From: Dipteris shenzhenensis
Lineage: Eukaryota
Length of the DNA: 64,000 nucleotides
NCBI GenBank assembly: GCA_047967505.1
Contig: CM106538.1
Reading direction: 5' to 3' (one strand)
Below, in pieces: positions 1-64,000 of this stretch (positions within the stretch are counted from its first letter, which is position 1; each line of letters starts with the position of its first letter). The notes beneath the pieces are model-generated. The model was not told the origin of the DNA. It ran no database searches and was given only the letters and a program-made list of their open reading frames with translations. The position numbers were made by a program, and so were the translations under genes.

Positions 1-2137
1 CACGCTAACACTTTATTTTGTTTAGATACTCCATCTTTTATCGTTTACCATATTGGTCCCACCTCAAGATCAATCACCTACTTGATCCCATGCATATCTT
101 CAAGAATATGGCATCTACCATTTGGGAGCATTTGAATGGGACATGAGATTTGGTAGGCATAAGGGAGGATCTATGTACCACAGGGAGGATGCGTGAAGCT
201 TGGCCTCAAGAGAGACCAAATGGGCGTGTTTTTTTACCTCGTGCACCGTGAATGTTATCAAAGCTAGAGATGGCAACGGTGGAGTGCGCTATTACTACAA
301 TTCGTACTCCCACTGGATGCATGAGGTGTTTGAAGGGAGCCTTTACAAAGAGCAAGAAAAGAGGTGTAGAGCAATTATATGGCTTGAAATCTCATGATTG
401 GCACAAGATGCTCCAAGTAAGTATTTTATATGCATAATATCTTTTTCCTTTCAAATTTGTGAGTGAATAGCTATAAGCAACTAATCAACCACCTCCTCGC
501 GGGTTCAGTTCATACTACCTACTAGCATTTCACGTAGTGCATCAAAGGACGTGAAAGATTGTATTTACAAGATGGGCGAGCTTGTGAGGTATGTGAGCTC
601 AAAGAAAATAGATCCCACCACTCTTGAGAATACTCGAGTTATGTCAGTGGAGGTGGTTTGGTTAGTGGAGGAGACATTTCCACGTTCTATTCTCACAAGC
701 CAACTACATCTCATAGTACATTTGGTGGATGAGATTGCTATATGCAGTACTATACATGCACGATGGTTGTTTTTCCTTGAGCACTTCATGAAGACATTGA
801 AGGGCTTCGTGAGACAAAATGCAAGACCCGAAGGTAGCATGGCCGAGGGTTGGTTGGTACAAGAGTCACTTGTATATATTTCTGAGTTTCTTGTTGATGT
901 GGATAGCTCTCTCCCATGACTATGGAGAGATGATGAAGACCTAAGGATGACCTCTATTGTGCCTCAAGGAAAAGGACGCAACAAAGTAATAGACACGGAG
1001 TTACATAATAGTATCAACCTCTTTTGCGTGCTTAATAGTGATGTGATGAAAAGATGGGTGACAAGATACGAGGATGCAAAGGCAAGAAGACAAGAAGAAA
1101 GGGCCCTCTTTCGTACACACCACGGATCTCATGTGCCATACCCTCAGCATCTAAGAGCACTTCCAAAGGATATTCATGTGGATTGGCTACTTGATGAAAT
1201 GGAGAAAGCAGAGAAAGACGAGGGGATGCATATCACAATGGAAGAATGGGAGTATGCTAGGGGATGCATGAGCAAGGTCGGTATATAGAATGTTATGCAT
1301 AAGTTAGGAGCTTTTTATAATTTAGATTGCTTATTTAATTGATTTTTTCTTGGTGTAGTGCACTATGTTCAATGCTATATGGTGTGACGGCAAGCATTTT
1401 CGAACACAACAGATTGATGATAAGAGAAACACACAAGATTGCGGCGTCATTGCTAGCTTTGAGGGAGCCAATGGAGCCATGGATGATTATTGTGGCATAA
1501 TCCAAGATATCATTATGCTTGACTTTCGACGCTTCTTTGTGTATGTTTTGGATGTAAAGTGGTTTAAGGACGTGGTGGAAAGAGGCCCTAATGCAACAAT
1601 CAAATGCCATGCAAGTGGCTTTGTAACTATTGACTCCATAAATTTTTGGCAAAGTAGGAAGGACACACTAGTACTACTGCAACAATGTGAACAGGTACTG
1701 TGCACACACATAAAAATACTCGCTTTTAAATATTTGATGCAAGAAAAGTAACACGATTGTATTTGTGTTTGAATTAGGTTGTCTATCAACCAATGGTGGA
1801 TAATAATAGATGGTGGCATGTCATACCTATTATGCCACGTTCCAAAGTGATGTATAGTACATTTACTAATATGGAGCGTATGGAGGATGATCATGGCCAT
1901 GGACGTGATGATGACCATGATACAAGAGAGGAGGATGATCATGAGATAGGAGATATAGATATTGAGGCCATTACCCGTGAGGACGAGCCTATCATTGGAG
2001 ATGCTGATTTCGATGAGCACATGAGTGGCACAAGTAGTAGTGGGTTGAATGTATTTGTAGATCTAAACACTTGTTTGGATTTTGAAGTAGATAGTTTGGC
2101 AAGGGTTGATCTCATTGAGGATGAGATTGAACCATAG
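1..2137 (+). pseudogene. CACTA TnpD transposase C-terminal part (DUF4218/DUF4216-like), disrupted
   Basis: Motifs GLKSHDWHKMLQ, HLIVHLVDE, RWLFFLEHFMKTLKGFVRQNARPEGSMAEG, DYCGIIQDI and WWHV. GT-AG introns near 418-508, 1279-1358 and 1694-1778. In-frame stop at 917. Confidence 0.85.
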
Positions 2138-2592
2138 CCCCACAATTGATATTGGCAAAACTATTTTACATATTGTCTCATTCTCCTCATCTCACTTAAT
2201 TCTTGTATATGTGGGCTTGCAAAAAATTATGTGCTTTGGTAATCATGGGCAATGTTTGGAAAGCAATGATGTACACCAAAATCTCACTTTCTGTATTCTC
2301 TGGAGCGCGTCTATTTATGCGTCTAAATGCGCGTCTAATTCTCAGTGTAAACGCGCAAATAAATGCGCAAATACACACGCAAATAGACGCGCTAATAAAC
2401 GGGATGTTAGACAGGCCCGTATTTTCTCAGGTCAAACGTGCAAATAGACACGGTTATTTACGCGTAAATAGACGAGCGTTTAGTCGCAAATTTAGACGCG
2501 CCCGTAATTTCTCTACTAAAGCAACGCCTATAGACACGCCCACTATTTTGTGCATCTACCAAGCACGTTTATAGTTGCTTCGTGTTGTTGTG
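1..2592 (+). mobile_element. CACTA/EnSpm DNA transposon, 3' part (element 1), inserted into Copia A
   Basis: TnpD-like coding fragments are followed by subterminal repeats of the (A)CGCGxAAAT(A)GACG type at 2300-2540. A degenerate right end ...TTGTTGTG (canonical TTGTAGTG) at 2592 abuts Copia sequence. Confidence 0.8.
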
Positions 2593-3075
2593 TAGCTTCT
2601 TTCGAAGCTCTTTTGGCACATGTGCATATGCCTCACACCCAAATATATGCAAATGAGAGTTAGAGGGCTTCTTGCCACTCCATGCCTCTTCAGGAATACC
2701 ACCATCCAAACTCTTACTAGGTGATCTATTGATCACATGCACTGCAGTCTTCATTGCCTCAGCCCAAAAACCACCAGAAAGACTTGCATTGGAAAGCATG
2801 CATTGCAACCTTTCTTGAATGGTACGGTTCATCTATTCTGCAATTGGATTTTACTCTGGAGTACGAGGGGATGTGATCTCCCTCTTAATCCCACGTGTAT
2901 CACAGAAATGCTGAAAGTCATGAGAGAGATACTCTCCACCATTGTTAGTCTGTAGGCATTTAAGCGTTCTACCTGACTGATTCTCAACCAAGGCCAGCCA
3001 TTTCTGAAATACCTGGAACACATCACTCTTCCGAGCTATAGCATAAGCGCACACTTTCCTAGTTGCATCATCAAT
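2593..3075 (-). pseudogene. Copia A integrase core, distal fragment
   Basis: IDDATRK...NGGEY...NRTIQERLQCML...FWAEA...FGCEAYAHVPKELRKKL. It continues exactly from the YYVTFI broken at 16550. Confidence 0.9.
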
Positions 3076-3399
3076 AACACACTATTCAAAATTTTTGGAC
3101 TTTCTCTCTTGGTTTGGACTTTTTTTTGGAGCATATCCTCTCCACTCAACTTCACTTAGTGAGCTAAAAAATTGGGTTTTTTTGAGCACTAAATGGGTCA
3201 CTTATATACAAATATGGCCTTATTAAGCTAGTAAAAAGTCAAGTGGTAACCTCTAATTTAAAAAAAAAAGGCTCAGTGAAGCTATAATTCCCAAACTCAT
3301 GCATGGTGCCCCCATCCAATAACTATAATAATAATAATAGTAGTCTCCTAACTCAAGTTCAATTTTAACACTATGAAGTGAAAATATGACACCATATGA

Positions 3400-3562
3400 A
3401 AAGAGTTTGTTGAATTCAACATATAAGTGGTGTATAGATACACCATTTTTTTGAAAAAAAGAGTTTGTTGAATTCAATATATAAGTGGTGTATAGATACA
3501 CCCTTTTTTTAAAAACAAACCATACAATAAATTATCTTATTGGTGGTGTATAGATACACCAT
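3400..3562. repeat. Left subterminal repeats (GTGGTGTATAGATACACC palindrome x3)
   Basis: Copies near 3426, 3485 and 3543. Related motifs occur at 15966-16325. Confidence 0.75.
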
Positions 3563-3794
3563 TTGTATGGAAAAAAGCATACAAAACATTATCTTATGCA
3601 TCTGAATCTCGTTCAGAGTCATCAGATTCATGTAATGTATTTGAGCTTGATGGGTCAAGTCTTGCCAAATGATGTTTAATATGGACACGACTTGGATCAG
3701 GGATTGTGATACATTTTTCAACATTGTATCCATGCTTCTTTTTAAAACTTCGTGTCCTTGATTTCCAGCAATGAATAATGCTACTGACTTCCAC

Positions 3795-6700
3795 CTATGT
3801 TAATCCCTCATTATTTGGAACCCATTCACGTTTCTTTTGCAAGCATCCCTCATAGAGTTGTTTTATTGTATATCTTCTTGGGAGATTTTTCAATGGCTTT
3901 GGTTCATACCATAAAGCTATAAATGTTATAGGAGTTCCCTTGTCATCCCTTTCTATCTTAGCAACCTTTGCAACCCAAATTGGGCCACCTTGGTCATCCA
4001 ACTCTGAACCCGGATCAGATGCCCAAACTGCGACAAATAGACCCTCTTCAATCTCATTAGATGGTATAAACTCTGGTAAGGGTTTGTCTCCCTTCCTGCC
4101 ACAATATTTTCGAGGTAAAAGGCATTCCTCTGCTTCCTCCATATCTACTAACATATTTATATCCAAAAGAAAACTTGGTGACCTAGCTTGTTTCGGCCAA
4201 AAGGATTCAGAGTATTCAATGCTCATTAAGTTTTCTTGTCTTTCTAAAGATTGGATAAGTGCTTTAGTTGATTTAATTGTCTCCAAATTCTTAGTTGATT
4301 GCTTAGGATATTTCTGCATCATACTTTGAAGATGTTTAATGAAGGCTTTCAAGCCTTTCATTTCATCTATGTCAAGTGATTTGTTTTTTGCAAGAACAAA
4401 TCTAGTTTCCTCCAATGGAATTATTCGTTGTAATAAAGCATATGACTCACTCCATAAATGATCTCCATCTACTGAGTAGTGCTTCCATTGCATCACTGGA
4501 ATATTATTATGCATGTGTAACCGAAAGTAGTGTGGATTTGTGTGTCCTATTAGGGCATCATCTTCTGTTTGTAAATGTGGCTCTATGAATGCTCTCCAAT
4601 CTACCATCCTCTCTAAGATAGCCACTTCTGATTCTTCCTTGCGAGAACCTCCAATTTTTTTCCCAATTCGAAATAGCATATCCTCCATTGTCAAAACATC
4701 CATTGCCTTCAACTCACCAGAGATAACACTGAAGATTTGATCTATGTCTTCATGTGTATGGCCGACAAGAAGAAAGCCAACTTCCACTTCTTCAAATATT
4801 TTCAAACCAACCAGCATAGAGCATAAAGCAAATATATATTTATTCTTGTTCTCTCTCCAACAATTATCAGCTTGTATTCGCAATGTGTTAGGCAAACATC
4901 CGCGAGCATCTCTGACCTTTCTTATTGCTTTCATGATTGATGTAACAACCTGGTTACTATCATGGTCATGCAAATATCAATCCATACATCACAAAAGATT
5001 CAGTATCCATGTACTAATACTCCACACAAGTGTGTTTTTAGTCCACGTTTGCCCTCCAATGCCAGTGGGATACATCTATATCGTGGCAAAGTGGTTGTAT
5101 TCTGGTCCATGCCATCAATGGTGATGCACATGGACTTATCGACATGTGAAATAGCTTCCTCTCTCCAAGAAGCATACAACTTTCGAGCATTCTGCACATG
5201 ACGTAAATGGATTGATCGCCATTTAATATATTTTCCTCGCTGCTGCTCACATTTACTATGTTCAATGGCATTTTTTAATTCATCACATGTGTTACATTTT
5301 GACATCCTTTGCTTTGATGGTGTCTTGACATGGCAAAAATCTCTACGCCAAATTTTGTACAAGGTTGATCGTGAAATCATGCTCTCATCTCTGTCTTGTA
5401 AGTTTTATTGATAGTTTCTAGGATGACCTTCTTTGTCATTCCCAAAGGAAGATGTTGTTGGCATTTGACACGTCCATCTAGCATTGTTTGTTGAAGATGA
5501 GGCTGCCGTAATGCATGGTCTTCGAGAACTTGCTTTAATGTTGCGGTTGCATTTATAGTGCTTCCATGGCATTTAAGCTTGTAGGTATTTCCATGAATTG
5601 TATGAATAACTTTTTCTTTCACCTCTGCCCAGATGGTCCAGTATGTGCCATGTGATAGTCCAGTTAACCATTGATATCCTCGATTGCAAATGGGTCTCCC
5701 ATTAACCATGGGTTTCAATCTAGGTTTACAGTGTCCTGTGCTCAAATCTTGATTAGAGCCTTGATGAAGAAAGCATGAAAACTCTTGAAGAAGATAGTTA
5801 TGTCTATTAGGCACTGTCTTACTCCAAATACCAAGGCGTATGGCTGCACAATCATCTTTCCCAACTTTTCTAATGCAAAGTCTCTTGCAACAAACTCGCA
5901 TAAGCATCCTTTCCATATTCTCCTCGAATAGCATCACATGTATGATTCTTCGCCTCTTCACACTCACATACTTTCTTTTTGTAAATAGTGTCTTGCGTTT
6001 TCTAGTTGTAAGACCATCAAACCTCGAATCCATTTCCCTTGAATCTTCATCTTTATAATCAAATGCTGTGTAGGCTTGAGAATTATTTGATACCTTATAA
6101 TATCTTGGAAATGGCAATCTGGTTGACATGTTCATTGATGTCAATTTGTTGCCAATGCCTCTTGAATTTTGTGGTTGAACTATTTCTCCTTCGTAACTCA
6201 AGATTCTCCCATCTATATTCTCTGGCATGCTAGCAACAATATTACGAACAACATGACAAGTCTCAGATTCTCTGCCCCTTTTGCCTTGTATTCGAGTGGT
6301 AACATCATGATCATTGTCACTAATATCATCAATTCCTGTTATTGCATCACTTATCCCATCGATCTTTGCGTGTATTTTTCTTTGTGGTCCCATCTTATTA
6401 TTCTCAACACATCTTCTGTCTTTTATATCAATAAGCATGTTTGAGTCACTTGCAGCACAAGATACCAGTGAGCCTGTTCGAGTCACTTGCAACACAGGAT
6501 AAATCTTCTATACCAGTGAGCCTGTTTGAGTCACTTGCAACACATGACAAGTCTTATATACTAGTAAGCCTATTCGAGTCACTTGCAACACAAGACAAGT
6601 CTTCTATACCAGTGAGTATATTTGAGTCACTTGCAACACAAGAAACCTTTTCTACATCAACATCTGTTACTATAATGTCCTCGATACCTGTGAGCATGCC

Positions 6701-7220
6701 ACTATGATACTCTTGATTACTACTATAGCTTCTTATCAATTTGGATCCCATTTGTGTTATAGTCTTTTTCTTCTGATAATATTCTGTTGTGTCTTCCATG
6801 ACATTGAAGGAAACTGTCTTGGGCAAACTTGATTTCAAGAAAGCTAACCCCCATTTACAAGTACTATGAACTTGTAGTTGAGACGTAGTATTATGATGTC
6901 TAATTGTGAAGTACTATCCATTGAATGACACCTGCACTAGTCAACTTAATTATCTCCACTATACAGAGAAAACTCTGAGCATAGCCCTTAAAGTTGCCAA
7001 TTGCTAAAACTTCTCCGGAGCAAGATAACATCTGTACTTTTTCCCCCTGCATATAAGTTTTCTTGATATCTTGAAAGTATGTCTTTGGAACAATTTCATC
7101 TTGGTCCCAGAGTGTTCTTTGTGCTTGCATATCAAATATGTCACATTGTAAGATATCTCCCAATGTTTCAAAGTCTCCATGTGGATATTTTAAATATAGG
7201 GTATATCTAACATGTTGCAC
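3795..7220 (-). pseudogene. Sola-type DDD transposase (DUF7869-like) with stops and frameshifts
   Basis: SKCNTC, ITIDGMDQ, LRIQADNCWRENKN and FLLVGHTHEDIDQIFS motifs, plus an upstream CCKRLC. Split across ORFs 6900-7220, 6554-6838, 5377-6495, 5000-5380 and 3795-4973. Confidence 0.8.
6430..6650 (-). repeat. ~48-bp coding tandem repeat (SCVASDSN) in the transposase N-terminus
   Basis: GAGTCACTTGCA(A/G)CACA occurs five times. Confidence 0.85.
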
Positions 7221-7253
7221 AAATCGAGAAAAATCATAAAATTTTGATTGTAT

Positions 7254-7650
7254 TTTAGGGTTAGGGTTTAGGGTTTAGTATTTAGGGTTAAGGATTTAGG
7301 GCTTAGGATTTAAGATTTAGTGTTTAGGGTTTAGTGTTTATGATTATATTTTTAGGGTTTAGGGTTTAGGATTTAGGGTTAAAAATATAAGGTTTAGGGT
7401 TTAGCTTTTAGGGTTTATGATTATTGTTTTAGGGTTTAGGATTTAGGTTTTAAGGTTTAGTATATAAGATCATGAGCTTAGAGTGTAGAATCTAGGGTTT
7501 AGAATTGAAAATCAGGTTTTAGAATTTAAGTTATAGGGATTAGGGTTTAAGGTTTAGGGATTATAACTATTATATAAGTTTAAGAGCTTAGATTATATAA
7601 CCTAAGATTTAGGGAACTTTAGGATTTAAGATTTAGGGTGTAAGATTTAA
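7254..7650 (+). repeat. Degenerate telomere-like (TTTAGGG)n tract
   Basis: Many perfect and degenerate TTTAGGG/TTAGGG units. Confidence 0.85.
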
Positions 7651-7756
7651 GATATATAGACTATATAAAATATGCATTGTAAAGTATTTAGTTTAGATAT
7701 ATATAGACTATATGTTATATGCTTTCCAAAGTGTTTTGTTTATAAGTACGATACAT

Positions 7757-8495
7757 TGCAAAGGCTTTACTTTAAGTAAGTATAAGTCTACCTAGTCAAA
7801 GTATCCTACTGATTAGGGACAAGCACATAGGCTAAAAGCACACCGATTCATATTTTTTTACATTCATGCTGCATGGTGTATCAGAAGGTACAATCCTTTG
7901 TAAAGGCTTTACTTTAAGTAGTTACAAGCCTACCTAGTCAAAGTATCCTACTGATTAGGAACAAGTACATAGGCTAAAAGCACACCGATTCATATTTTCT
8001 TACATTCATATTTTCTTATTGATTAGGAACAAGTACATAGGCTAAAAGCACACCGATTCATATTTTCTTACATTCATGCTGCATGGTGTATGAGAAGAAA
8101 TGAAAAAGTATGTGATAAGAAATATTCGAAGAAATATGTATTCCATATCATGGACATTCTAAGAAATATGTATTCCATATCATGGATACCATGGATATCT
8201 GGTGGTTGCTAAAGTAAAAAAATGATATGGATGCAATGATATTGTAGTCTTCTAGATTCTATGGTTTTAAATACCTACCTTACAAATACATTATCTAATT
8301 TTGCATTCTTCGACTAACTAACAAGTATTATACACATGGAATCATGGATATCTGATGGTTACTAAAGTAAAAAAATGATATGGATGCAATGATACTATAG
8401 TCTTCTAGATTCTATGGTTTTAAATACCTACCTTACAAATACATTATCTAATTTTTCATTCTTCGACTAACTAACAAGTATTATACACATGGAAT
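7757..8495. repeat. Local tandem duplications (~140-bp and ~160-bp units)
   Basis: AAAGGCTTTACTTTAAGTA...CACACCGATTCATATTTT occurs 2-3 times. CATGGATATCTG...TATACACATGGAAT occurs twice. Confidence 0.85.
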
Positions 8496-8974
8496 AAAAG
8501 CATACATGCTAAAAGTAAGTGTGTAAATTTTAATATTTTCTTATTTTTAAAATTAATTTAATTCTTTTATTGACTACTTTTTAAAATTGAAAGATTATTA
8601 GTATATAACCTACATAATTTTAAATGTTATTAATGTATAATATTAATTATTTATATATTTATTTAAATTTATATAATAATTAATTTATATTTATATTAGT
8701 TTTTAAGTTAATAATGTATAGAAGAGCAATATATTCACTAATTCTTCATTGTTTTAAGAGTAAGTATTATATAAAGCACATATGCTAGAAGACCTCCCTT
8801 TCAACTTTTTTTTAAATTAATGTATTTATATAATAATTATATAATATTTATATTAATTTATAGATTAATAATATATATTTTTAGCAAAATTATATTTTAA
8901 CATTAGTTAATAATAATTTATTATATTATGGAGTAAAAATATTATAAATGGATTTCTTATATTAATAAAGTGTA

Positions 8975-9810
8975 GTGAGAAGAGTTTTTTGAAAAGACTT
9001 ATGATTAAATTTTGTTTTGAAGTTGTTGCGTATGCAATAGGTAGGGACATTTGAGTGGTTTTGAGGTTGATAGAGATATTTGTAATAAAATGTCATGAGA
9101 AGAGTTTTTTGGAGGATTTGTGATAAAATTTTGTTTTGAAGTTGTTGCGTACGCAATAGGTAGGGAGGTTTGAGTGGTTTTGAGGTTGAGAGAGAAATGT
9201 GTAATAGATTGTTTTTTTTTTAAAGGAGTTTTTTGGAGAGATTTATGATAAAATTTTGTTTTGAAGTTGTTGCGTACACAATAGGTAGGGAGGTTTGAGT
9301 GGTTTTGAGGTTGAGAGAGAAATGTATAATAGATTATTTTTTTTTTTAAAGGAGTTTTTTGGAGAGATTTATGATTAAATTTTGTTTTGAAGTTGTTGCG
9401 TACGCAATAGGTAGGGAGGTTTGAGTGGCTTCGAGGTTGAGAGAGAAATTTGTAATAGATTGTTTTTTTTGGTTGATGAGTTTTTTTGAGAGATTTATGA
9501 TTAAATTTTGTTTTGAAGTTGTTGCGTACGCAATAGGTAGGGAAGGGTTATGAGAGTTTGAGTTAAAGAGGAAAATTTGAGGAAAAAAAGATTTAATGCT
9601 AAAATGGTTTTTAAAGTTGTTGCGTACACACAAGTTTTTGAGAAAAAGATCGGATTTGAAAAAAAATTCAAATTTATAAAAGATTTAATGCTAAAATGGT
9701 TTTTAAAGTTGTTGCGTACACACAAGTTTTTGAGAAAAAGATCGGATTTGAAAAAAAATTCAAATTTATAAAAACTTGATTCTTAGAAGTTCTTGCGTAC
9801 GCAATAGGTT
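8975..9810. repeat. Tandem array of ~120-bp and ~90-bp units, each with a TTGCGTACGCAA palindrome
   Basis: About 8 copies of AAGTTGTTGCGTAC(G/A)CA... Confidence 0.9.
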
Positions 9811-9938
9811 AGAAATGAACTCACCTCTTGCAACATTTTGAAAATTTTTGAGAATCTTGCAACAGGTTGATGAGAGGAGAGAAGCGTGGAGTGTAAACGA
9901 ATGATCTTTGAATGAAAGAGAGAATGAAGAATGTTCTA

Positions 9939-10023
9939 CTTATAGTGAACCTAAAAGAACTAAAAAAACCTTAAAAACTAAAAAAAGCTGACTTGACCTA
10001 AAAGCTATTTATTTCCTATAAAA
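9939..10023. promoter_or_regulatory. Putative bidirectional promoter (back-to-back TATA boxes)
   Basis: TATAAG on minus at 9939-9944 and TATAAAA on plus at 10017-10023. Each is followed by a pyrimidine-rich leader and a splice donor (AG|GTGAGT at 9824, minus; CAG|GTA at 10102, plus). Confidence 0.5.
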
Positions 10024-10104
10024 CTCTACTCCTCATTCTGTCTCACAACTCTCTTATTCTCTCTCACAACTTTCCTGGAGCTCCACCACCTCTCCACTCA
10101 GGTA

Positions 10105-12132
10105 CTCCCTCCCTCCCTCTTCTCCAACTTCCTCTCTCCCCTCCCCTCCCCCTCCCTTCCCCTCTCCTCCCGCTTCTCCCCTCCCTTCCCTTCCCTTCCC
10201 CCTTCCCCTCTCCTCCCTCCCCAAGGGCCCTTCCCCTCCTCTCCTTTCCCTCCCCGTCCCGCTGCCTTCCCCTCCCCCTTGCCCCGCTCCTTTCCCTCTG
10301 CTCGTCCCGCCCCGTTCCCCTTCCCCTCCCCTTGTCCTGTGCCCCGCGCTGCCTTCCCCTCCCCCTTGCCCCCGCCCTCGCCCCGTTCCCTCCTCCCGCC
10401 CCCTTCCCTTCCCCCTTGCCCCCCGTGCCTGCCCCCTGCCGCTGCCCCTTCCCCTTCCCCCCTCCCTATCGTCGCTCCCCCTTCCCTCCGCCCCCCCCTT
10501 CCCTTCCCCCTTGCCCCCCCCCTTGCTCGCCCCCTGCCCCTGCGCCCGCCCCCTACCCCTTCCATCGATCGACGGAAGGGGTAGGGGGCGGGCGCCGGGG
10601 GGGGCAAGGGGGAAGGGAAGGGGGGGGCGTGGGGAGGGCAAGGGGGCGGGCGGAGGGAAGGGGGGGGGCATGGGGAGGGCAAGGGGGGCAAGGGGGTGGG
10701 CGAGGGGAGGGCAAGGGGGGCGGGGAGGGCAAGGGGGCAGGCGAGGGGCGGGGAGGGGGGCATCACCCCCCTCACCAGTTGCGTGCGCAACAGGGGGCAA
10801 GGGGAGGGGCAAGGGGGAAGGGAAGGGGGGGCGTGGGGAGGGCAAGGGGGCAGGCGGAGGGAAGGGGGGGCGTGGGGAGGGCAAGGGGGCGAGCGAGGGG
10901 CAAGGAGGGCAAGGGGGCGAGCGAGGGGCGGGGAGGGGGGCATCGCCCCCCTCACCTCTTGTGCACACAACAGGGGGCAAGGGGAGGGGCAAGGGGAAGG
11001 GAAGGGGGGGCGTGGGGAGAGCAAGGGGGGCGGGCGGAGGGAAGGGGGGGGTCTGGGGAGGGTGAGGGGCGGGGAGGGCAAGGGGGCGGGCGAGGGGCGG
11101 GGAGGGGGGCATCGCCCCCCTCACCTGTTGCGCACGCAACAGGTGCGAGGTGAGGGCAAGGGGAGGGGCAAGGGGGAAGGGAAGGGGGGGCGTGGGGAGG
11201 GCAAGGGGGCAGGCGGAGGGAAGGGGGGGGCGTGGGGAGGGCAAGGGGCGGGGAGGGGGGCATCGCCCCCCTCACCTGTTGCATGCGCAACAGGTGGGGG
11301 GATCCCGCACCTGTTGCGCACGCAACAAGTACGGGGCGGGGGCAAGGGGAGGGGCAAGGGGAAGGGAAGGGGGGGGCATGGGGAGGGTAAGGGGGCAGGC
11401 GGAGGGAAGGGAGGGGGGCGTGGGGAGGGCAAGGGGGCGGGCGTGGGGTGGGGAGGGCAAGGGGGCGGGCGAGGGGCGAGAAAGGGGGCATGGGGAGGGC
11501 AAGGGGGTGGGCGAGGGGCGGGGAGGGGGGCATCGGCCCCCGCACCTGTTGCGTGCACAACAGGTGGGGAGATCTTGCGTGCGCAACAGGAGGTGGGGAT
11601 CCCCCCACCTATTGCGCACGCAACAGGTGCGGGGCGAGGGCAAGGGGAGGGGTGCGGGCAAGGGGAGGGGCGGGCAAGGGGGAGGGGCGCGGGCGGGGAG
11701 GGGGGCATCGCCCCCCAGGGCAAAGGGAGAGGTGGGGCGGTGTGGTGCGAGCAAGGGGAGGGGCGGGGTGGGGCGGGCGCGGGGGGCAAGGGGGAAGGGA
11801 AGAGGGCGGGTACGGGGAGGGCAAGGGGGAGGGGGCGTGGGGAGGGCAAGGGGGCGGGCAAGGGGAGGGGGCGGGCACGGGGAGGGCAAGGAGGAGGGGG
11901 CGTGGTGCGTGGGGCAAGGGGGAGGGGGCACGGGTGGGGAGGGGGAGGGGCTCACCTGTTGCGCGGGCGACGATGCCCCTCCGCCTCCCCCTCCCTGCCC
12001 GCGCCCCCTCCGCCTCCCCCTTGCCCCATGCCCCCTTTCCCCTTCCCATCCCCACCCGTGCCCCCTCCCCGCCCCTTCCCGTCCCATCCCCTCCCGCTCC
12101 CCCTTCCCCGCGCCTTCCCTGCACCCTGTCCC
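10105..12132. repeat. Extremely GC-rich, G-quadruplex-prone repeat region with a central palindrome
   Basis: C-rich to ~10560, then a hairpin centred on TCGATCGA (10565-10572), G-rich to ~11970, then C-rich again. Confidence 0.9.
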
Positions 12133-12377
12133 GTTAAAATTAAAAAAGTTAAAATAAATAAAACTTAAAAAAAATCAAAAAATTAAAATAAATTTTAAAT
12201 ATAAAAATAAACTAATTAATTAAAATAAAATAATTAAAAAGGAAAAAAATATTTTATTTTAAAAATTAAAAATCAATAAAACTTAAAAGAATATTTAATT
12301 AAAAATTTATTTAATATTTTGAGTTTGAAAATCATTGTATTTCTCATTTTTTATTTTTGATTGCTTTTCAGAAAACT

Positions 12378-15300
12378 ATGGCTTCCATGGCTTCCAGTTT
12401 TGGTTCCAAGGTGTCTTTCAAATACCTTGAACATGCTTGGTATTTTATGGAGCACAAATCAAAGTATTTTTTGGTGATCACTTCAGAGAACATATGAAGC
12501 CCGAAATATTCTGCAGAGGCAGTAAGAAATGGTGGCATGGTATCAAACATCAATATTAAAGAAAACAATTTGATAGAAATTGTGTGCCAAGGAAAGAATG
12601 ACGAGGTGGTTTACAAGTTACGAGTTACTCCGAAGCACCTCTTGAAGCCGTTACCAGATTCAATTGAGGGATCCCAAGAATTACTTAATGCCTTAGAAGC
12701 ATTGAAGAAAATGTGGGATGCATTTCCAAGTGGTGGTGTTGAACCTTCAGCACCACTAAGTATGCCATCTATAACATATAACCCTCAAGTACCATCAATA
12801 TCTATGGCGGTAACTCCGGTAACTCCAGCAAGTGTAACTACAGTATCTCCAACTGTACCTACACCATCGACTGCTACAACTACAGGAACAAGAAGGAGTG
12901 ATCGTGGAGCAGACTCAAGTGCTATAGCTAATCCCAGAAAGAGAGCAAAAATAACTCCTACTCCATGTGCAGATCGCTCGAGTGCAGGCTATTTAAAACC
13001 AGGCGAAAAATTGGATAGCGATGAAGAGGAAGATCAACAAGAAGAAGATACAAGTCTCGAAGACTTTTCTATAAGTGTGGCAGACTTACATACTCCAGAG
13101 GATGAGGGATACATTTGGGGATTTTCACAATTCAGCGTGGCCACAATGCTTATTGATCGAGCTTCATTGTTCACAAATCAAAGAAAGCTCGATAAGATAT
13201 TTGCATGCAAATTGTATGAAGATACAAGGAAAACAAGAACTCCAGTTGCCACTAATATCACTCTTCGTCCTATGGCGTTTAAGAGACTTCAAGAAGATGA
13301 TCCTACATTGCCTGATGTCACATTTCAAAAGCGTGTGGACTTTCTTGATGCTTTTGAGAACTTTAGAAGGAGTGACTTTGTTCGTGGAGAGGCTTTGTAC
13401 CAAAGCCGATATGGGAGTGACATCGAGAAGAAATACATGCTGGCAAAGAATAGATTCTTGAAAAGATGCAGGTTTGAGCCCATTGATGGGCAACACTTTT
13501 GTGAAGCTTGCAGGATCGCCCTTGATGAGGGAAGAAAAGGAAACTTGCCATAGATTGAGTGGATGGAAACGTTTCAACGGGTCATTTGTCATATATGCAT
13601 ATTTAATGATGACTCAAAGTACATTCTAGAATCAGAGAGGCTGAATTCTGCTCCATTTAGGTTGAAAAAATGCTCTTCTTTTTTTGAGATCTTGATAAAG
13701 GCAAGGGAGTTATGGATGGGCTGTGGAAAGCCACAAATAGTGAAGGGCAAGAGACCTACATCGGAGTACATGGCAAAGAGGACTCGGTTCTATAGATGCT
13801 TGAAAGGTGTTGTAAGCAATACGCAAGGCATACCAGGTAATAAGGTTGAGGCAAAGGATTTGAACACCACCGTTGCAAGATACAGGGATGTTACCTGCAT
13901 TGTCTTCCGCGAGGACTCAGTGTTTCAGAGCATTGTGGATGTTTGCCAAGCATATGAAACAGGAAAGATATCCTTTGAGGCACCAGAGCACATTGCAACT
14001 CAGAGGAAAGAAATAAAGAAACCGATGTCTATTGTTTGGTGGAGAGCTTTAAGGTTTGTTCCAGATGCAATAACAGAAGAAGTATGCAAGAAGATCCTAA
14101 GTGGTGACTGCTTCTTTGGAAAGAAGAGCAAGCATAGCAACTTAGATGAAGTGGTCACCTGAATGATTCAAAGTGAGGCTACTCTCTCGGCACTATTATT
14201 TTTATTGAAATCTGATGATGAGTTAGCTAGCAAGTCAATTGATGTGGATAAGAAGAAAGCACTTAGCCTAGGTCAACTCCTTGATAAGACATGGGCTAGA
14301 AAGTGGTTGGCTTCAATGGATGCAGATGCCACACCAACAAAGGATCTAAGAGCTAAAATGCCAAAGGTTGTTGAGACAGAATATATGGACATCAAGAAAA
14401 AGGCCTTGCAGTCCAGTACCCAAGGTAGAGCAATTGGTGGTTTAGATGATGGTTCTCCATTCAGCTTCTCTTATGATATCCTGCTATCAGAGAATGATAC
14501 AAAATTTGCACACATCAATGGCACTGATACAGAGCATTTCATAACAATGAGTGGTCATGCTTGGGAGAAGCCGTGCGTATTTTTCATAGATGAATTGCAA
14601 GACCTTGCAGTGTCACGGATAGTTAAACTTGTGCGGTTTATCATAGAAGGTCCTATGGCAGATAAGAAAAGATCAACGTTGGTCCTGTTCATGACAGAAT
14701 CACAAAGGGATGCCCTATATGTGAGTTTGACATCTTCATTTGGATGATTTACTTTCAAAAGTATACCATGGTATAGTCCTACATAATCATATGACTGTCT
14801 TGGAAGGCACCGCCATTCAAGTCCTGCAGCCTTTCTTGATGTGCTTCTTATCGAGGGGTGGTGGTAATCTAATCCAAACTCCTTTAAGGACTCTCGAGCT
14901 TCATTACTTTGAGGACAATAAGGTTAAGCTTGATGCAGCAATGGTGGATTACAAAAAGCCGATGGATCCTGATGTGATACTAGAGATGACAAAGAATTTA
15001 TTGAATGATGGGTGCGAAGTAGCATTGTATCGAATGGGTTTTGCTGCTGAGAAATTGCTACACCAAGGTAGAAATGTAAATGTCATTGATACCCCCCATC
15101 AAATTGAGTTCTTTGACACATATTACAGTTGCACTCTTTCTTTGAGGAGGAAAATGTCAAAGAAGAGGGTAGTGAGTCTGAGGGTGATGATTCTAGCTCA
15201 GGTGATGATGAGGATGAAAGCTCTGCATCCGATGACTTATGGCAAGAAGAAATCCGCACAAAGAATAAGAGTGATCAATTGTCAACTAGAGTCAAGGAAG

Positions 15301-15803
15301 TTCCACTCATCATATGGGAAGGTTCGCGGCAGCAAGAAGTTACAGTAGTACAGCACGTCACAGGTAAAGGTAAGGCTAAAGAGGTGGAAGCACTTCCCTT
15401 AAAATTAAAAGTGAGGAAGGCACCCTTGATCTTGGATGAAGGACAGGCAAGTGGATCGATCTTGGGTGAAGGACAGGCAAGTGGATCAAGCAAGGAAGCC
15501 TTACTCAAAGAAGGTATGGACGAGGCAAAGCATGATTAGGAGGAGTTACCAGGAGGCATAGATGGTTCTTCAACCATGACCTTACAGACTCCAGAGCAGC
15601 CTACTAGTTAGGAACCTAGTAGCCAGGTCCCTACTTACCAAGAACTTGGTCATGAGACTCTAGAGCAACCTACTAGTTAGGTGCTTGGAACTGAAGAGCA
15701 AACTACTAAGGACCTTGCTACTGAGACTCCAGTCTTAGAGCAGCCTATTAGTCAGGACCCTGGTAGTCAAGGGCCTAGCATTGAGGACATTGGTACTGAG
15801 TAA
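12378..15803 (+). pseudogene. Second gene of the Sola-like element: putative ParB/DGQH-like domain, degenerate amino-methyltransferase-like domain and acidic tail
   Basis: ATG at 12378 after the acceptor TTTTCAG. One frame continues through single stops (~12495, 13551, 14160), with frameshifts near 14750 and 15130. FEPIDGQH is at 13473-13496. Domain calls are by eye only. Confidence 0.6.
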
Positions 15804-15965
15804 CATGATGGCTAACAGCTTTGTAATCACAAGTTTTGAACTTCTATGCAAAGCTAATATCTAATAAAAAGTTTACTACTTTTTTGATTTCTTTGCTCTC
15901 ATTATTGTGTATAAAGATTGTTTATGAGGGCCATTTTATTCTTAACGGTGTTTTTTAATACCAAG

Positions 15966-16450
15966 TGTGGTGTATATGTACACTACTTACACATAAAAGG
16001 ATTTACCTACACTACCTTTCTAAGGGCTTTATGTACACCACCTTTCTAAAAGAAATGGTCATAAAGGTGTGTGCACACCACTTATACATAAAGGTGTTTA
16101 TTTACACCACCTTTCTAAGAGTATTGGTCATCTATTATTGGTCATCTATTGATGTTCTTAGGTGATTATGAAGATGTTTATGTAGACCACTTTGTAAGAG
16201 AATTGGTCATCTATTGATGTTCTTAGGTGATAGTTGCTCAATTCACAAGAAGTTATGAAGATGTTTATGTAGACCACTTTGTAAGAGATTTTTGTGAAGT
16301 TATGAAGATGTTTATGTAGACCACCTTTGTAAGAGATTGGGTTATGCATTGATGTTCTTAGTACTTAATCATTAAATCTTTTGTTTTGAGTTGGCAAATC
16401 TAGTTCAAAATCATTAAATCTTTTGTTTTGAGTTGGCAAATCTAGTTCAA
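15966..16450. repeat. Right subterminal repeats
   Basis: GGTGT...ACACCAC palindromic variants; TTATGAAGATGTTTATGTAGACCAC x3; a 42-bp tandem duplication at 16368-16452. Confidence 0.75.
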
Positions 16451-16549
16451 AAAACAACATTACTAGTATATTCAAAATTTTTGGACTGTTTTTTAGTCCA
16501 TTTCTCAAATTGGACTTTACACAAGTCCAAAATTTTTGAATAGTGTGTT

Positions 16550-18400
16550 CAATGAATGTCACATAGTATTCAGCCCCGCTTAATGACCGTGTAGGCATGG
16601 GACCACATATGTCTGAATGCACCAAATGAAGCTTTTCAAACTCTTTCTTTCCCCTTCTTTTATGGGCTGATTTAGTCTGCTTCCCATAGAGACAGTGCTC
16701 ACAAAATTCAAAATCAGAGAAACTTAAATGTGGTACATAACCCAAATGGCATAAGAATTTCATTCCATTTTGGCTCATGTTCCCCAACCTGCAATGCCAA
16801 AAAGAAGTGCCTGGCTGCTCGGTTATTGCAACAACATGATCAAATACCCCTGATACATGTAAGGGATACAAAGTCCCACACTTGGCACCCCTGGCCAAAA
16901 GCATAGAGCCCTTTTGAATTTTCCAACTCTGAAAGCCAAAAGTGGTGTGAAAACCAGCATCATCTAGCTGGCCCACTGGAATAAGACTCTTGCTCAACTT
17001 AGGCACATGTCTCACATGTTTCAAAACAAATGCAGACCCATTTGCAAAAGAAAACTTTATGTCACCTGCTCCCACTATGTCACATGCATAGTCATTTCCA
17101 AGATGCACACAACCTATCTTTCGACTATCATAAGTGGAGAACCATTCCCTATGGGGAGTAACATGGAATGAAGCAACAGAATCCAAAATCCAATCCTTGG
17201 AATATGCATCATATAAAGTGCTAAGCAACTCTGCAGATAAACTAGACATGAAGAGAACGTCATTGTCACTATCATGTGTGACTGCATTGATCTCCTCGAT
17301 CTTAACTTTTCCTTTGTCCTCCCTTGGACTCTCTTCCTTCTGATTTGCACCCCAATTTGCATTCTTTTTCTTATCCTTTTGCTCTCTTTTCAGCTTGTAG
17401 CAATCCTTTTTCATATGGCCCTTCTTGCCACAATGGTAACACTCAATGTTTTGTGCCCTGGATTTGCTATGAGACTTCCCTCTTTCTTGGGACTTCCCCT
17501 TGAACTGTGATCTGCCCCTTTGCACATTTAAGGCTGCATCTTGCTTGTTGCTATCCATAGACTTCCGTCTAATCTCCTCGGCCAACAAGCTACCCACAAC
17601 ATCATCAAATTTCAGTACTCCACTAGGTGCAGAGTTACTAACAGTTGTACAGAAGGTATCCCATGAGGATGGCAATGAACATAAGAGAAATATTGCCTTA
17701 GTCTCCGCATCAAAATTAATCTTCTGAGCTTGAAATTGTTGGCTGAAAATAATATTGAATTCATTCAAGTGAGAAGCAATGGAGACCCCTTCCTTCATCT
17801 GCAGCTCAAACAACCTCTTCATGAGGTAAACTTTATTAGAGGTAGTTTCCTTTTCATAAGTGGCACCTCGGGGGGGTCACTATGTATAAACCCTCTATAC
17901 CACGTGCGTTCAAGGCCTATTTCTAAAATCCCTTATCTGTAAAATTTTCATTAATAAAATGTACCCCTTTTCTATACAAATCTGTAAATTTTTTCCAAAA
18001 CTATTTTAAATAGTCCCTTATGTATATTTATTTCTGTAAATTTTAGAAATAAAAAATATCCTTCTGTTGAACTCATGTGATAGGGTTACATATGATGAGT
18101 GACCCCCCTGAGAGTGGCACACAATTTCTTCTACAAATCTTTCGTAGTTTGCTCATTTACTACTATGAAATAAATTGACTCTGTAATATGAATTCTAATA
18201 GTAGATTTTGCTAATGCATCCAACTCATTCCAATCATCCTCAGACATATTTGCAGGATTAGCTTCAATCCTTGCCAAGGGTTTAATCTGCTTCTTTTGAA
18301 TAAGCACATCCCTTATTTGTTCTTTCCGCAAAGAAAAGTTTGTCCCATCAAACTTTTTAATGCTTAAAAACTTCTTTTCAGACATGGAAGAGGATGCCAT
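16550..18400 (-). pseudogene. Copia A gag-protease-integrase (5' part), interrupted by a MITE
   Basis: IKKFDGTNF, LLCSLPSSW, zinc knuckle CYHCGKKGHMKKDC, WILDS, GAG-pre-integrase WHCRLG...CEHC, and LVHSDICGP. Confidence 0.92.
17867..18112. mobile_element. MITE, copy 1 (8-bp TSD)
   Basis: TIR CTC(G/A)GGGGGGTCAC and TSD AGTGGCAC (17859-17866 / 18113-18120). Excision restores gag KKLCATYEK. Confidence 0.92.
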
Positions 18401-19838
18401 GATGCAAATGAAGCAATAATCTCAAATGCTAGTGCCTACAAGAGAGAATCACACCAAATATGAAGTGCACCCAAATGTGTATGCCACAATAGAGTGAAAT
18501 ATCACCAAAACTCATGTCTCAAAGCATCTGACTCATGTGCATATACTATGCATCCATATGAGCAAATCTGGCCCAAAAGAAAATGCCAACTGCAATGGCA
18601 ATCAAAATGCCAATAAGTCACAAATGACTCAAGCATAAACAACGTCCACTGGCATATGCATTAATAATATCTCATCCAAGAGAGCATAGCACTATCAGTG
18701 CATCACCTGCAATGTGTCAAAGCTGTCCCTCAGCATAAAATAGCATCCATGTGCAAAGCGTCCATAAAAATAGCATTCCACAAGGCAATTTGGCCCTATC
18801 AACACATCCAATAAGGACCGCAATGCATCCAAATGGCCTATAAATCATCCACTACAACCCAATGCACACCACGAATGAGCGCACATTGCTCAAACTGCAA
18901 CCAGAGTGATCTGCATAAGGTATGCTTAAGAAATCATAGTCCCACGGTAATGATCGCTACTGAAAATAGAACCTGAGATGCCTCAAAACATGGGTGCCAT
19001 TGCATAATCGGACCCAGCAAGAAAATTTGCAAATATCTCTCTTCTGCTGGAACTCCAAAATCCCAACCAATGAGTGAGAAATGGGAGTCAACACTTATCC
19101 ATTGCCATGTGGCATAAATCTAAGGTTTCAAAACCTTAGAATGAAAAATGCATAACAGAGAGACGAAATCAAATACACAGAGATCTATAACTCTAAAAAT
19201 CCTCCACCGAATCGTGTAAGAACTAACAGGTAGGGGTTTTTGGGCATCCGGAATGCAATGGGACAGAGGGTTTTGGAAACTGTGGTCTCAATCACTGTGT
19301 CCAACACATGGACTGAAAAACGTTTTTGGAAATAGAGCTATTTGTAAACTCCACCGGAGTGCGAATGATGAGCAACATAGAAGTTTTAGGACCTCCTAAG
19401 TCCACCGGAACTTATAGATCTGCAAATGGTTGCTCCAAACTTGAGTTCCAACACCCAGGTAGAAAAACGCAAAAACTGACACAGTGAGTCAGAAATCCAA
19501 TGAAATGATCCCAGATTCAAGAATGAAGGTGTTTCCAAGCTTCTGAAGTAAAGCGGACACCAAAAGCAAGCAATAGTTGCCTCTACAAGTCAATACAGAG
19601 TCTCTGTCATCGAACGGAATAGGGAAAAGCTCAAAAAATGACTTTTTCTTTGAAAATACTTAACAGGCTCTCAAAACCACTTCGCAAAACCAAAGTGACT
19701 ATTCCAAAGGTTCCTCCAAGGTCTCTACACACTTGGATGCAAGTAAAGTCACCCACAAAGCTTCCCACAGAGCTTCTCTTTCCTCCCACAGAGTTGCTGA
19801 GCTTCAAGCATTCACGCACGCTCAGCTAGATCACCCGG

Positions 19839-19948
19839 GCTCGAATACCCTAATCTTCTTTTTCATTTATTTATATATGTGTTTGAGTATTGTACATAAC
19901 CAGGGTAAAGGAACAGTGACCTTTAACCCCCACAAGCATAGCATAACA
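19839..19948 (-). repeat. Candidate degenerate PBS and short 5' LTR of Copia A
   Basis: On minus, GGTATTCGAGC resembles a tRNA-Met PBS. TGTTATG at 19948 coincides with the point where Gypsy integrase similarity stops. Confidence 0.35.
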
Positions 19949-22900
19949 TCCCCCTCAGCAAAATGTCTTTCCCATCCCTTGCAAATCTTAGCATCCAAAC
20001 GGGCCTTTTGTCGATTCTTTTGGATCTCTGTTTGATGTAGGGCAAGGCGTTGGGCTTCATCTAGCTTCTCAAGTTGCACCAATCGGGCCTCTACATGTTC
20101 ATCTTCTATCATCCTCTGTTCTTGTGCCAATATCAAAGCTAGAATCTCTATCTCTAGTGGTAAAATAGCCTTAGTACCATATACCAACTCAAAAGAAGTG
20201 TGACCTGTAGATGTTTTATGAGTGATGTTGTAAGCCCATACAGCTTCTGTGACCTTATGATCCCACTGGCTCCTATTTCCTGTGGCCATTTTTCCCATGG
20301 TTTTACAAAGGAGGCCATTGGTCTGCTTTGTTTGACCCATGGATGCTGGATAATAGATGCTAGAAGTGTGATGATCAATACCCATGTGATCCATGTTGGG
20401 ATATCTCAAGGTGTATGCCTCAGGCACACCTTGGTTTCTATGTGTGAGTGCTAGAGGCACAGTTAGGTGGTGGAAAGCCACATAGGATGATTGAGAGAAT
20501 CTAGGAGCAGATTGAGGAGATGATTGTGGAGCTCTGAAGTCATCAGTGATGTCAGTGAGCATGTATGAGGTGCCTACTTAAGGACCTCACTCTTCTTCAT
20601 TCTACAAGCAAGTAATGCAAGTATTCTGAGTTTGTGTCCACTCTTTGCTTTCCTTTCAGTTTTCCAACATGGTATCAGAGCCCTTTGATCCCCCTTGAGC
20701 CCATTTCTGCCACATCATCATCTTCTTCTTCATCTTCTTCTTCCCCATCTTCCTCCTTCTTCCCAAAATATTTGAGAGCTTGGTTCTCCACCTACAAATG
20801 ACCATTGCCCAAACCCTCTGAGCTGGAAACTCCTCTAGTATGGATGAACTTCCACGTGCAAGCAATTGAAGAAAAAACGTCTGTGGTGGCTGCCATTCTC
20901 CAAATAGCGAATTTCTTCTATTGCTCAATACTCTCTGCCTGCTCCGCCATTGCCTGAGCCCTCTTAGGAGTAGATGGGCGACCTCAAGATGAAGATTTTG
21001 AGCCATTTTTTAGGTCATTTGGTTCAGTAACGAGGGAGAAGTCGTCAAAACTCAGGTTCAGTCTGTAGCAACTCTCCCGGGCAAAAGTGCACACCATTTC
21101 GTCCAACCTCTGTGCTGGACCCTCTCTGGTATATGAGCTTTCTTTTGCTTCAGAAAGCCCTCTTTTTCTTGCTTTGAAGAGTGAACTACAAGCCCTCCAA
21201 GTTCAGCCTGTTGGTTTTGAAAGTTTTGACAAGTTTTTGAAGAAGATGCTACATAAGATGCTATTCTAGCATTTCTGGTTTTTTGAAACTTTTAATAACT
21301 TCAAAACAAGTGTGGCTTCAGTTTTGTTTTGAATTACTAGACCTTGTTTTGATTGGAAAATATTCATTTTAGCCACTTCTATGAAGGATGTAAGAAGAAG
21401 CATCATTGTTTGAAATTTGGTCACAAGACTTTGCTACATTAAATGCTTATATTTTGAAGCATTTCAGTTGTTATTCTAAGCCCTGTAAGAGAGAAGACAC
21501 TGCCCAATACTTGGGTTAGACCCTCTCATGGCTTGCTTATGCAAAATGTGTGAAAAGCCAAAACATAAAGCAATGTCTTGTTATGCTACAAAGGATGAAA
21601 ATGTCAACCTGACTTCCTTGTTGAAGATTGCCAAAACAATGGTTGCCAAAAAGGAAGCAACTACAAAGCCAGAGATCTACCCTCTCATGGCACTTTTATT
21701 TGACTCCAAGTACAAGAAAAAGATGAAGGTCAGATACCTAAGATATGCTTCTCTACACAACTATGGAGATGACAACATAATTGTTCTCTTGAAGGATATG
21801 ATTTTTAGATCCACTTGTTCTATCATAGTACCATCTTATAAGGCACTAGACACTGCCCATGTGGTAAGACCTTGCCTTAACATGGATATTTTGCCTCCAC
21901 AAGATGAGCATCCCATGAAGATTATGCATTTTAAAACATCTCTATGTATGCTCCAGATCTCTCTTTTTATGTCGAGGTACTCAGCCTGGATAGTCCTCCA
22001 AAATGAATGAAATAAACTATTGTGTTTTGTAAACACCTCTGGTCACCTTATGATGTAGGCCATGTGTATGTTTTGCTCCATGGTACCTCCTGCAGACATT
22101 GTGTGCATGTACATGTAGGGGAGATAACCATTGGAAGGTCTTTTGTTATCCCTTTTGTTTACCTTACACCCAAGGGAACCCTTGCTAGCATGAGAACCTA
22201 GCCATAGATTTATCCTTGACCACCATGAGATGGCATGAGAAACTATGAGACTAGATGTATCCTTGACATAGCCTGAGGCATTTCCTTGAGGGGGGGTTTG
22301 TTGGGATATCTCAAGGTGTATGCATCAGGCACACCTTGGTTTCTATGTGTGAGTGCTAGAGGCACAGTTAGGTGCCCACAAGCACAGTTAGGTGGTGGAA
22401 AGCCACATAGGATGATTGAGAGAATCTAGGAGCAGATTGAGGAGATGATTGTGGAGCTCTGAAGTCATCAGTGATGTCAGTGAGCATGTATGAGGTGCCT
22501 ACTTAAGGACCTCACTCTTGTTCATTCTACAAGCAAGTAATGCAAGTATTCTGAGTTTGTGTCCACTCTTTGCTTTCCTTTCAGTTTTCCAACAATCCAT
22601 GAGTAACTCCACTGCTTCATTTAAGAATGGACTCCCATGGTCAGAGACTATTTCCATGGGTGTCCCGAACCTTGTGCAGATACGTTCAAATATGAAATTT
22701 GAAACCGCCTTACCATTTGTAGCAGGGAGGGTGATAGCTTCAGCCCACTTAGTGACATATTGATTGGCTACCAAAAGATACTTCTTTTTGTGGGCAATCA
22801 TGGGCAAGGGCCCAACAAAATCTATTCCCCACTTCTGAAACGGATGGATGGACATCACTGGGTGATGTTGCCCAGGATGCAAATCCTTCCTACTAAAGAA

Positions 22901-25900
22901 TTGGCATGGTTCACAGGTTTTGTAATACAAAGTGACATCCTTGAACAAGGTCGTCCAATAGTATCCAGCATGCAAAATCTTCTTAGCTGTATAGTCATTG
23001 GCATAGTGGCCTCCACAAAATCCATCATGATAATGCTTCAATACCTTAGGTACTTCATCTGCATCAATGGCGTGTCTCAGTACCCCATTCATGCCTTGAT
23101 GGTACAACACCCCATCAAAGAGGGTGTAGCGCCTACTATCTTTGCAAATCTTCTTTCTCTCATAGCTAGTACTTTCTGGAGGAAAGGAGAAAGCAGTCAG
23201 AAACGTGTAGATACCACCATACTAGTAATCCCCAACTTCTATGGCCGCTATAAGGGTTACATCAAGGCACTCCTCTAAATCAATCGAAGCATTCTTCAAG
23301 TTGGAACAACCCCCTTTTACAATTTTGAAAGAAAAATCATATTCTTGTAGAGCTGCAAACCATTTGTCCAACCGGCCCATGGGATTTGGTGATTGAAGAA
23401 CTTGCTTTGCAAGACCAGTGCTAGTGAGTATAATGAAGGACTTTCTAGCCACATAATGCTTAAATTTCTCAATGCAGAACACCAAAGACAAGGCATGCTT
23501 GTCAGCCTCTGAATAGCATTGCTCAGTGTCGAGCAATTGTTGAGAAGCAAATCGAATGGGATACATGAATCGATCCTCCCCTTGCTGGAGAAGAATACCT
23601 GCCAGAGTGTGCTCACCAAACCTAGGATTGATATAGAAAGTCTTTGACTAGTATGGATTGTGTAGAATGGGTTCTAAAGCCAGAGCATTCTTGATTTGTG
23701 CAAACCCATGATCACAATCCTCATCCTAAGAGAAATCAACCCCATCTTTTAATAGCATAGTCATGGGTCATGTCAAAGTAGCATATTGATCAATGAAGCA
23801 GCGATAGTATCCTGCTAGATTAACAAATGAGCATACCTGACATATGGCTTCTACCTTCTCGGGGTTAGGCTTAATGCCCTCACATGAGACAATATGTCCT
23901 AGTAACCTCCCTTGAGTGGCTCCAATGGTGCATTTCTCAAGGTTGAGACTACCATTCGCCTCATTGACCCTTTGGAAGGCCAACATAACCTTCATGATGT
24001 GCTCCTTATGTGACGAGAATATACAAAAATCATCTAAAAACACCTCCAAGAAATCCCCCAAATAAGGAGCAAACACCATCTGCATAAATCTTTAAAAGGT
24101 AGCAGGAGCATTGGTGAGGCCAAATGGCATTACTTTGAATGCAAATGTCCCCAAAGGTGTGGTAAATGTGGTTTGAAGCACATCTTCTTTGGCAATTCTG
24201 ATTTGATAAAACCCAGAGTAACCATCACAGAAAGTATACATCTCATGATCACTTACCTTCTCAAGAATGAGGTCTTGAAAGGGAAGAGGATGATGGTCCC
24301 TCTTGGTGGCTGCATTGAGTTTCTTATAGTCGATGCAGACCCACCACTTGTTGTTTTTCTTTGGGGTGACTACCACTGGTGAAACCCATTCAGTATTGTG
24401 AACCGGAACAATAAACCCAGCTTCTATAAGATTTTGCAACTACGAGCACAAAGCATCGGTTTGTAGGGGCCCTAATCTCTGATACTTCTGAGCCATAGGC
24501 TTCACATCAGGCTTCAGCTCTAGCTTCAGCTCTATCTTGTGTTCTATGCTAGTCACATGGTGAAGGTGGTGGTAGCTAGTTGCGAAAAGGTCAGGGAAAT
24601 CTTTGAACATTTCTAGGAACTCGTCTTTCTCACTTGGAGTGAGGTCTAGGGAAAGCATAGATTCAAGCTGTTGAGGACTAGCTGTTACCTTTTCTGTAGG
24701 TGGCGGGGTCAGAGACACCCCCATCATGTAAACTTCCTCATTTGAGAACTCCTCCCCCTCGTCTGATCCTTCCATTGATTCAGACACCGAGGATGAGAGA
24801 GTATCACTGTCTTGCTCCTCTTCTTCTTCTGGTTCTATGGCACCTGGTTGCACCGGGATCTTCTCCTTAGAAGCACCAAAAGACATGTGTCCTGTCTTCC
24901 AATAGCTAACTGCATCACTCTTTCTCAACCATGGTCGCCCGAGTATGGTTGGGTAACTCCTACCTGTATCTTCAATGTCCACTACATAGAAATTGACAGT
25001 GGTGGTCAACCTATTGATAGTGATGGGCAAATCCTCAATGACTCCTAGGATGGCAAGTCATCGACCATCTTCTACCTTGATTCGAGTGGAGGAACGGCTT
25101 GTACATTTCAAATTCAATATCTTCATGATTCGGGGCACCATGATATTACATGCAGCTCCCTCATCAACACACACATTTTTGACATGGCAATTATCTATGA
25201 TGATATCGACTGTATGTGGGTGCCAAACAATTTCTTTAGAGATAGAAGATACCTCTCTTACCTTTCCCTTTTTCTTGTTCCTCCTTTTTGAGAGCCCTTG
25301 TTGCAGCTCACGTCTCACCTTAGGGCTTAATGCTATTAGTTGAGGGAGCGTGATGCTCAAAGAATGATGAGCAAGGTCTTGAATGACCGAATAGTCTTCT
25401 TGCCCCGAGCTGATGGGAAAATCCGAGGGTGACCACTTACTCCTGTGGGATCTTTTAGTCTTCTCGGTTGGTGGGTCTGCCATCTCAGCATCTGAGGGCT
25501 CTGAGAAGGACACCTTCTTCCTAGGGTGGCCTGGTCCACGGTTTGGAGAGGGGTCCAAGATGGTACGACTTCTTTTCCCAAGGTCAAGGATCTCTACATT
25601 AGAATCCTTAGTGACTGATTAACTTAGAAGATTCACCCTTGGAATATTGGGACATTTTGTGCGATAATGACCCTTCTGGTGGCACTCGTAGCATACAACA
25701 TTAGCACGGTCTCTTGGAGGGTGGTTGGCTTGATTTCTAATGCCCACCATCTCAAGCCAAAGATCATTTAGGGCCTTGGCTAGGTTATTTACTCTAGGTT
25801 CTGTTGCAGGGGGGCCTCTTTAGTTGGAGGGGCTGAGGGAGTAGAAAGGAGGGGGGCTTGTGGGCGAGGCTGGGGAAATCTTCGAGGCGGAGGGTGAGAA

Positions 25901-26583
25901 TATACACCTTGTTGAGGGTAAGCATCTAAGGGAGGACCATACATTTGAGGTGGAGGTGGTGGATACATCCCTGATGAGGGGTGGGGGTATGCCCCTGGGT
26001 TAGACCCTCAAGGTTGTTGTTGCAGGAATTGAGGGGTTTGCGGAGGGACAATCGTCTTCTTTGAAGCGGGGTCAAACTGAACTTTATCAAACTTTTGAGC
26101 AATCTCATGTGCTAGCACCATAGTTTCTAGATTCTCCCATTTAAGCTTGAGACAAAATTCATCACTTGCTCCTGCTACAAGGTAGCCCAGCACATGCTGA
26201 GTCATTCCAGCTCGAAATCTGGCATTGTCCTCTTGTGTGGCAATTAAATGGTCCAAGAGCATGGCCGCTCGATCCACATATCGATGTGCTGTCTCACCTT
26301 TTGACTGCTTCATGTTTGCCACCTGCAGGTACACATTTTATGGCTCCTCTTCTTTGCCGAAATACTCAATCATTGTTGCTGTCAACCTTGGCTAGCTTTG
26401 GTGAACGTCTTCGGCCTGCTTCTCATACCACACTTGAGCCAAACCCTCTAGAAATGTGGGAAGAACCAATGGCCATTTGTCTTCAGTAAGAAAGTTGAGA
26501 GAAACACAACGGCGCTTGAAGGCCACAAGATACTCATTTGGATTTTCTTCAACCCGTCCACAAAACACGGGAATGTCAGCCAT
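19949..26583 (-). mobile_element. Decayed Ty3/Gypsy retrotransposon (gag-PR-RT-RH-IN)
   Basis: Gag starts MADIPVF; zinc knuckle near 25660-25700; protease VDEGA; RT WVSPVVV/CIDYKKLN/MPFGLTNAPATF/FLDD; RNase H; integrase HDGFCGGH, WGIDFVGP and YGTKAILPLE. Many stops. Confidence 0.92.
20394..22594 (+). mobile_element. Non-autonomous LTR retrotransposon (2.2 kb) inserted in the Gypsy integrase
   Basis: TG...CA LTRs at 20394-20669 and 22299-22594, PBS TGGTATCAGAGC at 20670, PPT GAGGGGGGG and TSD ATCCA. No intact gag or pol. Confidence 0.93.
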
Positions 26584-26974
26584 GCTTGGAAGATGGAAAA
26601 GAGAGAGGCAAGACGAGGATTATCTATGGACAAACAATAGAAAGAGGAAGCTTGAATTGAAAATCGGGTGAAGATACATCCACAAAGCACACATAGGCAG
26701 GGTAGGGTGTGACTGGTGTATTGTGAAATACTACACAGGAAGAATTTTCAGCATAGAATAGCTCATAGACAATCTTAAAAGGACCAACCCTTTTGATATC
26801 GCAGCCATCTTTACAAGCGAGGGTTAGAGATGTGACGCTGCATGAGGTTATTCATCAAGGCAAACAAGAATGCCATGACAAATGTCAACAGTTGGAGAGC
26901 TTGCACATCACCTTCAGCTTCTTCCAATTCTTTTAGTCACCATGATATTTCTTCAAGGTGATCTTGGCATATTG

Positions 26975-28278
26975 GACATAAAGGCCCATCATCCACAAAG
27001 GTAATATGCATCAATAGTGTCGAGGGATTTCTGGCAGCTAGGCCCACAAAAATAGGATCCAAGTTATGAACATGGCCTTCGTCTTCAATGCATTGGAGTG
27101 CAGCTTATGCATCTCATGCTTGCTGAGAATACACAAAGAAAATGTTGCATTGCTCTTTGTAGGTATTTTTGAGGTCTTGCCTCTATCCGGTATATTGGAG
27201 CATTGCATTCAAGCGATTCACTTCAGACATTCAGAAATAGCATCATGCACTATGATTCTTGTAAATGTGAGATCTTCCTGCAATGCACTTTGCGGTGTAG
27301 GCTATGGACCCTCTACACCATCACCCCCTCTACACGTTCATCTCTCACGGCTTCACGCACGTTCATAAATAGTTCAGAGCTTGTTATAGAAACTACACAT
27401 ATACAAAATATGGCTAATGAGTACACTATGTATCATATAAAACCTATAAGCACAGATGGCACAAAATGGCATGTACTTCATGCACCTAAAGTCGGGCTTC
27501 CCACATTAGCAGGTGGTGTTGCACTGATGGGGATAGCAGTGGCACCAGCTGTCCTTGGTTGCAATCACTTTTTGCTGTGCTTTCTGGATTGGAAGGAGAA
27601 GTCTACAGGCACACAAAGCACGAACTTCCTTTTCCAATCAATGTGGACTCCTTCTCTCTCCTCCTCAATTGGATTTTGAACGACCTTCTATACTCCTCAT
27701 TGTCTGAGGCCTTTCAATCATAGATTCCTATGGATCCAAATTCAAACATTTGAATGACAAGACATTTGAATAATTGAACATATTAGAAATTCAGTAGAAG
27801 ATAAATATATACTTACCACCCATGCCTCTTTGTTGAGCCTGTCATCGCTCTCGAGGTGCGAAGGACCTATAGTCTTGAGGCATATCCTCGTTGGCCTCCA
27901 CTGAGGCTCAAACACTTCTGGATCCTCCTTGTAGTCCTTCGCTCTCTTCCAATCCTTTGGGTCCACCCACCCTAGCTTGGTTTTGCCCTCATTAACAGCA
28001 TCCCTTAATTCGTATCTACGAGACTTAAGGAGCTCCCCCATGCAAGTTAGCATGGCATTTCAATCAAACTCATACCCTTTAGGATTTGGAAATTGTCTTT
28101 ATGATGGCATCCTTGGCTTTATCGTCCTATTGGTTCCAAGGTTTGAATATATCTTTGAGGAAGTGGGTGCTCACCAACCTCCTCATGTATCTTGTGACTG
28201 CCTTCCTGTCATCATCCTATATAACATTCCCAACATATCCACTCCATAGGATAGGTCCTCTAGCAAAACAAAGTCCAA
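26975..28278 (-). repeat. Diverged, internally deleted copy of the 49640-58390 region (Cys-rich ORF relic plus CACTA TnpA-like relic)
   Basis: 26975-27625 matches 49640-50036 plus 55667-55965. 27630-28278 matches 57705-58390. Confidence 0.85.
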
Positions 28279-29600
28279 AGGATTCACAGTGGAATTCATC
28301 GAGGAAAATATATAAGATGGAGAGAATTCCATTTACACCATGTGCAAGATTCTAGAATGGTGTATGCTTCTTGAAGGGAGGAAGTTATTTCAGATATCAG
28401 AAACTCTATGTGCATCACCATTGATGGAATGGATCAGAATACAACAACTTTGCCTACATTTAGACACATCCCACCTCCATTAGAGGGTAAACATGGACTT
28501 AAAACACACTTGTCATGTGTCAAGGGTTTTGACTCTTTTGTGATCTATGGATTGAATGCTTGCATGAACATTATAGTAACCAAGTAGAAACATTCATCAT
28601 GAAAGCAATAGAAAAGGTCATGGATGCATGCTTGCATATACAGGTTGGTAATTGATGGAGAGAAAATAAGAATAGATACATTTTTGCTTTGTGTTCTATG
28701 CTAGTTGGTTTGGAAATATTTAAACAAGTGGAAGTCGGCTTTCTTCATGTCAGCCATAAACACGAAGACATAGATCAAATATTTAGTACAATTATCTCTG
28801 GAGAGTTGAAGTCTAAGGATTTTTTGACAATGGCTCGACAATGGATGACATGAAACGTCAAATTGGGAAAAAAATAGGAGGTTCTCGAAAAGGAAGAGTC
28901 AGAAGTGGCTATCTTGGAGAGGATGGTAGAGTGGAGAGCATTCATAGAGCCACATTTGAAACGAGGAGATGATGCACTATGTGGATACACAAATCCACAC
29001 TACTTTCATTTTAGCATGCATGGCAACACTCCAGTGATGCAGTGGAAGTACTATTCAGTGGACACATATCATTTACGGAGTGCACCATATGAGTTGCTAG
29101 AACAAATAATCCCCTTGGTGGAGACTATATTAGTTCTCATAAAAAACAAAGCACTTGACATCGATGAAATTCTTGGAGAGTGCACCACTAAGAATTCCTA
29201 GGTATCACATGCGTTCAAGGGGTATTAAAAAAACCCCTCAACTAAAAATTTTCTCCTAATAAAACCACCCCTCTTTACTCATTGAAGTAACAGACTTTTT
29301 TCTCCTCCTGTTATTGTAAACTTGTTATAAAGTTTTCAAAAGTGGCATGAAAATATTCCTACTTTTGAATGCACATGGTACACTAAAATTTTGGAGCCCC
29401 CCGAGATGAAATTAATGGCTTGCAAGCATTCATTTCTCACATTAGGAGTTGATGCAAAAATACCCAGAGCAGTTTGGGAAAAATATGGAGATAATGATGG
29501 TGGCAAATGAATCTCTTCTCAAATATCTAAAATAGCAAGAAAATTTACCGAGCATAGAATACTAAGATCTATTGCTTTAAAATTGAAGTTATATAGAAAA
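28279..29600 (+). pseudogene. Second, more decayed Sola-type transposase fragment
   Basis: ITIDGMDQNTT, ENKNRYIFALCSMLVG, HKHEDIDQIFS and AILERMVEWRAFIEPHL, colinear with 4100-5250 (minus). Confidence 0.88.
29172..29405. mobile_element. MITE, copy 2
   Basis: TSD ATGAAATT (29164-29171 / 29406-29413), right end CCCCCCGAG, and the shared internal motif CA(C/T)GCGTTCAAGG. Confidence 0.85.
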
Positions 29601-30479
29601 GCCAAATGTATAGTCAGGCCCTAAAAGTTATATACCCACGTAGTATACAACCAAGTCTCACTCTTCTACATTTTGAAAAGAGACCACCATCGTGTCTAAG
29701 TATGGATAAATATAAAGACAATTTACTGCTTTTTTTTTTTCAAATAAGGCAATTTACTACTTAACTCAAGTTCTATTGAAAAGCCAACTATATTAGAGGG
29801 GTGGTCTGCCCCTAAAAAAGTTGGGTAATATATATCCAAGATTCCAAGAGATCAAGTCTGAGATCTTTGAAGGACTTTATAATCACGCAAGGTTTCCAGG
29901 ACACACGCTCGACACTTCTCACAGTGGAAGCCTTCAGAAACATACTTCGCAAACTATGGGTTCTTATAGTATTGAAGGCCTTCTCATAGTTCCTCATGCA
30001 ATATGACGAGAATATGACCATCTTGTGAATGACACTCTTGGGAACTCTATGTTCCTCCTCCAAGTGATCAATCTCATCTATGACAATCTTGGGTTCCCAA
30101 GGGACCCCTTGTGAAATGTCTTCATCAAGCTCAAGACAAGCAGCATGAAAAAAAATTTTCATTGCCTTTGTGTCTTTCCATCTCTGTTCCTCCATTATTC
30201 CTTCACTCCTCACCTATCGGGTTTTTAAACTAGTTTGCTCTCTTGCTATCCAAGATGTAATTGTTCACATATTCTCGCATGTCAAATCAAGCCATCTTGA
30301 CATGCTCAACGATGTAATCCAGTGAGATCTTTGCCATCTTTGAAGACCCATGTACCGATAGATTCCCCACACATTACATTGATGAATATGATAGGTTAGT
30401 TGTATGATAGTAAAGGCTAGAGGAGGTAGGAACTAGCAATGAAATGCATTTTTGTTGGTTTAGGATTAACTACAACCCC

Positions 30480-31015
30480 CACAAAATATAACCTTTAGTA
30501 AATCCCAAACAACCACCGTGCTTGTTTCAGTAAATCCCAATAAATCAATCCCAAACAAGGAGACTTATACTAATCCCGAACAATTACCAAGCTTGTTTTT
30601 AGTGACAATGACCGTGCATGAGGGACCAACTAATTCATAGGTTTAGATTAGCATTTAGTCGAAATCAGACTGCATGAGGGACCATCTAATTCACAGGCTC
30701 AGATAGCATTGAGCCGGAGTCAAACAGTAATAACAGTTACTTTGCATGGGGGACCATTGAGTTCACAATCTTAGATTAGCATTCAGTCGGTTTATCAGGT
30801 TATAATAACAATATTTTAGAATGAGAACTATTGTTATTACAGCCTAATGAACCGAGTCAATGCTAATCTGATGTCCTGTTTTGATCTTTCCTTTCCTCAG
30901 GTAATAACAATGACTTTCCATGAGGGCCCAGATTAGCATTGAGTCGGAATCAGATTGTAATAACAATGACTTTCCAAGAGGGACCATCTAACTCGCACAC
31001 TCAGATTAGCATTAA
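30480..31015. repeat. Degenerate tandem array (CATGAGGGACCA...CAGATTAGCATT units)
   Basis: About 5-6 direct units and one inverted unit, upstream of a TATA box at ~31125. Confidence 0.7.
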
Positions 31016-32049
31016 GCAAAATCTAGCTGGTGGATTGTGTGCTCTTAGCAACGATAGGCACCCAAAGTCACACAACTGACACAAGAAACGAAGGGGGAAA
31101 TAGTGGGAGGGCAAAAAGTCTAGCTATATAAAGGCCTTAAGGGTAGAGAAACAATTCACCGCACCCAGGAAAATTTCTCCCCTACCCCCTTCCACGCTCT
31201 CTCCAACCCCCCTTCTACCCCTATGATGAATCTTCTGTTGCAACCTCAATGCCCCTTCATAATGCTACCCAAATCATGGGATCCATTGTTTTCCTTGGCT
31301 CTCCATCCTGCAACACTCCACCAGCCATAGCCATGACCAAGTGAGTTGCACGATGGGGAGCCAAGGGAAACGGGTCATCGTTGTTCCATGAGTCACTGGC
31401 AGAGAACTCACCCTCATGATGAGACTCTCGTAATTGAAGAGCATAACCTTCGGCACTGGGGAAGGAGAACTCAACTTGGTGATAAGGTGTAACACATTGA
31501 GAGCATGCGTCAGCGTGCTAAAGCTCATAATTAGATTGATTTCCTTGTCCACTATCAAATGTATGCTCGATTGAGCTCACCGGCAAGTTGAATTCTCTCT
31601 GCCAGTTGTTTGAAAGAATCAATTCCTTGATAACCAAGGTCGGTATTTATGTCACAATTAGCATCGAAAAAGAATAGGCACTATATAAATGTCACTATAT
31701 AGTGACTCTGATAAACATCACTATATAGCGACACTGGTAAAGTGTCATTGTATAGCGACGATCAACAAAAGCTTAAAAGAACATTAGTGGGGCTAAACAG
31801 GGCCACAACAAGCCCTATTTTGCCCCACTAATGTTTTTTTTTAGTAATTACAAAAGAATGTTGTTTGTTACAGAATTTCCCTTGTGAAAGGGGTGATACA
31901 AAATCACTCAAATGAGCCGAGTGATAGAAGCATATATATGCCACAGATATAGAACATTGTTTGTTACAAAATTACCCTTTCAAAAAGGGTGATACAAAAT
32001 CACTCAAATGAGCTGACCTATAGAAGCATATACATGCTGAAGTATATAC

Positions 32050-34415
32050 AAACTACTACTACTACTATTGCTCATCCGAATCGTCGTCCTCATCCTCATC
32101 CTCATCGTGGTCATGCTAGCCTGATCCCTGGCCCTCATGAGCTATGCTTGATCCCTAGCTCTCATGAGTGTGCCTGATCTCCCTGTCCCAAGCCGTATAA
32201 GCCTAATCCCTCATCATCACCACTCACCTCCCACTGATGGGACGTTCGAGATTGCACTCTAAGAGTGAAACCATATTAATTGGAAATTAGAATGGAAATT
32301 AAAGAATGAAACAATTTAAAAAGTGAGATGAATTATAGTGTGCGAGTAGTCACCTCAGCCCAATCAACCGTCGCTCCCATGGCCTCCATCTCAACAAACC
32401 ACAGCTTTGTTCTTATACAGAATGCACATCTCGTCTCTATGTTTATGGGAAGGTGACCCATTGTAGCTTGCTATGGGCCCAATTTACGAGAGGTAGATAA
32501 AGTGCATGCAATATGTAATACAACAAACATAACAATAAATTAAATGAGAAGAAGTAAACTTACCATGGTTGCCTCGAATGCCAACCGTCCGCCTACACCA
32601 AAGTCCGAAGTACCTACGGAGTCCAGCCATCTCCTCGTAGCCTCCTCTAACCCTCGAACGATTTGGGAAGGTCCCTGTACTATTTCTTCAAAAACTTCCA
32701 GTCAGCTTTGTTTGTCCATTTGTGTTTAGCCTTCCCCTTTGCGATGGAAGTACACAAGGTTGACCTACGATGCTTCAAGATCCCACCCATGCACTCTCGC
32801 ATTCATTGAGCTCCCAATTTGGGGGGTTAGGGTATTGTCTTTTTAATTCATCGATGACTGGTTGCTTCTATGGTCATCCTAGTACCGCCAGTCAGTAGCT
32901 ATGCCACTCTTGAAGTGGTGGGTCATCAACTGTCTCATGATGGCCATCACTCATGAGCCCTTTTTATTTTCTATTATCTCTCTAACAACCGTGATTTCAT
33001 AGGTTAGGTCCTCGATCAGGTAAGGAGGACTCATGGTAGTGGCAAAGCCAAAGCGAGTGGTGTTACTGCAGGTGCTTACAGAGCGAGGAGTAGCAGTGGG
33101 AGTAGGAGGGGGCAAGGGACCTGACTAGTACTGGGTCTCATGACCAAGTGGAGACTTGGAGTGATGTGAGTGTGCTGACTCATCTACATCTCCCTAGTCA
33201 GCACAACATCAATCCTTCCTACTCTTCCTTCCCTTACGATGGGTACACCCAGGTGATGACCCCTTAATAGGTCCTGTCCTCAGTGTAGGAGAGGGATTTG
33301 TTGAGATCCTTTGGGATAGTAGAGAGAAGAATCTCATTGCCTCCGCATCGTTGATTCGTGCAACAAACTCGTCAGGACTCTTGACAAAGCCATGGGCTAC
33401 TAGCAAAGGAGTTCCTCGAGGGGCAGTCACAGTGCTAGGTCCAATAGGAGTCGAGCCAAGAGTAGTTACAGGGGTAGGTCCCTAAGGTGTCACCTGAGTG
33501 GAATGAAAGTCACCTAGAGAGTAGAGATCATAATGTCTTCTCCTACGAGGGTTTTTGTACTCGTCAGCGTGTGATGTGATCCCATGTCTAATTTGGGGAG
33601 TGGACAAATGTAGACACAAAGACAATAAACCAAAAACAGAAACAAGAGCGGGTAAGAAGCAGATAGATAATTAATTACTTAAGACAATTATGAAATTCAA
33701 ACTCAAGAAATTATGAAAAGGCAATTAATCACTTGTGAAAATTATGAAATGATGTCAATGTATAAAGAATAAATATGAAATGACAATGATTTACTTAAGG
33801 CAATTATGAAAATTCAGTTTTGAAATTACAAGTATTTATGAAAGACAAGTGGAATCCAAGAAGATTTTCATATATAAAAAATATCGCCAAAAAAATGTCT
33901 CCAAATGTATGTATATAAAAAATATATGTCTCCAAAAGTATGCTTAAGCTCCAAAAGGGACATTCTCCAAAAATGTTCAAATGGTGGAGGAGGTCTACTA
34001 CTCTGCATTACTGTCCGAGGTACTTTCCTCCTCCATGCTGCTAGGCAGGTCACTGGGGACCTCTTGTAATATGCGGTCATGCTCTTCAATGATTATGTAC
34101 TTGCAATCCACAAACGATTATGTCCTTTACAGAATCATATTTGAGGCTCCATCAATCGTGGCAGTCTCTCCACAACCTATGGAGATCCCGTAAGTTGTGT
34201 CATGTGTTCCTCAGTCACCTCTGCTCCACTATCCTTTGGCTTAGATCCCACCTAAGCACATGCAACCCCACGTTGTACTTCACCCAATAACTCTCTTGCG
34301 CAATCTTCTCATTTACATGAGCTAGCAGAGAAGCTATGTCTATAATCCCTGCAACATGGGGACCTGGGTTGGGGTTTAGGGAGGACACCCATGGGTGAGG
34401 ACGTGGTTCTTCCAT
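32050..34415 (-). pseudogene. Probable CACTA accessory (TnpA-like) gene relic
   Basis: PRGTPLLVAHGFVKSPDEFVA is homologous to 58713-59006. Splice-like signals are present. The family is assigned from its position in the element. Confidence 0.55.
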
Positions 34416-34499
34416 TTAGAATCTGTTTGAAAAAAAAAAGAACCAAATATGGCTAACGAACATGTGAAAAAAGAACCGAATACGACTAAGGAGTATCTG

Positions 34500-35665
34500 A
34501 AATATGCTCATGCATAAGCATAAGCATAGGCAAATGCATATGCTTATGAAAAGAAGAGAAAAAGAGAGGAAAAAAGGGAAAGAGAGAGGGGAAAAGAGAA
34601 GGAAAAAAGAGATATGAAAATAAGAAAAGAGAGGAAAAAGGACAGATGAAAAGAAGAAACATAGGCAAATGCATACGCTTATGAAAAGAGAGGAAAAGAG
34701 AGGAAAAAAGAGAGGGGAAAATAACACAAGGAAGAGGGGAAAAGAGCATAAGCATATGCATAAGAGAAAAAGAGAGAAAGCATATGCTTATATGCATGAG
34801 CATATGAGCATATGCATGCTCATATGCTCATGCATAAGCATAAGCATAGGCAAATGCATATGCTTATGAAAAGAAGAGAAAGCATAAGAGAAAAATAGAT
34901 ATGAAAATAAGAAAAGAGAGGAAAAAACAAGGATGAAAAGAAGAAAAGAGAGGAAAAAAGAGAAAAAGAGAGAAGAGAAAAGAAGAAAAAAAGAGAGTAA
35001 ATAAGAGAGGGAAAATGAAGAGAAGGAAGAGGGAAAAAGAGATTGAAAGAGGGGAAAAAGAAGAGAAGGAAGAGGGGAAAAGAAGAGAAGGAAAAAGAAG
35101 AGAAGGAAGAGGGGAAAAGAGATTGAAAGAGGGGAAAAAGAAGAGAAGGAAAAAGAAGAGAAGGAAGAGGGGAAAAGAAGTGAAGGAAGAGGGGAAAAGA
35201 GATTCAAAGAGGGGAAAAGGAAGAGGGGAAAAGAGCATAAGCATAAGAGAAGGAAAAGCATATGCATAAGAGAAAAAGAGAGAAAGCATATACATATGCT
35301 TATGAATGAGCATATGAGCATGCTCATGCATAAGCATAAGCATAGGCAAATGCATATGCTTATGAAAAGAAGAGAAAAAGAGAGGAAAAAAGAGAAAGAG
35401 AGAGGGGAAAAGAGGGAAAAAAGAGATATGAAAATAAGAAAAGAGAGGAAAAAAGAGAGGTGAAAAGAAGAGAAGGAAGAGGGAAAAAGAGATTGAAAAA
35501 GAACAGGGCATATGCATAAGAGAAGGAAAAACATATGCATAAGAGAAAAGAGAGAAAGCATATGCTTATGCTTATGCATGAGCATGTGAGGGAAAGAGGG
35601 GGGAAAGAGGGAGGAAAAGAGGAAAAGAGGGGAAGAAGAGGGAATAAGAGAAGAGAGGGGAAGAG
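34500..35665 (+). repeat. Polypurine low-complexity tract with (GCATAT/GCATAA)n blocks
   Basis: Nearly pure A/G runs interspersed with GCATATGC repeats. Confidence 0.9.
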
Positions 35666-36547
35666 AGGGTTCCTATGCCCATCACTGCAGCTAGCAGTTA
35701 AGGCACTAGCTACAGGCCAATGCAAATAATGAAAATAACAAAAGGAAAAAGAGGAAGCACTTTCTTACCTAGAAAAGTCCCGCTCGGTGTTTCGTGGACT
35801 GGCCCTACAAAAGAGAGGAAACATATCCTTCTTCAGATAAATGGTTAGAGGAAGGAGTTTGGAGAAGCAACTTTTCAAAGGGATTGGATTGAGGAGACAA
35901 GCATAAGCCTACAAACAAGGAGAAAGAGGAGGAAGAGAAATACTAAAAAGAGAAGAGCTAAATCTTCTTTCTTTCACCAAATCTCATTTTTTGTCAACCT
36001 CTGAAAATCAAGGATGAAAATTAGCACATAGGCTTAGCAATACAAGGAGAAACATGCTTCAACACTCACAAAATGAAATCGCACAAAATATGAACCTACA
36101 TTGCTTAAAGAGACGCACCTTCTTGAAAAACTTCCTTTCTCACAAGCAGAGAGGGAGAAGGGTGGAGAGGGAGCACAAGTGTTGGGAGAGGGGCTGGTAG
36201 GGGTGAGGAGTTTGGGGAATAAGGAGGAGGAAAGCGAGGTCATCAAATATAAGGTGGGAGGATCGATTTTTGCTTTTCTTGCAATAGAGATGTGAAAGAC
36301 GATGTCGCACAGGGTTTTGGGTTTTAGCCTGAGCGTCGCTATATGGCAACACTAGTCAGTCGCTCTATAGCGACAGTTATATCCTTAAAGTGTCGCTATA
36401 TAGTGATGGAACAGGGCAAAGCGTCGCTATATAGCGATGCTTCAGGACACTTATTATGAGAAGAGAGGAAAGAAGCTCATGGGTGGCTAGTTTTTGGATC
36501 TTAATGGATTTCCTTCTAGCTCATGTTGTGATTTTGGAGGTGTGCAT

Positions 36548-38113
36548 ATGGAAGGGACAACTGGAAGCTCATCAGATGATGAACTAACTCCTAGGAGTGC
36601 AGAGTGGCTTAGGGAGAGATTGTATTGTCATTGCTCTCATTGCAAGCAAGAAGTACGACATCAACACCATATTGTCATGCACCACTTGTGGATGTATGGG
36701 GAGGATCCCGAACCAGTACCCACCATTGGTGTTGCACATGGTGATGGATCATCCATAATTCAATGCTATTTGAGTTCATGATTAATATTGCATACGTACA
36801 TAACATGAAACCTTGAGACAAGATCTTATATTTACATGAAATCTAGAGACAAGATGAGGAGGGTGGTGAGGGTGTGCATATATATACCTTCACACTTTGA
36901 ATAAGATTATAGTATCCTGGATGTGCCAGATGATGATGAGGGTATGGTGGACATGATCATGGATTCTATTTTTAGGGGAACTACATCGTGATGTTCGAGT
37001 CTGAGGTCAATATACGAGAGTTGCAATCAACAAATTTGTACAAGGGTACTAGGATGTCTAAACTATGGGCTTGTCTCTCAATCTTGAAAGGAGGCAGCGA
37101 TGGTCAAGGCGTACATTGCCTCTTTTCAAACACCCACAAGGTACATGTGTTGCTTGAAAGGAGCACTTTCAAAGGACAATAAGCTTAGTGGGCTCAAGTC
37201 ATTTATAAGTAATTATTTGTGGCAATATACACTATAAAATAGATGCATCCCCATTGTTTTAATGATGCTCTTTTGCTTTACAAAAAGTACAGTGCATTAT
37301 GGTCATATGGATGACATTTTCACATGGAACGCATCGATTTAAAGAGAGTCACGTATGATTGTGGAGTCATGGCCACTTCTCACAAGATAACCTACCAAGT
37401 GCTTCAGATACCAATCTTCTCTCCTCACACTTGGATTATTGTGGGACCATATGTAAAATCTATGAAATTGATTTCAGATGATTTAGTATTTTCATTCTTG
37501 ATGTAAAATGGTTTAGAACTATTTACAACAGTCCCCATACGACAGTGAGAAAGACAGTAGCGGTTTCTTTGTAATAGAATCCACCAAACTTTGGCCGATG
37601 AAAGTGATACTTTTGTTCTTCCTGAGCATTGTGAGCAGGTACATACATGTACTTAAGCATAATTTCATATATATAATTGATGGCATTTGGCATCCATCTT
37701 CAATATAAGTGGTTTTTCATCCGGATCGTTCTGATCTAAGATGGTGGTATGTGATCCAAGTTGCACAATGAAGTAAGCAAATTTTTGAAGATAGAGAGTT
37801 AGATATGGAGATGCCACTACCAATGCCCAATCTAATTGATCCAGATGGATCTAGCGAAGAAGATGAGGATCACAATATGAGCCAAGAGAACGATGCACAT
37901 AATGACATCATACGGGAGGAAGATGGAGATCATGATATTGAGGAAGAAGATGACGATCATCAAGAATCACCTGACTTTATTGAAGAAGATGATCAAGTCT
38001 TAGGTGAACGTACGATGCCAGAGTACTATGATGATATAGGAGATCAACTCGATATAGAGTTGGAGATAGACTTGTTTGGCATGCTAGACTTGGCTCAGGA
38101 ACCGTTGCTGTAA
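36548..38113 (+). pseudogene. CACTA TnpD relic (transposase-associated N-terminal domain plus DUF4216-like region)
   Basis: LYCHCSHCK...HHLWMYG, ERIDLKRVTYDCGVMA, RWWYVI and an acidic tail. Colinear with the element 1 C-terminus; the core is deleted. Confidence 0.75.
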
Positions 38114-40066
38114 ATGCTCTTCATTGAATTTTTTCATCTCAAACTTGGACATGAATATATGAGCTTCAAACTCGATGTACATGCTCTTGTACTTTTATTA
38201 TTTCAAAGGATCAAACATGTATGAAAAGGAAAAAAATATTGTCATTGGGAAAAACTATCTTTAAAGGTCGGTATGGGGAAAAACACTCTCTGTAAAACAT
38301 CACTATAAGAAACTATCTCAGTGTCGCTATATAAGAACCTTCTATAAGTCTAGTAAGTGTTGCTATATAGATAATTTGTATAAATGTCGCTATATAGCGA
38401 CACTTGCCTAGAGTCACTATATAGCGACACTTGACTAAACCTGCTTCGCTTACCAATGATTAGCACACTGCACACACTAAACGTCGGTGCTTAAGCATCG
38501 AAATAGGGCCCGTGTGTAGTAGTGGAAGTTGCTATGATGAAGGCAATTCCTTGAAAGACTTGAAAGAAAATGACCAACCATGTTGTAGGATGGGGAGCCA
38601 AGGGAAATGGGTCATTGTTGTTTCATGAGGCACTGGGAGAGAACTCAACTTGGTATTGAGCCTCTCATAATTGTGCACAACCTTCGGCACTGGGAAAGGA
38701 ACCTAAGTTGGTGATCAGCTCTAACACATTGAGAGCATGCGTCAGTGTGGTGGGGCTCACCACCATATTGAGTTCCCTATCCACTGTCAAATCTTGTGCT
38801 GGAGTGAGCTCACCTCCAAGTTGAGTTCCCTCTTCTAGATAGAAGTTGCTATAAAAAAGGTTATTTCAATTACCAAGTGCTCGTATTGTCCCCTGCATAT
38901 GAGGAGTTCTAGGTAAAAATTGTAAGAAAGTCCTACCTACAAGATAGCACCACGAGGTACTCATATTGTCACTTGCATACAAGACACCAGGTCAAAAGTG
39001 TAAGAAAGTGCTAATAAGGGCAAAAAGTGACACCCAGTCCTGCCACAGTGGTGGTGTGGATAAGTGCTTAAAGAATTGTCACAAAAACAAAGTGCTAGCA
39101 TCTTTGTATGTAATCTATTTTGTTAAATGTTTGCTTCAGATGTAATTTATTTTTTTTCAATTTGGATGTGATACTATTATCACAAAAACTATCGGTTGTA
39201 ATTTCTTAATGTAATTTCTTTTGTTTCAATTTCAATGTAGTACCATCATCACCAAAACTATTGTTGCTATTACTTCGATAGTGAAAGTAGCTCTAAAGAA
39301 GAAAAAATGGCATATTTCTTCCCTATGCAACCATAGGGGTCGTTGCACAAGCAATTGTTGAAAAAACTATTCTTACTATAGTGAAAATGGTTCCAATAAC
39401 TAGCGCGGTGGTTTTGAACTATGATAACTCCAATAACCAGCGTGGTGGTTGCAAGGAAACTATACTAAATTGTGAATGTCTACATTTTCCTTAGCTTGGA
39501 AGTAAAATAGCTCCAAGAACGTGTGCAGTGGTTGAGAAATTGTTGCACAAGGAGTAATACAACTAAAACATCTCCAAAATAACACTATTTTCCTTGGTTT
39601 AGAACTAAAATAGCTCCAACATCCAGTGCAGTGGTTATAGATATGGACCTTGAGGGGTCTTCGTATTGGACATGCCACGGTGGTCTTCATGCCAACATGG
39701 TGGTCTCTCTATGCCAACATCATTGCTTGAACCAGCACGGTGGTCAATGCAACAAAGGATTGTGTTGCGCAGTGATAGATGGTGAAGCTACATAATGACA
39801 GCTGGCAAGGCAAAAGTTTTGTGCTACAGTCAGGCCAACATGGTTGTGCTCAAACCAGTGCAACAAAAGATTGTGTTGCACAATGACAGATGGCAAAGCT
39901 ATGCAAGAAATCATGGCAAGGCAAAGGATGTGTGATGTAGTCAAGCAAGAGGCAAAGGAACAGTCTTTGTGCTCATGAGTAAATGCATATATTGCCATGT
40001 GCCAAGCTCTACGCTATTGACCATGATAAGATTGTGTCTCATTATTATGCCAGTGCACGTTCATGA

Positions 40067-41031
40067 TGTCGGGAAAATTTTTGGCGAGAGCATGGGTCTA
40101 CACAAAATTCATATATTCACCCAGAAGCGCATCGTGTCACGGCCCCAAAATGGCCTCGAAAATAGTTCTGTGATTGGCTACACCCAAGCAAACGTTGACC
40201 CTAGGATCAAAGAAAAGTGAAATAGGTTGGGAGGAGGAAGAGGTTGAGAGAAGGAGGAGGCAGCTCAGAGGAGGTTGAGAGGAGGAAGAGGCTATTAAGA
40301 TGAAGGTCTTGAGGCAATGGGGATAGTTTGGTGGGACTCCTGGGAGGTGCTTGGAGGGGGGACACTTTTGGAAAATTTTCATTATTTTGGAGTGAAAAAA
40401 ACTCACAAATTTTGAGGCTTACCAAAAGAGAGAGGAGGGTAGGGGGACCAGCCAAAAGCCAAGGGGAGCAAGGTAGGTCTCTTCACCAATGAGAGACCGA
40501 TATGGAATGCTCCTTTCTTCCAATCCTTCCCATTGTCTTGTTTGCTAATCAAAATCGTAAGGGTCTAATCCAAGAGGTCCTTTTGAGTTTGAAATTCCCC
40601 TAAAGGTATAGGTACATGGCTTGACATTTTTCATTGTATTCACATTGTCATTGTGTTGAGAAGATCATTATGATTGTATTAAGATCCACATTCTTTGTGT
40701 ATTCACGTTTTTTTTGTATTTAGGATTGACATGGTCATTGTAAATCATTGTATTCAATCTATTGAGGATTCATTGAACACTATTGCACATACAGTAGTAG
40801 GTGACATTGTGCACAAACGATGATAATTCAAAAGTAGATGATCAATCTCCTTGACACTTTCAACAAGAACGTTCTCTAATGCTCATTCCATTTGTAACCG
40901 TGTGAGTCTAAAGGAGGACAATCTAGTAAGATATGTCGCATAGGATGGAACCTTATCAAAGAGGATGTCTAGTGTGTTCTTCTTTATGTGTCTTTCATTT
41001 GTAAGTTAAAAATAATCTTCTTTTCCCAACA
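40067..41031. mobile_element. Probable solo LTR (~965 bp)
   Basis: Ends TGTCGGGAAAA...TTTTCCCAACA. The flanks CATGA and CACAA are consistent with a CACGA TSD after CpG decay. Confidence 0.6.
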
Positions 41032-41067
41032 CACAATTATACTATTTCTTTTTATCTATTGTAAGAA

Positions 41068-41322
41068 CTCGGGGGGTTCACCCACAAAATTTTAGTATAC
41101 TACGTGCATTCAAAAGGAGGGGTATTTTAATGGAACTTTTGGAAAAATTTAACAGATTTACAATAACAGGAGGGGTTTTTTAACTCAAATTGAGAAAAAA
41201 ATCCATTAGTTCATAAGTAAAGAGGGGTATCTTTATTGGGTAAAAACATTTAGTTGAGGGGTTTTTTAAATACCATTTGAATGCACGTGATACCTAGGGT
41301 TCTTAGTAGTACACCCCCCGAG
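41068..41322. mobile_element. MITE, copy 3
   Basis: TIR CTCGGGGGG...CCCCCCGAG and TSD TGTAAGAA/TGTAAGAC (7 of 8 match). Confidence 0.85.
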
Positions 41323-41595
41323 TGTAAGACTTACCTTTGTGCTCAGCCCATGCGATATCCAATGATGATTCTTTTATCTTTGATTCACTCAGATCATTGT
41401 CAAATGAAGATTTTTTAGCATGCATGTCCCCAAACCATAACTGCACTTTGGCAATTGGTTATTCAAGTCCAATACTCCCAATCTAACATGCTAATAAGCT
41501 CACAAGTTTGGGCTTCCTACCGAGCATTGTCTTGTGCCATTGGATACTCTTCATCGAATCATTTGGAAATTACGTAACATATTTGTGCCTCTATT

Positions 41596-41606
41596 CTTCT
41601 CTCTCT

Positions 41607-41673
<67 letters not shown>
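41596..41673. repeat. Compound microsatellite (CT)n(CA)n
   Basis: Seen directly in the sequence. Confidence 0.95.
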
Positions 41674-44600
41674 TAGTAGTAATCCCATGTGGCTCTTGTG
41701 CCTGAGAGCATAAGTGCCCAGCACAACTTTACGGGCCAAGCCTTGGTGTGGGGCTAATGATAGGAGAGGATAATTACCTCTGAAATCCAAAGTGGTTCCA
41801 AATGAATCAAATGGGTCTTTATATAAAAGTAGTGGTATTAGTACCACCAACAATAATCACAATACCATTCATAATGAACAATTATTGACAATTGAGCTAC
41901 TTTTACCGACAATACATTGATTAGTACATTGATAACATTGATAATAGCATCGAGTAAACTTTCATCAAATTTCCACTCGATACTACTATTATTGTCATTA
42001 GTATAGACTTTTTTGATGGTTTGATAGGTTATTGATGGTATCTTTACTATTTGCCGACATTGCCATTTTACAAGCGGTATATAGCTGATTTCCCATTTAG
42101 TAAGGCCGACAAGATTTCTTCATCATTACATGTGTGATTTCATGAAAAGATGGTCACGAAGGCAAATCTCGCAAAAAATTGTATGATTACATAAATATGT
42201 AGTCCTGTTTATATAGAAAAAGGGTCATTTTAAAGCCTTACGATTTACATATAAGGAATTTTGATAATACCCCATGGACACACATCATATGTGGGATTTT
42301 TTAGATGTGAGCACCATCTTGTATTTTCATATAAAACTATCATCAAGCACTGGCATAAATATCAACATAGATACCAATGGCAATACCAATGAAAAATTCC
42401 ATTTATACTTTTTCGAGGGTCTCTTATATTTTTTGACGCTTCATCATTTGGACCCAAAAATCTATGTGTGGGCAAATCGTAGCAAGAAAGCAATGGAAAT
42501 AGGCCCATGGGTAGTAGTGAATTGTTATTTGTCATCATTATTATACCCATCCTAGACCAAGTGGGGTTTAGAATGGGAACAAATACTTTTTCTCTCATCG
42601 TGAACGCCCATGGAAGATGGTATCAAGAGAATGGAAACTAGAAGGGGAACAATACTTTTAGGGATTGTAAAACCTGGCACATAAAATGATGCTTTGTGTA
42701 CTTTCCCTCCCATGATCTCCATGCTAGCATATCTTTGGCTAATTCTTTGATTCTTGGATAGGAAAAAAGTCCTCTATTTAGAAAAGTTGAGAGTTCCTTA
42801 ACAGCGGAAGAATACTTTATCCTATCCTCAAAGAAACATCCAAGAAGGTCATGCCACGACTACATAATCTGTCCATCTATATTTGTACGATATTCTCACC
42901 ATTGCAGATATAATATATGGGTGGCATAGTGAAAAGAGTTGTGTGCTTGATTCCATCGTTTTCGCACCATCGTTTTCGCACCCATAAAAGAATTTATGGG
43001 TGGCATAGGCTCTCTTGTAGTACATTCTTACAAGATAACATTTCAAAATGCTTCTAGCTTCAAATTTATGTCAATCGTTTACTCTTGGCTGGTATAGGAT
43101 GGAAAGTGTTTTAGTACTTTGGGCTACCTGAAGAACAAACATTGTCACAAGTTGGATGATAAATTTGATCTTAGGATGAGCTTGTATTGTTACTCTTATG
43201 TTGTTAATATGATACAGCACTAGTAGTTTAAAAATACAGTTGTAAAAGATTAGACTTTGGAAAAATATTTTGCAAATGAATTTGAAGGATATTCACTACC
43301 CTTGAACAGTTTTACGGTTTGTATACTTTATAGTATCTAAATTGTTATTTGGTTTATTTATTTTTTAATTGTGTCCTATGAAATGATAAAACGTTGTAGC
43401 TTCTGGTATGAATGTTTATGAAAGATTTTTAAATGCTTGAGAATATTTCATAAGAATTCGAAATAAAAATTCTAACAAAAGGTAAAATTCGCTAATGGTT
43501 TGAAACTTTAAAAGATAAGCTATGAAAAAATTTGTGAGTATATTATAAATAAATTGCATTATCATACATACAATAAAAACTTTTGGGTGTGTGAGTGCCT
43601 CTCAATAAAAATGTTTGTTCTTTTGTAAAAATGGCAAATTTACATAATACATTTAGTTATGTTCTCAATTACATTATGGTAGAAAATGGCTAAAAGATTC
43701 AGTTGTTGTGAGCATAAGAAAACTAAGTTGGGTAACTTTTTATGCTGTGAAGAAATATAAAAATTTTGCACTTTTTTAAATTCATAATAATAATTTATTC
43801 AAAATTGGAACTTTTATATATTTTTTTTTTCATAGTGATATCATGCAACACTTTTTTGAAAAGTTATTTAAAACTCTTAATTTTTAAATACCAGAAAGGG
43901 AATGTTCCATTTGTTTCTAATTTCTATTGAATGTTACTGACTTCATATGTAATAATGTTATTGGCCGGCTATCACATGATATAGGCTTACAAATGCACAC
44001 TTCTATAGTTGTGTTTATATAGTAGCAAATTTGAATGTAGTCATAGCATGTATGTATCTATTTATCATGCAAACACTTTTGCCCTCTAGTGCCCTTTATT
44101 AGCACTGGCTCTCCTAGAGACAGTGCTTTAGGATTGAGTTGAGTGGGAGTTTTGTGATTATTCTTAGTTTTCAAGGAATTTTTATTAAGATTAATTTCTA
44201 AAATTCTTAACGTCTACTTTTAATGGTTGTCGGGATTTCAACTTTTAGCTTGTGTGTGGTTGTTGGCTTTTCATCAGCTTGTGTGTGCTTTTTACCCGCC
44301 TCCAACATGGCTATAAATCAATTCAGGGGCTCCACTCTCCCTCCATGCTTGAGCTCTCCCTAGAACGATTGCCTTGGCTTCCTCCAGCTACAAGTCTTCA
44401 AGTCACTTCAAGATTTCTGATCGCTCAGCCAAGTTTCACGTGTTCGTTTGTGAGCAAGGCGCTAAAGTTAGTTCGCCTGTTAACTGTTGAAGCCGTTTTC
44501 TGGGAAAAAATTTTGCTATCCAGAAAGCCGTTTGCCAGAAAAGGAAGTTCGCCAGTAAAAAAAAAATATGTTTTCCTATTCAAAGGGCTTCATGTCTGCC

Positions 44601-45151
44601 TGACGGTATTTATGCCTGCTGGTGAAAAGATTGTTGTGTACTAGATCTGTTTATAAAAATAAAGCAAAAAAACCCCCAGAAAGTTGACATACAAACTTTG
44701 CAAGTATCATTCATAAAGCCTTCAACGAAAAATAACATCGATTTACCTGCCAGTTTTAATTTATAGTTTTTTTTTTTTTAAGGCAATGGCTTTGCATTTA
44801 AGTGTGAGCATGCAAATAACTATAGAACCTTGGCAAATCCTAATGGATCTTGAAAGTCCTCAAAGCATTTCTTTTTTATTATTTCTTACTAAACAATTGA
44901 TAGTGTCTAAAGACTCTTAAAACCCACAAGTTGGAGCCAAGTGCTATAGTGCATACATGCACCCTTGTTAGACTTGACTCCAATCTTATTAGCTTGATAC
45001 TAATCTATAGACATTAGTAGCAAGTTTCTCTTATGTCTTATAGATAGCTACACTTCTTGATAGACTAAGTATTCCCTAAAGAGTTCATGTTGGAAAGGAG
45101 AAGAGAGTCCAACATATTCTAGATTTTCAATAGTTTGTGGAGTGTCTAAGG

Positions 45152-47113
45152 TCAAGGGGCCAGCTGTTTGCCCTTGTCCTTTAGGAGGAAAGAGCGATAG
45201 TGTCCCAAAGCACTCAAGGGGAAATACACGGGGTAGAGGTGGTATTTCATGTAGAAGTAGCCAGGGAAACCTGTCCCAGTGAAGCAAGCCTCTCTCCACG
45301 ACCCATCTTCACATTGAGTCCTCAAGAGATAGCCCACACCAGCCTCGAGAGGCTCCCTCTCATACCTCCCCATTCCATCCCCTACAGCCAGGAGCCCCTC
45401 TATGCCCCATGCACTTTGTGAGGCTGTGGCACACTCGTTGTGCCCTTTGAGAGACACATCCTGGTAACTCCAGCAAGTCTCTCCCCACCCCCCGTCCCTT
45501 GCTTTGTTGTTTTTTTGGGCTTCCACCAGCCATTTGGCCCCTCGCTCCATCTCTGATCGATGTGCCTCTGGTGCTACCACAGACAAGGCAGCTAGCACTC
45601 GGCTCGTGCCGTAGATGTAGTTCACTCCCCATCTCCCAAACCAGCACCCTTCCCTCTCTTGCTCCTTGCGCAGATACGCCAGACCGCGTTTGATACAACT
45701 TGCTGGGAGTTGCTCTAGCTCGGGGTGCATCTTCAGCCTTCCCGCCATCTCCAGAACCCCCGCCGTTACGTCTGCAGTATTGGGGTCCGTCATCGCCTTT
45801 AGGTCACCGTAGGGCGTCTCGTTCAGCCAATTCTGATCGTTATCCCGATCATATGCCCCCCAACCACCTGCTTTGCACTGCAAGCTGCTTATCCAATCCA
45901 CTGCACGGGCGATGGCAGAACGCTTTGCGGGCTCGTTTGGAAGCTGAACGTCAGCCAGGGCCATCACTACACATGAAGTATCGTCGACATCGGGGTACCA
46001 GCGATTTTCGAACTGAAATGACCAGGCTCCAGCCCGGCTGCCTGCCATGCTTTTCACACGCCAGTCGCCCTCGGCCTGCAAAACCTGCATTTTCAGAAGC
46101 CATTGTCCAGCGCGCTGTAGGGCAGGGTGATGAGGAGCAAGTCCTGACTGCACTAGAGCGCGCATGGCCAGGGCAGTATCCCACACGCAAGACGTGCACG
46201 CCTGCATCCAGTAGTGTGTCTTCGTTTCCAGAGAAATGTTTCTAAGAGTCTCAAGAGCACGCTGGACTATGGGATCCGAAACGCTGTAATCCAGCACCTT
46301 GAGCGCCAGCAGAGTAAAATAAGTAGAAATAAACAAACCACCAAAGCCACCCGAGGTATCCTGCCGTCGGAGCAACCAGTTCTCTGCCGCTGCCAGACCT
46401 TTCTTTCGGAAGGGTACCAATTTGAAGCTCTCCGCAAGCTTGAAAGCACGATCGACGACAGTGAACAAATCTGTCCAATCTCCACGCCAGGGTCGCGAAT
46501 ACTGGGCTTCTTTCCGTGATCCCTCAACGTAAAGCTCATCCAGAGTGATAGCAGGGTCCGTTCGAAAGACGGGTCTTCGATCGAAAACGATAATCAAAGC
46601 GACGGTGCAAGACCGCGCCCAATAAGACATTTCGTAGATGTTGAATGGAATCCAGTTGGGAACTAACATCAGCCAAGGCGGGAGCGATGGAAGGCCACGC
46701 CAGTCGTAGCAGCCTAACAAAGCCAGGTTCATCTTCGTGAAAACACGAGTCTTGCTGATGCCACCTTTCTGGAGAATGAATTGCCGTGCGTTCTGAAGGG
46801 CTGGATCGGAGGCCGAGACATTCAACAGGCGGAGCGCCAAGTAGGCCTCCACCGAAGAACACAAGTGACCACCATCTCCGTAGAAAAGCTCCCAGCCCCC
46901 GTGTTCACACTGATGCTCTCGCAGATAGGTCTCCATCTTGTGCATCGGATGCGTGTCGTCTGTGCGAAGCAGTTTATACAGCATAACGGCTTCGGCTGTT
47001 TGGGTTACATTGCACTCTACTTCGGCGGACCAGTACCCTTCCGGATACTGAACTGACAAAAGATACTCTTGGGCCCGCTTGATGGCCTCCTCCAAGTTTG
47101 TTTGAGTGCTCAT
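45152..47113 (-). CDS. shc: Squalene-hopene cyclase family triterpene synthase (cyanobacterial type), 653 aa, no coding intron
   Basis: Catalytic YPDVDDT, several QW repeats, WFGRWGVNYIYGT, FTGTGFPG, and the PYGDLKAM and GGISKTRVFTK segments typical of cyanobacterial SHC. The frame is full length and open. Confidence 0.97.
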   Translation of the reverse strand: MSTQTNLEEAIKRAQEYLLSVQYPEGYWSAEVECNVTQTAEAVMLYKLLRTDDTHPMHKMETYLREHQCEHGGWELFYGDGGHLCSSVEAYLALRLLNVSASDPALQNARQFILQKGGISKTRVFTKMNLALLGCYDWRGLPSLPPWLMLVPNWIPFNIYEMSYWARSCTVALIIVFDRRPVFRTDPAITLDELYVEGSRKEAQYSRPWRGDWTDLFTVVDRAFKLAESFKLVPFRKKGLAAAENWLLRRQDTSGGFGGLFISTYFTLLALKVLDYSVSDPIVQRALETLRNISLETKTHYWMQACTSCVWDTALAMRALVQSGLAPHHPALQRAGQWLLKMQVLQAEGDWRVKSMAGSRAGAWSFQFENRWYPDVDDTSCVVMALADVQLPNEPAKRSAIARAVDWISSLQCKAGGWGAYDRDNDQNWLNETPYGDLKAMTDPNTADVTAGVLEMAGRLKMHPELEQLPASCIKRGLAYLRKEQEREGCWFGRWGVNYIYGTSRVLAALSVVAPEAHRSEMERGAKWLVEAQKNNKARDGGWGETCWSYQDVSLKGHNECATASQSAWGIEGLLAVGDGMGRYEREPLEAGVGYLLRTQCEDGSWREACFTGTGFPGYFYMKYHLYPVYFPLSALGHYRSFLLKDKGKQLAP

Positions 47114-47118
47114 AGTTC

Positions 47119-47355
47119 CTAGGACAGCATAAAATTTCTGTGATTAGCCCAGGTTACAGTACGTTTTCTACGTAAAAAGTGTTATATAGAACACAAATCC
47201 AAAGACAACTGCACGAGCGATTGTTTGCAAACCTTGTACCTTCACTTGGTCAGTTATAGCTGGTGCAATATGATCTCTGCGCTTGGAAGAGTACTAAGGT
47301 CCAACTATCAAGCTCCAAAGATCTCGAAATTTTGAAAATCAAGCAAGGGACTCAC
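47119..47355 (-). other. Putative 5'-UTR intron of the SHC gene
   Basis: Donor G|GTGAGT at 47355, branch-like GCTAAT at ~47143-47148, and acceptor TAG 5 nt before the ATG. Confidence 0.55.
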
Positions 47356-48288
47356 CACTCAAATGTTTCGAACAGATCGTTTACGCAGAGGGCGTAGGGG
47401 GCGATGGAAGAATACGTGCCACGGTGCTACCATATAGTCTTCAAGTTCACAGTGCAAACGTCATTAGTTCAAAAAAGTTGATGGACGGTGCATAAATCCG
47501 GTGACAAAGAGTTCACCGGGTACAATCGGGAGTTTTTGTGGTCCCGGACCCTGGTATATCTTGTGATATGGTGGGTTTTTGGAATTTAAAAAATGACGCG
47601 AGTATATCTTGGGATATGGTGGCTCTCTAGAAATTCCAAAATGTCATTTCATGTTGTAAATCTACGGCCGCATTGGGCACATGCAAGTGCTCAGCACTTC
47701 CACCTTACACCTGGAAGATTCTTGGTTGTGAAATTAAGGAGGGAAAAGCCCAATGTTGGCTTTTCCCGTACATCGAGGGCCCCACGGGAAGCTTGTTGAT
47801 GGAGACACACAAGCCAATCATTTTGTGACAAGCTAGCTTTCCGTGCATTTTCTAGGTTTGATGGAGACTTGCACACACCTTCCAGCTTTGATGGAGACGC
47901 ACAGATATCTTCCAACTTCGATGTGATAGGCAAGCGTGTCGATTTGATCTTCTTGAAATGAAGAGCCGTATATCGTACGGTGGAGGTTCATTTATTTCTG
48001 ACCGCGGACCTTGATGTTAATGACACACATTGTAGTTGTTGGTTTATCACACTCTTTTTCTTTTCTTTTAAACTCTCCCAACAACTCTGGCAACGATGAT
48101 GTATCTAGGGCTATGCACACAATAGGCCATCCTAAGTGGCTTCCAATATTCAAATCTCAAAGGGGACGTTTCTAGCCAGAGTTGTTTCTATAACATTTCT
48201 AGCCAGAGTTGTTTCTAGCCAATTGAAACTAAAATATAATGTGGTAGTTTCACATACCTCCCTAGTAAATGATCCTAGCTCTGGCCTC

Positions 48289-48518
48289 CAAGGGTCTACA
48301 TGCCACATGGAAGGAAATATATATGATGGGAATGGGAAGATCCATATTCATTAATGGTTTGTATCCTATTTCCATCCCACCATGTGCTAGCGTTAAAAGA
48401 AGGGTCTACATGCCACATGGAAGGAAATATATATGATGGGAATGGGTAGACATGGTCGCATCCATATTCAATGATTTGTATCCTATCTCCATCCCACCAT
48501 GTGCTAGTGTTAAAAGAA
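48289..48518. repeat. ~111-bp tandem duplication
   Basis: AAGGGTCTACATGCCACATGGAAGGAAATATATATGATGGGAATGGG occurs twice. Confidence 0.9.
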
Positions 48519-50036
48519 ATTGAGGATGCCTTAGGTGGTCCACCCCTCATTTGCAAGCCTTGGCCATGAAGGTGTTGTCACAACCTTGTAGCAACTCCTC
48601 TAGCAAATGAAGTTGGAGTAACTACAAGTTTGTGCATTTCGTCACGATGAACTGCTTGACATCAGAAAGATCAGAGAAGCTGGTTTACCCTTATGTGAAT
48701 GGTAGGGTGTCAAACGATGTGAAAGGGGTGTACAGTGATGGTGATATGCCAAAGTGGGTACACACAGATCTTCCAGGTCCCTTCCATGATGCCCCTATAC
48801 TTACACACCCTGAACCAAATTCTAGTGACTCAGAAGAAGAGACATTGTTGTGATGCATGGTTGTGTTAGATAAATTTACAATTGGCGGTAAAATGCAAAT
48901 GAGACATTGCAATTAAAATGTTACAATTCTTTTAAAATGCAATCCTTTTAAAATGCAATTCTTTTAAAATACAAATTTATTCAAAATGCAATTTATTTGA
49001 TAGGTAATTCATCATGTATATCGTGTTTGTTGGAGGCTGGAGCAATGTGCGCTAGCGATTGATGAAGTTATAAATCTGTGAATCTTTCCAAGCACGCTTT
49101 GCATAGGGAGCTTAAACCCCATCAAAGTGTGCATGAAAGATTTATAATTTCAGGAATGGCTAATTTTGTGACAATTTACATTTCACCAAACATCACAATT
49201 TACATTTCACCAAACATGACAACGGCTTGTGGTCATATTACATAAGTTCAAAGTGTACACAAGCTAACTTTTAGATTTTGGGCAAAGTATACATGTGCTC
49301 TGTTTGCAAAATTTATAATTACATTTGAGGTGTCCAAAAGATTACAAGTGATGCCCATTTTCCAAATATTTAAAGAACCAAAAAATCATCCCATTTGACA
49401 CTTCTATGAGGGTGTGTTGATTCGGAGGTCCACATGGACATATGGGACCTCTAATCTTTGCAACCAAGGATCCGGTAAAAATTTTGCTCCAATGCCAAGA
49501 ACGCCATACAATTGCTTGGCTTGAGGATCATTACAGGCTGGACATGCACTCCTAAGCTTTAACATTTTTGCCAAAATACCAAGTGAAATCGATGGTGGCA
49601 TGAGAGCGATAGTATCCAATCGTCGTATCAAAGTGATTATGGCATATTGGACATAAAGGCCCATCATCCACAAAGGTAATACACATCAAAAGGGTGGAGG
49701 GATTTCTGGCACCCAAGCCCATAAAATTAGGATCCAAGCTATAAACACAGCCTCCATCTTCAATGTGTTGGAGTGAAGCTTGTGCATCTCGTGCTTGCTG
49801 AGAATACGCAGCAGATATGTGGCATTGCTCCTTGTAGGTATTTTGGAGGTCTTGCCTCTGTTTGGTCTGTTGGAGCATTGCATTCAAGTGATTCACTTCA
49901 GTAAGAAGCCGCTCGTTCTCACTCGTCCCTGTCGATATTCAGACATAGTTCACACACTATGATGCTTGGAAATGTGACATCTTCCCGCAATGCACTTTGT
50001 GGCGTAGGCTGTGGACCCTCTGCACCGTCTCCCCCC

Positions 50037-53000
50037 TGAGAAGATAGTGGGAGAGAGGCAAGGAGTCTCACTTGTGGCTTTCTCACATGCACAATGGGGG
50101 AATACACAAAAAGGTGGAGGCTGAAAACAGTTTTCCTCTTCTTAGTTGTGTAAGCCAAAAGAACTCTAGTACAAAGAAATAGAAGAACCCTATATGTGGG
50201 TCTCAAACCAAACTCAACTAACTAAGGTGGCATACTAACTAAGCCACGATCTAGTGTAGATAAGGATAGCTGTCATCCAGCTATTATTCGTGGGCAGTGT
50301 ACCAACCGCATCTCCAGCTAACAAGTTGGTGACATAAATACACAACGGTCACCCTGGCATATCGCGAGTGGAGCTCGATATCTCAACACACAACGGTCAC
50401 CCTGGCATATCGCGAGTGGAGCTCGATATCTCAACACTCCCCCTCGAGCTCAATCCCAATTCTTGCACACCAAGCAGGTCTCTGAACTTGCGCAGCTTCT
50501 CTGCGCCCAATGCTTTGGTGAATATGTCAGATACCTGATCCTCTGTGCTGACATAAACTAGATCAATAAGACCTAGTAAAACCTTCTCCCGCACATAGTG
50601 ATAATGCACCTCAATGTGCTTTGTTCTAGCATGAAAGACTGGGTTCTTTGCCAAGTGTATACTGCTCATGTTGTCACAATAAATGACAACTGGCCCATCT
50701 GTAGACTGATGCATATCATAGAGTAGCTTATGCAACCAAGCTACCTCACATGCAGCCATTGCTGCACCCCTGTACTTAGCCTCTGTGCTCGACAAGGCAA
50801 CTGTAGGCTGTTTCTTGCTGCTCCAAGTGACTGCAGCACTCCCAAAAGAGAACACATACCCACTGGTAGATCGTCTATCAAAAATACTACCAGCCCAATC
50901 AGCATCAGTGTATCCATGCAACTGTATCTGAACCCCAGCCTCATAAAATAGTCCATACTGCAATGTGGACTTCACATACCTGAGTATGCGTCTAGCCGCA
51001 TCCAAATGCGGTTTCCTTGGAGCCTGCATAAACTGACTTACCAACCCAACAGCATAGCTCAAATCTGGCCTGGTAATAGTCATGTAAATCAAACTTCCTA
51101 CTATGCGTCTGTACATAGTAGGGTCTTCCAGAAGCTCACTTGCATCTGCGCTCAGCTTCACATTCTGCTCCAAAGGAACTGAAATAGGCTTACAGCCTGT
51201 CATCCCATATTTGGACAGCATGTCCAATCCATACTGCCTCTGCAAGAGCTGTATCCCACTTGGTGATCTAATCACCTCAATGCCCAAGAAATAACGCAGC
51301 TCTCCCAAATCCTTCATCTCAAACTTTTGCCTCAATAGCATTTTCACATGAAGGATATCTTCATCACTATCACCTGTGATGATCAAATCATCAACATAAA
51401 TTACCAGCAGCATAATCCCTTTCTCTGTTTTTCTCACATAGAGTGAGAAATCTGCCTTGGAAATCTGAAAGCCAATAGTGACAAGATACTGTCCTATCTT
51501 GTCAGACCATGCTCTAGGTGCTTGCTTCAAGCCATACAAGGCTTTCTTCAACCTACAAACAAACTCAGGATGAGTAGCATGAACATAACCTGCTGGCTGC
51601 TCCATAAAGACCTCTTCTTGCAAATCACCATGCAAGAAGGCATTCTTTACATCCATCTGATGTAAAGACCATCCCTTTGATGTAGCCATAGCAATGGCTG
51701 CTCTTACGGTTGCCATCCTTGCAACCGGGCTGAAAGTTTCTTCATAATCAATGCCATATGTCTGTGCATACCCCTTGACAACTAATCTTGCCTTGTATCT
51801 ATTCACAGAACCATCTGCATTGTGCTTGATCTTATAAACCGACTTACAGCCAATTGCATTCTTGTCTTCAGGCAAAGGCACCAATTCCCATGTAGCATTA
51901 GCATCCAAGGCATCCATTTCTTCATCCATGGCTTTCTCCCATTTTTCATTTCCCATGGCTTGCTCAAAAGAAGTGGGTTCTGGTTCCTGTATCACTTTGA
52001 CCATATAGGCATAGTGAATGGCTGTAAATCCATCATATTTCAGCCTATCCACAGGATACCTAACCCTGGTAGACCTGCGCAAAATAGGCTCACTTCCAGG
52101 TGCTCTCAAAACATCCCTGGTCTTCCTTACTCCAGGTGTAACAACAGAAGGAATACCCAACTCATCATCAATGCTTTGCTCTGAGCCACTGGATTCACCA
52201 TCCACAGAAGAGTGACCTACATTCACATCAAACATGGGCTGATCTACCTTCTCTTTTCCTTTTCGTGATACCTGCGTACCACTCTCTACATTGCTTTGAG
52301 GGGATTCTTCTGATCTCAATCTACCTATCCATGGCGAAGTATGTGAACCACTGGTAGAGGACACTCTAGGTCCACTGATATTTTGTGATTGCTGCTGTGC
52401 ATTCTGTGCAGCATTACCATTTTGTGCATCTACATCAATCATCACATTTACTGGTTTATACCAGCTACTCATCTCATCAAAAACAACATCTCTGCTCACT
52501 GTGAACTTACGTGTAGAAGGGTTATAGCATCTATACCCTTTCTGCTGCCCCTTTCTGCTGCAGAGAATAACCAATAAAGACGCACTTCTCAGCTTTTGGA
52601 TCCAACTTGGACCTCAACTGATCTGGCACATGGACATAGGCAATGCAACCAAAAATCTTCAAATGAGAAATATCCGGTTTCCTACCAGTATACATCTCCT
52701 CAGGCGTCATGCCATGTATTGCTGCAGTGGGAGTCCTGTTCATTATATAGACTACTGTAGCAACTGCTTCAGCCCAATAATAATCTGGTAGATCTTTTTC
52801 ATTTAGCATAGCCCGAGATACCTCTCCAATATGCCTGTTTTTTCTTTCTACAATTCCATTTTGCTGTGGGGTATGACTGCATGAATATTGCTACTTTATA
52901 CCATGCTCCTGCAAGAACCTTGCAAACTCATTTGAGAGGTACTCTCCCCCTCCATCTGACCTTAGGCATTTTATTTGTAGGCCTGTTTCTTTTTCAACCA

Positions 53001-55666
53001 TAGCTTTGAAAGCTTTGAAGTGCCCAAACACTTCACTTTTCTTTTTCATAAAATACACCCACAGTTTTCTGCTGAAGTCATCAATAAATGTGACAAAATA
53101 GTGACAGCCTCCAATAGATGCAGCTTTTGTAGTCCACACATCAGAGTGGATTAATTCCAATGGCTTTTTACTCTCTTGAACATGCCTAGGAAAAGGTTTC
53201 CTTGCCTGTTTCCCAAATTGACAGGCTTCACAAACCTTGTGCATTTCTGCAACCTTGAATTTTGGCAATCCTACAACAATATTTTGGGCTTGCATTGATT
53301 TAAGTCGCTGTATATTAACATGACCAATGCGTTTGTGCCAGATATCAATATCTGCAACTACACCGGTCCCATGTGCAAACATTGCTGCACTCAATTCAGG
53401 CATGTCTGCATCCAACGTAAACATCCTGCCCTTCTTCTTTCCTTTTGCTATCAAGCGACCGTTATTTTTCATATCCTCAACAAAGCATCCATGAGGATTA
53501 AATCTAACCTACAAGCCCTGCTCAACCATTTGACCAACAGAAACCAGGTTCTTGGTGATGTTCGGGACATGAAATACATCAGACAAGTATTTCTTTTTCC
53601 CATCCTGCATAGACAAAGGAATTTTGCCAATCTGCACAATAGGATGTGCAGTATCATCACCAGTCTCCACAAATCCTGGTTTTTCCATTTTTCTTGCATC
53701 CTGCATCCATTCAGCGTGACCTGTCATGTGGTTTGATGCACCTGAGTCAACATACCACACATCATTGCTTTCTTCTACACTTGTTACAGAATTTGTCATA
53801 TGCTGCACCATAAATAGATGCTCATTTCTATCATCACCCTGCCTGCTAGAAGATGCATAATTGCCTTGCTGCAATTTTCCATTCATAATGTCATTCTGCT
53901 TTTTGTAGCAGTCCTTAGCCATATGACCCATTTTGCCACAATAGTAGCATTCAACATTGCTGTTTGCATTTTGGCTTCTCTGCCATCCACCACGGCCTCT
54001 TTGGCTCCCCCTGCCTCTAGAGTTACCACGTCCTCTTGCATAGGACTGGTTTTCTTGCGTTTGCTACATATTCTGATTTCTACCATGGCCTGTAGATCGG
54101 CCTGCTCTACCTCTGCCTCTACCTCTGCCAGCATTTGAGTAGAAGACATTTTCTCTTGAAGTTCCTGCTGAAGAAGATGCACCACCATTTCTTTGCTCTT
54201 CAGAAATTAGAAGAGCAATCAACTCCTCAAAATCAGGAAATTTTTCACGGACGGCAATGGATGTCTGGAACTGTGCATAATCCTAGACCATTCAAGGTCA
54301 TAGAGACCAAATCGTCATCATTCACTGGCGACCCAATGGAAGCAAGTGCATCTGTAATTTTCTTCACTTTCATGTGGTAGTCATTTATGCTCAAATTTTC
54401 TCTCTGCACATTGTGCAACTCCTGTTTGAGTTGCATTTTCCTGGCTTGCGTATTTGTGCTGTACATTTTTGCCAAAGTATCCCATGCCTCCTTTGGCGTA
54501 TTCGCATCCTGAATATGCACAATCATGGAGTCCGAAATACTGATAGACAGCCAGTACATAACTTTCCTGGCTCTCTCATGCCATCCTTTGAATGCCTGCA
54601 TTTCCTGTTGACTGGGAACATTAGGAAGAACAGGTTCTTCTTCATTTCCTGTAATGAACTCCCAATAGCCTTTTCCCATCAAGAAATTCGTCATTCTAAA
54701 CTTCCATGCCTGGAAGTTGTTCTTGTCAAGCTTTTCAGTGACAATCTGTGAAAGAGAATCAGATGCCATTATAGAACACTGCAAAATATTCTGTCACTGC
54801 AAAAAACACAGCTTTTGCCTCACACGGGCAGAACTACAAAACTGACGAAAGTGGTATTTCACCACACAGTCACTTTCTAGTGACGATTTTGCATCAACAG
54901 GCAACAGGCATGAATCTGCAACTCCCAATATCTCTGCACACAGGCATACGATGCAATTTCTGCGGCACCTTTCCACCGGCTAGCTGCGCAGTGGTCGCAC
55001 AACAAAAAAACAGGGCCTTTTTCTGAGTGCCTGCGAAGAACTTCCGCCGTCAAAACGAGCCCCGAAACGGCCTCAAATCTGAAAAATAAAGTCACTAAGG
55101 GCTTCGCCCACTCCCGCAGCATATACTGCGCTCTCGCCACACCGCGAAGGGCGTCTCAATCTGAAACAGTGCACTCCTGCACTTCTGGCTATGCTACCTG
55201 CAGAGATTTGCTCCCAAACTCGAAATAGGAAAGCAACACTAGTCCTCTTACTAGGACACCACGAACTTGGCTTGCTTTCTTGAGCTCCTTACCACGAACA
55301 AGGCTCTGATACCATGAGAAGATAGTGGGAGAGAGGGAAGGAGTCTCACTTGTGGCTTTCTCACATGCACAATGGGGGAATACACACAAAGGTGGAGGCT
55401 GAAAACAGTTTTCCTCTTCTTAGTTGTGTAAGCCAAAAGAACTCTAGTACAAAGAAATAGAAGAACCCTATATGTGGGTCTCAAACCAAACTCAACTAAC
55501 TAAGGTGGCATACTAACTGAGCCACGATCTAGTGTAGATAAGGATAGCTGTCATCCAGCTATTATTTGTGGGCGGTGTACCAACCGCATCTCCAGCTAAC
55601 AAGTCGGTGACATAAATACACAACGGTCACCCTGGCATATCGCGAGTGGAGCTCGATATCTCAACA
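50037..55666 (-). mobile_element. Full-length Ty1/Copia LTR retrotransposon (Copia C)
   Basis: LTRs at 55315-55666 and 50037-50436, PBS (tRNA-Met) at 55303-55314, PPT from 50437, and TSD CCCCC. Confidence 0.97.
50397..54769 (-). pseudogene. Copia C gag-pol with a few stops and frameshifts
   Basis: Zinc knuckle, WYVDSGAS, IHSDVW, RSDGGGEY, YKARLV, QMDVKNAFLHG, YVDD, DADWAG and RTKHIEVHYH. Stops at 53509 and 52891; frameshifts near 54280 and 52550. Confidence 0.95.
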
Positions 55667-56671
55667 CCCCCTCTACACCTTCATCTCTCATGGCTTCATG
55701 CACATTCATGAATAGTTTAGAACTTGTCATTGAAACTACACAGATGCAAAATATGGCTAATGAATACACTATGTATCATATAACAACTATGAGCACAGAT
55801 GGAACAAAATGGCATGTACTTCACGCACCTAAAGTCGGGCTTCCCACATCAGCAAGTGCTGCTGCACCAATGAGGATAGTGGTGGCACCAATTGTCCTTA
55901 GTTGCAATGACTTTTTGCTATGTGTTCTGGATTGGCAAGCAAAGTCTACAATCACGTCAAGCACAAATTTTGCATACAACATCTTTGCAAAGTAGAGTGG
56001 CATAGCTCCTCTATGAGGCTTATCTCATTTTATCATGCAACGAATATAATATGCATTCTCCCTCTTAACTGGATGGCAACAGTTTTGATGGGCCACCATC
56101 CATGTGAGGCATCATTTGAGACCATTGCATTGATGTGATCGTACTTCCAACCATTTGATCATGAAAGATGCTTGCATTGGCAATTTCACATGCCTCATCT
56201 CTTCTTATTGGTAGGAGGGTAGCATCAACCACATCCATTATGTGTTTCATTGCTTGCTTTCCCCTCAAATTTGGATCTTAGGATGCATATGCATCTTGCC
56301 GTGATCATTGCACTGCAGATGCCATGGTGAGGAGAGAGTGAGAGAAGATCTAACAACCATACCAAAATTGAGTGAACGATGTGTTATTGAAGCCTTTATT
56401 TACAACATGCTCATGCAAATTACACCATCTTAGAATTTACCCAACTATTTTGATTGTGGATTGACCATGATCGATTAATTGTACAAATAGAACAGCCAAA
56501 GTCTGGCAAATTGTCACATTTGTTTTAAAGATACATGTCATAGTAATTTTTAAATCCACGTGTACAATTCAAGGACATTACAAATTTGGCAATCAAAATT
56601 GTGATCATATGAGTCAAGCTAAAAAAAGATGAAGCTTATGTTCAAAAACATGTCTTCGTTTCCTCAATGGG

Positions 56672-56876
56672 TCACATTGCCACATCCTCATATACATTGA
56701 AACTATGCCATTTTGTCAAAATTGCTCCCATGGTAGGTCTCTCCTTTGGATCAATCCTGCATATCAAGTTTCCACAATCAACCAATAGCTTGAGTGCAAT
56801 GTCTCCCTTCACCGAGTTGTCTCTAAGAGCTTCTACACCATCTATGAGAAAGCTGGCAATTTTCCTAAACATCCAA
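56672..56876 (-). pseudogene. Protein-kinase C-terminal (subdomain XI)-like fragment
   Basis: CRIDPKERPTMGAIL. The frame is truncated exactly at the CACTA terminus. Confidence 0.5.
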
Positions 56877-59794
56877 CACTACAAGACATGAGTTGCTTTC
56901 TGATAGCAATACCGACGCTAAATACGAAGAATTTTCTTTTTAAACAAGTGGAAAGTGTTGTAATGTCCATCGGTGTGGACGTCACAAAGAAACCATCGGT
57001 ACAAGAGTTGGTGTCACCATCGCGATAAAATATGGCCCACAATATTGATGTGAGCATCGGTGTAATAATCGATATATATCGACTCTACAGTGTCAATACA
57101 GGCATCGATATATACCAGTGTTTTTACAGAAGCTAAAAAAACTTTGTGGGGCAGGATGGGGCTTGTTTACCCCACATAATATTTTTTTTCATTAAAATCA
57201 TGATTAAATGTTACAAATGAGGAGGTGCACATTACAATTTTGCAAAAAGAAGGTCTACAAAGTAATGGAAAATATGCCAAAGCAATGAGCTACAAAATGG
57301 AAAAAGTACCAAACTCCAAAATGGCAAATCCACCAAAGTAATGCGCTAATGTGCTATAGAATGGCAAAAGTGTCGAATGCTCTATAAAAGGGCACATGTG
57401 TCCAAACACTGAATGACTAATGACCTATCTATCCTACTATTTCTCCTCCTCATCCTCCTCGCCCTCCTTACCCTCGATCTCTTTATGTGTGCCTGATCCC
57501 TTGCTCTCCTCTTCTGCGAACCTAACCGCTTCTTCTTTAGATACAATCACCTCCCTCCGGATCTTTGGATGGGTCGAACGTGCTTCCCTAAGAATGAAAC
57601 AAGTTAGAAAATCTAAGAGCTTCGATTGTAAGACAATGGTGATAGTCAAATGATAAAGAAGAGGAATAGGGTATACTCACATGATGCACCGCCACCCTTT
57701 TCTAATTGATGTGGACTCCTTCTCTCTCCTTCTCCTTAAACCATGCCTTGGCTCCAATCCTAAATGCCCTTCTGTACTCCTCGTTGTCTAGAGGCCTTCC
57801 AATCATAGATTCCTATGGATCCAAATTCAATTAGCTTGATATGAATGACAAGACATTTGAATGATTGAACATATTAAAAATTCTGTAGAAGATAAATGTA
57901 TACTTACCACCCATGCCTCTTTGCCGATTCTGCCACCACTCCGGAGGTGCAAAGGACCTACAGTCTCCAGGCGTATCCTTGCCACCCTCTACTCAGGCTC
58001 AAATGCATTTGGATTCTCCTTGTAATCCTTCTTCCCTCTCTTCCAATCCTTCGGGTCTGCCCACCCTGGCTTGTGCTTGCCCTCCTTAACAGCATCCCTT
58101 AATTCATATTTACAAGACTTAAGGAGCTCCCCCATGCAAGTAAGCATGGCATTTTGATCAAACTCATACCCTTTAGGATTTGGAAATTGTATCTTGAGGG
58201 CATCTATGAAGGCATCCTTGGCTTTATTATCTTGTTGGTTCCAAGGTTTGAATATATCCTTGGGGAAGTGGGTGCTCACCAACCTCCTCATTTATCTTGT
58301 GACCGCCTTCCCTTCATCATCCTGTATTACCTCCCCAAGGTTGTTCACTGATCTATAGGATAGTTCCTCGAGCAAAACAAAGTCCTAAGGATGCGTGGTG
58401 GATCTAGTAGTAGAGCTAAAGTGAGGGGTGGAGCAAGCGCTGAAGGAGTGAGAAGTAAGGGACTGAGTGGTCTCTGAGGTGTTGTGGCCTGTGAGTGGAG
58501 AGGGCAAGGGATGAGACTGGTATTGCATCTCATGATATAGGGGAGACCTAGAGTGGTGGGAGTGTGTAGAGTCCCGTCTACATCTCTCATGCCACCATAG
58601 CAACCTCGACCCTTACTACTCTTTCTAGACCTACGATGGGTATGCCCAAGTGATGATCCCTTGGAGGGAGCTAAAAGGGAAAGTTGTCGAGTAGGTAAAG
58701 TCATCGATATCCCTAATCTACCCCCAAGGGGTCTAGTATAGGGAATAGTGGAGGTCCCCACTGGGATAGGAGAGAGAAGAATCTCACTGCTTCTGCATTG
58801 GTCATGGTTGCGACAAACTCATCGGGACTCTCAATGAAGCCATGGGCTGCTAACAAAGGGGTTCCCCGAGGAGAAGTCCCATGAGGAGTGGGCCCAGGAG
58901 GAGTCCACCCAGGGGTAGTCCCTTGAGGAGTCAACTGAGTGGAATCGAATTCCTCTAGATAGTAGAGCCCATGATGTCTCCTCCTACGAGGGGGCATCAT
59001 GATCACGGAGTAAGTGCTCTCTAGATGTGCGACGTGATGCCATGTCTAATTTTGGGGGATTGGACAAAGATAGACACAAACAAGAAAACAAACACAAACA
59101 TAAGAGTGGGCAAGAAGCAAAAAAAGCATACCATACTTACACTTTACCTAAAAGACAATTTACGACTTAGAACTCAAGTTCAATTTATTAAAACTCTGAA
59201 AATACAATTTACTTAAGAGTTCATCATATATTATCATATATCTCCATAAATACATTACCATATGTATCCAAAAGAGCATTTATATACAAAATTTATACCA
59301 AAAGAGTGTTCATATACAAAACTTTTCGCAAAAATAGTATTCATAAACAAAACTCATCTCCAAAAGAGACATTCTTATGAATATGCTAAAGAGAGGAGGA
59401 GGTCTACTACTCTGCATTACTATCACTCATACTATCATCCTCCTCATGGATAAACGGTTCACTTGGGACCTCATCTTTCACGTCTTCTAATATATATTGA
59501 AACTCTTCTTGGACGATGTACCCACGGTCCAAGAAGATGTCTACACAAACCATGATGTCTTTAATAGTCTCCTCCTTGTTAATTTGTAGTTTGAAGAAAT
59601 TTCCCCAAAGCTTGCAGAGATCTCATAGGTTGGTTCAAGTGACCCTCAGGTAATGCTACTCTCATGACAATCAGTCTCAACCCCACCCGCACTCTTGCAC
59701 TTTGACATTAAACTATATCCAATCTACATCATGCACAATTTTTTATTCTACATGTGATAGCAAAGTATCCATGTGAATGGTGGCAACATGGGGA

Positions 59795-62313
59795 TGTTGA
59801 GATATGGTGCCATGAGCACATATTAGAGGCTAAGGTATGGTATAGGAATGTATTAAAGTAGCCATCCTAGCATGTGGACTACATGATGTGGAGATGTGGA
59901 TCAAGGATATCCATAAGGAGAAATGTGGATGAGAGGATCCCACAAGTGTTGACTATTCTAAGGGCACTCTCTATATAAGAGGCCTATCATGTATTGTTGA
60001 TATATAGATTTGAAATAGATTGATTCATAGTTTCTCATCATCTCTTTCATGGAGTTTCTTATATGCTTTGAGCCTCTGTAGTCCTTATGCTCATCTAGTT
60101 GCACTAGGTTTAGCACGATCTTACATTCTTTGACATGGTATCAGAGCATAGGTTTAGCTAAACCTAGATTTAGATTGAGGGAGTTCATGAGTGCGCATTT
60201 CGTCCTTCTTTTATGATAGCAACTTCTTGAGATATCTTGGAGAAGGAGATTAGTGAGACTCTGAGGAATGTTCTAGAGAGACTATATCTCAATCCTAGTC
60301 TATGATCGGTCCAGTGAGCCATCCTCCCATAGTTCAAATCCTTAGTCATTTGAACAAACAGTTTCAGCACCTTCAGTCCAATGTGGCTCCAATAAGGTGG
60401 CTCTATCAAAGGCAGCATTCAGTCCAATGCGACTCCACTAAGGCGGCTCTCATCCCTCTATAACTAAGCGACCTACCAGCATCTACAAGGGAGATTTCTA
60501 TGACGTCCAGCCATAGCACCTCATGAGTGGCCAGCACTTTCAAGCTCATATGGCTACAACCTTAGCAGATGATCCCTAGATTAAGGAGGCACGAAAAGAT
60601 AGCAAGAATGTGCCCTATCTTTATAAATTAGCGAGGCGGCATGTGAAAAAGCTTTAGCATTCGCAGCAGGGTCCTGGAGGTGGCTCTGGGGTTTGCTCAG
60701 CCTAGCTTTGCTAAACATTGAGGAGCTCCAAGGGTCTAGAAAAGGCTCACCACCTTAAAGGGCCACCCATGAGATAATAGCGACTCCACCTCAGTGCCTC
60801 TTAAGAGAACTTGCTCCTCTAACTAGTAGCTCGCAACGTGCAGCACCTAAGCAACCCACCACACGACTCCAGCGATAGAAGCAAGCAGCAAACAAATAGG
60901 AGCCTCCAGCCTGCCACAATGCAAACTCTCCTTCTCAACCCAAACGTCTCCTGGTCTGAACAGCCACGCTCCATCCTCGCTCCATCGCCTCCTACGCTCA
61001 GCAAACGGCCCACCTTCGAGCAACCCATAGGATGGATCAGCCAGCCACCATGATGTGCGCAACTTCCAGCCACTCACAAGCTCACGCTTCTCCTGTCATC
61101 GTCATCAATGAAGCCTTTGCAACCCACCTTCCTGCAAAGATCACTAAGGCTAGACCTTAGGACACATGGCAACCCCTTGACTGACACGTGTCAAGATATG
61201 ATGTGACCAGGATTAGGTTTGTTAAACTTTGGGTTAGACTCATTTGGTTAAAAGTATGACACATGGCAGGATAAGTCTTTACCTTAGTTAAGTGTAGTTA
61301 ACCTTGGTGTGGTCACTAGGACATAGGGTTGGATTATGGTTGAGTCAGGCCACCCTAGGTTTGGTCATTGGTCAAGCAACCCACACTAAACCATGGTTAG
61401 GTTTAGGATCAGGATTAGTTAAAAGTGCCACATAAGTATGTGCCTTCTAAGCACACAGCCTCTTGTTAAGTGCAATTTGGAATTCAGCATGTGAATCCCT
61501 ATGCCATATCATCAAGGCCCACTCCAAGAAGAATTTGCATGCACTCCAAAAAGGAAAAGTGATCGCCTTATTGAGATCTACACGCCTTTCAAGTCAGAAT
61601 CATTAGACACTGCCATTGAAGCAAAACAAAGCTCATGGTAAGACCTTTGCAACAAATGGAAAAGTGATGCATGAATGCAAAAAGCATGCCAAAAGCACAA
61701 GTGCATGAGATAGCCATAGCATAGAACATGGCATCCACACATAAAGCATTAAGGCACAAAGCATCATACATCAAGCTACATCAGACAAAGAAGAGAATGC
61801 CATCAACAACATGTATTGAGAAGCAAAAACCTTGCCACCTTTAGCCCACACGTTTGTAAATCAAACCTGACCACCTGAGAGTAGCCATGTAAGCACCCAA
61901 GGGAGGATTTGATCTTGTAACTCACATTTGACCACCTTGCAATAGCCAATGGATCATGGCACCAAGGGGAGGTGTTGAGATATGGTGCCATGAGCACATA
62001 TTAGAGGCTAAGGTATGGTATAGGAATGTATTAAAGTAGCCATCCTAGCATGTGGACTACATGATGTGGAGATGTGGATCAAGGATATCCACAAGGAGAA
62101 ATTTGGATGAGAGGATCCCACAAGTGTTGACTATTCTAAGGGCACTCTCTATATAAGAGGCCTATCATGTATTGCTGATATATAGATTTGAAATAGATTG
62201 ATTCATAGTTTCTCATCATCTCTTTCATGGAGTTTCTTATATGCTTTGAGCCTCCGTAGTTCTTATGCTCATCTAGTTGCACTAGGTTTAGCACGATCTT
62301 ACATTCTTTGACA
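59795..62313 (+). mobile_element. Non-autonomous LTR retrotransposon (2.5 kb) inserted in CACTA 3
   Basis: 341-bp LTRs at 59795-60135 and 61973-62313 (about 5 differences by eye), PBS TGGTATCAGAGC at 60136, PPT AAGGGGAGG and TSD GGGGA. No recognisable gag or pol. Confidence 0.95.
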
Positions 62314-63289
62314 GGGGATGCGGGTTGGGTTTACAGAAGACTTTCAGGGAGGAGGTCATTCCATTTATGATCTGTTGGAAAGAAACAACCAAATATGGGC
62401 ATATAAAACACATTATAAATCATAGTAGGACACTCATACAAGAACTATAAAAAAATTCAGGGTACAAACAATTACAAACAAAAAAATTCAGGGACCTACA
62501 AAAAATCACATTCACTACTATTCAAAATAGTAAGGGTACCAACAAGCCAATATCTTTCGAAATGATAATTCTAAAAAAATTTATTGCATCCACTCTCCTT
62601 TATTCTGCAATCTTTGCCAATCACATCCCCTATCACCCTATCTACTTTTTCCTCCTCAGCTCTTATACGTTTGATTCTTTGCTTTCCCTTCTCCGCTTCA
62701 TCCTCCTTTAATATTTAAAGTCTCTCCTCCTCTCTTCTTTGTCTCACACCACTCCCTTACTATATCGCTCACTGTTCCCTTTCGATATATTTTTCGTTCC
62801 CTTCTCATTGCTCTCTTGTCATTCCGTTCTCGTCGTTCCCCTCCTTCCACTCCATCCACTCTGCTATTGCTCATTGCTCCCTTCTCGTCGATGTCTCTCT
62901 TGTACTCCCAATGGCCCCTAGCAAAGAAGCTCTACTAGCATACTTGAAGGAGTTGTACTATCAGTATTATGATAGAAAGGATTGGGAGGTATATGTACCA
63001 TCGCTCCCTAGGGTGCATCTATGTCACTCCACATATGGTGCAGGCATGGATTATTCTAACCAGGACAAGATAGATCACAAAATCCTCAAGGATTCTATTG
63101 AGTGTATGTTGAGCTACATCAAAGAGGAAGGCCACATGCCCAAGGAAACACCTTGGAGTAAGGAGTAAAAGAAAAAATAAGTAAAGGACAAGAAGAACAA
63201 GAAAGATGACAAAGGAGAGGGTAGCACTTCATCGAAGACCAAAGTATTATAGAGTACTCTAATTTGGAGAATGTATTTACAGTTTCTGG

Positions 63290-64000
63290 TATATGAGAGG
63301 GAGAGAGGAGAAAAGACAGGGGAAAGAGAGGTGAAAAGAGAGGATAAAGAGGAGGAAAAGAGGGAAAAGAGAGGTGAAAAGAGAGAAAAGAGAGGGGTTC
63401 AAGAGGATGTGAAAATAAGAAAAAGCGAAAAGGATAGGAGTGAAGCAAAAGAGAGGATGGAAGAGGAAATAAGAGAAGAGAGGAGAACAGAGGGGAGAAG
63501 AGAGGAAATAAGAGAAGAGAGGAAAAGAGAGAGAAAGAGAGGAAAAGAGAGGGGAGAAAGAGAGGAAAAGAGAGGAAAAGAGAGGAGATAAGAGAGAGAA
63601 GAGAGATAAGAGAGGAAATAGAAAGAGAGGAGATAAGAGAAGATAGGAGAAGAGAGGGGAGAAGAGAGGAAATAAGAGGAAATAAGAGGGGAGAAAAGAG
63701 AGGAAAAAATAGAGATAAGAGAGGAAATAAGAGAAAAGAGAGACGATAAGAGAAGAGAGGAGAAGAGAGGAAATAAGAGGGGAGAAGAAAGGAAATAAGA
63801 GAAGATAGGAAAAGAGAGGGGAGAAGAGAGGAAAAGAGAGGGGAGAAAGAGAGGAAAAGAGAGGATGGAAGAGGAAAATAGAGGGGAGGAAAAGGGAAAA
63901 GAGAGGAAAGAGAGGAGAAAAGATAGAAAAGAGAGGAGCAAAAGCGAGGAGAAAATATAGAAAAGAGGGGAGAAAAAGAGAGGAGAAAATAGAGATGAAA
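63290..64000 (+). repeat. Polypurine low-complexity tract
   Basis: Nearly pure A/G sequence, in the same relative position as the tract in CACTA 2. Confidence 0.9.

Follow-up and report, generated by a model that had tools for sequence, protein, structure and literature searches.

Sola is among the least studied of the DNA transposon superfamilies, and we know of no Sola member that has been characterised biochemically. Sola1, Sola2 and Sola3 make up the superfamily (Bao et al. 2009, via the available portions of PMC10741241, PMC3845634 and PMC3627910). Its members are described in the accessible part of PMC10741241 as carrying a DDD transposase and terminal inverted repeats (TIRs) of 11-1124 bp, making 4-bp target site duplications (TSDs), and mostly spanning 2-9 kb, with some exceeding 15 kb; moss is among the hosts. 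A preference for AWWT targets is reported for Sola1 (PMC3845634, in part) and for AT-rich targets for Sola2 (PMC3627910, in part). Ferns such as Ceratopteris and Azolla are routinely annotated for Sola, and in the available portions of the literature the record for seed-free plants consists of RepeatMasker table rows only. Sola2 elements with swapped 3' halves that carry Fanzor1, the Sola2-Fanzor1 chimeras, are also described (PMC3627910, in part).

The window (the whole 64-kb stretch of DNA that was analysed) contains a 13.5-kb insertion within a Copia retrotransposon (Table 1). The findings are best explained by one old event in which a large class II (TIR, cut-and-paste) transposon of the Sola type inserted here, an explanation that we consider probable.

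Insertion boundaries and terminal structures

The initial annotation described one mobile unit with exact boundaries, bounded by 27-bp TIRs and a CAAT duplication, with flanks that rejoin as an uninterrupted Copia integrase. The present analysis confirms this description. The TIRs agree at 26 of 27 positions, and their pattern occurs at two places only in the 64-kb window, with 0 expected from 100 shuffles. Once the insert and one CAAT are deleted, a single minus-strand frame runs unbroken through ...VTFI|DDATRK.... The right flank matches the profiles Retrotran_gag_2, zf-CCHC, Pol_BBD and gag_pre-integrs, and the left flank enters the 102-position rve profile (integrase core) at position 30; the insertion thus split a Copia integrase core. 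The TIRs, the TSD and the reading frame restored in the empty site together show a single mobile unit of 13,474 bp, which carried the two genes and the repeat-rich centre in together. The insertion provides a base-exact example, with empty-site proof, of a probable Sola-type element.

Subterminal palindromes had been proposed for both ends. This holds for the right terminal 88 nt, which form a hairpin of -17.9 kcal/mol (z -5.85, 0/200 shuffles equally stable), but not for the left terminal 88 nt (z -0.67); hairpin-forming 58-bp tandem units lie ~320 bp inside the left end. The direct motif TTTGGACTT is present just twice in the window, at 3094 and at 3113.

Table 1. Features of the insertion and its surroundings, in window coordinates.
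Feature	Position	Strand	Details
Copia, downstream part of split integrase core and SH3-like domain	2476-3075	-	rve profile positions 30-102
Left TSD copy	3072-3075		CAAT, 4 bp; identical to 16550-16553
Whole transposon insertion	3076-16549		13,474 bp
Left TIR	3076-3102	+	27 bp; 26/27 match to right TIR
Two direct TTTGGACTT motifs	3094-3122	+	TIR core repeated subterminally
58-bp tandem repeat	3399-3577		3.1 copies, hairpin-forming units; z -5.2 for 3399-3520
Transposase pseudogene, DUF7869 type, DDD motifs	about 6438-3594	-	collinear with P0001 residues 252-1037
48-bp tandem repeat	6462-6643		3.8 copies, at/upstream of transposase start
Degenerate plant-type telomere-like (TTTAGGG)n	7254-7460	+	period 7, 29.7 copies, 70% matches
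153-bp tandem duplication	8181-8495		2.1 copies, 95%
AT-rich tandem repeats	8980-9773		126-bp x5 then 92-bp x2; TTGCGTACGCAA palindrome per unit
12-bp palindrome TTGCGYRCGCAA array	9026-11623		13 copies, in AT-rich and GC-rich repeats
GC-rich low-complexity block	10000-12130		63-78% GC; ~180-bp tandem units
ORF2 pseudogene, family without annotation	12378-15539	+	~1054 codons; 4 stops, 2 frameshifts
Right subterminal direct repeats	15970-16452		40-95-bp units; 42-bp x2 at 16367-16452
Right terminal hairpin	16469-16549		inverted internal TIR-core copy pairing with TIR
Right TIR	16523-16549	-	27 bp; reverse complement of left, 26/27
Right TSD copy	16550-16553		CAAT, 4 bp
Copia, gag/CCHC/Pol_BBD/pre-integrase part up to split point	16554-17876	-	
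Second transposase fragment	28264-29562		

The transposase and its superfamily

In a Pfam search, the core of the transposase matched PF25273 (DUF7869) at E 6.9e-48, with 163.2 bits against a gathering cutoff of 26, and did not match piggyBac, rve or other transposase families. The gene is collinear with P0001, P0006, P0008 and P0017 over residues ~220-1040 (relatives are ~1055 aa long) and keeps the motifs IDGMDQ, IQADNC and GHTHEDIDQ. D511, D514, D593, D633 and D635 are among the invariant residues of a 12-sequence alignment, and the residue preceding D633 varies between E, T and S, a variation that favours a DDD triad over DDE. D511/D514, D593 and D633/D635 are the putative catalytic aspartates. 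The DDD transposase named in the initial annotation is thus present, with its Asp motifs and its PF25273 match, but it is broken by two frameshifts (near 5390 and ~4975) and two stops (5000-5002 and 3795-3797), which had passed unremarked; along the gene, the in-frame stop at 5000-5002 precedes the frameshift near 4975. Near the second transposase fragment of the window, neither ORF2 nor termini were found.

PiggyBac elements target TTAA and encode a transposase of the DDE_Tnp_1_7 family (PF13843). The TSD here is CAAT, and the transposase has no PF13843 match at E<=0.1, which rules against piggyBac; Academ was similarly rejected, as its TSDs are 3 bp (PMC5199201, in part) and the one found here is 4 bp. 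The element combines a 4-bp TSD, DDD motifs and a 27-bp TIR that lies within the 11-1124 bp range of Sola. The earlier designation as Sola-like, made from the TSD and the Asp motifs, agrees at the level of description with what the available part of PMC10741241 states for the superfamily. CAAT lies outside the AWWT preference of Sola1 (PMC3845634, in part), although one site cannot define a preference.

It is conceivable, though unlikely, that the DUF7869 transposase belongs outside Sola, to a separate, as yet unnamed DDD superfamily that also makes 4-bp duplications. Consistent with this, the analyses run, in which Sola was compared by description, gave no link between DUF7869 and Sola1-3. 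Pfam contains no family named for Sola and gives no function for PF25273, and a full-text literature search found the name DUF7869 in no paper. CAAT is also unlike the targets given for both Sola1 and Sola2 in the available text, and the closest full-length relatives of the transposase are extended at the C-terminus, far beyond the part covered by the named animal proteins. Set against these points, Sola is the only described superfamily, as far as the accessible descriptions go, to which DDD chemistry, a 4-bp TSD and the lack of a piggyBac-type domain all fit, given the 3-bp TSDs of Academ and the TTAA target of piggyBac. Moreover, the taxa in which DUF7869 is found (sea urchin, amphioxus, bivalves, corals and Chara) overlap those reported for Sola in the same sources. 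The insertion ties DUF7869, a Pfam family without a function, to an element that has TIRs and makes a 4-bp TSD. Another, distant DUF7869 element (L006) has one gene in 3.7 kb, 26-bp TIRs and a 4-bp AAAA duplication.

The second gene and the repeat-rich centre

ORF2 is oriented divergently from the transposase, with a 5.9-kb intergenic region between the two. The divergent second gene of ~1100 codons in the initial annotation stands as a member of a conserved family, at ~1054 codons, but this copy is a pseudogene: stop codons interrupt its frame at 12495, 13551, 14160 and 14745, and the frame shifts near 14745 and 15120. A protein library search returned 32 relatives at E<=1e-3, of which 18 reach <=1e-10, and the library matches include relatives of 1097-1488 aa. 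The core of ORF2 aligns with P0155 over 351 columns (E 6e-19), P0139 and P0135 share conservation at its N-terminus as well, and a fragment that is 90% identical to ORF2 (P0130) is open across both frameshifts of the window copy. A lycophyte relative is found in a Diphasiastrum complanatum protein, and the clusters closest by language model, at 0.97 and 0.94, are Streptophyta. Judged by its conservation, ORF2 represents a genuine gene of an unannotated family and no chance frame. A family of proteins of 1000-1500 residues is thereby brought to light, which may be a transposon helper. No Pfam family matched ORF2 or eight of its relatives at E<=0.01, OrfB_Zn_ribbon included, which speaks against a TnpB/Fanzor C-terminal motif; ORF2 likewise had no match in NCBIfam (E<=1), among PDB sequences (E<=10) or among phage proteins.

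The centre holds the telomere-like repeats and the GC strand-switch region that had been reported, and both were recovered here. The telomere-like repeats are degenerate, and the GC-rich block, which contrasts with surroundings of ~38% GC, changes from C-rich to G-rich and back to C-rich around an inverted-repeat centre at 10568/10569. All 13 matches to TTGCGYRCGCAA in the window, counted with up to 1 mismatch, fall within the array of Table 1, where 0.11 would be expected and 13 was reached in 0/100 shuffles. Since this one 12-bp palindrome runs through both AT-rich and GC-rich repeats, the centre looks like one evolving unit. The telomere-like repeats, satellites and GC-rich block do resemble generic genomic repeats, as would be expected if the ends of a small element had mobilised ordinary host DNA (macro-transposition), the interior being host sequence and genes. 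We regard this as very improbable: the transposase lies inside the element and adjoins its left end, the terminal hairpin and subterminal motifs fit a single element, and no named host gene family was matched. Furthermore, the relatives of ORF2 occur as many fragmentary, diverged copies, as is typical for transposon genes, and ORF2 therefore looks like one.

The likeliest reading, to which we give at best an even chance, is that ORF2 is a resident second gene of the element lineage, transcribed divergently across the shared intergenic region. Its co-mobilisation has been observed in one insertion only. A substantial alternative, which we rate somewhat short of even, treats ORF2, along with the repeat-rich centre, as passenger DNA from a one-off capture or an eroded nested insertion, in an ordinary single-gene Sola-type element, with ORF2 derived from another mobile element or gene family and without a role in the transposon. 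Large DNA transposons often acquire foreign DNA, L006 has one gene, and the second transposase fragment has no neighbouring ORF2. Sola2 elements whose 3' halves were swapped and carry Fanzor1 are on record (PMC3627910, in part). ORF2 relatives were found at 0 of 80 distant metagenomic DUF7869 loci (327 kb), a limited test as the contigs are mostly 2-6 kb; these loci are just 25-40% identical and mostly too short for two genes, which weakens the case for passenger DNA. No pair of TIRs, LTRs or TSDs was found around ORF2 or the centre, so nothing points to a nested element. The TTGCGYRCGCAA palindrome, moreover, extends across both repeat types to ~750 bp before the ORF2 start, and the load of disabling lesions is similar in ORF2 and the transposase. 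Should both genes travel together in other copies, the element would represent a new two-component transposon system whose palindrome array offers a binding target for tests; otherwise it would be a dead transposon of the ordinary kind, carrying passenger DNA.

Proposed mechanism and comparison with known systems

The element landed at CAAT in the Copia integrase core, duplicating those four bases, and both genes have decayed since (two frameshifts and two stops in the transposase, four stops and two frameshifts in ORF2). The present copy has lost the capacity for autonomous movement. An intact DUF7869 DDD transposase would recognise the TIRs together with the repeated subterminal motifs that contain GGACT, excise the element and reintegrate it with a 4-bp staggered cut. 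In CACTA (En/Spm TnpA and TnpD) and PIF/Harbinger (transposase and Myb-like ORF1) elements, a second protein binds repeated subterminal or internal motifs. As ORF2 found no match in Pfam, in NCBIfam, among PDB sequences or among phage proteins, its role can be proposed by analogy only; it may be a helper that binds DNA, and the array of 13 palindromes is a candidate target.

A ParB-like fold for ORF2 is a weak lead. PF02195 (ParB_N) had no match at E<=10 in 23 members of the ORF2 family and, together with the NCBIfam and PDB results, this rules against a ParB_N or DGQHR (DndB-like) domain by profile. ORF2 has a conserved WEPVDGQH..AC motif. Foldseek searches with two AlphaFold models (pLDDT 86-97 in the core; mean 82.9 for the domain model) matched nothing at E<=0.001. 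VIA-align scored ParB/Srx-fold chains (SerK 5x0b, PadC 6ryk, sulfiredoxin 6ky4, KorB 8qa8 and SbnI 5ujd) at Z 3.2-4.7, tied with B12-binding domains at Z 4.0-5.4, and language-model features of the ORF2 domain alone place ParB_N clusters at 0.91-0.93. The fullest version of this proposal, which we hold to be improbable, is an undescribed two-component streptophyte Sola lineage in which ORF2 would be a ParB/Srx-like DNA-binder that loads, in the manner of ParB on parS, on the TTGCGYRCGCAA array between the divergent genes and aids the assembly or the regulation of the transposition complex of so large an element.

Compared with CACTA and PIF/Harbinger, the element shares the pairing of a transposase with a second protein on which the suggested role of ORF2 is modelled, but their transposase families differ, their TSD is 3 bp, and a Pfam search revealed no sequence relation between ORF2 and their second proteins. 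The initial annotation noted that Sola elements are usually described with a transposase alone and inferred a large, possibly undescribed Sola lineage with a dedicated accessory gene, an interpretation that is partly supported. Sola elements with a second gene, the Sola2-Fanzor1 chimeras of Dictyostelium fasciculatum and Polysphondylium pallidum, are already in print (PMC3627910, in part), and Sola is routinely annotated in ferns. Like the present element, these chimeras have a second large, unrelated ORF within the same TIRs and 4-bp TSDs, but ORF2 lacks an OrfB_Zn_ribbon/TnpB-type Pfam match and belongs to a different, unannotated family, and the chimeras' hosts are amoebae whereas the genome here is plant-like. 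With Sola as a whole, again by description and as far as the available sources go, the element shares TIR-bounded cut-and-paste organisation, a 4-bp TSD, three invariant Asp motifs, the size range and an occurrence in seed-free plants. It differs in its target, CAAT being neither AWWT nor AT-only, and also in carrying a second gene (~1050 codons, from a family without annotation) and, in its centre, the array of 13 palindromes and a GC-rich block of 2 kb.

A bounded insertion in a Copia integrase core

The element is genuine, with exactly defined ends. A search with the pattern of its terminal inverted repeats (TIRs), allowing up to three mismatches, retrieves two sites in 64 kb where none is expected, both of them at the element ends; no further copy of the termini was found by this search in the 64-kb window. 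When the insert and one copy of the flanking CAAT target site duplication (TSD) are taken out, the minus strand reads in a single frame over the junction (...VTFI/DDATRK...). The right flank has the gag, CCHC knuckle, Pol_BBD and pre-integrase domains of a Copia element, and the left flank matches the rve profile from position 30 of 102. These flank domains, together with the single frame over the junction, indicate that the insertion split a Copia integrase core. Because the flanks rejoin in frame, all of the DNA between the TIRs came in as one unit. The boundaries, TIRs, TSD and joint movement of the interior, as claimed in the initial annotation, are all upheld. Its subterminal palindromes are borne out at the right end, where the TIR core recurs in inverted orientation 30 bp internal to the end and gives rise to a terminal hairpin (z -5.85). 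No such fold is formed by the 88 nt at the left terminus; further inside, this end carries TTTGGACTT twice in direct orientation, along with 58-bp tandems that form hairpins.

Features of the element, in window coordinates
Feature	Position	Strand	Description
TSD	3072-3075, 16550-16553		CAAT
TIRs	3076-3102, 16523-16549		26/27 bases identical (left vs reverse complement of right)
Transposase gene	~6438 to 3594	minus	core matches PF25273 (DUF7869), E 6.9e-48
Transposase lesions	~5390; 5000-5002; ~4975; 3795-3797	minus	frameshift; in-frame stop, then frameshift; stop
48-bp tandem	6462-6643
Degenerate TTTAGGG array	7254-7460
153-bp duplication	centre
126-bp and 92-bp AT-rich tandems	8980-9773
12-bp palindrome TTGCGYRCGCAA	within 9026-11623		all 13 copies (≤1 mismatch); 0.11 expected
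GC block			2.1 kb, 63-78% GC; C-rich to G-rich at inverted-repeat centre 10568/10569; G-rich to C-rich ~11970
ORF2	12378-15539	plus	~1054 codons
ORF2 in-frame stops	12495, 13551, 14160, 14745	plus
ORF2 frameshifts	~14745, ~15120	plus

The transposase gene and the second gene (ORF2) are divergently oriented, with 5.9 kb of repeats between them, which include the telomere-like array and the GC strand-switch region recognized at the outset. The copies of TTGCGYRCGCAA span the AT-rich and the GC-rich parts of this centre, thus tying the two together. The possibility that such a palindrome array is a trait of the DUF7869 family was dropped, as repeated long palindromes occur in just 3 of 80 distant metagenomic DUF7869 loci. 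One of these (L046, 6014 bp) holds 19 copies of the 17-nt palindrome CATCCCAGNCTGGGATG, some within the transposase ORF; other long palindromes are present in 5 copies in L079 and 6 copies in L043.

The window consists largely of nested retrotransposons. They include a second Copia-type element at 50400-54793 (minus), whose gag, CCHC, Pol_BBD, rve and RVT_2 domains are spread over separate frames, and part of a Gypsy-type integrase with Integrase_H2C2 and rve at 22502-23221 (minus). An uninterrupted ORF of 663 codons at 45155-47143 (minus) matches the N- and C-terminal domains of squalene-hopene cyclase (E 7e-114 and 1e-122) and, in this plant-like window, is surrounded by retrotransposons. 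Bacterial-type, intron-poor squalene-hopene cyclases occur in ferns and other seed-free plants.

A broken DUF7869 transposase

The full-length relatives of the transposase (P0001, P0005 and P0006) are ~1055 residues long and 33-36% identical to it across 99% of its 393-residue C-terminal ORF. The top match, 62% identical, is a fragment of 425 residues. The gene is collinear with these full-length proteins from about residue 220 to 1037, and this alignment reveals the copy to be broken. Introns are excluded as an explanation for its stops and frameshifts, as the homologues are collinear there and space for an intron is absent; the frameshift sites also lie outside long homopolymers. Residues invariant in an alignment of 12 transposases include D511/D514, D593 and D633/D635, and in the search pattern the position preceding D633 varies among E, T and S. 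This variability points to a DDD triad, as judged from the alignment. The DDD transposase initially annotated therefore stands in its DUF7869 match and in its retained Asp motifs (IDGMDQ, IQADNC and GHTHEDIDQ), but as a copy with two frameshifts and two premature stops.

The named relatives come from sea urchins, amphioxus, hemichordates, bivalves and corals, with one from Chara braunii, and are annotated as “uncharacterized”; a full-text literature search found no paper using the name DUF7869. A C-terminal extension of ~150 residues (FVA...W..KV...WYWP-like; window ~3660-4060, minus) is common to the transposase of the window and the ~1055-aa proteins; no Pfam match was found for it, and it lies outside the region covered by the named animal DUF7869 proteins. 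This extension may serve as a module that binds chromatin or DNA.

The second gene and its protein family

A full HMMER search of 1.84 billion representatives with ORF2 yielded 32 matches at E<=1e-3 (18 at <=1e-10 and three at <=1e-30). The majority are short fragments (identity 40-93%), the pattern anticipated when the copies of a repeated gene decay. A profile search of a word-indexed protein database recovered one fragment, and scans of metagenome and viral contigs found no relative. One 269-aa relative (P0130, 90% identity) is uninterrupted over both ORF2 frameshifts, which rules out introns as their cause and indicates that some relatives are intact or less decayed. Among distant relatives, the long proteins P0139 (1488 aa), P0155 (1199 aa) and P0148 (1097 aa) have a core of ~330 residues in common with ORF2 (E 6e-19 to P0155). 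Its motif WEPVDGQH..AC is conserved, with Q, H, A and C invariant in nine sequences, and the N-terminus is likewise conserved with P0139 and a further relative, P0135. One relative alone is named, a hypothetical protein from Diphasiastrum complanatum, a lycophyte, and the nearest language-model clusters (0.97 and 0.94) are from Streptophyta. On these sequence comparisons, ORF2 is a genuine gene and not a chance frame. The divergent second gene of ~1100 codons in the initial annotation is thus confirmed as a real gene on the opposite strand, but it carries four stops and two frameshifts.

Neither a match to ORF2 nor any support for a ParB relationship was found in Pfam, NCBIfam, PDB sequences or phage genomes (the last by tblastn). 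The DGQH motif resembles the DGQHR/ParB-type motif. Language-model clusters containing ParB_N score 0.79 for P0148 and 0.91-0.93 for an isolated domain, P0146, which has 108-142 of 256 features in common with them. AlphaFold models of the core are confident (pLDDT 86-97 for P0148 residues 50-150; mean 82.9 for P0146), and Foldseek with both models gave no match at E<=0.001. In VIA-align, ParB/Srx-fold chains reach Z 3.2-4.7, level with unrelated B12-binding domains (Z 4.0-5.4). As these values lie below the level at which VIA-align scores are meaningful, the putatively ParB-like core is a lead only. A degenerate N6/N4 methyltransferase-like Rossmann domain in the C-terminal part was dropped, since the model has pLDDT <50 there; the BLAST values of P0130 against P0139 (E 4.7) and P0148 (E 0.43), neither significant, also count against it. 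By analogy with the second proteins of CACTA and PIF/Harbinger, we infer that ORF2 would be a DNA-binding helper, which in a working model would act on the palindrome array or the subterminal motifs.

Passenger or resident, and the relationship to Sola

The enclosure of ORF2 by the TIRs of this insertion agrees with the dedicated accessory gene proposed initially, but none of the 80 metagenomic DUF7869 loci contains an ORF2 relative; these loci total 327 kb, are mostly 2-6 kb in length and show only 25-40% identity. A second, heavily decayed transposase fragment at 28264-29562 (plus) has several in-frame stops and 78% nucleotide identity to 4360-5242; ORF2 and matching termini are both absent from its vicinity. 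One distant metagenomic element (L006) carries a single gene. It is thus possible, at somewhat under an even chance, that ORF2 is passenger DNA. Against this, no nested-element boundaries were found around ORF2 or the centre, and ORF2 has decayed on par with the transposase. That ORF2 is a resident second gene of the element lineage comes close to an even call and is tentatively favoured: it moved together with the transposase in this insertion, unbracketed by such boundaries; like transposon genes in general, it is repeated and decaying; and the two genes, equal in decay, have a structured intergenic region in common.

The single-gene element in L006 (437-4139, 3.7 kb) has 26-bp TIRs beginning AGGACT, an AAAA duplication and a transposase of ~960 codons with one in-frame stop, and provides a second, weaker instance of a 4-bp TSD for DUF7869 transposases. 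Boundary mapping found no crisp ends for L003, L014, L019 and other related metagenomic families. The apparent TIR of L079, an inverted 22-nt sequence at both contig ends (30-51 and 4675-4696), is presumably a Nextera library adapter and hence an assembly artefact.

A domain profile search of the transposase found no domain of piggyBac, rve or any other transposase family, and the CAAT of the element differs from the TTAA that piggyBac targets. Academ differs as well, with 3-bp TSDs according to passages of PMC5199201. According to passages of PMC10741241, Sola elements encode a DDD transposase, generate 4-bp TSDs and end in TIRs of 11-1124 bp; they measure 2-9 kb, some exceeding 15 kb, and occur in moss. 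Sola annotation also exists for Ceratopteris and Azolla. With TIRs, a 4-bp TSD, an Asp-only triad and no other transposase domain, the element fits this description and quite probably belongs to Sola, as judged against the published description. The Sola-like assignment made initially is in keeping with these features, but CAAT lies outside the AWWT target given for Sola1 in an excerpt of PMC3845634, a single site of little weight.

The element, 13.5 kb long and cleanly delimited, is a dead Sola-type transposon that carries a second gene of an unannotated family. If both genes are linked in other copies, it represents a new Sola variant; otherwise, it is an ordinary member with passenger DNA. 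The initial annotation noted that Sola elements are usually described with only a transposase, but Sola2-Fanzor1, with a second ORF, is already known (PMC3627910). The element resembles Sola2-Fanzor1 in having a second ORF within a Sola-type element, and differs from it in that its ORF2, by Pfam search, is not Fanzor-like.

Follow-up and report, generated by a model that had tools for sequence, protein, structure and literature searches.

The window analysed here, that is, the whole 64-kb stretch of DNA, contains one DNA transposon of 13.5 kb (3076–16549), now decayed, whose two divergent genes stand either side of a 5-kb spacer. Its left end is a 27-bp terminal inverted repeat (3076–3102, plus strand) with 26 of 27 bases complementary to the right repeat (16523–16549, minus strand), and the 4-bp target-site duplication CAAT adjoins both ends (3072–3075 on the left; 16550–16553 on the right, so that right repeat and duplication together occupy 16523–16553). 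The element interrupts a copia integrase gene, the flanks of which join into a single integrase reading frame. Since terminal repeats and target duplication enclose both genes, the ParB-like gene described below lies within a bounded DNA transposon. Subterminal repeats carrying a 16-bp palindrome of their own, GGTGTATAGATACACC, are found near both ends: three exact copies on the left (3429, 3487 and 3545; region 3429–3560) and copies with 3 mismatches each on the right (15969–16108). These would be the more typical candidates for transposase binding.

The leftward gene (3663–7250, minus strand), broken by frame changes or introns, codes for a transposase of the DUF7869 family. A Pfam search located the domain (PF25273) at 3795–4976 (E = 6.9e-48), tblastn with 1050-amino acid transposase homologues covered 3663–6057, and the best of 125 homologues are 33–36% identical. 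The N-terminus of the transposase showed no recognisable DNA-binding domain. A second DUF7869 copy in the window (28297–29170; 0.9 kb, 78% identity) is no more than a fragment and has no arrays. A literature search by family name found no mention of DUF7869. The 4-bp target duplication seen here (CAAT) is a feature of the Sola superfamilies, Sola1 among them; for Sola2 it is stated in the accessible part of its description (PMC3627910). Short strings from the catalytic motif of the window's transposase are absent from the Sola2 alignment supplement, which is weak evidence against a Sola2 assignment.

The rightward gene, ORF2 (12378–15539, plus strand), is a predicted ParB-fold accessory gene. 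Its ATG at 12378 comes just after an acceptor-like ttttcAG (12370–12371), and its span of ~1050 codons is decayed: it has frame changes and is interrupted by stops at 13551 and 14160. By phmmer it belongs to a protein family (E = 6e-11 to 1e-7). No sequence match to ORF2 was found in Pfam, PDB, PHROGs or NCBIfam, nor by a word-based homologue search, and none of 18 family members matched Pfam ParBc (PF02195) or a related model at E-values up to 10. Atlas gave a weak lead to DUF3723 (score 0.90–0.92, recognition below threshold). The ParB assignment comes from the structure model of one family member, P0141, with a core pLDDT of 85–98. The top 17 Foldseek rows for this model are all ParB, Noc, KorB or sulfiredoxin (the first being 7BNR_A), the top 23 rows of a VIA search all belong to the ParB/Srx superfamily (Z = 9.2–4.7), and in a search independent of Foldseek the same superfamily took the top 8 places among 48,161 chains. 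Pairwise, the model superimposes on sulfiredoxin 3hy2_X with Z = 8.6 (rmsd 3.7, 93/101 residues) and on PadC with Z = 7.9 (rmsd 2.7). As modelled, this family member thus shows an N-terminal ParB/Srx fold. Whole-chain superpositions on KorB (202/209 residues, rmsd 4.9, Z = 8.1), Noc (200/213, rmsd 6.3) and pNOB8 ParB-N (211/250), which are ranges for the whole chain and not for a domain alone, span model residues 175–508 and might point to a helix-turn-helix domain after the N-terminal one.

A second family model, P0147 (1097 amino acids, poor at pLDDT 50.8), returned no ParB rows in Foldseek or VIA; its Foldseek probabilities were at most 0.16 and its best VIA Z was 4.7. Its residues 446–710 are poorly modelled, and in the C-terminal half pLDDT runs from below 50 to 68. 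Neither a methyltransferase nor a 2OG oxygenase was detected in the C-terminal half of ORF2, where there was no Pfam match and the best structure rows, from the poor P0147 model, had Z of 4.7 or less. The family has a conserved motif, WEPVDGQH[IVF]xxAC. The arginine-rich nucleotide-binding box of ParB is GERRxRA; in the family motif, a possible counterpart of this box, no arginine pair was seen.

At least six unrelated tandem arrays make up the 5-kb spacer, among them a telomere-like stretch of degenerate plant-type (TTTAGGG)n (7255–7640, plus strand; 8 matches against 0.03 expected, all in 7260–7559) and the two arrays that concern us here. Between these two lie a TATA-like TATAAAA (10017–10023), a CT-rich leader and a donor-like CAG|GT (GT at 10102–10103); read from the sequence, this segment (10017–10103, plus strand) is possibly the promoter and non-coding first exon of ORF2. 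The initial annotation had the two arrays flanking a bidirectional promoter: they do lie on either side of the TATA-like site, and the promoter itself is putative. It had also reported about 16 copies of one palindrome across both arrays, and these are real. The 16-mer TGTTGCG(YR)CGCAACA (TGTTGCGNNCGCAACA) has 13 matches at up to 2 mismatches in the whole 64-kb window, all within 9024–11625; the mean for shuffled sequence was 0.06, and none of 100 shuffles reached 13. At up to 3 mismatches there are 18 matches, of which 17 fall in 9024–11972, 8 in the AT-rich and 9 in the G-rich array, and the remaining one at 54053. The 12-mer core (TTGCGNNCGCAA, up to 1 mismatch) gave 13 matches against 0.55 expected in the window. 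The sites are thus packed into 2.95 kb, with none elsewhere in the 64 kb at up to 2 mismatches, and all 17 fall in the 3.4 kb that precede the ORF2 ATG, so that dyad-symmetric 16-bp sites are clustered near a parB-like gene. The arrays are directly upstream of ORF2; between a truncated site at 11957 and the ATG there are 406 bp.

Conservation is concentrated in the arms. Of 32 half-sites, all have T4 and G5, 31 have T1, and T3 and G7 are each present in 30, whereas the centre varies (TA, CA or TG), a pattern that, as far as sequence goes, would fit a site for a dimer. When the four unit consensuses are compared, all four agree in 11 of the 16 motif columns and three of them in a further 4; in the 40-nt flanks, agreement is scattered. 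The palindrome is essentially the sole block common to arrays of opposite composition (30% versus 76% GC). The earlier claim that the units share nothing else is not entirely accurate, since rightward of the motif the arrays also have a few bases in common, AGGT followed by G-rich sequence.

The AT-rich array (8980–9810, plus strand) consists of five copies of a 126-bp unit, two of a 92-bp unit and one last copy, with palindromes at 9024, 9143, 9268, 9394 and 9520 (126-bp unit), 9618 and 9710 (92-bp unit) and 9791 (alone). About 28 bp upstream of the motif are common to these three unit types (A, B and C), and we therefore take them as diverged versions of one unit; it follows that the palindrome sits in roughly two independent backgrounds rather than in many. 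Identity between the two 92-bp units is 100%, and the right arm of their palindrome has decayed. Two possible relics with the centre deleted (TCTTGCAACA at 9826 and 9855; 9826–9864, plus strand) have weak statistics: the window has 3 matches where 0.41 would be expected. The G-rich array (10569–11967, plus strand; 76% GC, units of ~150–270 bp) has nine sites, at 10777, 10957, 11126, 11277, 11312, 11547, 11573 and 11610 with a half-site at 11957, and includes all six positions given in the initial annotation for this array (~10774, 11123, 11274, 11309, 11544 and 11607), each offset by 3 nt. Each main unit has the block GGGGGGCATCGCCCCCC and a CACC-palindrome-GGTG. A neighbouring hairpin block is conserved at least as well as the palindrome, and a unit at 11700 is without the palindrome. 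Derivation of the AT-rich unit from the G-rich one by transitions was rejected on reading the sequences, its many T's not being derivable in this way from a G/A-rich strand.

The G-rich array is preceded by a C-rich arm (10104–10568, minus strand), a reverse-complement version of the same satellite that lacks the palindrome. The structure folds back about 10568/10569, the inverted arms are 71–87% complementary, and folding of 10540–10600 gave z = −8.4. A second C-rich arm (11968–12130, minus strand) begins with a strand switch inside the truncated palindrome copy at 11957–11972. Zero-spacer inverted junctions are the shape of fold-back read artefacts, and that at 10568/10569 might suggest that chimeric reads made the inverted G/C-rich arms and some of the palindrome copies. 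The arms are only 71–87% complementary and not near-identical, the AT-rich array has no inverted structure and the sites differ by point changes, which makes an assembly artefact extremely improbable. A scan of 7000–13000 against Rfam gave no match. The hairpin potential of the AT-type site is not significant (z = −0.9); what the arrays have in common is therefore sequence, not structure, and a cruciform or hairpin as the common function was rejected, as AT-type sites do not fold.

Much of this anatomy could have arisen with no protein reading the motif, by passive multiplication of a palindrome-bearing stretch through unequal exchange, slippage and fold-back rearrangement. A spacer built of unrelated tandem arrays implies that repeat formation there needs no selection, and tandem duplication accounts for most of the palindrome copies, on about two independent backgrounds. 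The identity of the 92-bp units points to very recent duplication, in an element already dead. The palindromes are nested in larger ones centred on GGATCC (z = −10 and −6.9), the strand changes from G to C at 10568 and again within the 11957 copy, and flips of the central dinucleotide between CA and TG match inverted duplication at 11277/11312 and 11573/11610; nested palindromes together with strand switches at palindromes mean that structural instability can multiply palindromes. The adjacent hairpin block, as conserved as the motif, points the same way. What passive growth leaves unexplained is why the sole block common to two unrelated arrays should be a 16-bp dyad beside a ParB-fold gene, and why the arms are retained in AT-type copies incapable of forming a hairpin. 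We consider passive growth as the whole explanation somewhat unlikely.

If a protein does read the motif, the two gene products of the element and host factors have to be weighed. The arrays lie between the two genes, and it is common for a transposase to bind repeated motifs of the element that encodes it, so the DUF7869 transposase rather than the ORF2 protein might bind the sites, which would then serve inside the element to enhance transpososome assembly or as an operator for autoregulation. Against this, a different palindrome already occupies the subterminal arrays near both ends, where transposase sites are usually found, neither the 27-bp terminal repeats nor the subterminal regions contain the central motif, and the transposase N-terminus offered no recognised DNA-binding domain; we regard binding by the transposase as very unlikely. 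The arrays might instead be an enhancer that recruits host transcription factors of the B3/AP2 or bHLH type, as the 24-bp form of the G-type site (CACCTG...CAACAGGTG) has on each strand both motifs of RAV1, CAACA and CACCTG, as these are quoted in the accessible part of PMC6315318. AT-type sites, however, lack CACCTG and have CAATA in place of CAACA, motifs of 5–6 bp often match by chance, and the conserved core TTGCG..CGCAA lies outside both RAV1 motifs, so that a host-factor enhancer appears highly improbable.

We tentatively favour, at slightly less than even confidence, the reading in which ORF2, the element's own ParB-fold accessory protein, recognises the palindromes, these being parS-like in form. 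The initial annotation had proposed sites for an element-encoded dimeric protein and, as a speculative link, had pointed to parS in view of the ParB-like ORF2. That proposal is supported in part, by the ParB fold of a family member, the adjoining arrays and a published precedent, while the lack of a Pfam ParB match and of ParB rows for P0147 count against it; it is plausible, with a precedent, rather than proven. The precedent comes from two 2025 papers which, in their accessible parts, describe ParB-like accessory genes in algal transposons, in one case with adjacent tandem inverted-repeat arrays and a proposal of self-binding. This is PAG3, an accessory gene of Plavaka (CACTA/EnSpm) transposons of the red alga Bostrychia moritziana, a ParB-like gene with 7BNR_B as its best HHpred match (bioRxiv 10.1101/2025.02.11.637652). 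As there described, PAG3 resembles ORF2 in belonging to a large DNA transposon, in having no Pfam match and an N-terminal resemblance to ParB visible to remote methods only, in having the same PDB entry on top (7BNR_B by HHpred there, 7BNR_A by Foldseek here), and in the tandem inverted-repeat arrays that adjoin the gene, self-binding being proposed for PAG3. The two differ, compared by description, in that the former accompanies a Plavaka transposase in a red alga and the latter a DUF7869 transposase in a plant-like genome, and in the putative 2OG-oxygenase domain of PAG3, against a C-terminal half without Pfam match in ORF2. In the other paper, in the part accessible, a brown-algal Sola1 element has a ParB-like accessory gene whose coding strand is opposite to that of the transposase, and its authors propose that the protein binds and modifies its own transposon; cognate repeats find no mention in that part. 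Here too there is a giant DNA transposon, an accessory gene opposite the transposase strand and a protein of similar length (~1100 amino acids there, ~1050 codons in ORF2); a methyltransferase domain was not detected in ORF2 by Pfam, and at the level of motifs there may be a faint resemblance.

Bacterial ParB–parS, Noc–NBS and KorB–operator systems likewise set the gene of a ParB/Srx-fold protein beside clustered 16-bp palindromes. The parS string quoted in the initial annotation, which with N at position 5 occurs in six published papers within the searched set, agrees with our 16-mer in the outer TGTT/AACA and in C6/G11, and with a CG centre the match is 12 of 16 positions; by our own arithmetic the chance of at least 6 of 8 half-site matches is ~0.004, for a comparison made post hoc. 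Unlike the bacterial systems, the present one belongs to a eukaryotic transposon, with no ParA partner, no sequence match to ParB families and no evident arginine box. A further comparison is with VANC, the anti-silencing proteins of Arabidopsis VANDAL transposons, whose binding motifs, according to the accessible part of PMC5735166, have built up in introns and upstream regions as tandem repeats formed there. Tandem-repeat growth is thus a documented route for true binding motifs, and passive growth and protein binding are not exclusive readings. As described there, VANC would parallel the proposed role of ORF2 as an accessory protein of a plant transposon that binds short motifs within or upstream of the element's own genes; it differs in its unrelated fold (DUF1985/DUF287) and in a motif that is a 9-mer, not a dyad. 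En/Spm (CACTA) elements have TnpA sites, repeated motifs upstream of the promoter, beside a very GC-rich repetitive leader (the downstream control region). The likeness lies in repeated protein-binding motifs with a GC-rich leader; those sites differ in being at the element end, and their motif is not a 16-bp palindrome.

On the ORF2 reading, each 16-bp dyad would be occupied by a dimer of the protein, and the sites would have multiplied through tandem-repeat formation in the non-coding spacer beside its gene, placed upstream of the TATA-like site and in an apparent 5'-UTR intron at 10102–12371, with transcription proposed to start near 10050. With sites in these positions, many protein molecules would load on the element's control region. 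The likely purpose, we infer, would be to mark or regulate the element itself, by transcription control, counter-silencing or DNA or chromatin modification, the last of which would act via the C-terminal half of the ORF2 protein. A ParB–parS mechanism of bacterial type may even operate inside eukaryotic chromatin, the protein loading at the parS-like dyads, spreading or clamping over the central control region and protecting it from, or directing, epigenetic silencing; this stronger version we hold to be decidedly unlikely. If true, it would mean that an NTP-gated DNA-clamp system was domesticated by a transposon of land-plant type.

The element and its arrays are known here from one dead copy within the 64-kb window. 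A metagenome scan with TGTTGCGYRCGCAAYAGGT returned 52 loci with one exact match each, 4 of them with a second loose match. None of the 52 was homologous to the transposon by blastn, and these hits are at chance level. A scan of viral contigs with the ORF2 family found no relative. A sequencing-run look-up listed one DNA run ('algae metagenome') with 9% of the window's words, and no RNA run.

This transposon plausibly joins a recently proposed kind, in which a ParB-like accessory gene is accompanied by adjacent inverted-repeat arrays, and does so with a different family of transposase and in a host that is plant-like. Reports of ParB-like accessory genes in eukaryotic transposons are recent, and what DNA their products target is guesswork. 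In the palindrome there is now a definite candidate, short, present in many copies and with an obvious partner gene, which makes the hypothesis of self-recognition directly testable. Should binding fail, the arrays would neatly illustrate how palindromes can drive satellite growth within a transposon. Should it hold, ParB-type DNA recognition would extend to eukaryotic mobile elements, and a second kind of self-marking transposon protein would stand alongside VANC.

Searching the 64-kb window for the palindrome TGTTGCGNNCGCAACA with up to two mismatches gave 13 matches, all of them within 9024–11625; shuffled sequences gave a mean of 0.06, and none of 100 shuffles reached 13. The 12-mer core also gave 13 matches, versus 0.55 expected. 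With up to three mismatches, 18 matches to the 16-mer were found in the window, 17 in 9024–11972 and one at 54053, which was taken as chance. The region 8700–12300 was inspected by direct reading: eight sites lie in an AT-rich array (9024, 9143, 9268, 9394, 9520, 9618, 9710 and 9791) and nine in a G-rich array (10777, 10957, 11126, 11277, 11312, 11547, 11573, 11610 and 11957, the last one truncated). The counts and coordinates of the initial annotation, about 16 copies over two repeat arrays, hold. Two 10-mers at 9826 and 9855 resemble centre-deleted relics, with weak statistics (three versus 0.41 expected in the window). The motif is also present at 221–236 and 1207–1222 of L015, a metagenome contig of 1.4 kb that looks eukaryotic (39% GC). 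The copies are ∼985 bp apart within a repeated unit, the first or second being fully symmetric around a central CG and its partner one base different; the contig is without further similarity to the element, so the double occurrence is probably due to chance.

The window, which reads as eukaryotic and plant-like, contains copia and gypsy fragments, a CACTA DUF4218 fragment and plant-type telomere-like repeats, and is depleted in CpG (observed/expected 0.39). Elsewhere in it, an uninterrupted 663-aa ORF (45152–47143, minus strand) with complete squalene-hopene cyclase N (E 7e-114) and C (E 1e-122) domains lies within a local GC peak (0.52–0.53); it is an intronless gene of bacterial type in a plant-like genome. 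The palindrome arrays are enclosed by a DNA transposon of 13,474 bp (3076–16549), with terminal inverted repeats of 27 bp (26 positions matching) and a 4-bp duplication, CAAT, on both sides. The transposon cuts a minus-strand copia element exactly (2950–3075 and 16550–17876) and the joined flanks form one integrase reading frame, so its borders are firm. Artefactual assembly, as an explanation of the sites, is extremely improbable.

The transposon has two divergent genes. The one on the minus strand encodes a DUF7869 transposase (PF25273, E 6.9e-48); homology to relatives of roughly 1050 aa spans 3663–6057, and the best of the 125 homologues are just 33–36% identical. A literature search under the name DUF7869 found nothing. 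A second DUF7869 fragment of 0.9 kb (28297–29170, plus strand) is 78% identical to 4360–5242; ORF2, the plus-strand gene, and the arrays are absent there. Near both transposon ends a different 16-bp palindrome, GGTGTATAGATACACC, is present, in three exact copies on the left (3429–3560) and two copies with three mismatches each on the right (15969–16108). These are likely to be transposase sites, since a subterminal position is usual for such sites; binding of the transposase to the 16-mer copies themselves is unlikely.

The 5-kb intergenic spacer consists of tandem repeats almost throughout. Within the transposon, and immediately upstream of its transposase gene, is a degenerate plant-type telomere-like TTTAGGG array (7255–7640; 8 matches versus 0.03 expected), followed by 32-bp and 153-bp repeats (8124–8495), the AT-rich units (126 and 92 bp), a C-rich arm (10104–10568), the G-rich array (10569–11967, 76% GC), a second C-rich arm and A-rich low complexity. 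Between the two palindrome arrays are found TATAAAA (10017–10023), a CT-rich leader and a CAG/GT at 10101/10102, and the ORF2 ATG (12378) comes directly after an acceptor-like ttttcAG (AG at 12370–12371). Read together, these signals suggest that the AT array lies upstream of a putative ORF2 promoter and the G/C-rich arrays inside a putative 5′-UTR intron. Together with the beginning of the G-rich array, the first C-rich arm makes up a long imperfect inverted repeat (10104–11060), 71–87% complementary, with zero spacer at 10568/10569; if it were transcribed as part of the leader or intron of ORF2, the resulting hairpin RNA could feed into silencing.

All sites were aligned with 40-nt flanks. 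The three unit types of the AT array (126-bp, 92-bp and the last single copy) have ∼28 bp upstream of the motif in common and are versions of one unit; apart from the 16-mer, G units and AT units have in common no more than a few bases on the right of the motif. On this kinship, the 17 copies reduce to about two independent backgrounds. The arms are well preserved: TGTTGCG is exact in 16 of 32 half-sites (T1 retained in 31, T3 in 30, T4 and G5 in 32, C6 in 26 and G7 in 30). Variation is seen at the two central bases (TA, CA, TG). Scored for bookkeeping against a self-composed symmetric reference with a CG centre, the 23 arm differences comprise 8 CpG transitions, 7 other transitions and 8 transversions. 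Five G-array palindromes are preceded by GGGGGGCATCGCCCCCC, a 17-nt hairpin block (10755–11716) at least as conserved in the G units as the neighbouring palindrome; a sixth copy, at 11700, belongs to a unit from which the palindrome is missing. At G-type sites the palindrome extends to 24 bp and is nested in larger ones, which have GGATCC at their centre (z −10 and −6.9). One G-to-C strand switch coincides with a perfect fold-back (z −8.4 at 10568), a second lies within the truncated 11957 copy; no significant hairpin was found for an AT-type site (z −0.9). The main alternative, in which palindromes drove the passive growth of a satellite within a spacer prone to repeats, is possible but rather doubtful. 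Such growth and recognition by the element's own protein are not exclusive, because genuine VANC motifs also spread by forming tandem repeats: according to PMC5735166, VANC-binding motifs of Arabidopsis VANDAL21 build up in this way in introns and upstream regions.

This copy of ORF2 is dead, since it carries two in-frame stops and frame changes. No sequence match was found in Pfam, PDB, PHROGs or NCBIfam, and no relatives by a word-based homologue search; a full HMMER search gave 32, mostly short fragments (identity up to 93%) with a few long ones (503–1488 aa, 25–29% identity), having in common WEPVDGQH[IVF]xxAC. An AlphaFold model of one family member, P0141 (18-sequence alignment as input), had a mean pLDDT of 70.9, mostly 85–98 in the core (170–510). 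When it was searched against PDB with Foldseek, no row reached E ≤0.001; the top 17 rows were all ParB, Noc, KorB or sulfiredoxin (Srx; E 0.019–0.5). In a second look with VIA, the top 23 entries belonged to the ParB/Srx superfamily (Z 9.2–4.7), followed by unrelated rows (≤4.5), with matches to Srx (Z 8.6, rmsd 3.7, 93/101 residues), KorB (Z 8.1, rmsd 4.9, 202/209), Noc (Z 8.0, 200/213) and pNOB8 ParB-N (211/250). When 48,161 chains were searched independently of Foldseek, the top eight rows again came from this superfamily (Z 9.0–5.8; next row 5.1). Counter-evidence comes from the model of another member, P0147 (1097 aa, pLDDT 50.8), which gave no ParB row in either structure search and no domain assignment for its C-terminal half. 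A ParB/Srx fold is judged to be well supported for the family by modelling, and a ParB-type DNA-binding domain is suggested.

The initial annotation had read the palindromes as binding sites for an element-encoded dimeric protein, with a speculative link to parS, the bacterial ParB target. This reading is supported in part, on its ParB side by the P0141 searches. The 16-mer has the length and the outer TGTT/AACA of parS and agrees at 12 of 16 positions with the parS string chosen there, a post hoc comparison that is suggestive. Host factors such as RAV1-type proteins, whose motifs are quoted in PMC6315318, are very unlikely binders. On the most likely reading, held tentatively, the transposon's own ParB-fold protein would recognise these dyads, whose copies multiplied as tandem repeats formed around the control region of ORF2. 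Limited literature searches found no Sola or DUF7869 element with a reported parS-like site. An Ectocarpus transposon survey describes a 21.5-kb Sola1 element, and the Bostrychia genome preprint (bioRxiv 10.1101/2025.02.11.637652) reports PAG3, which is ParB-like by HHpred only (best 7BNR_B, E 0.29). The element, a DUF7869 transposon in a plant-like host, is a further member of a kind proposed in 2025; it combines an accessory gene of ParB fold with a candidate target site that is unusually explicit.
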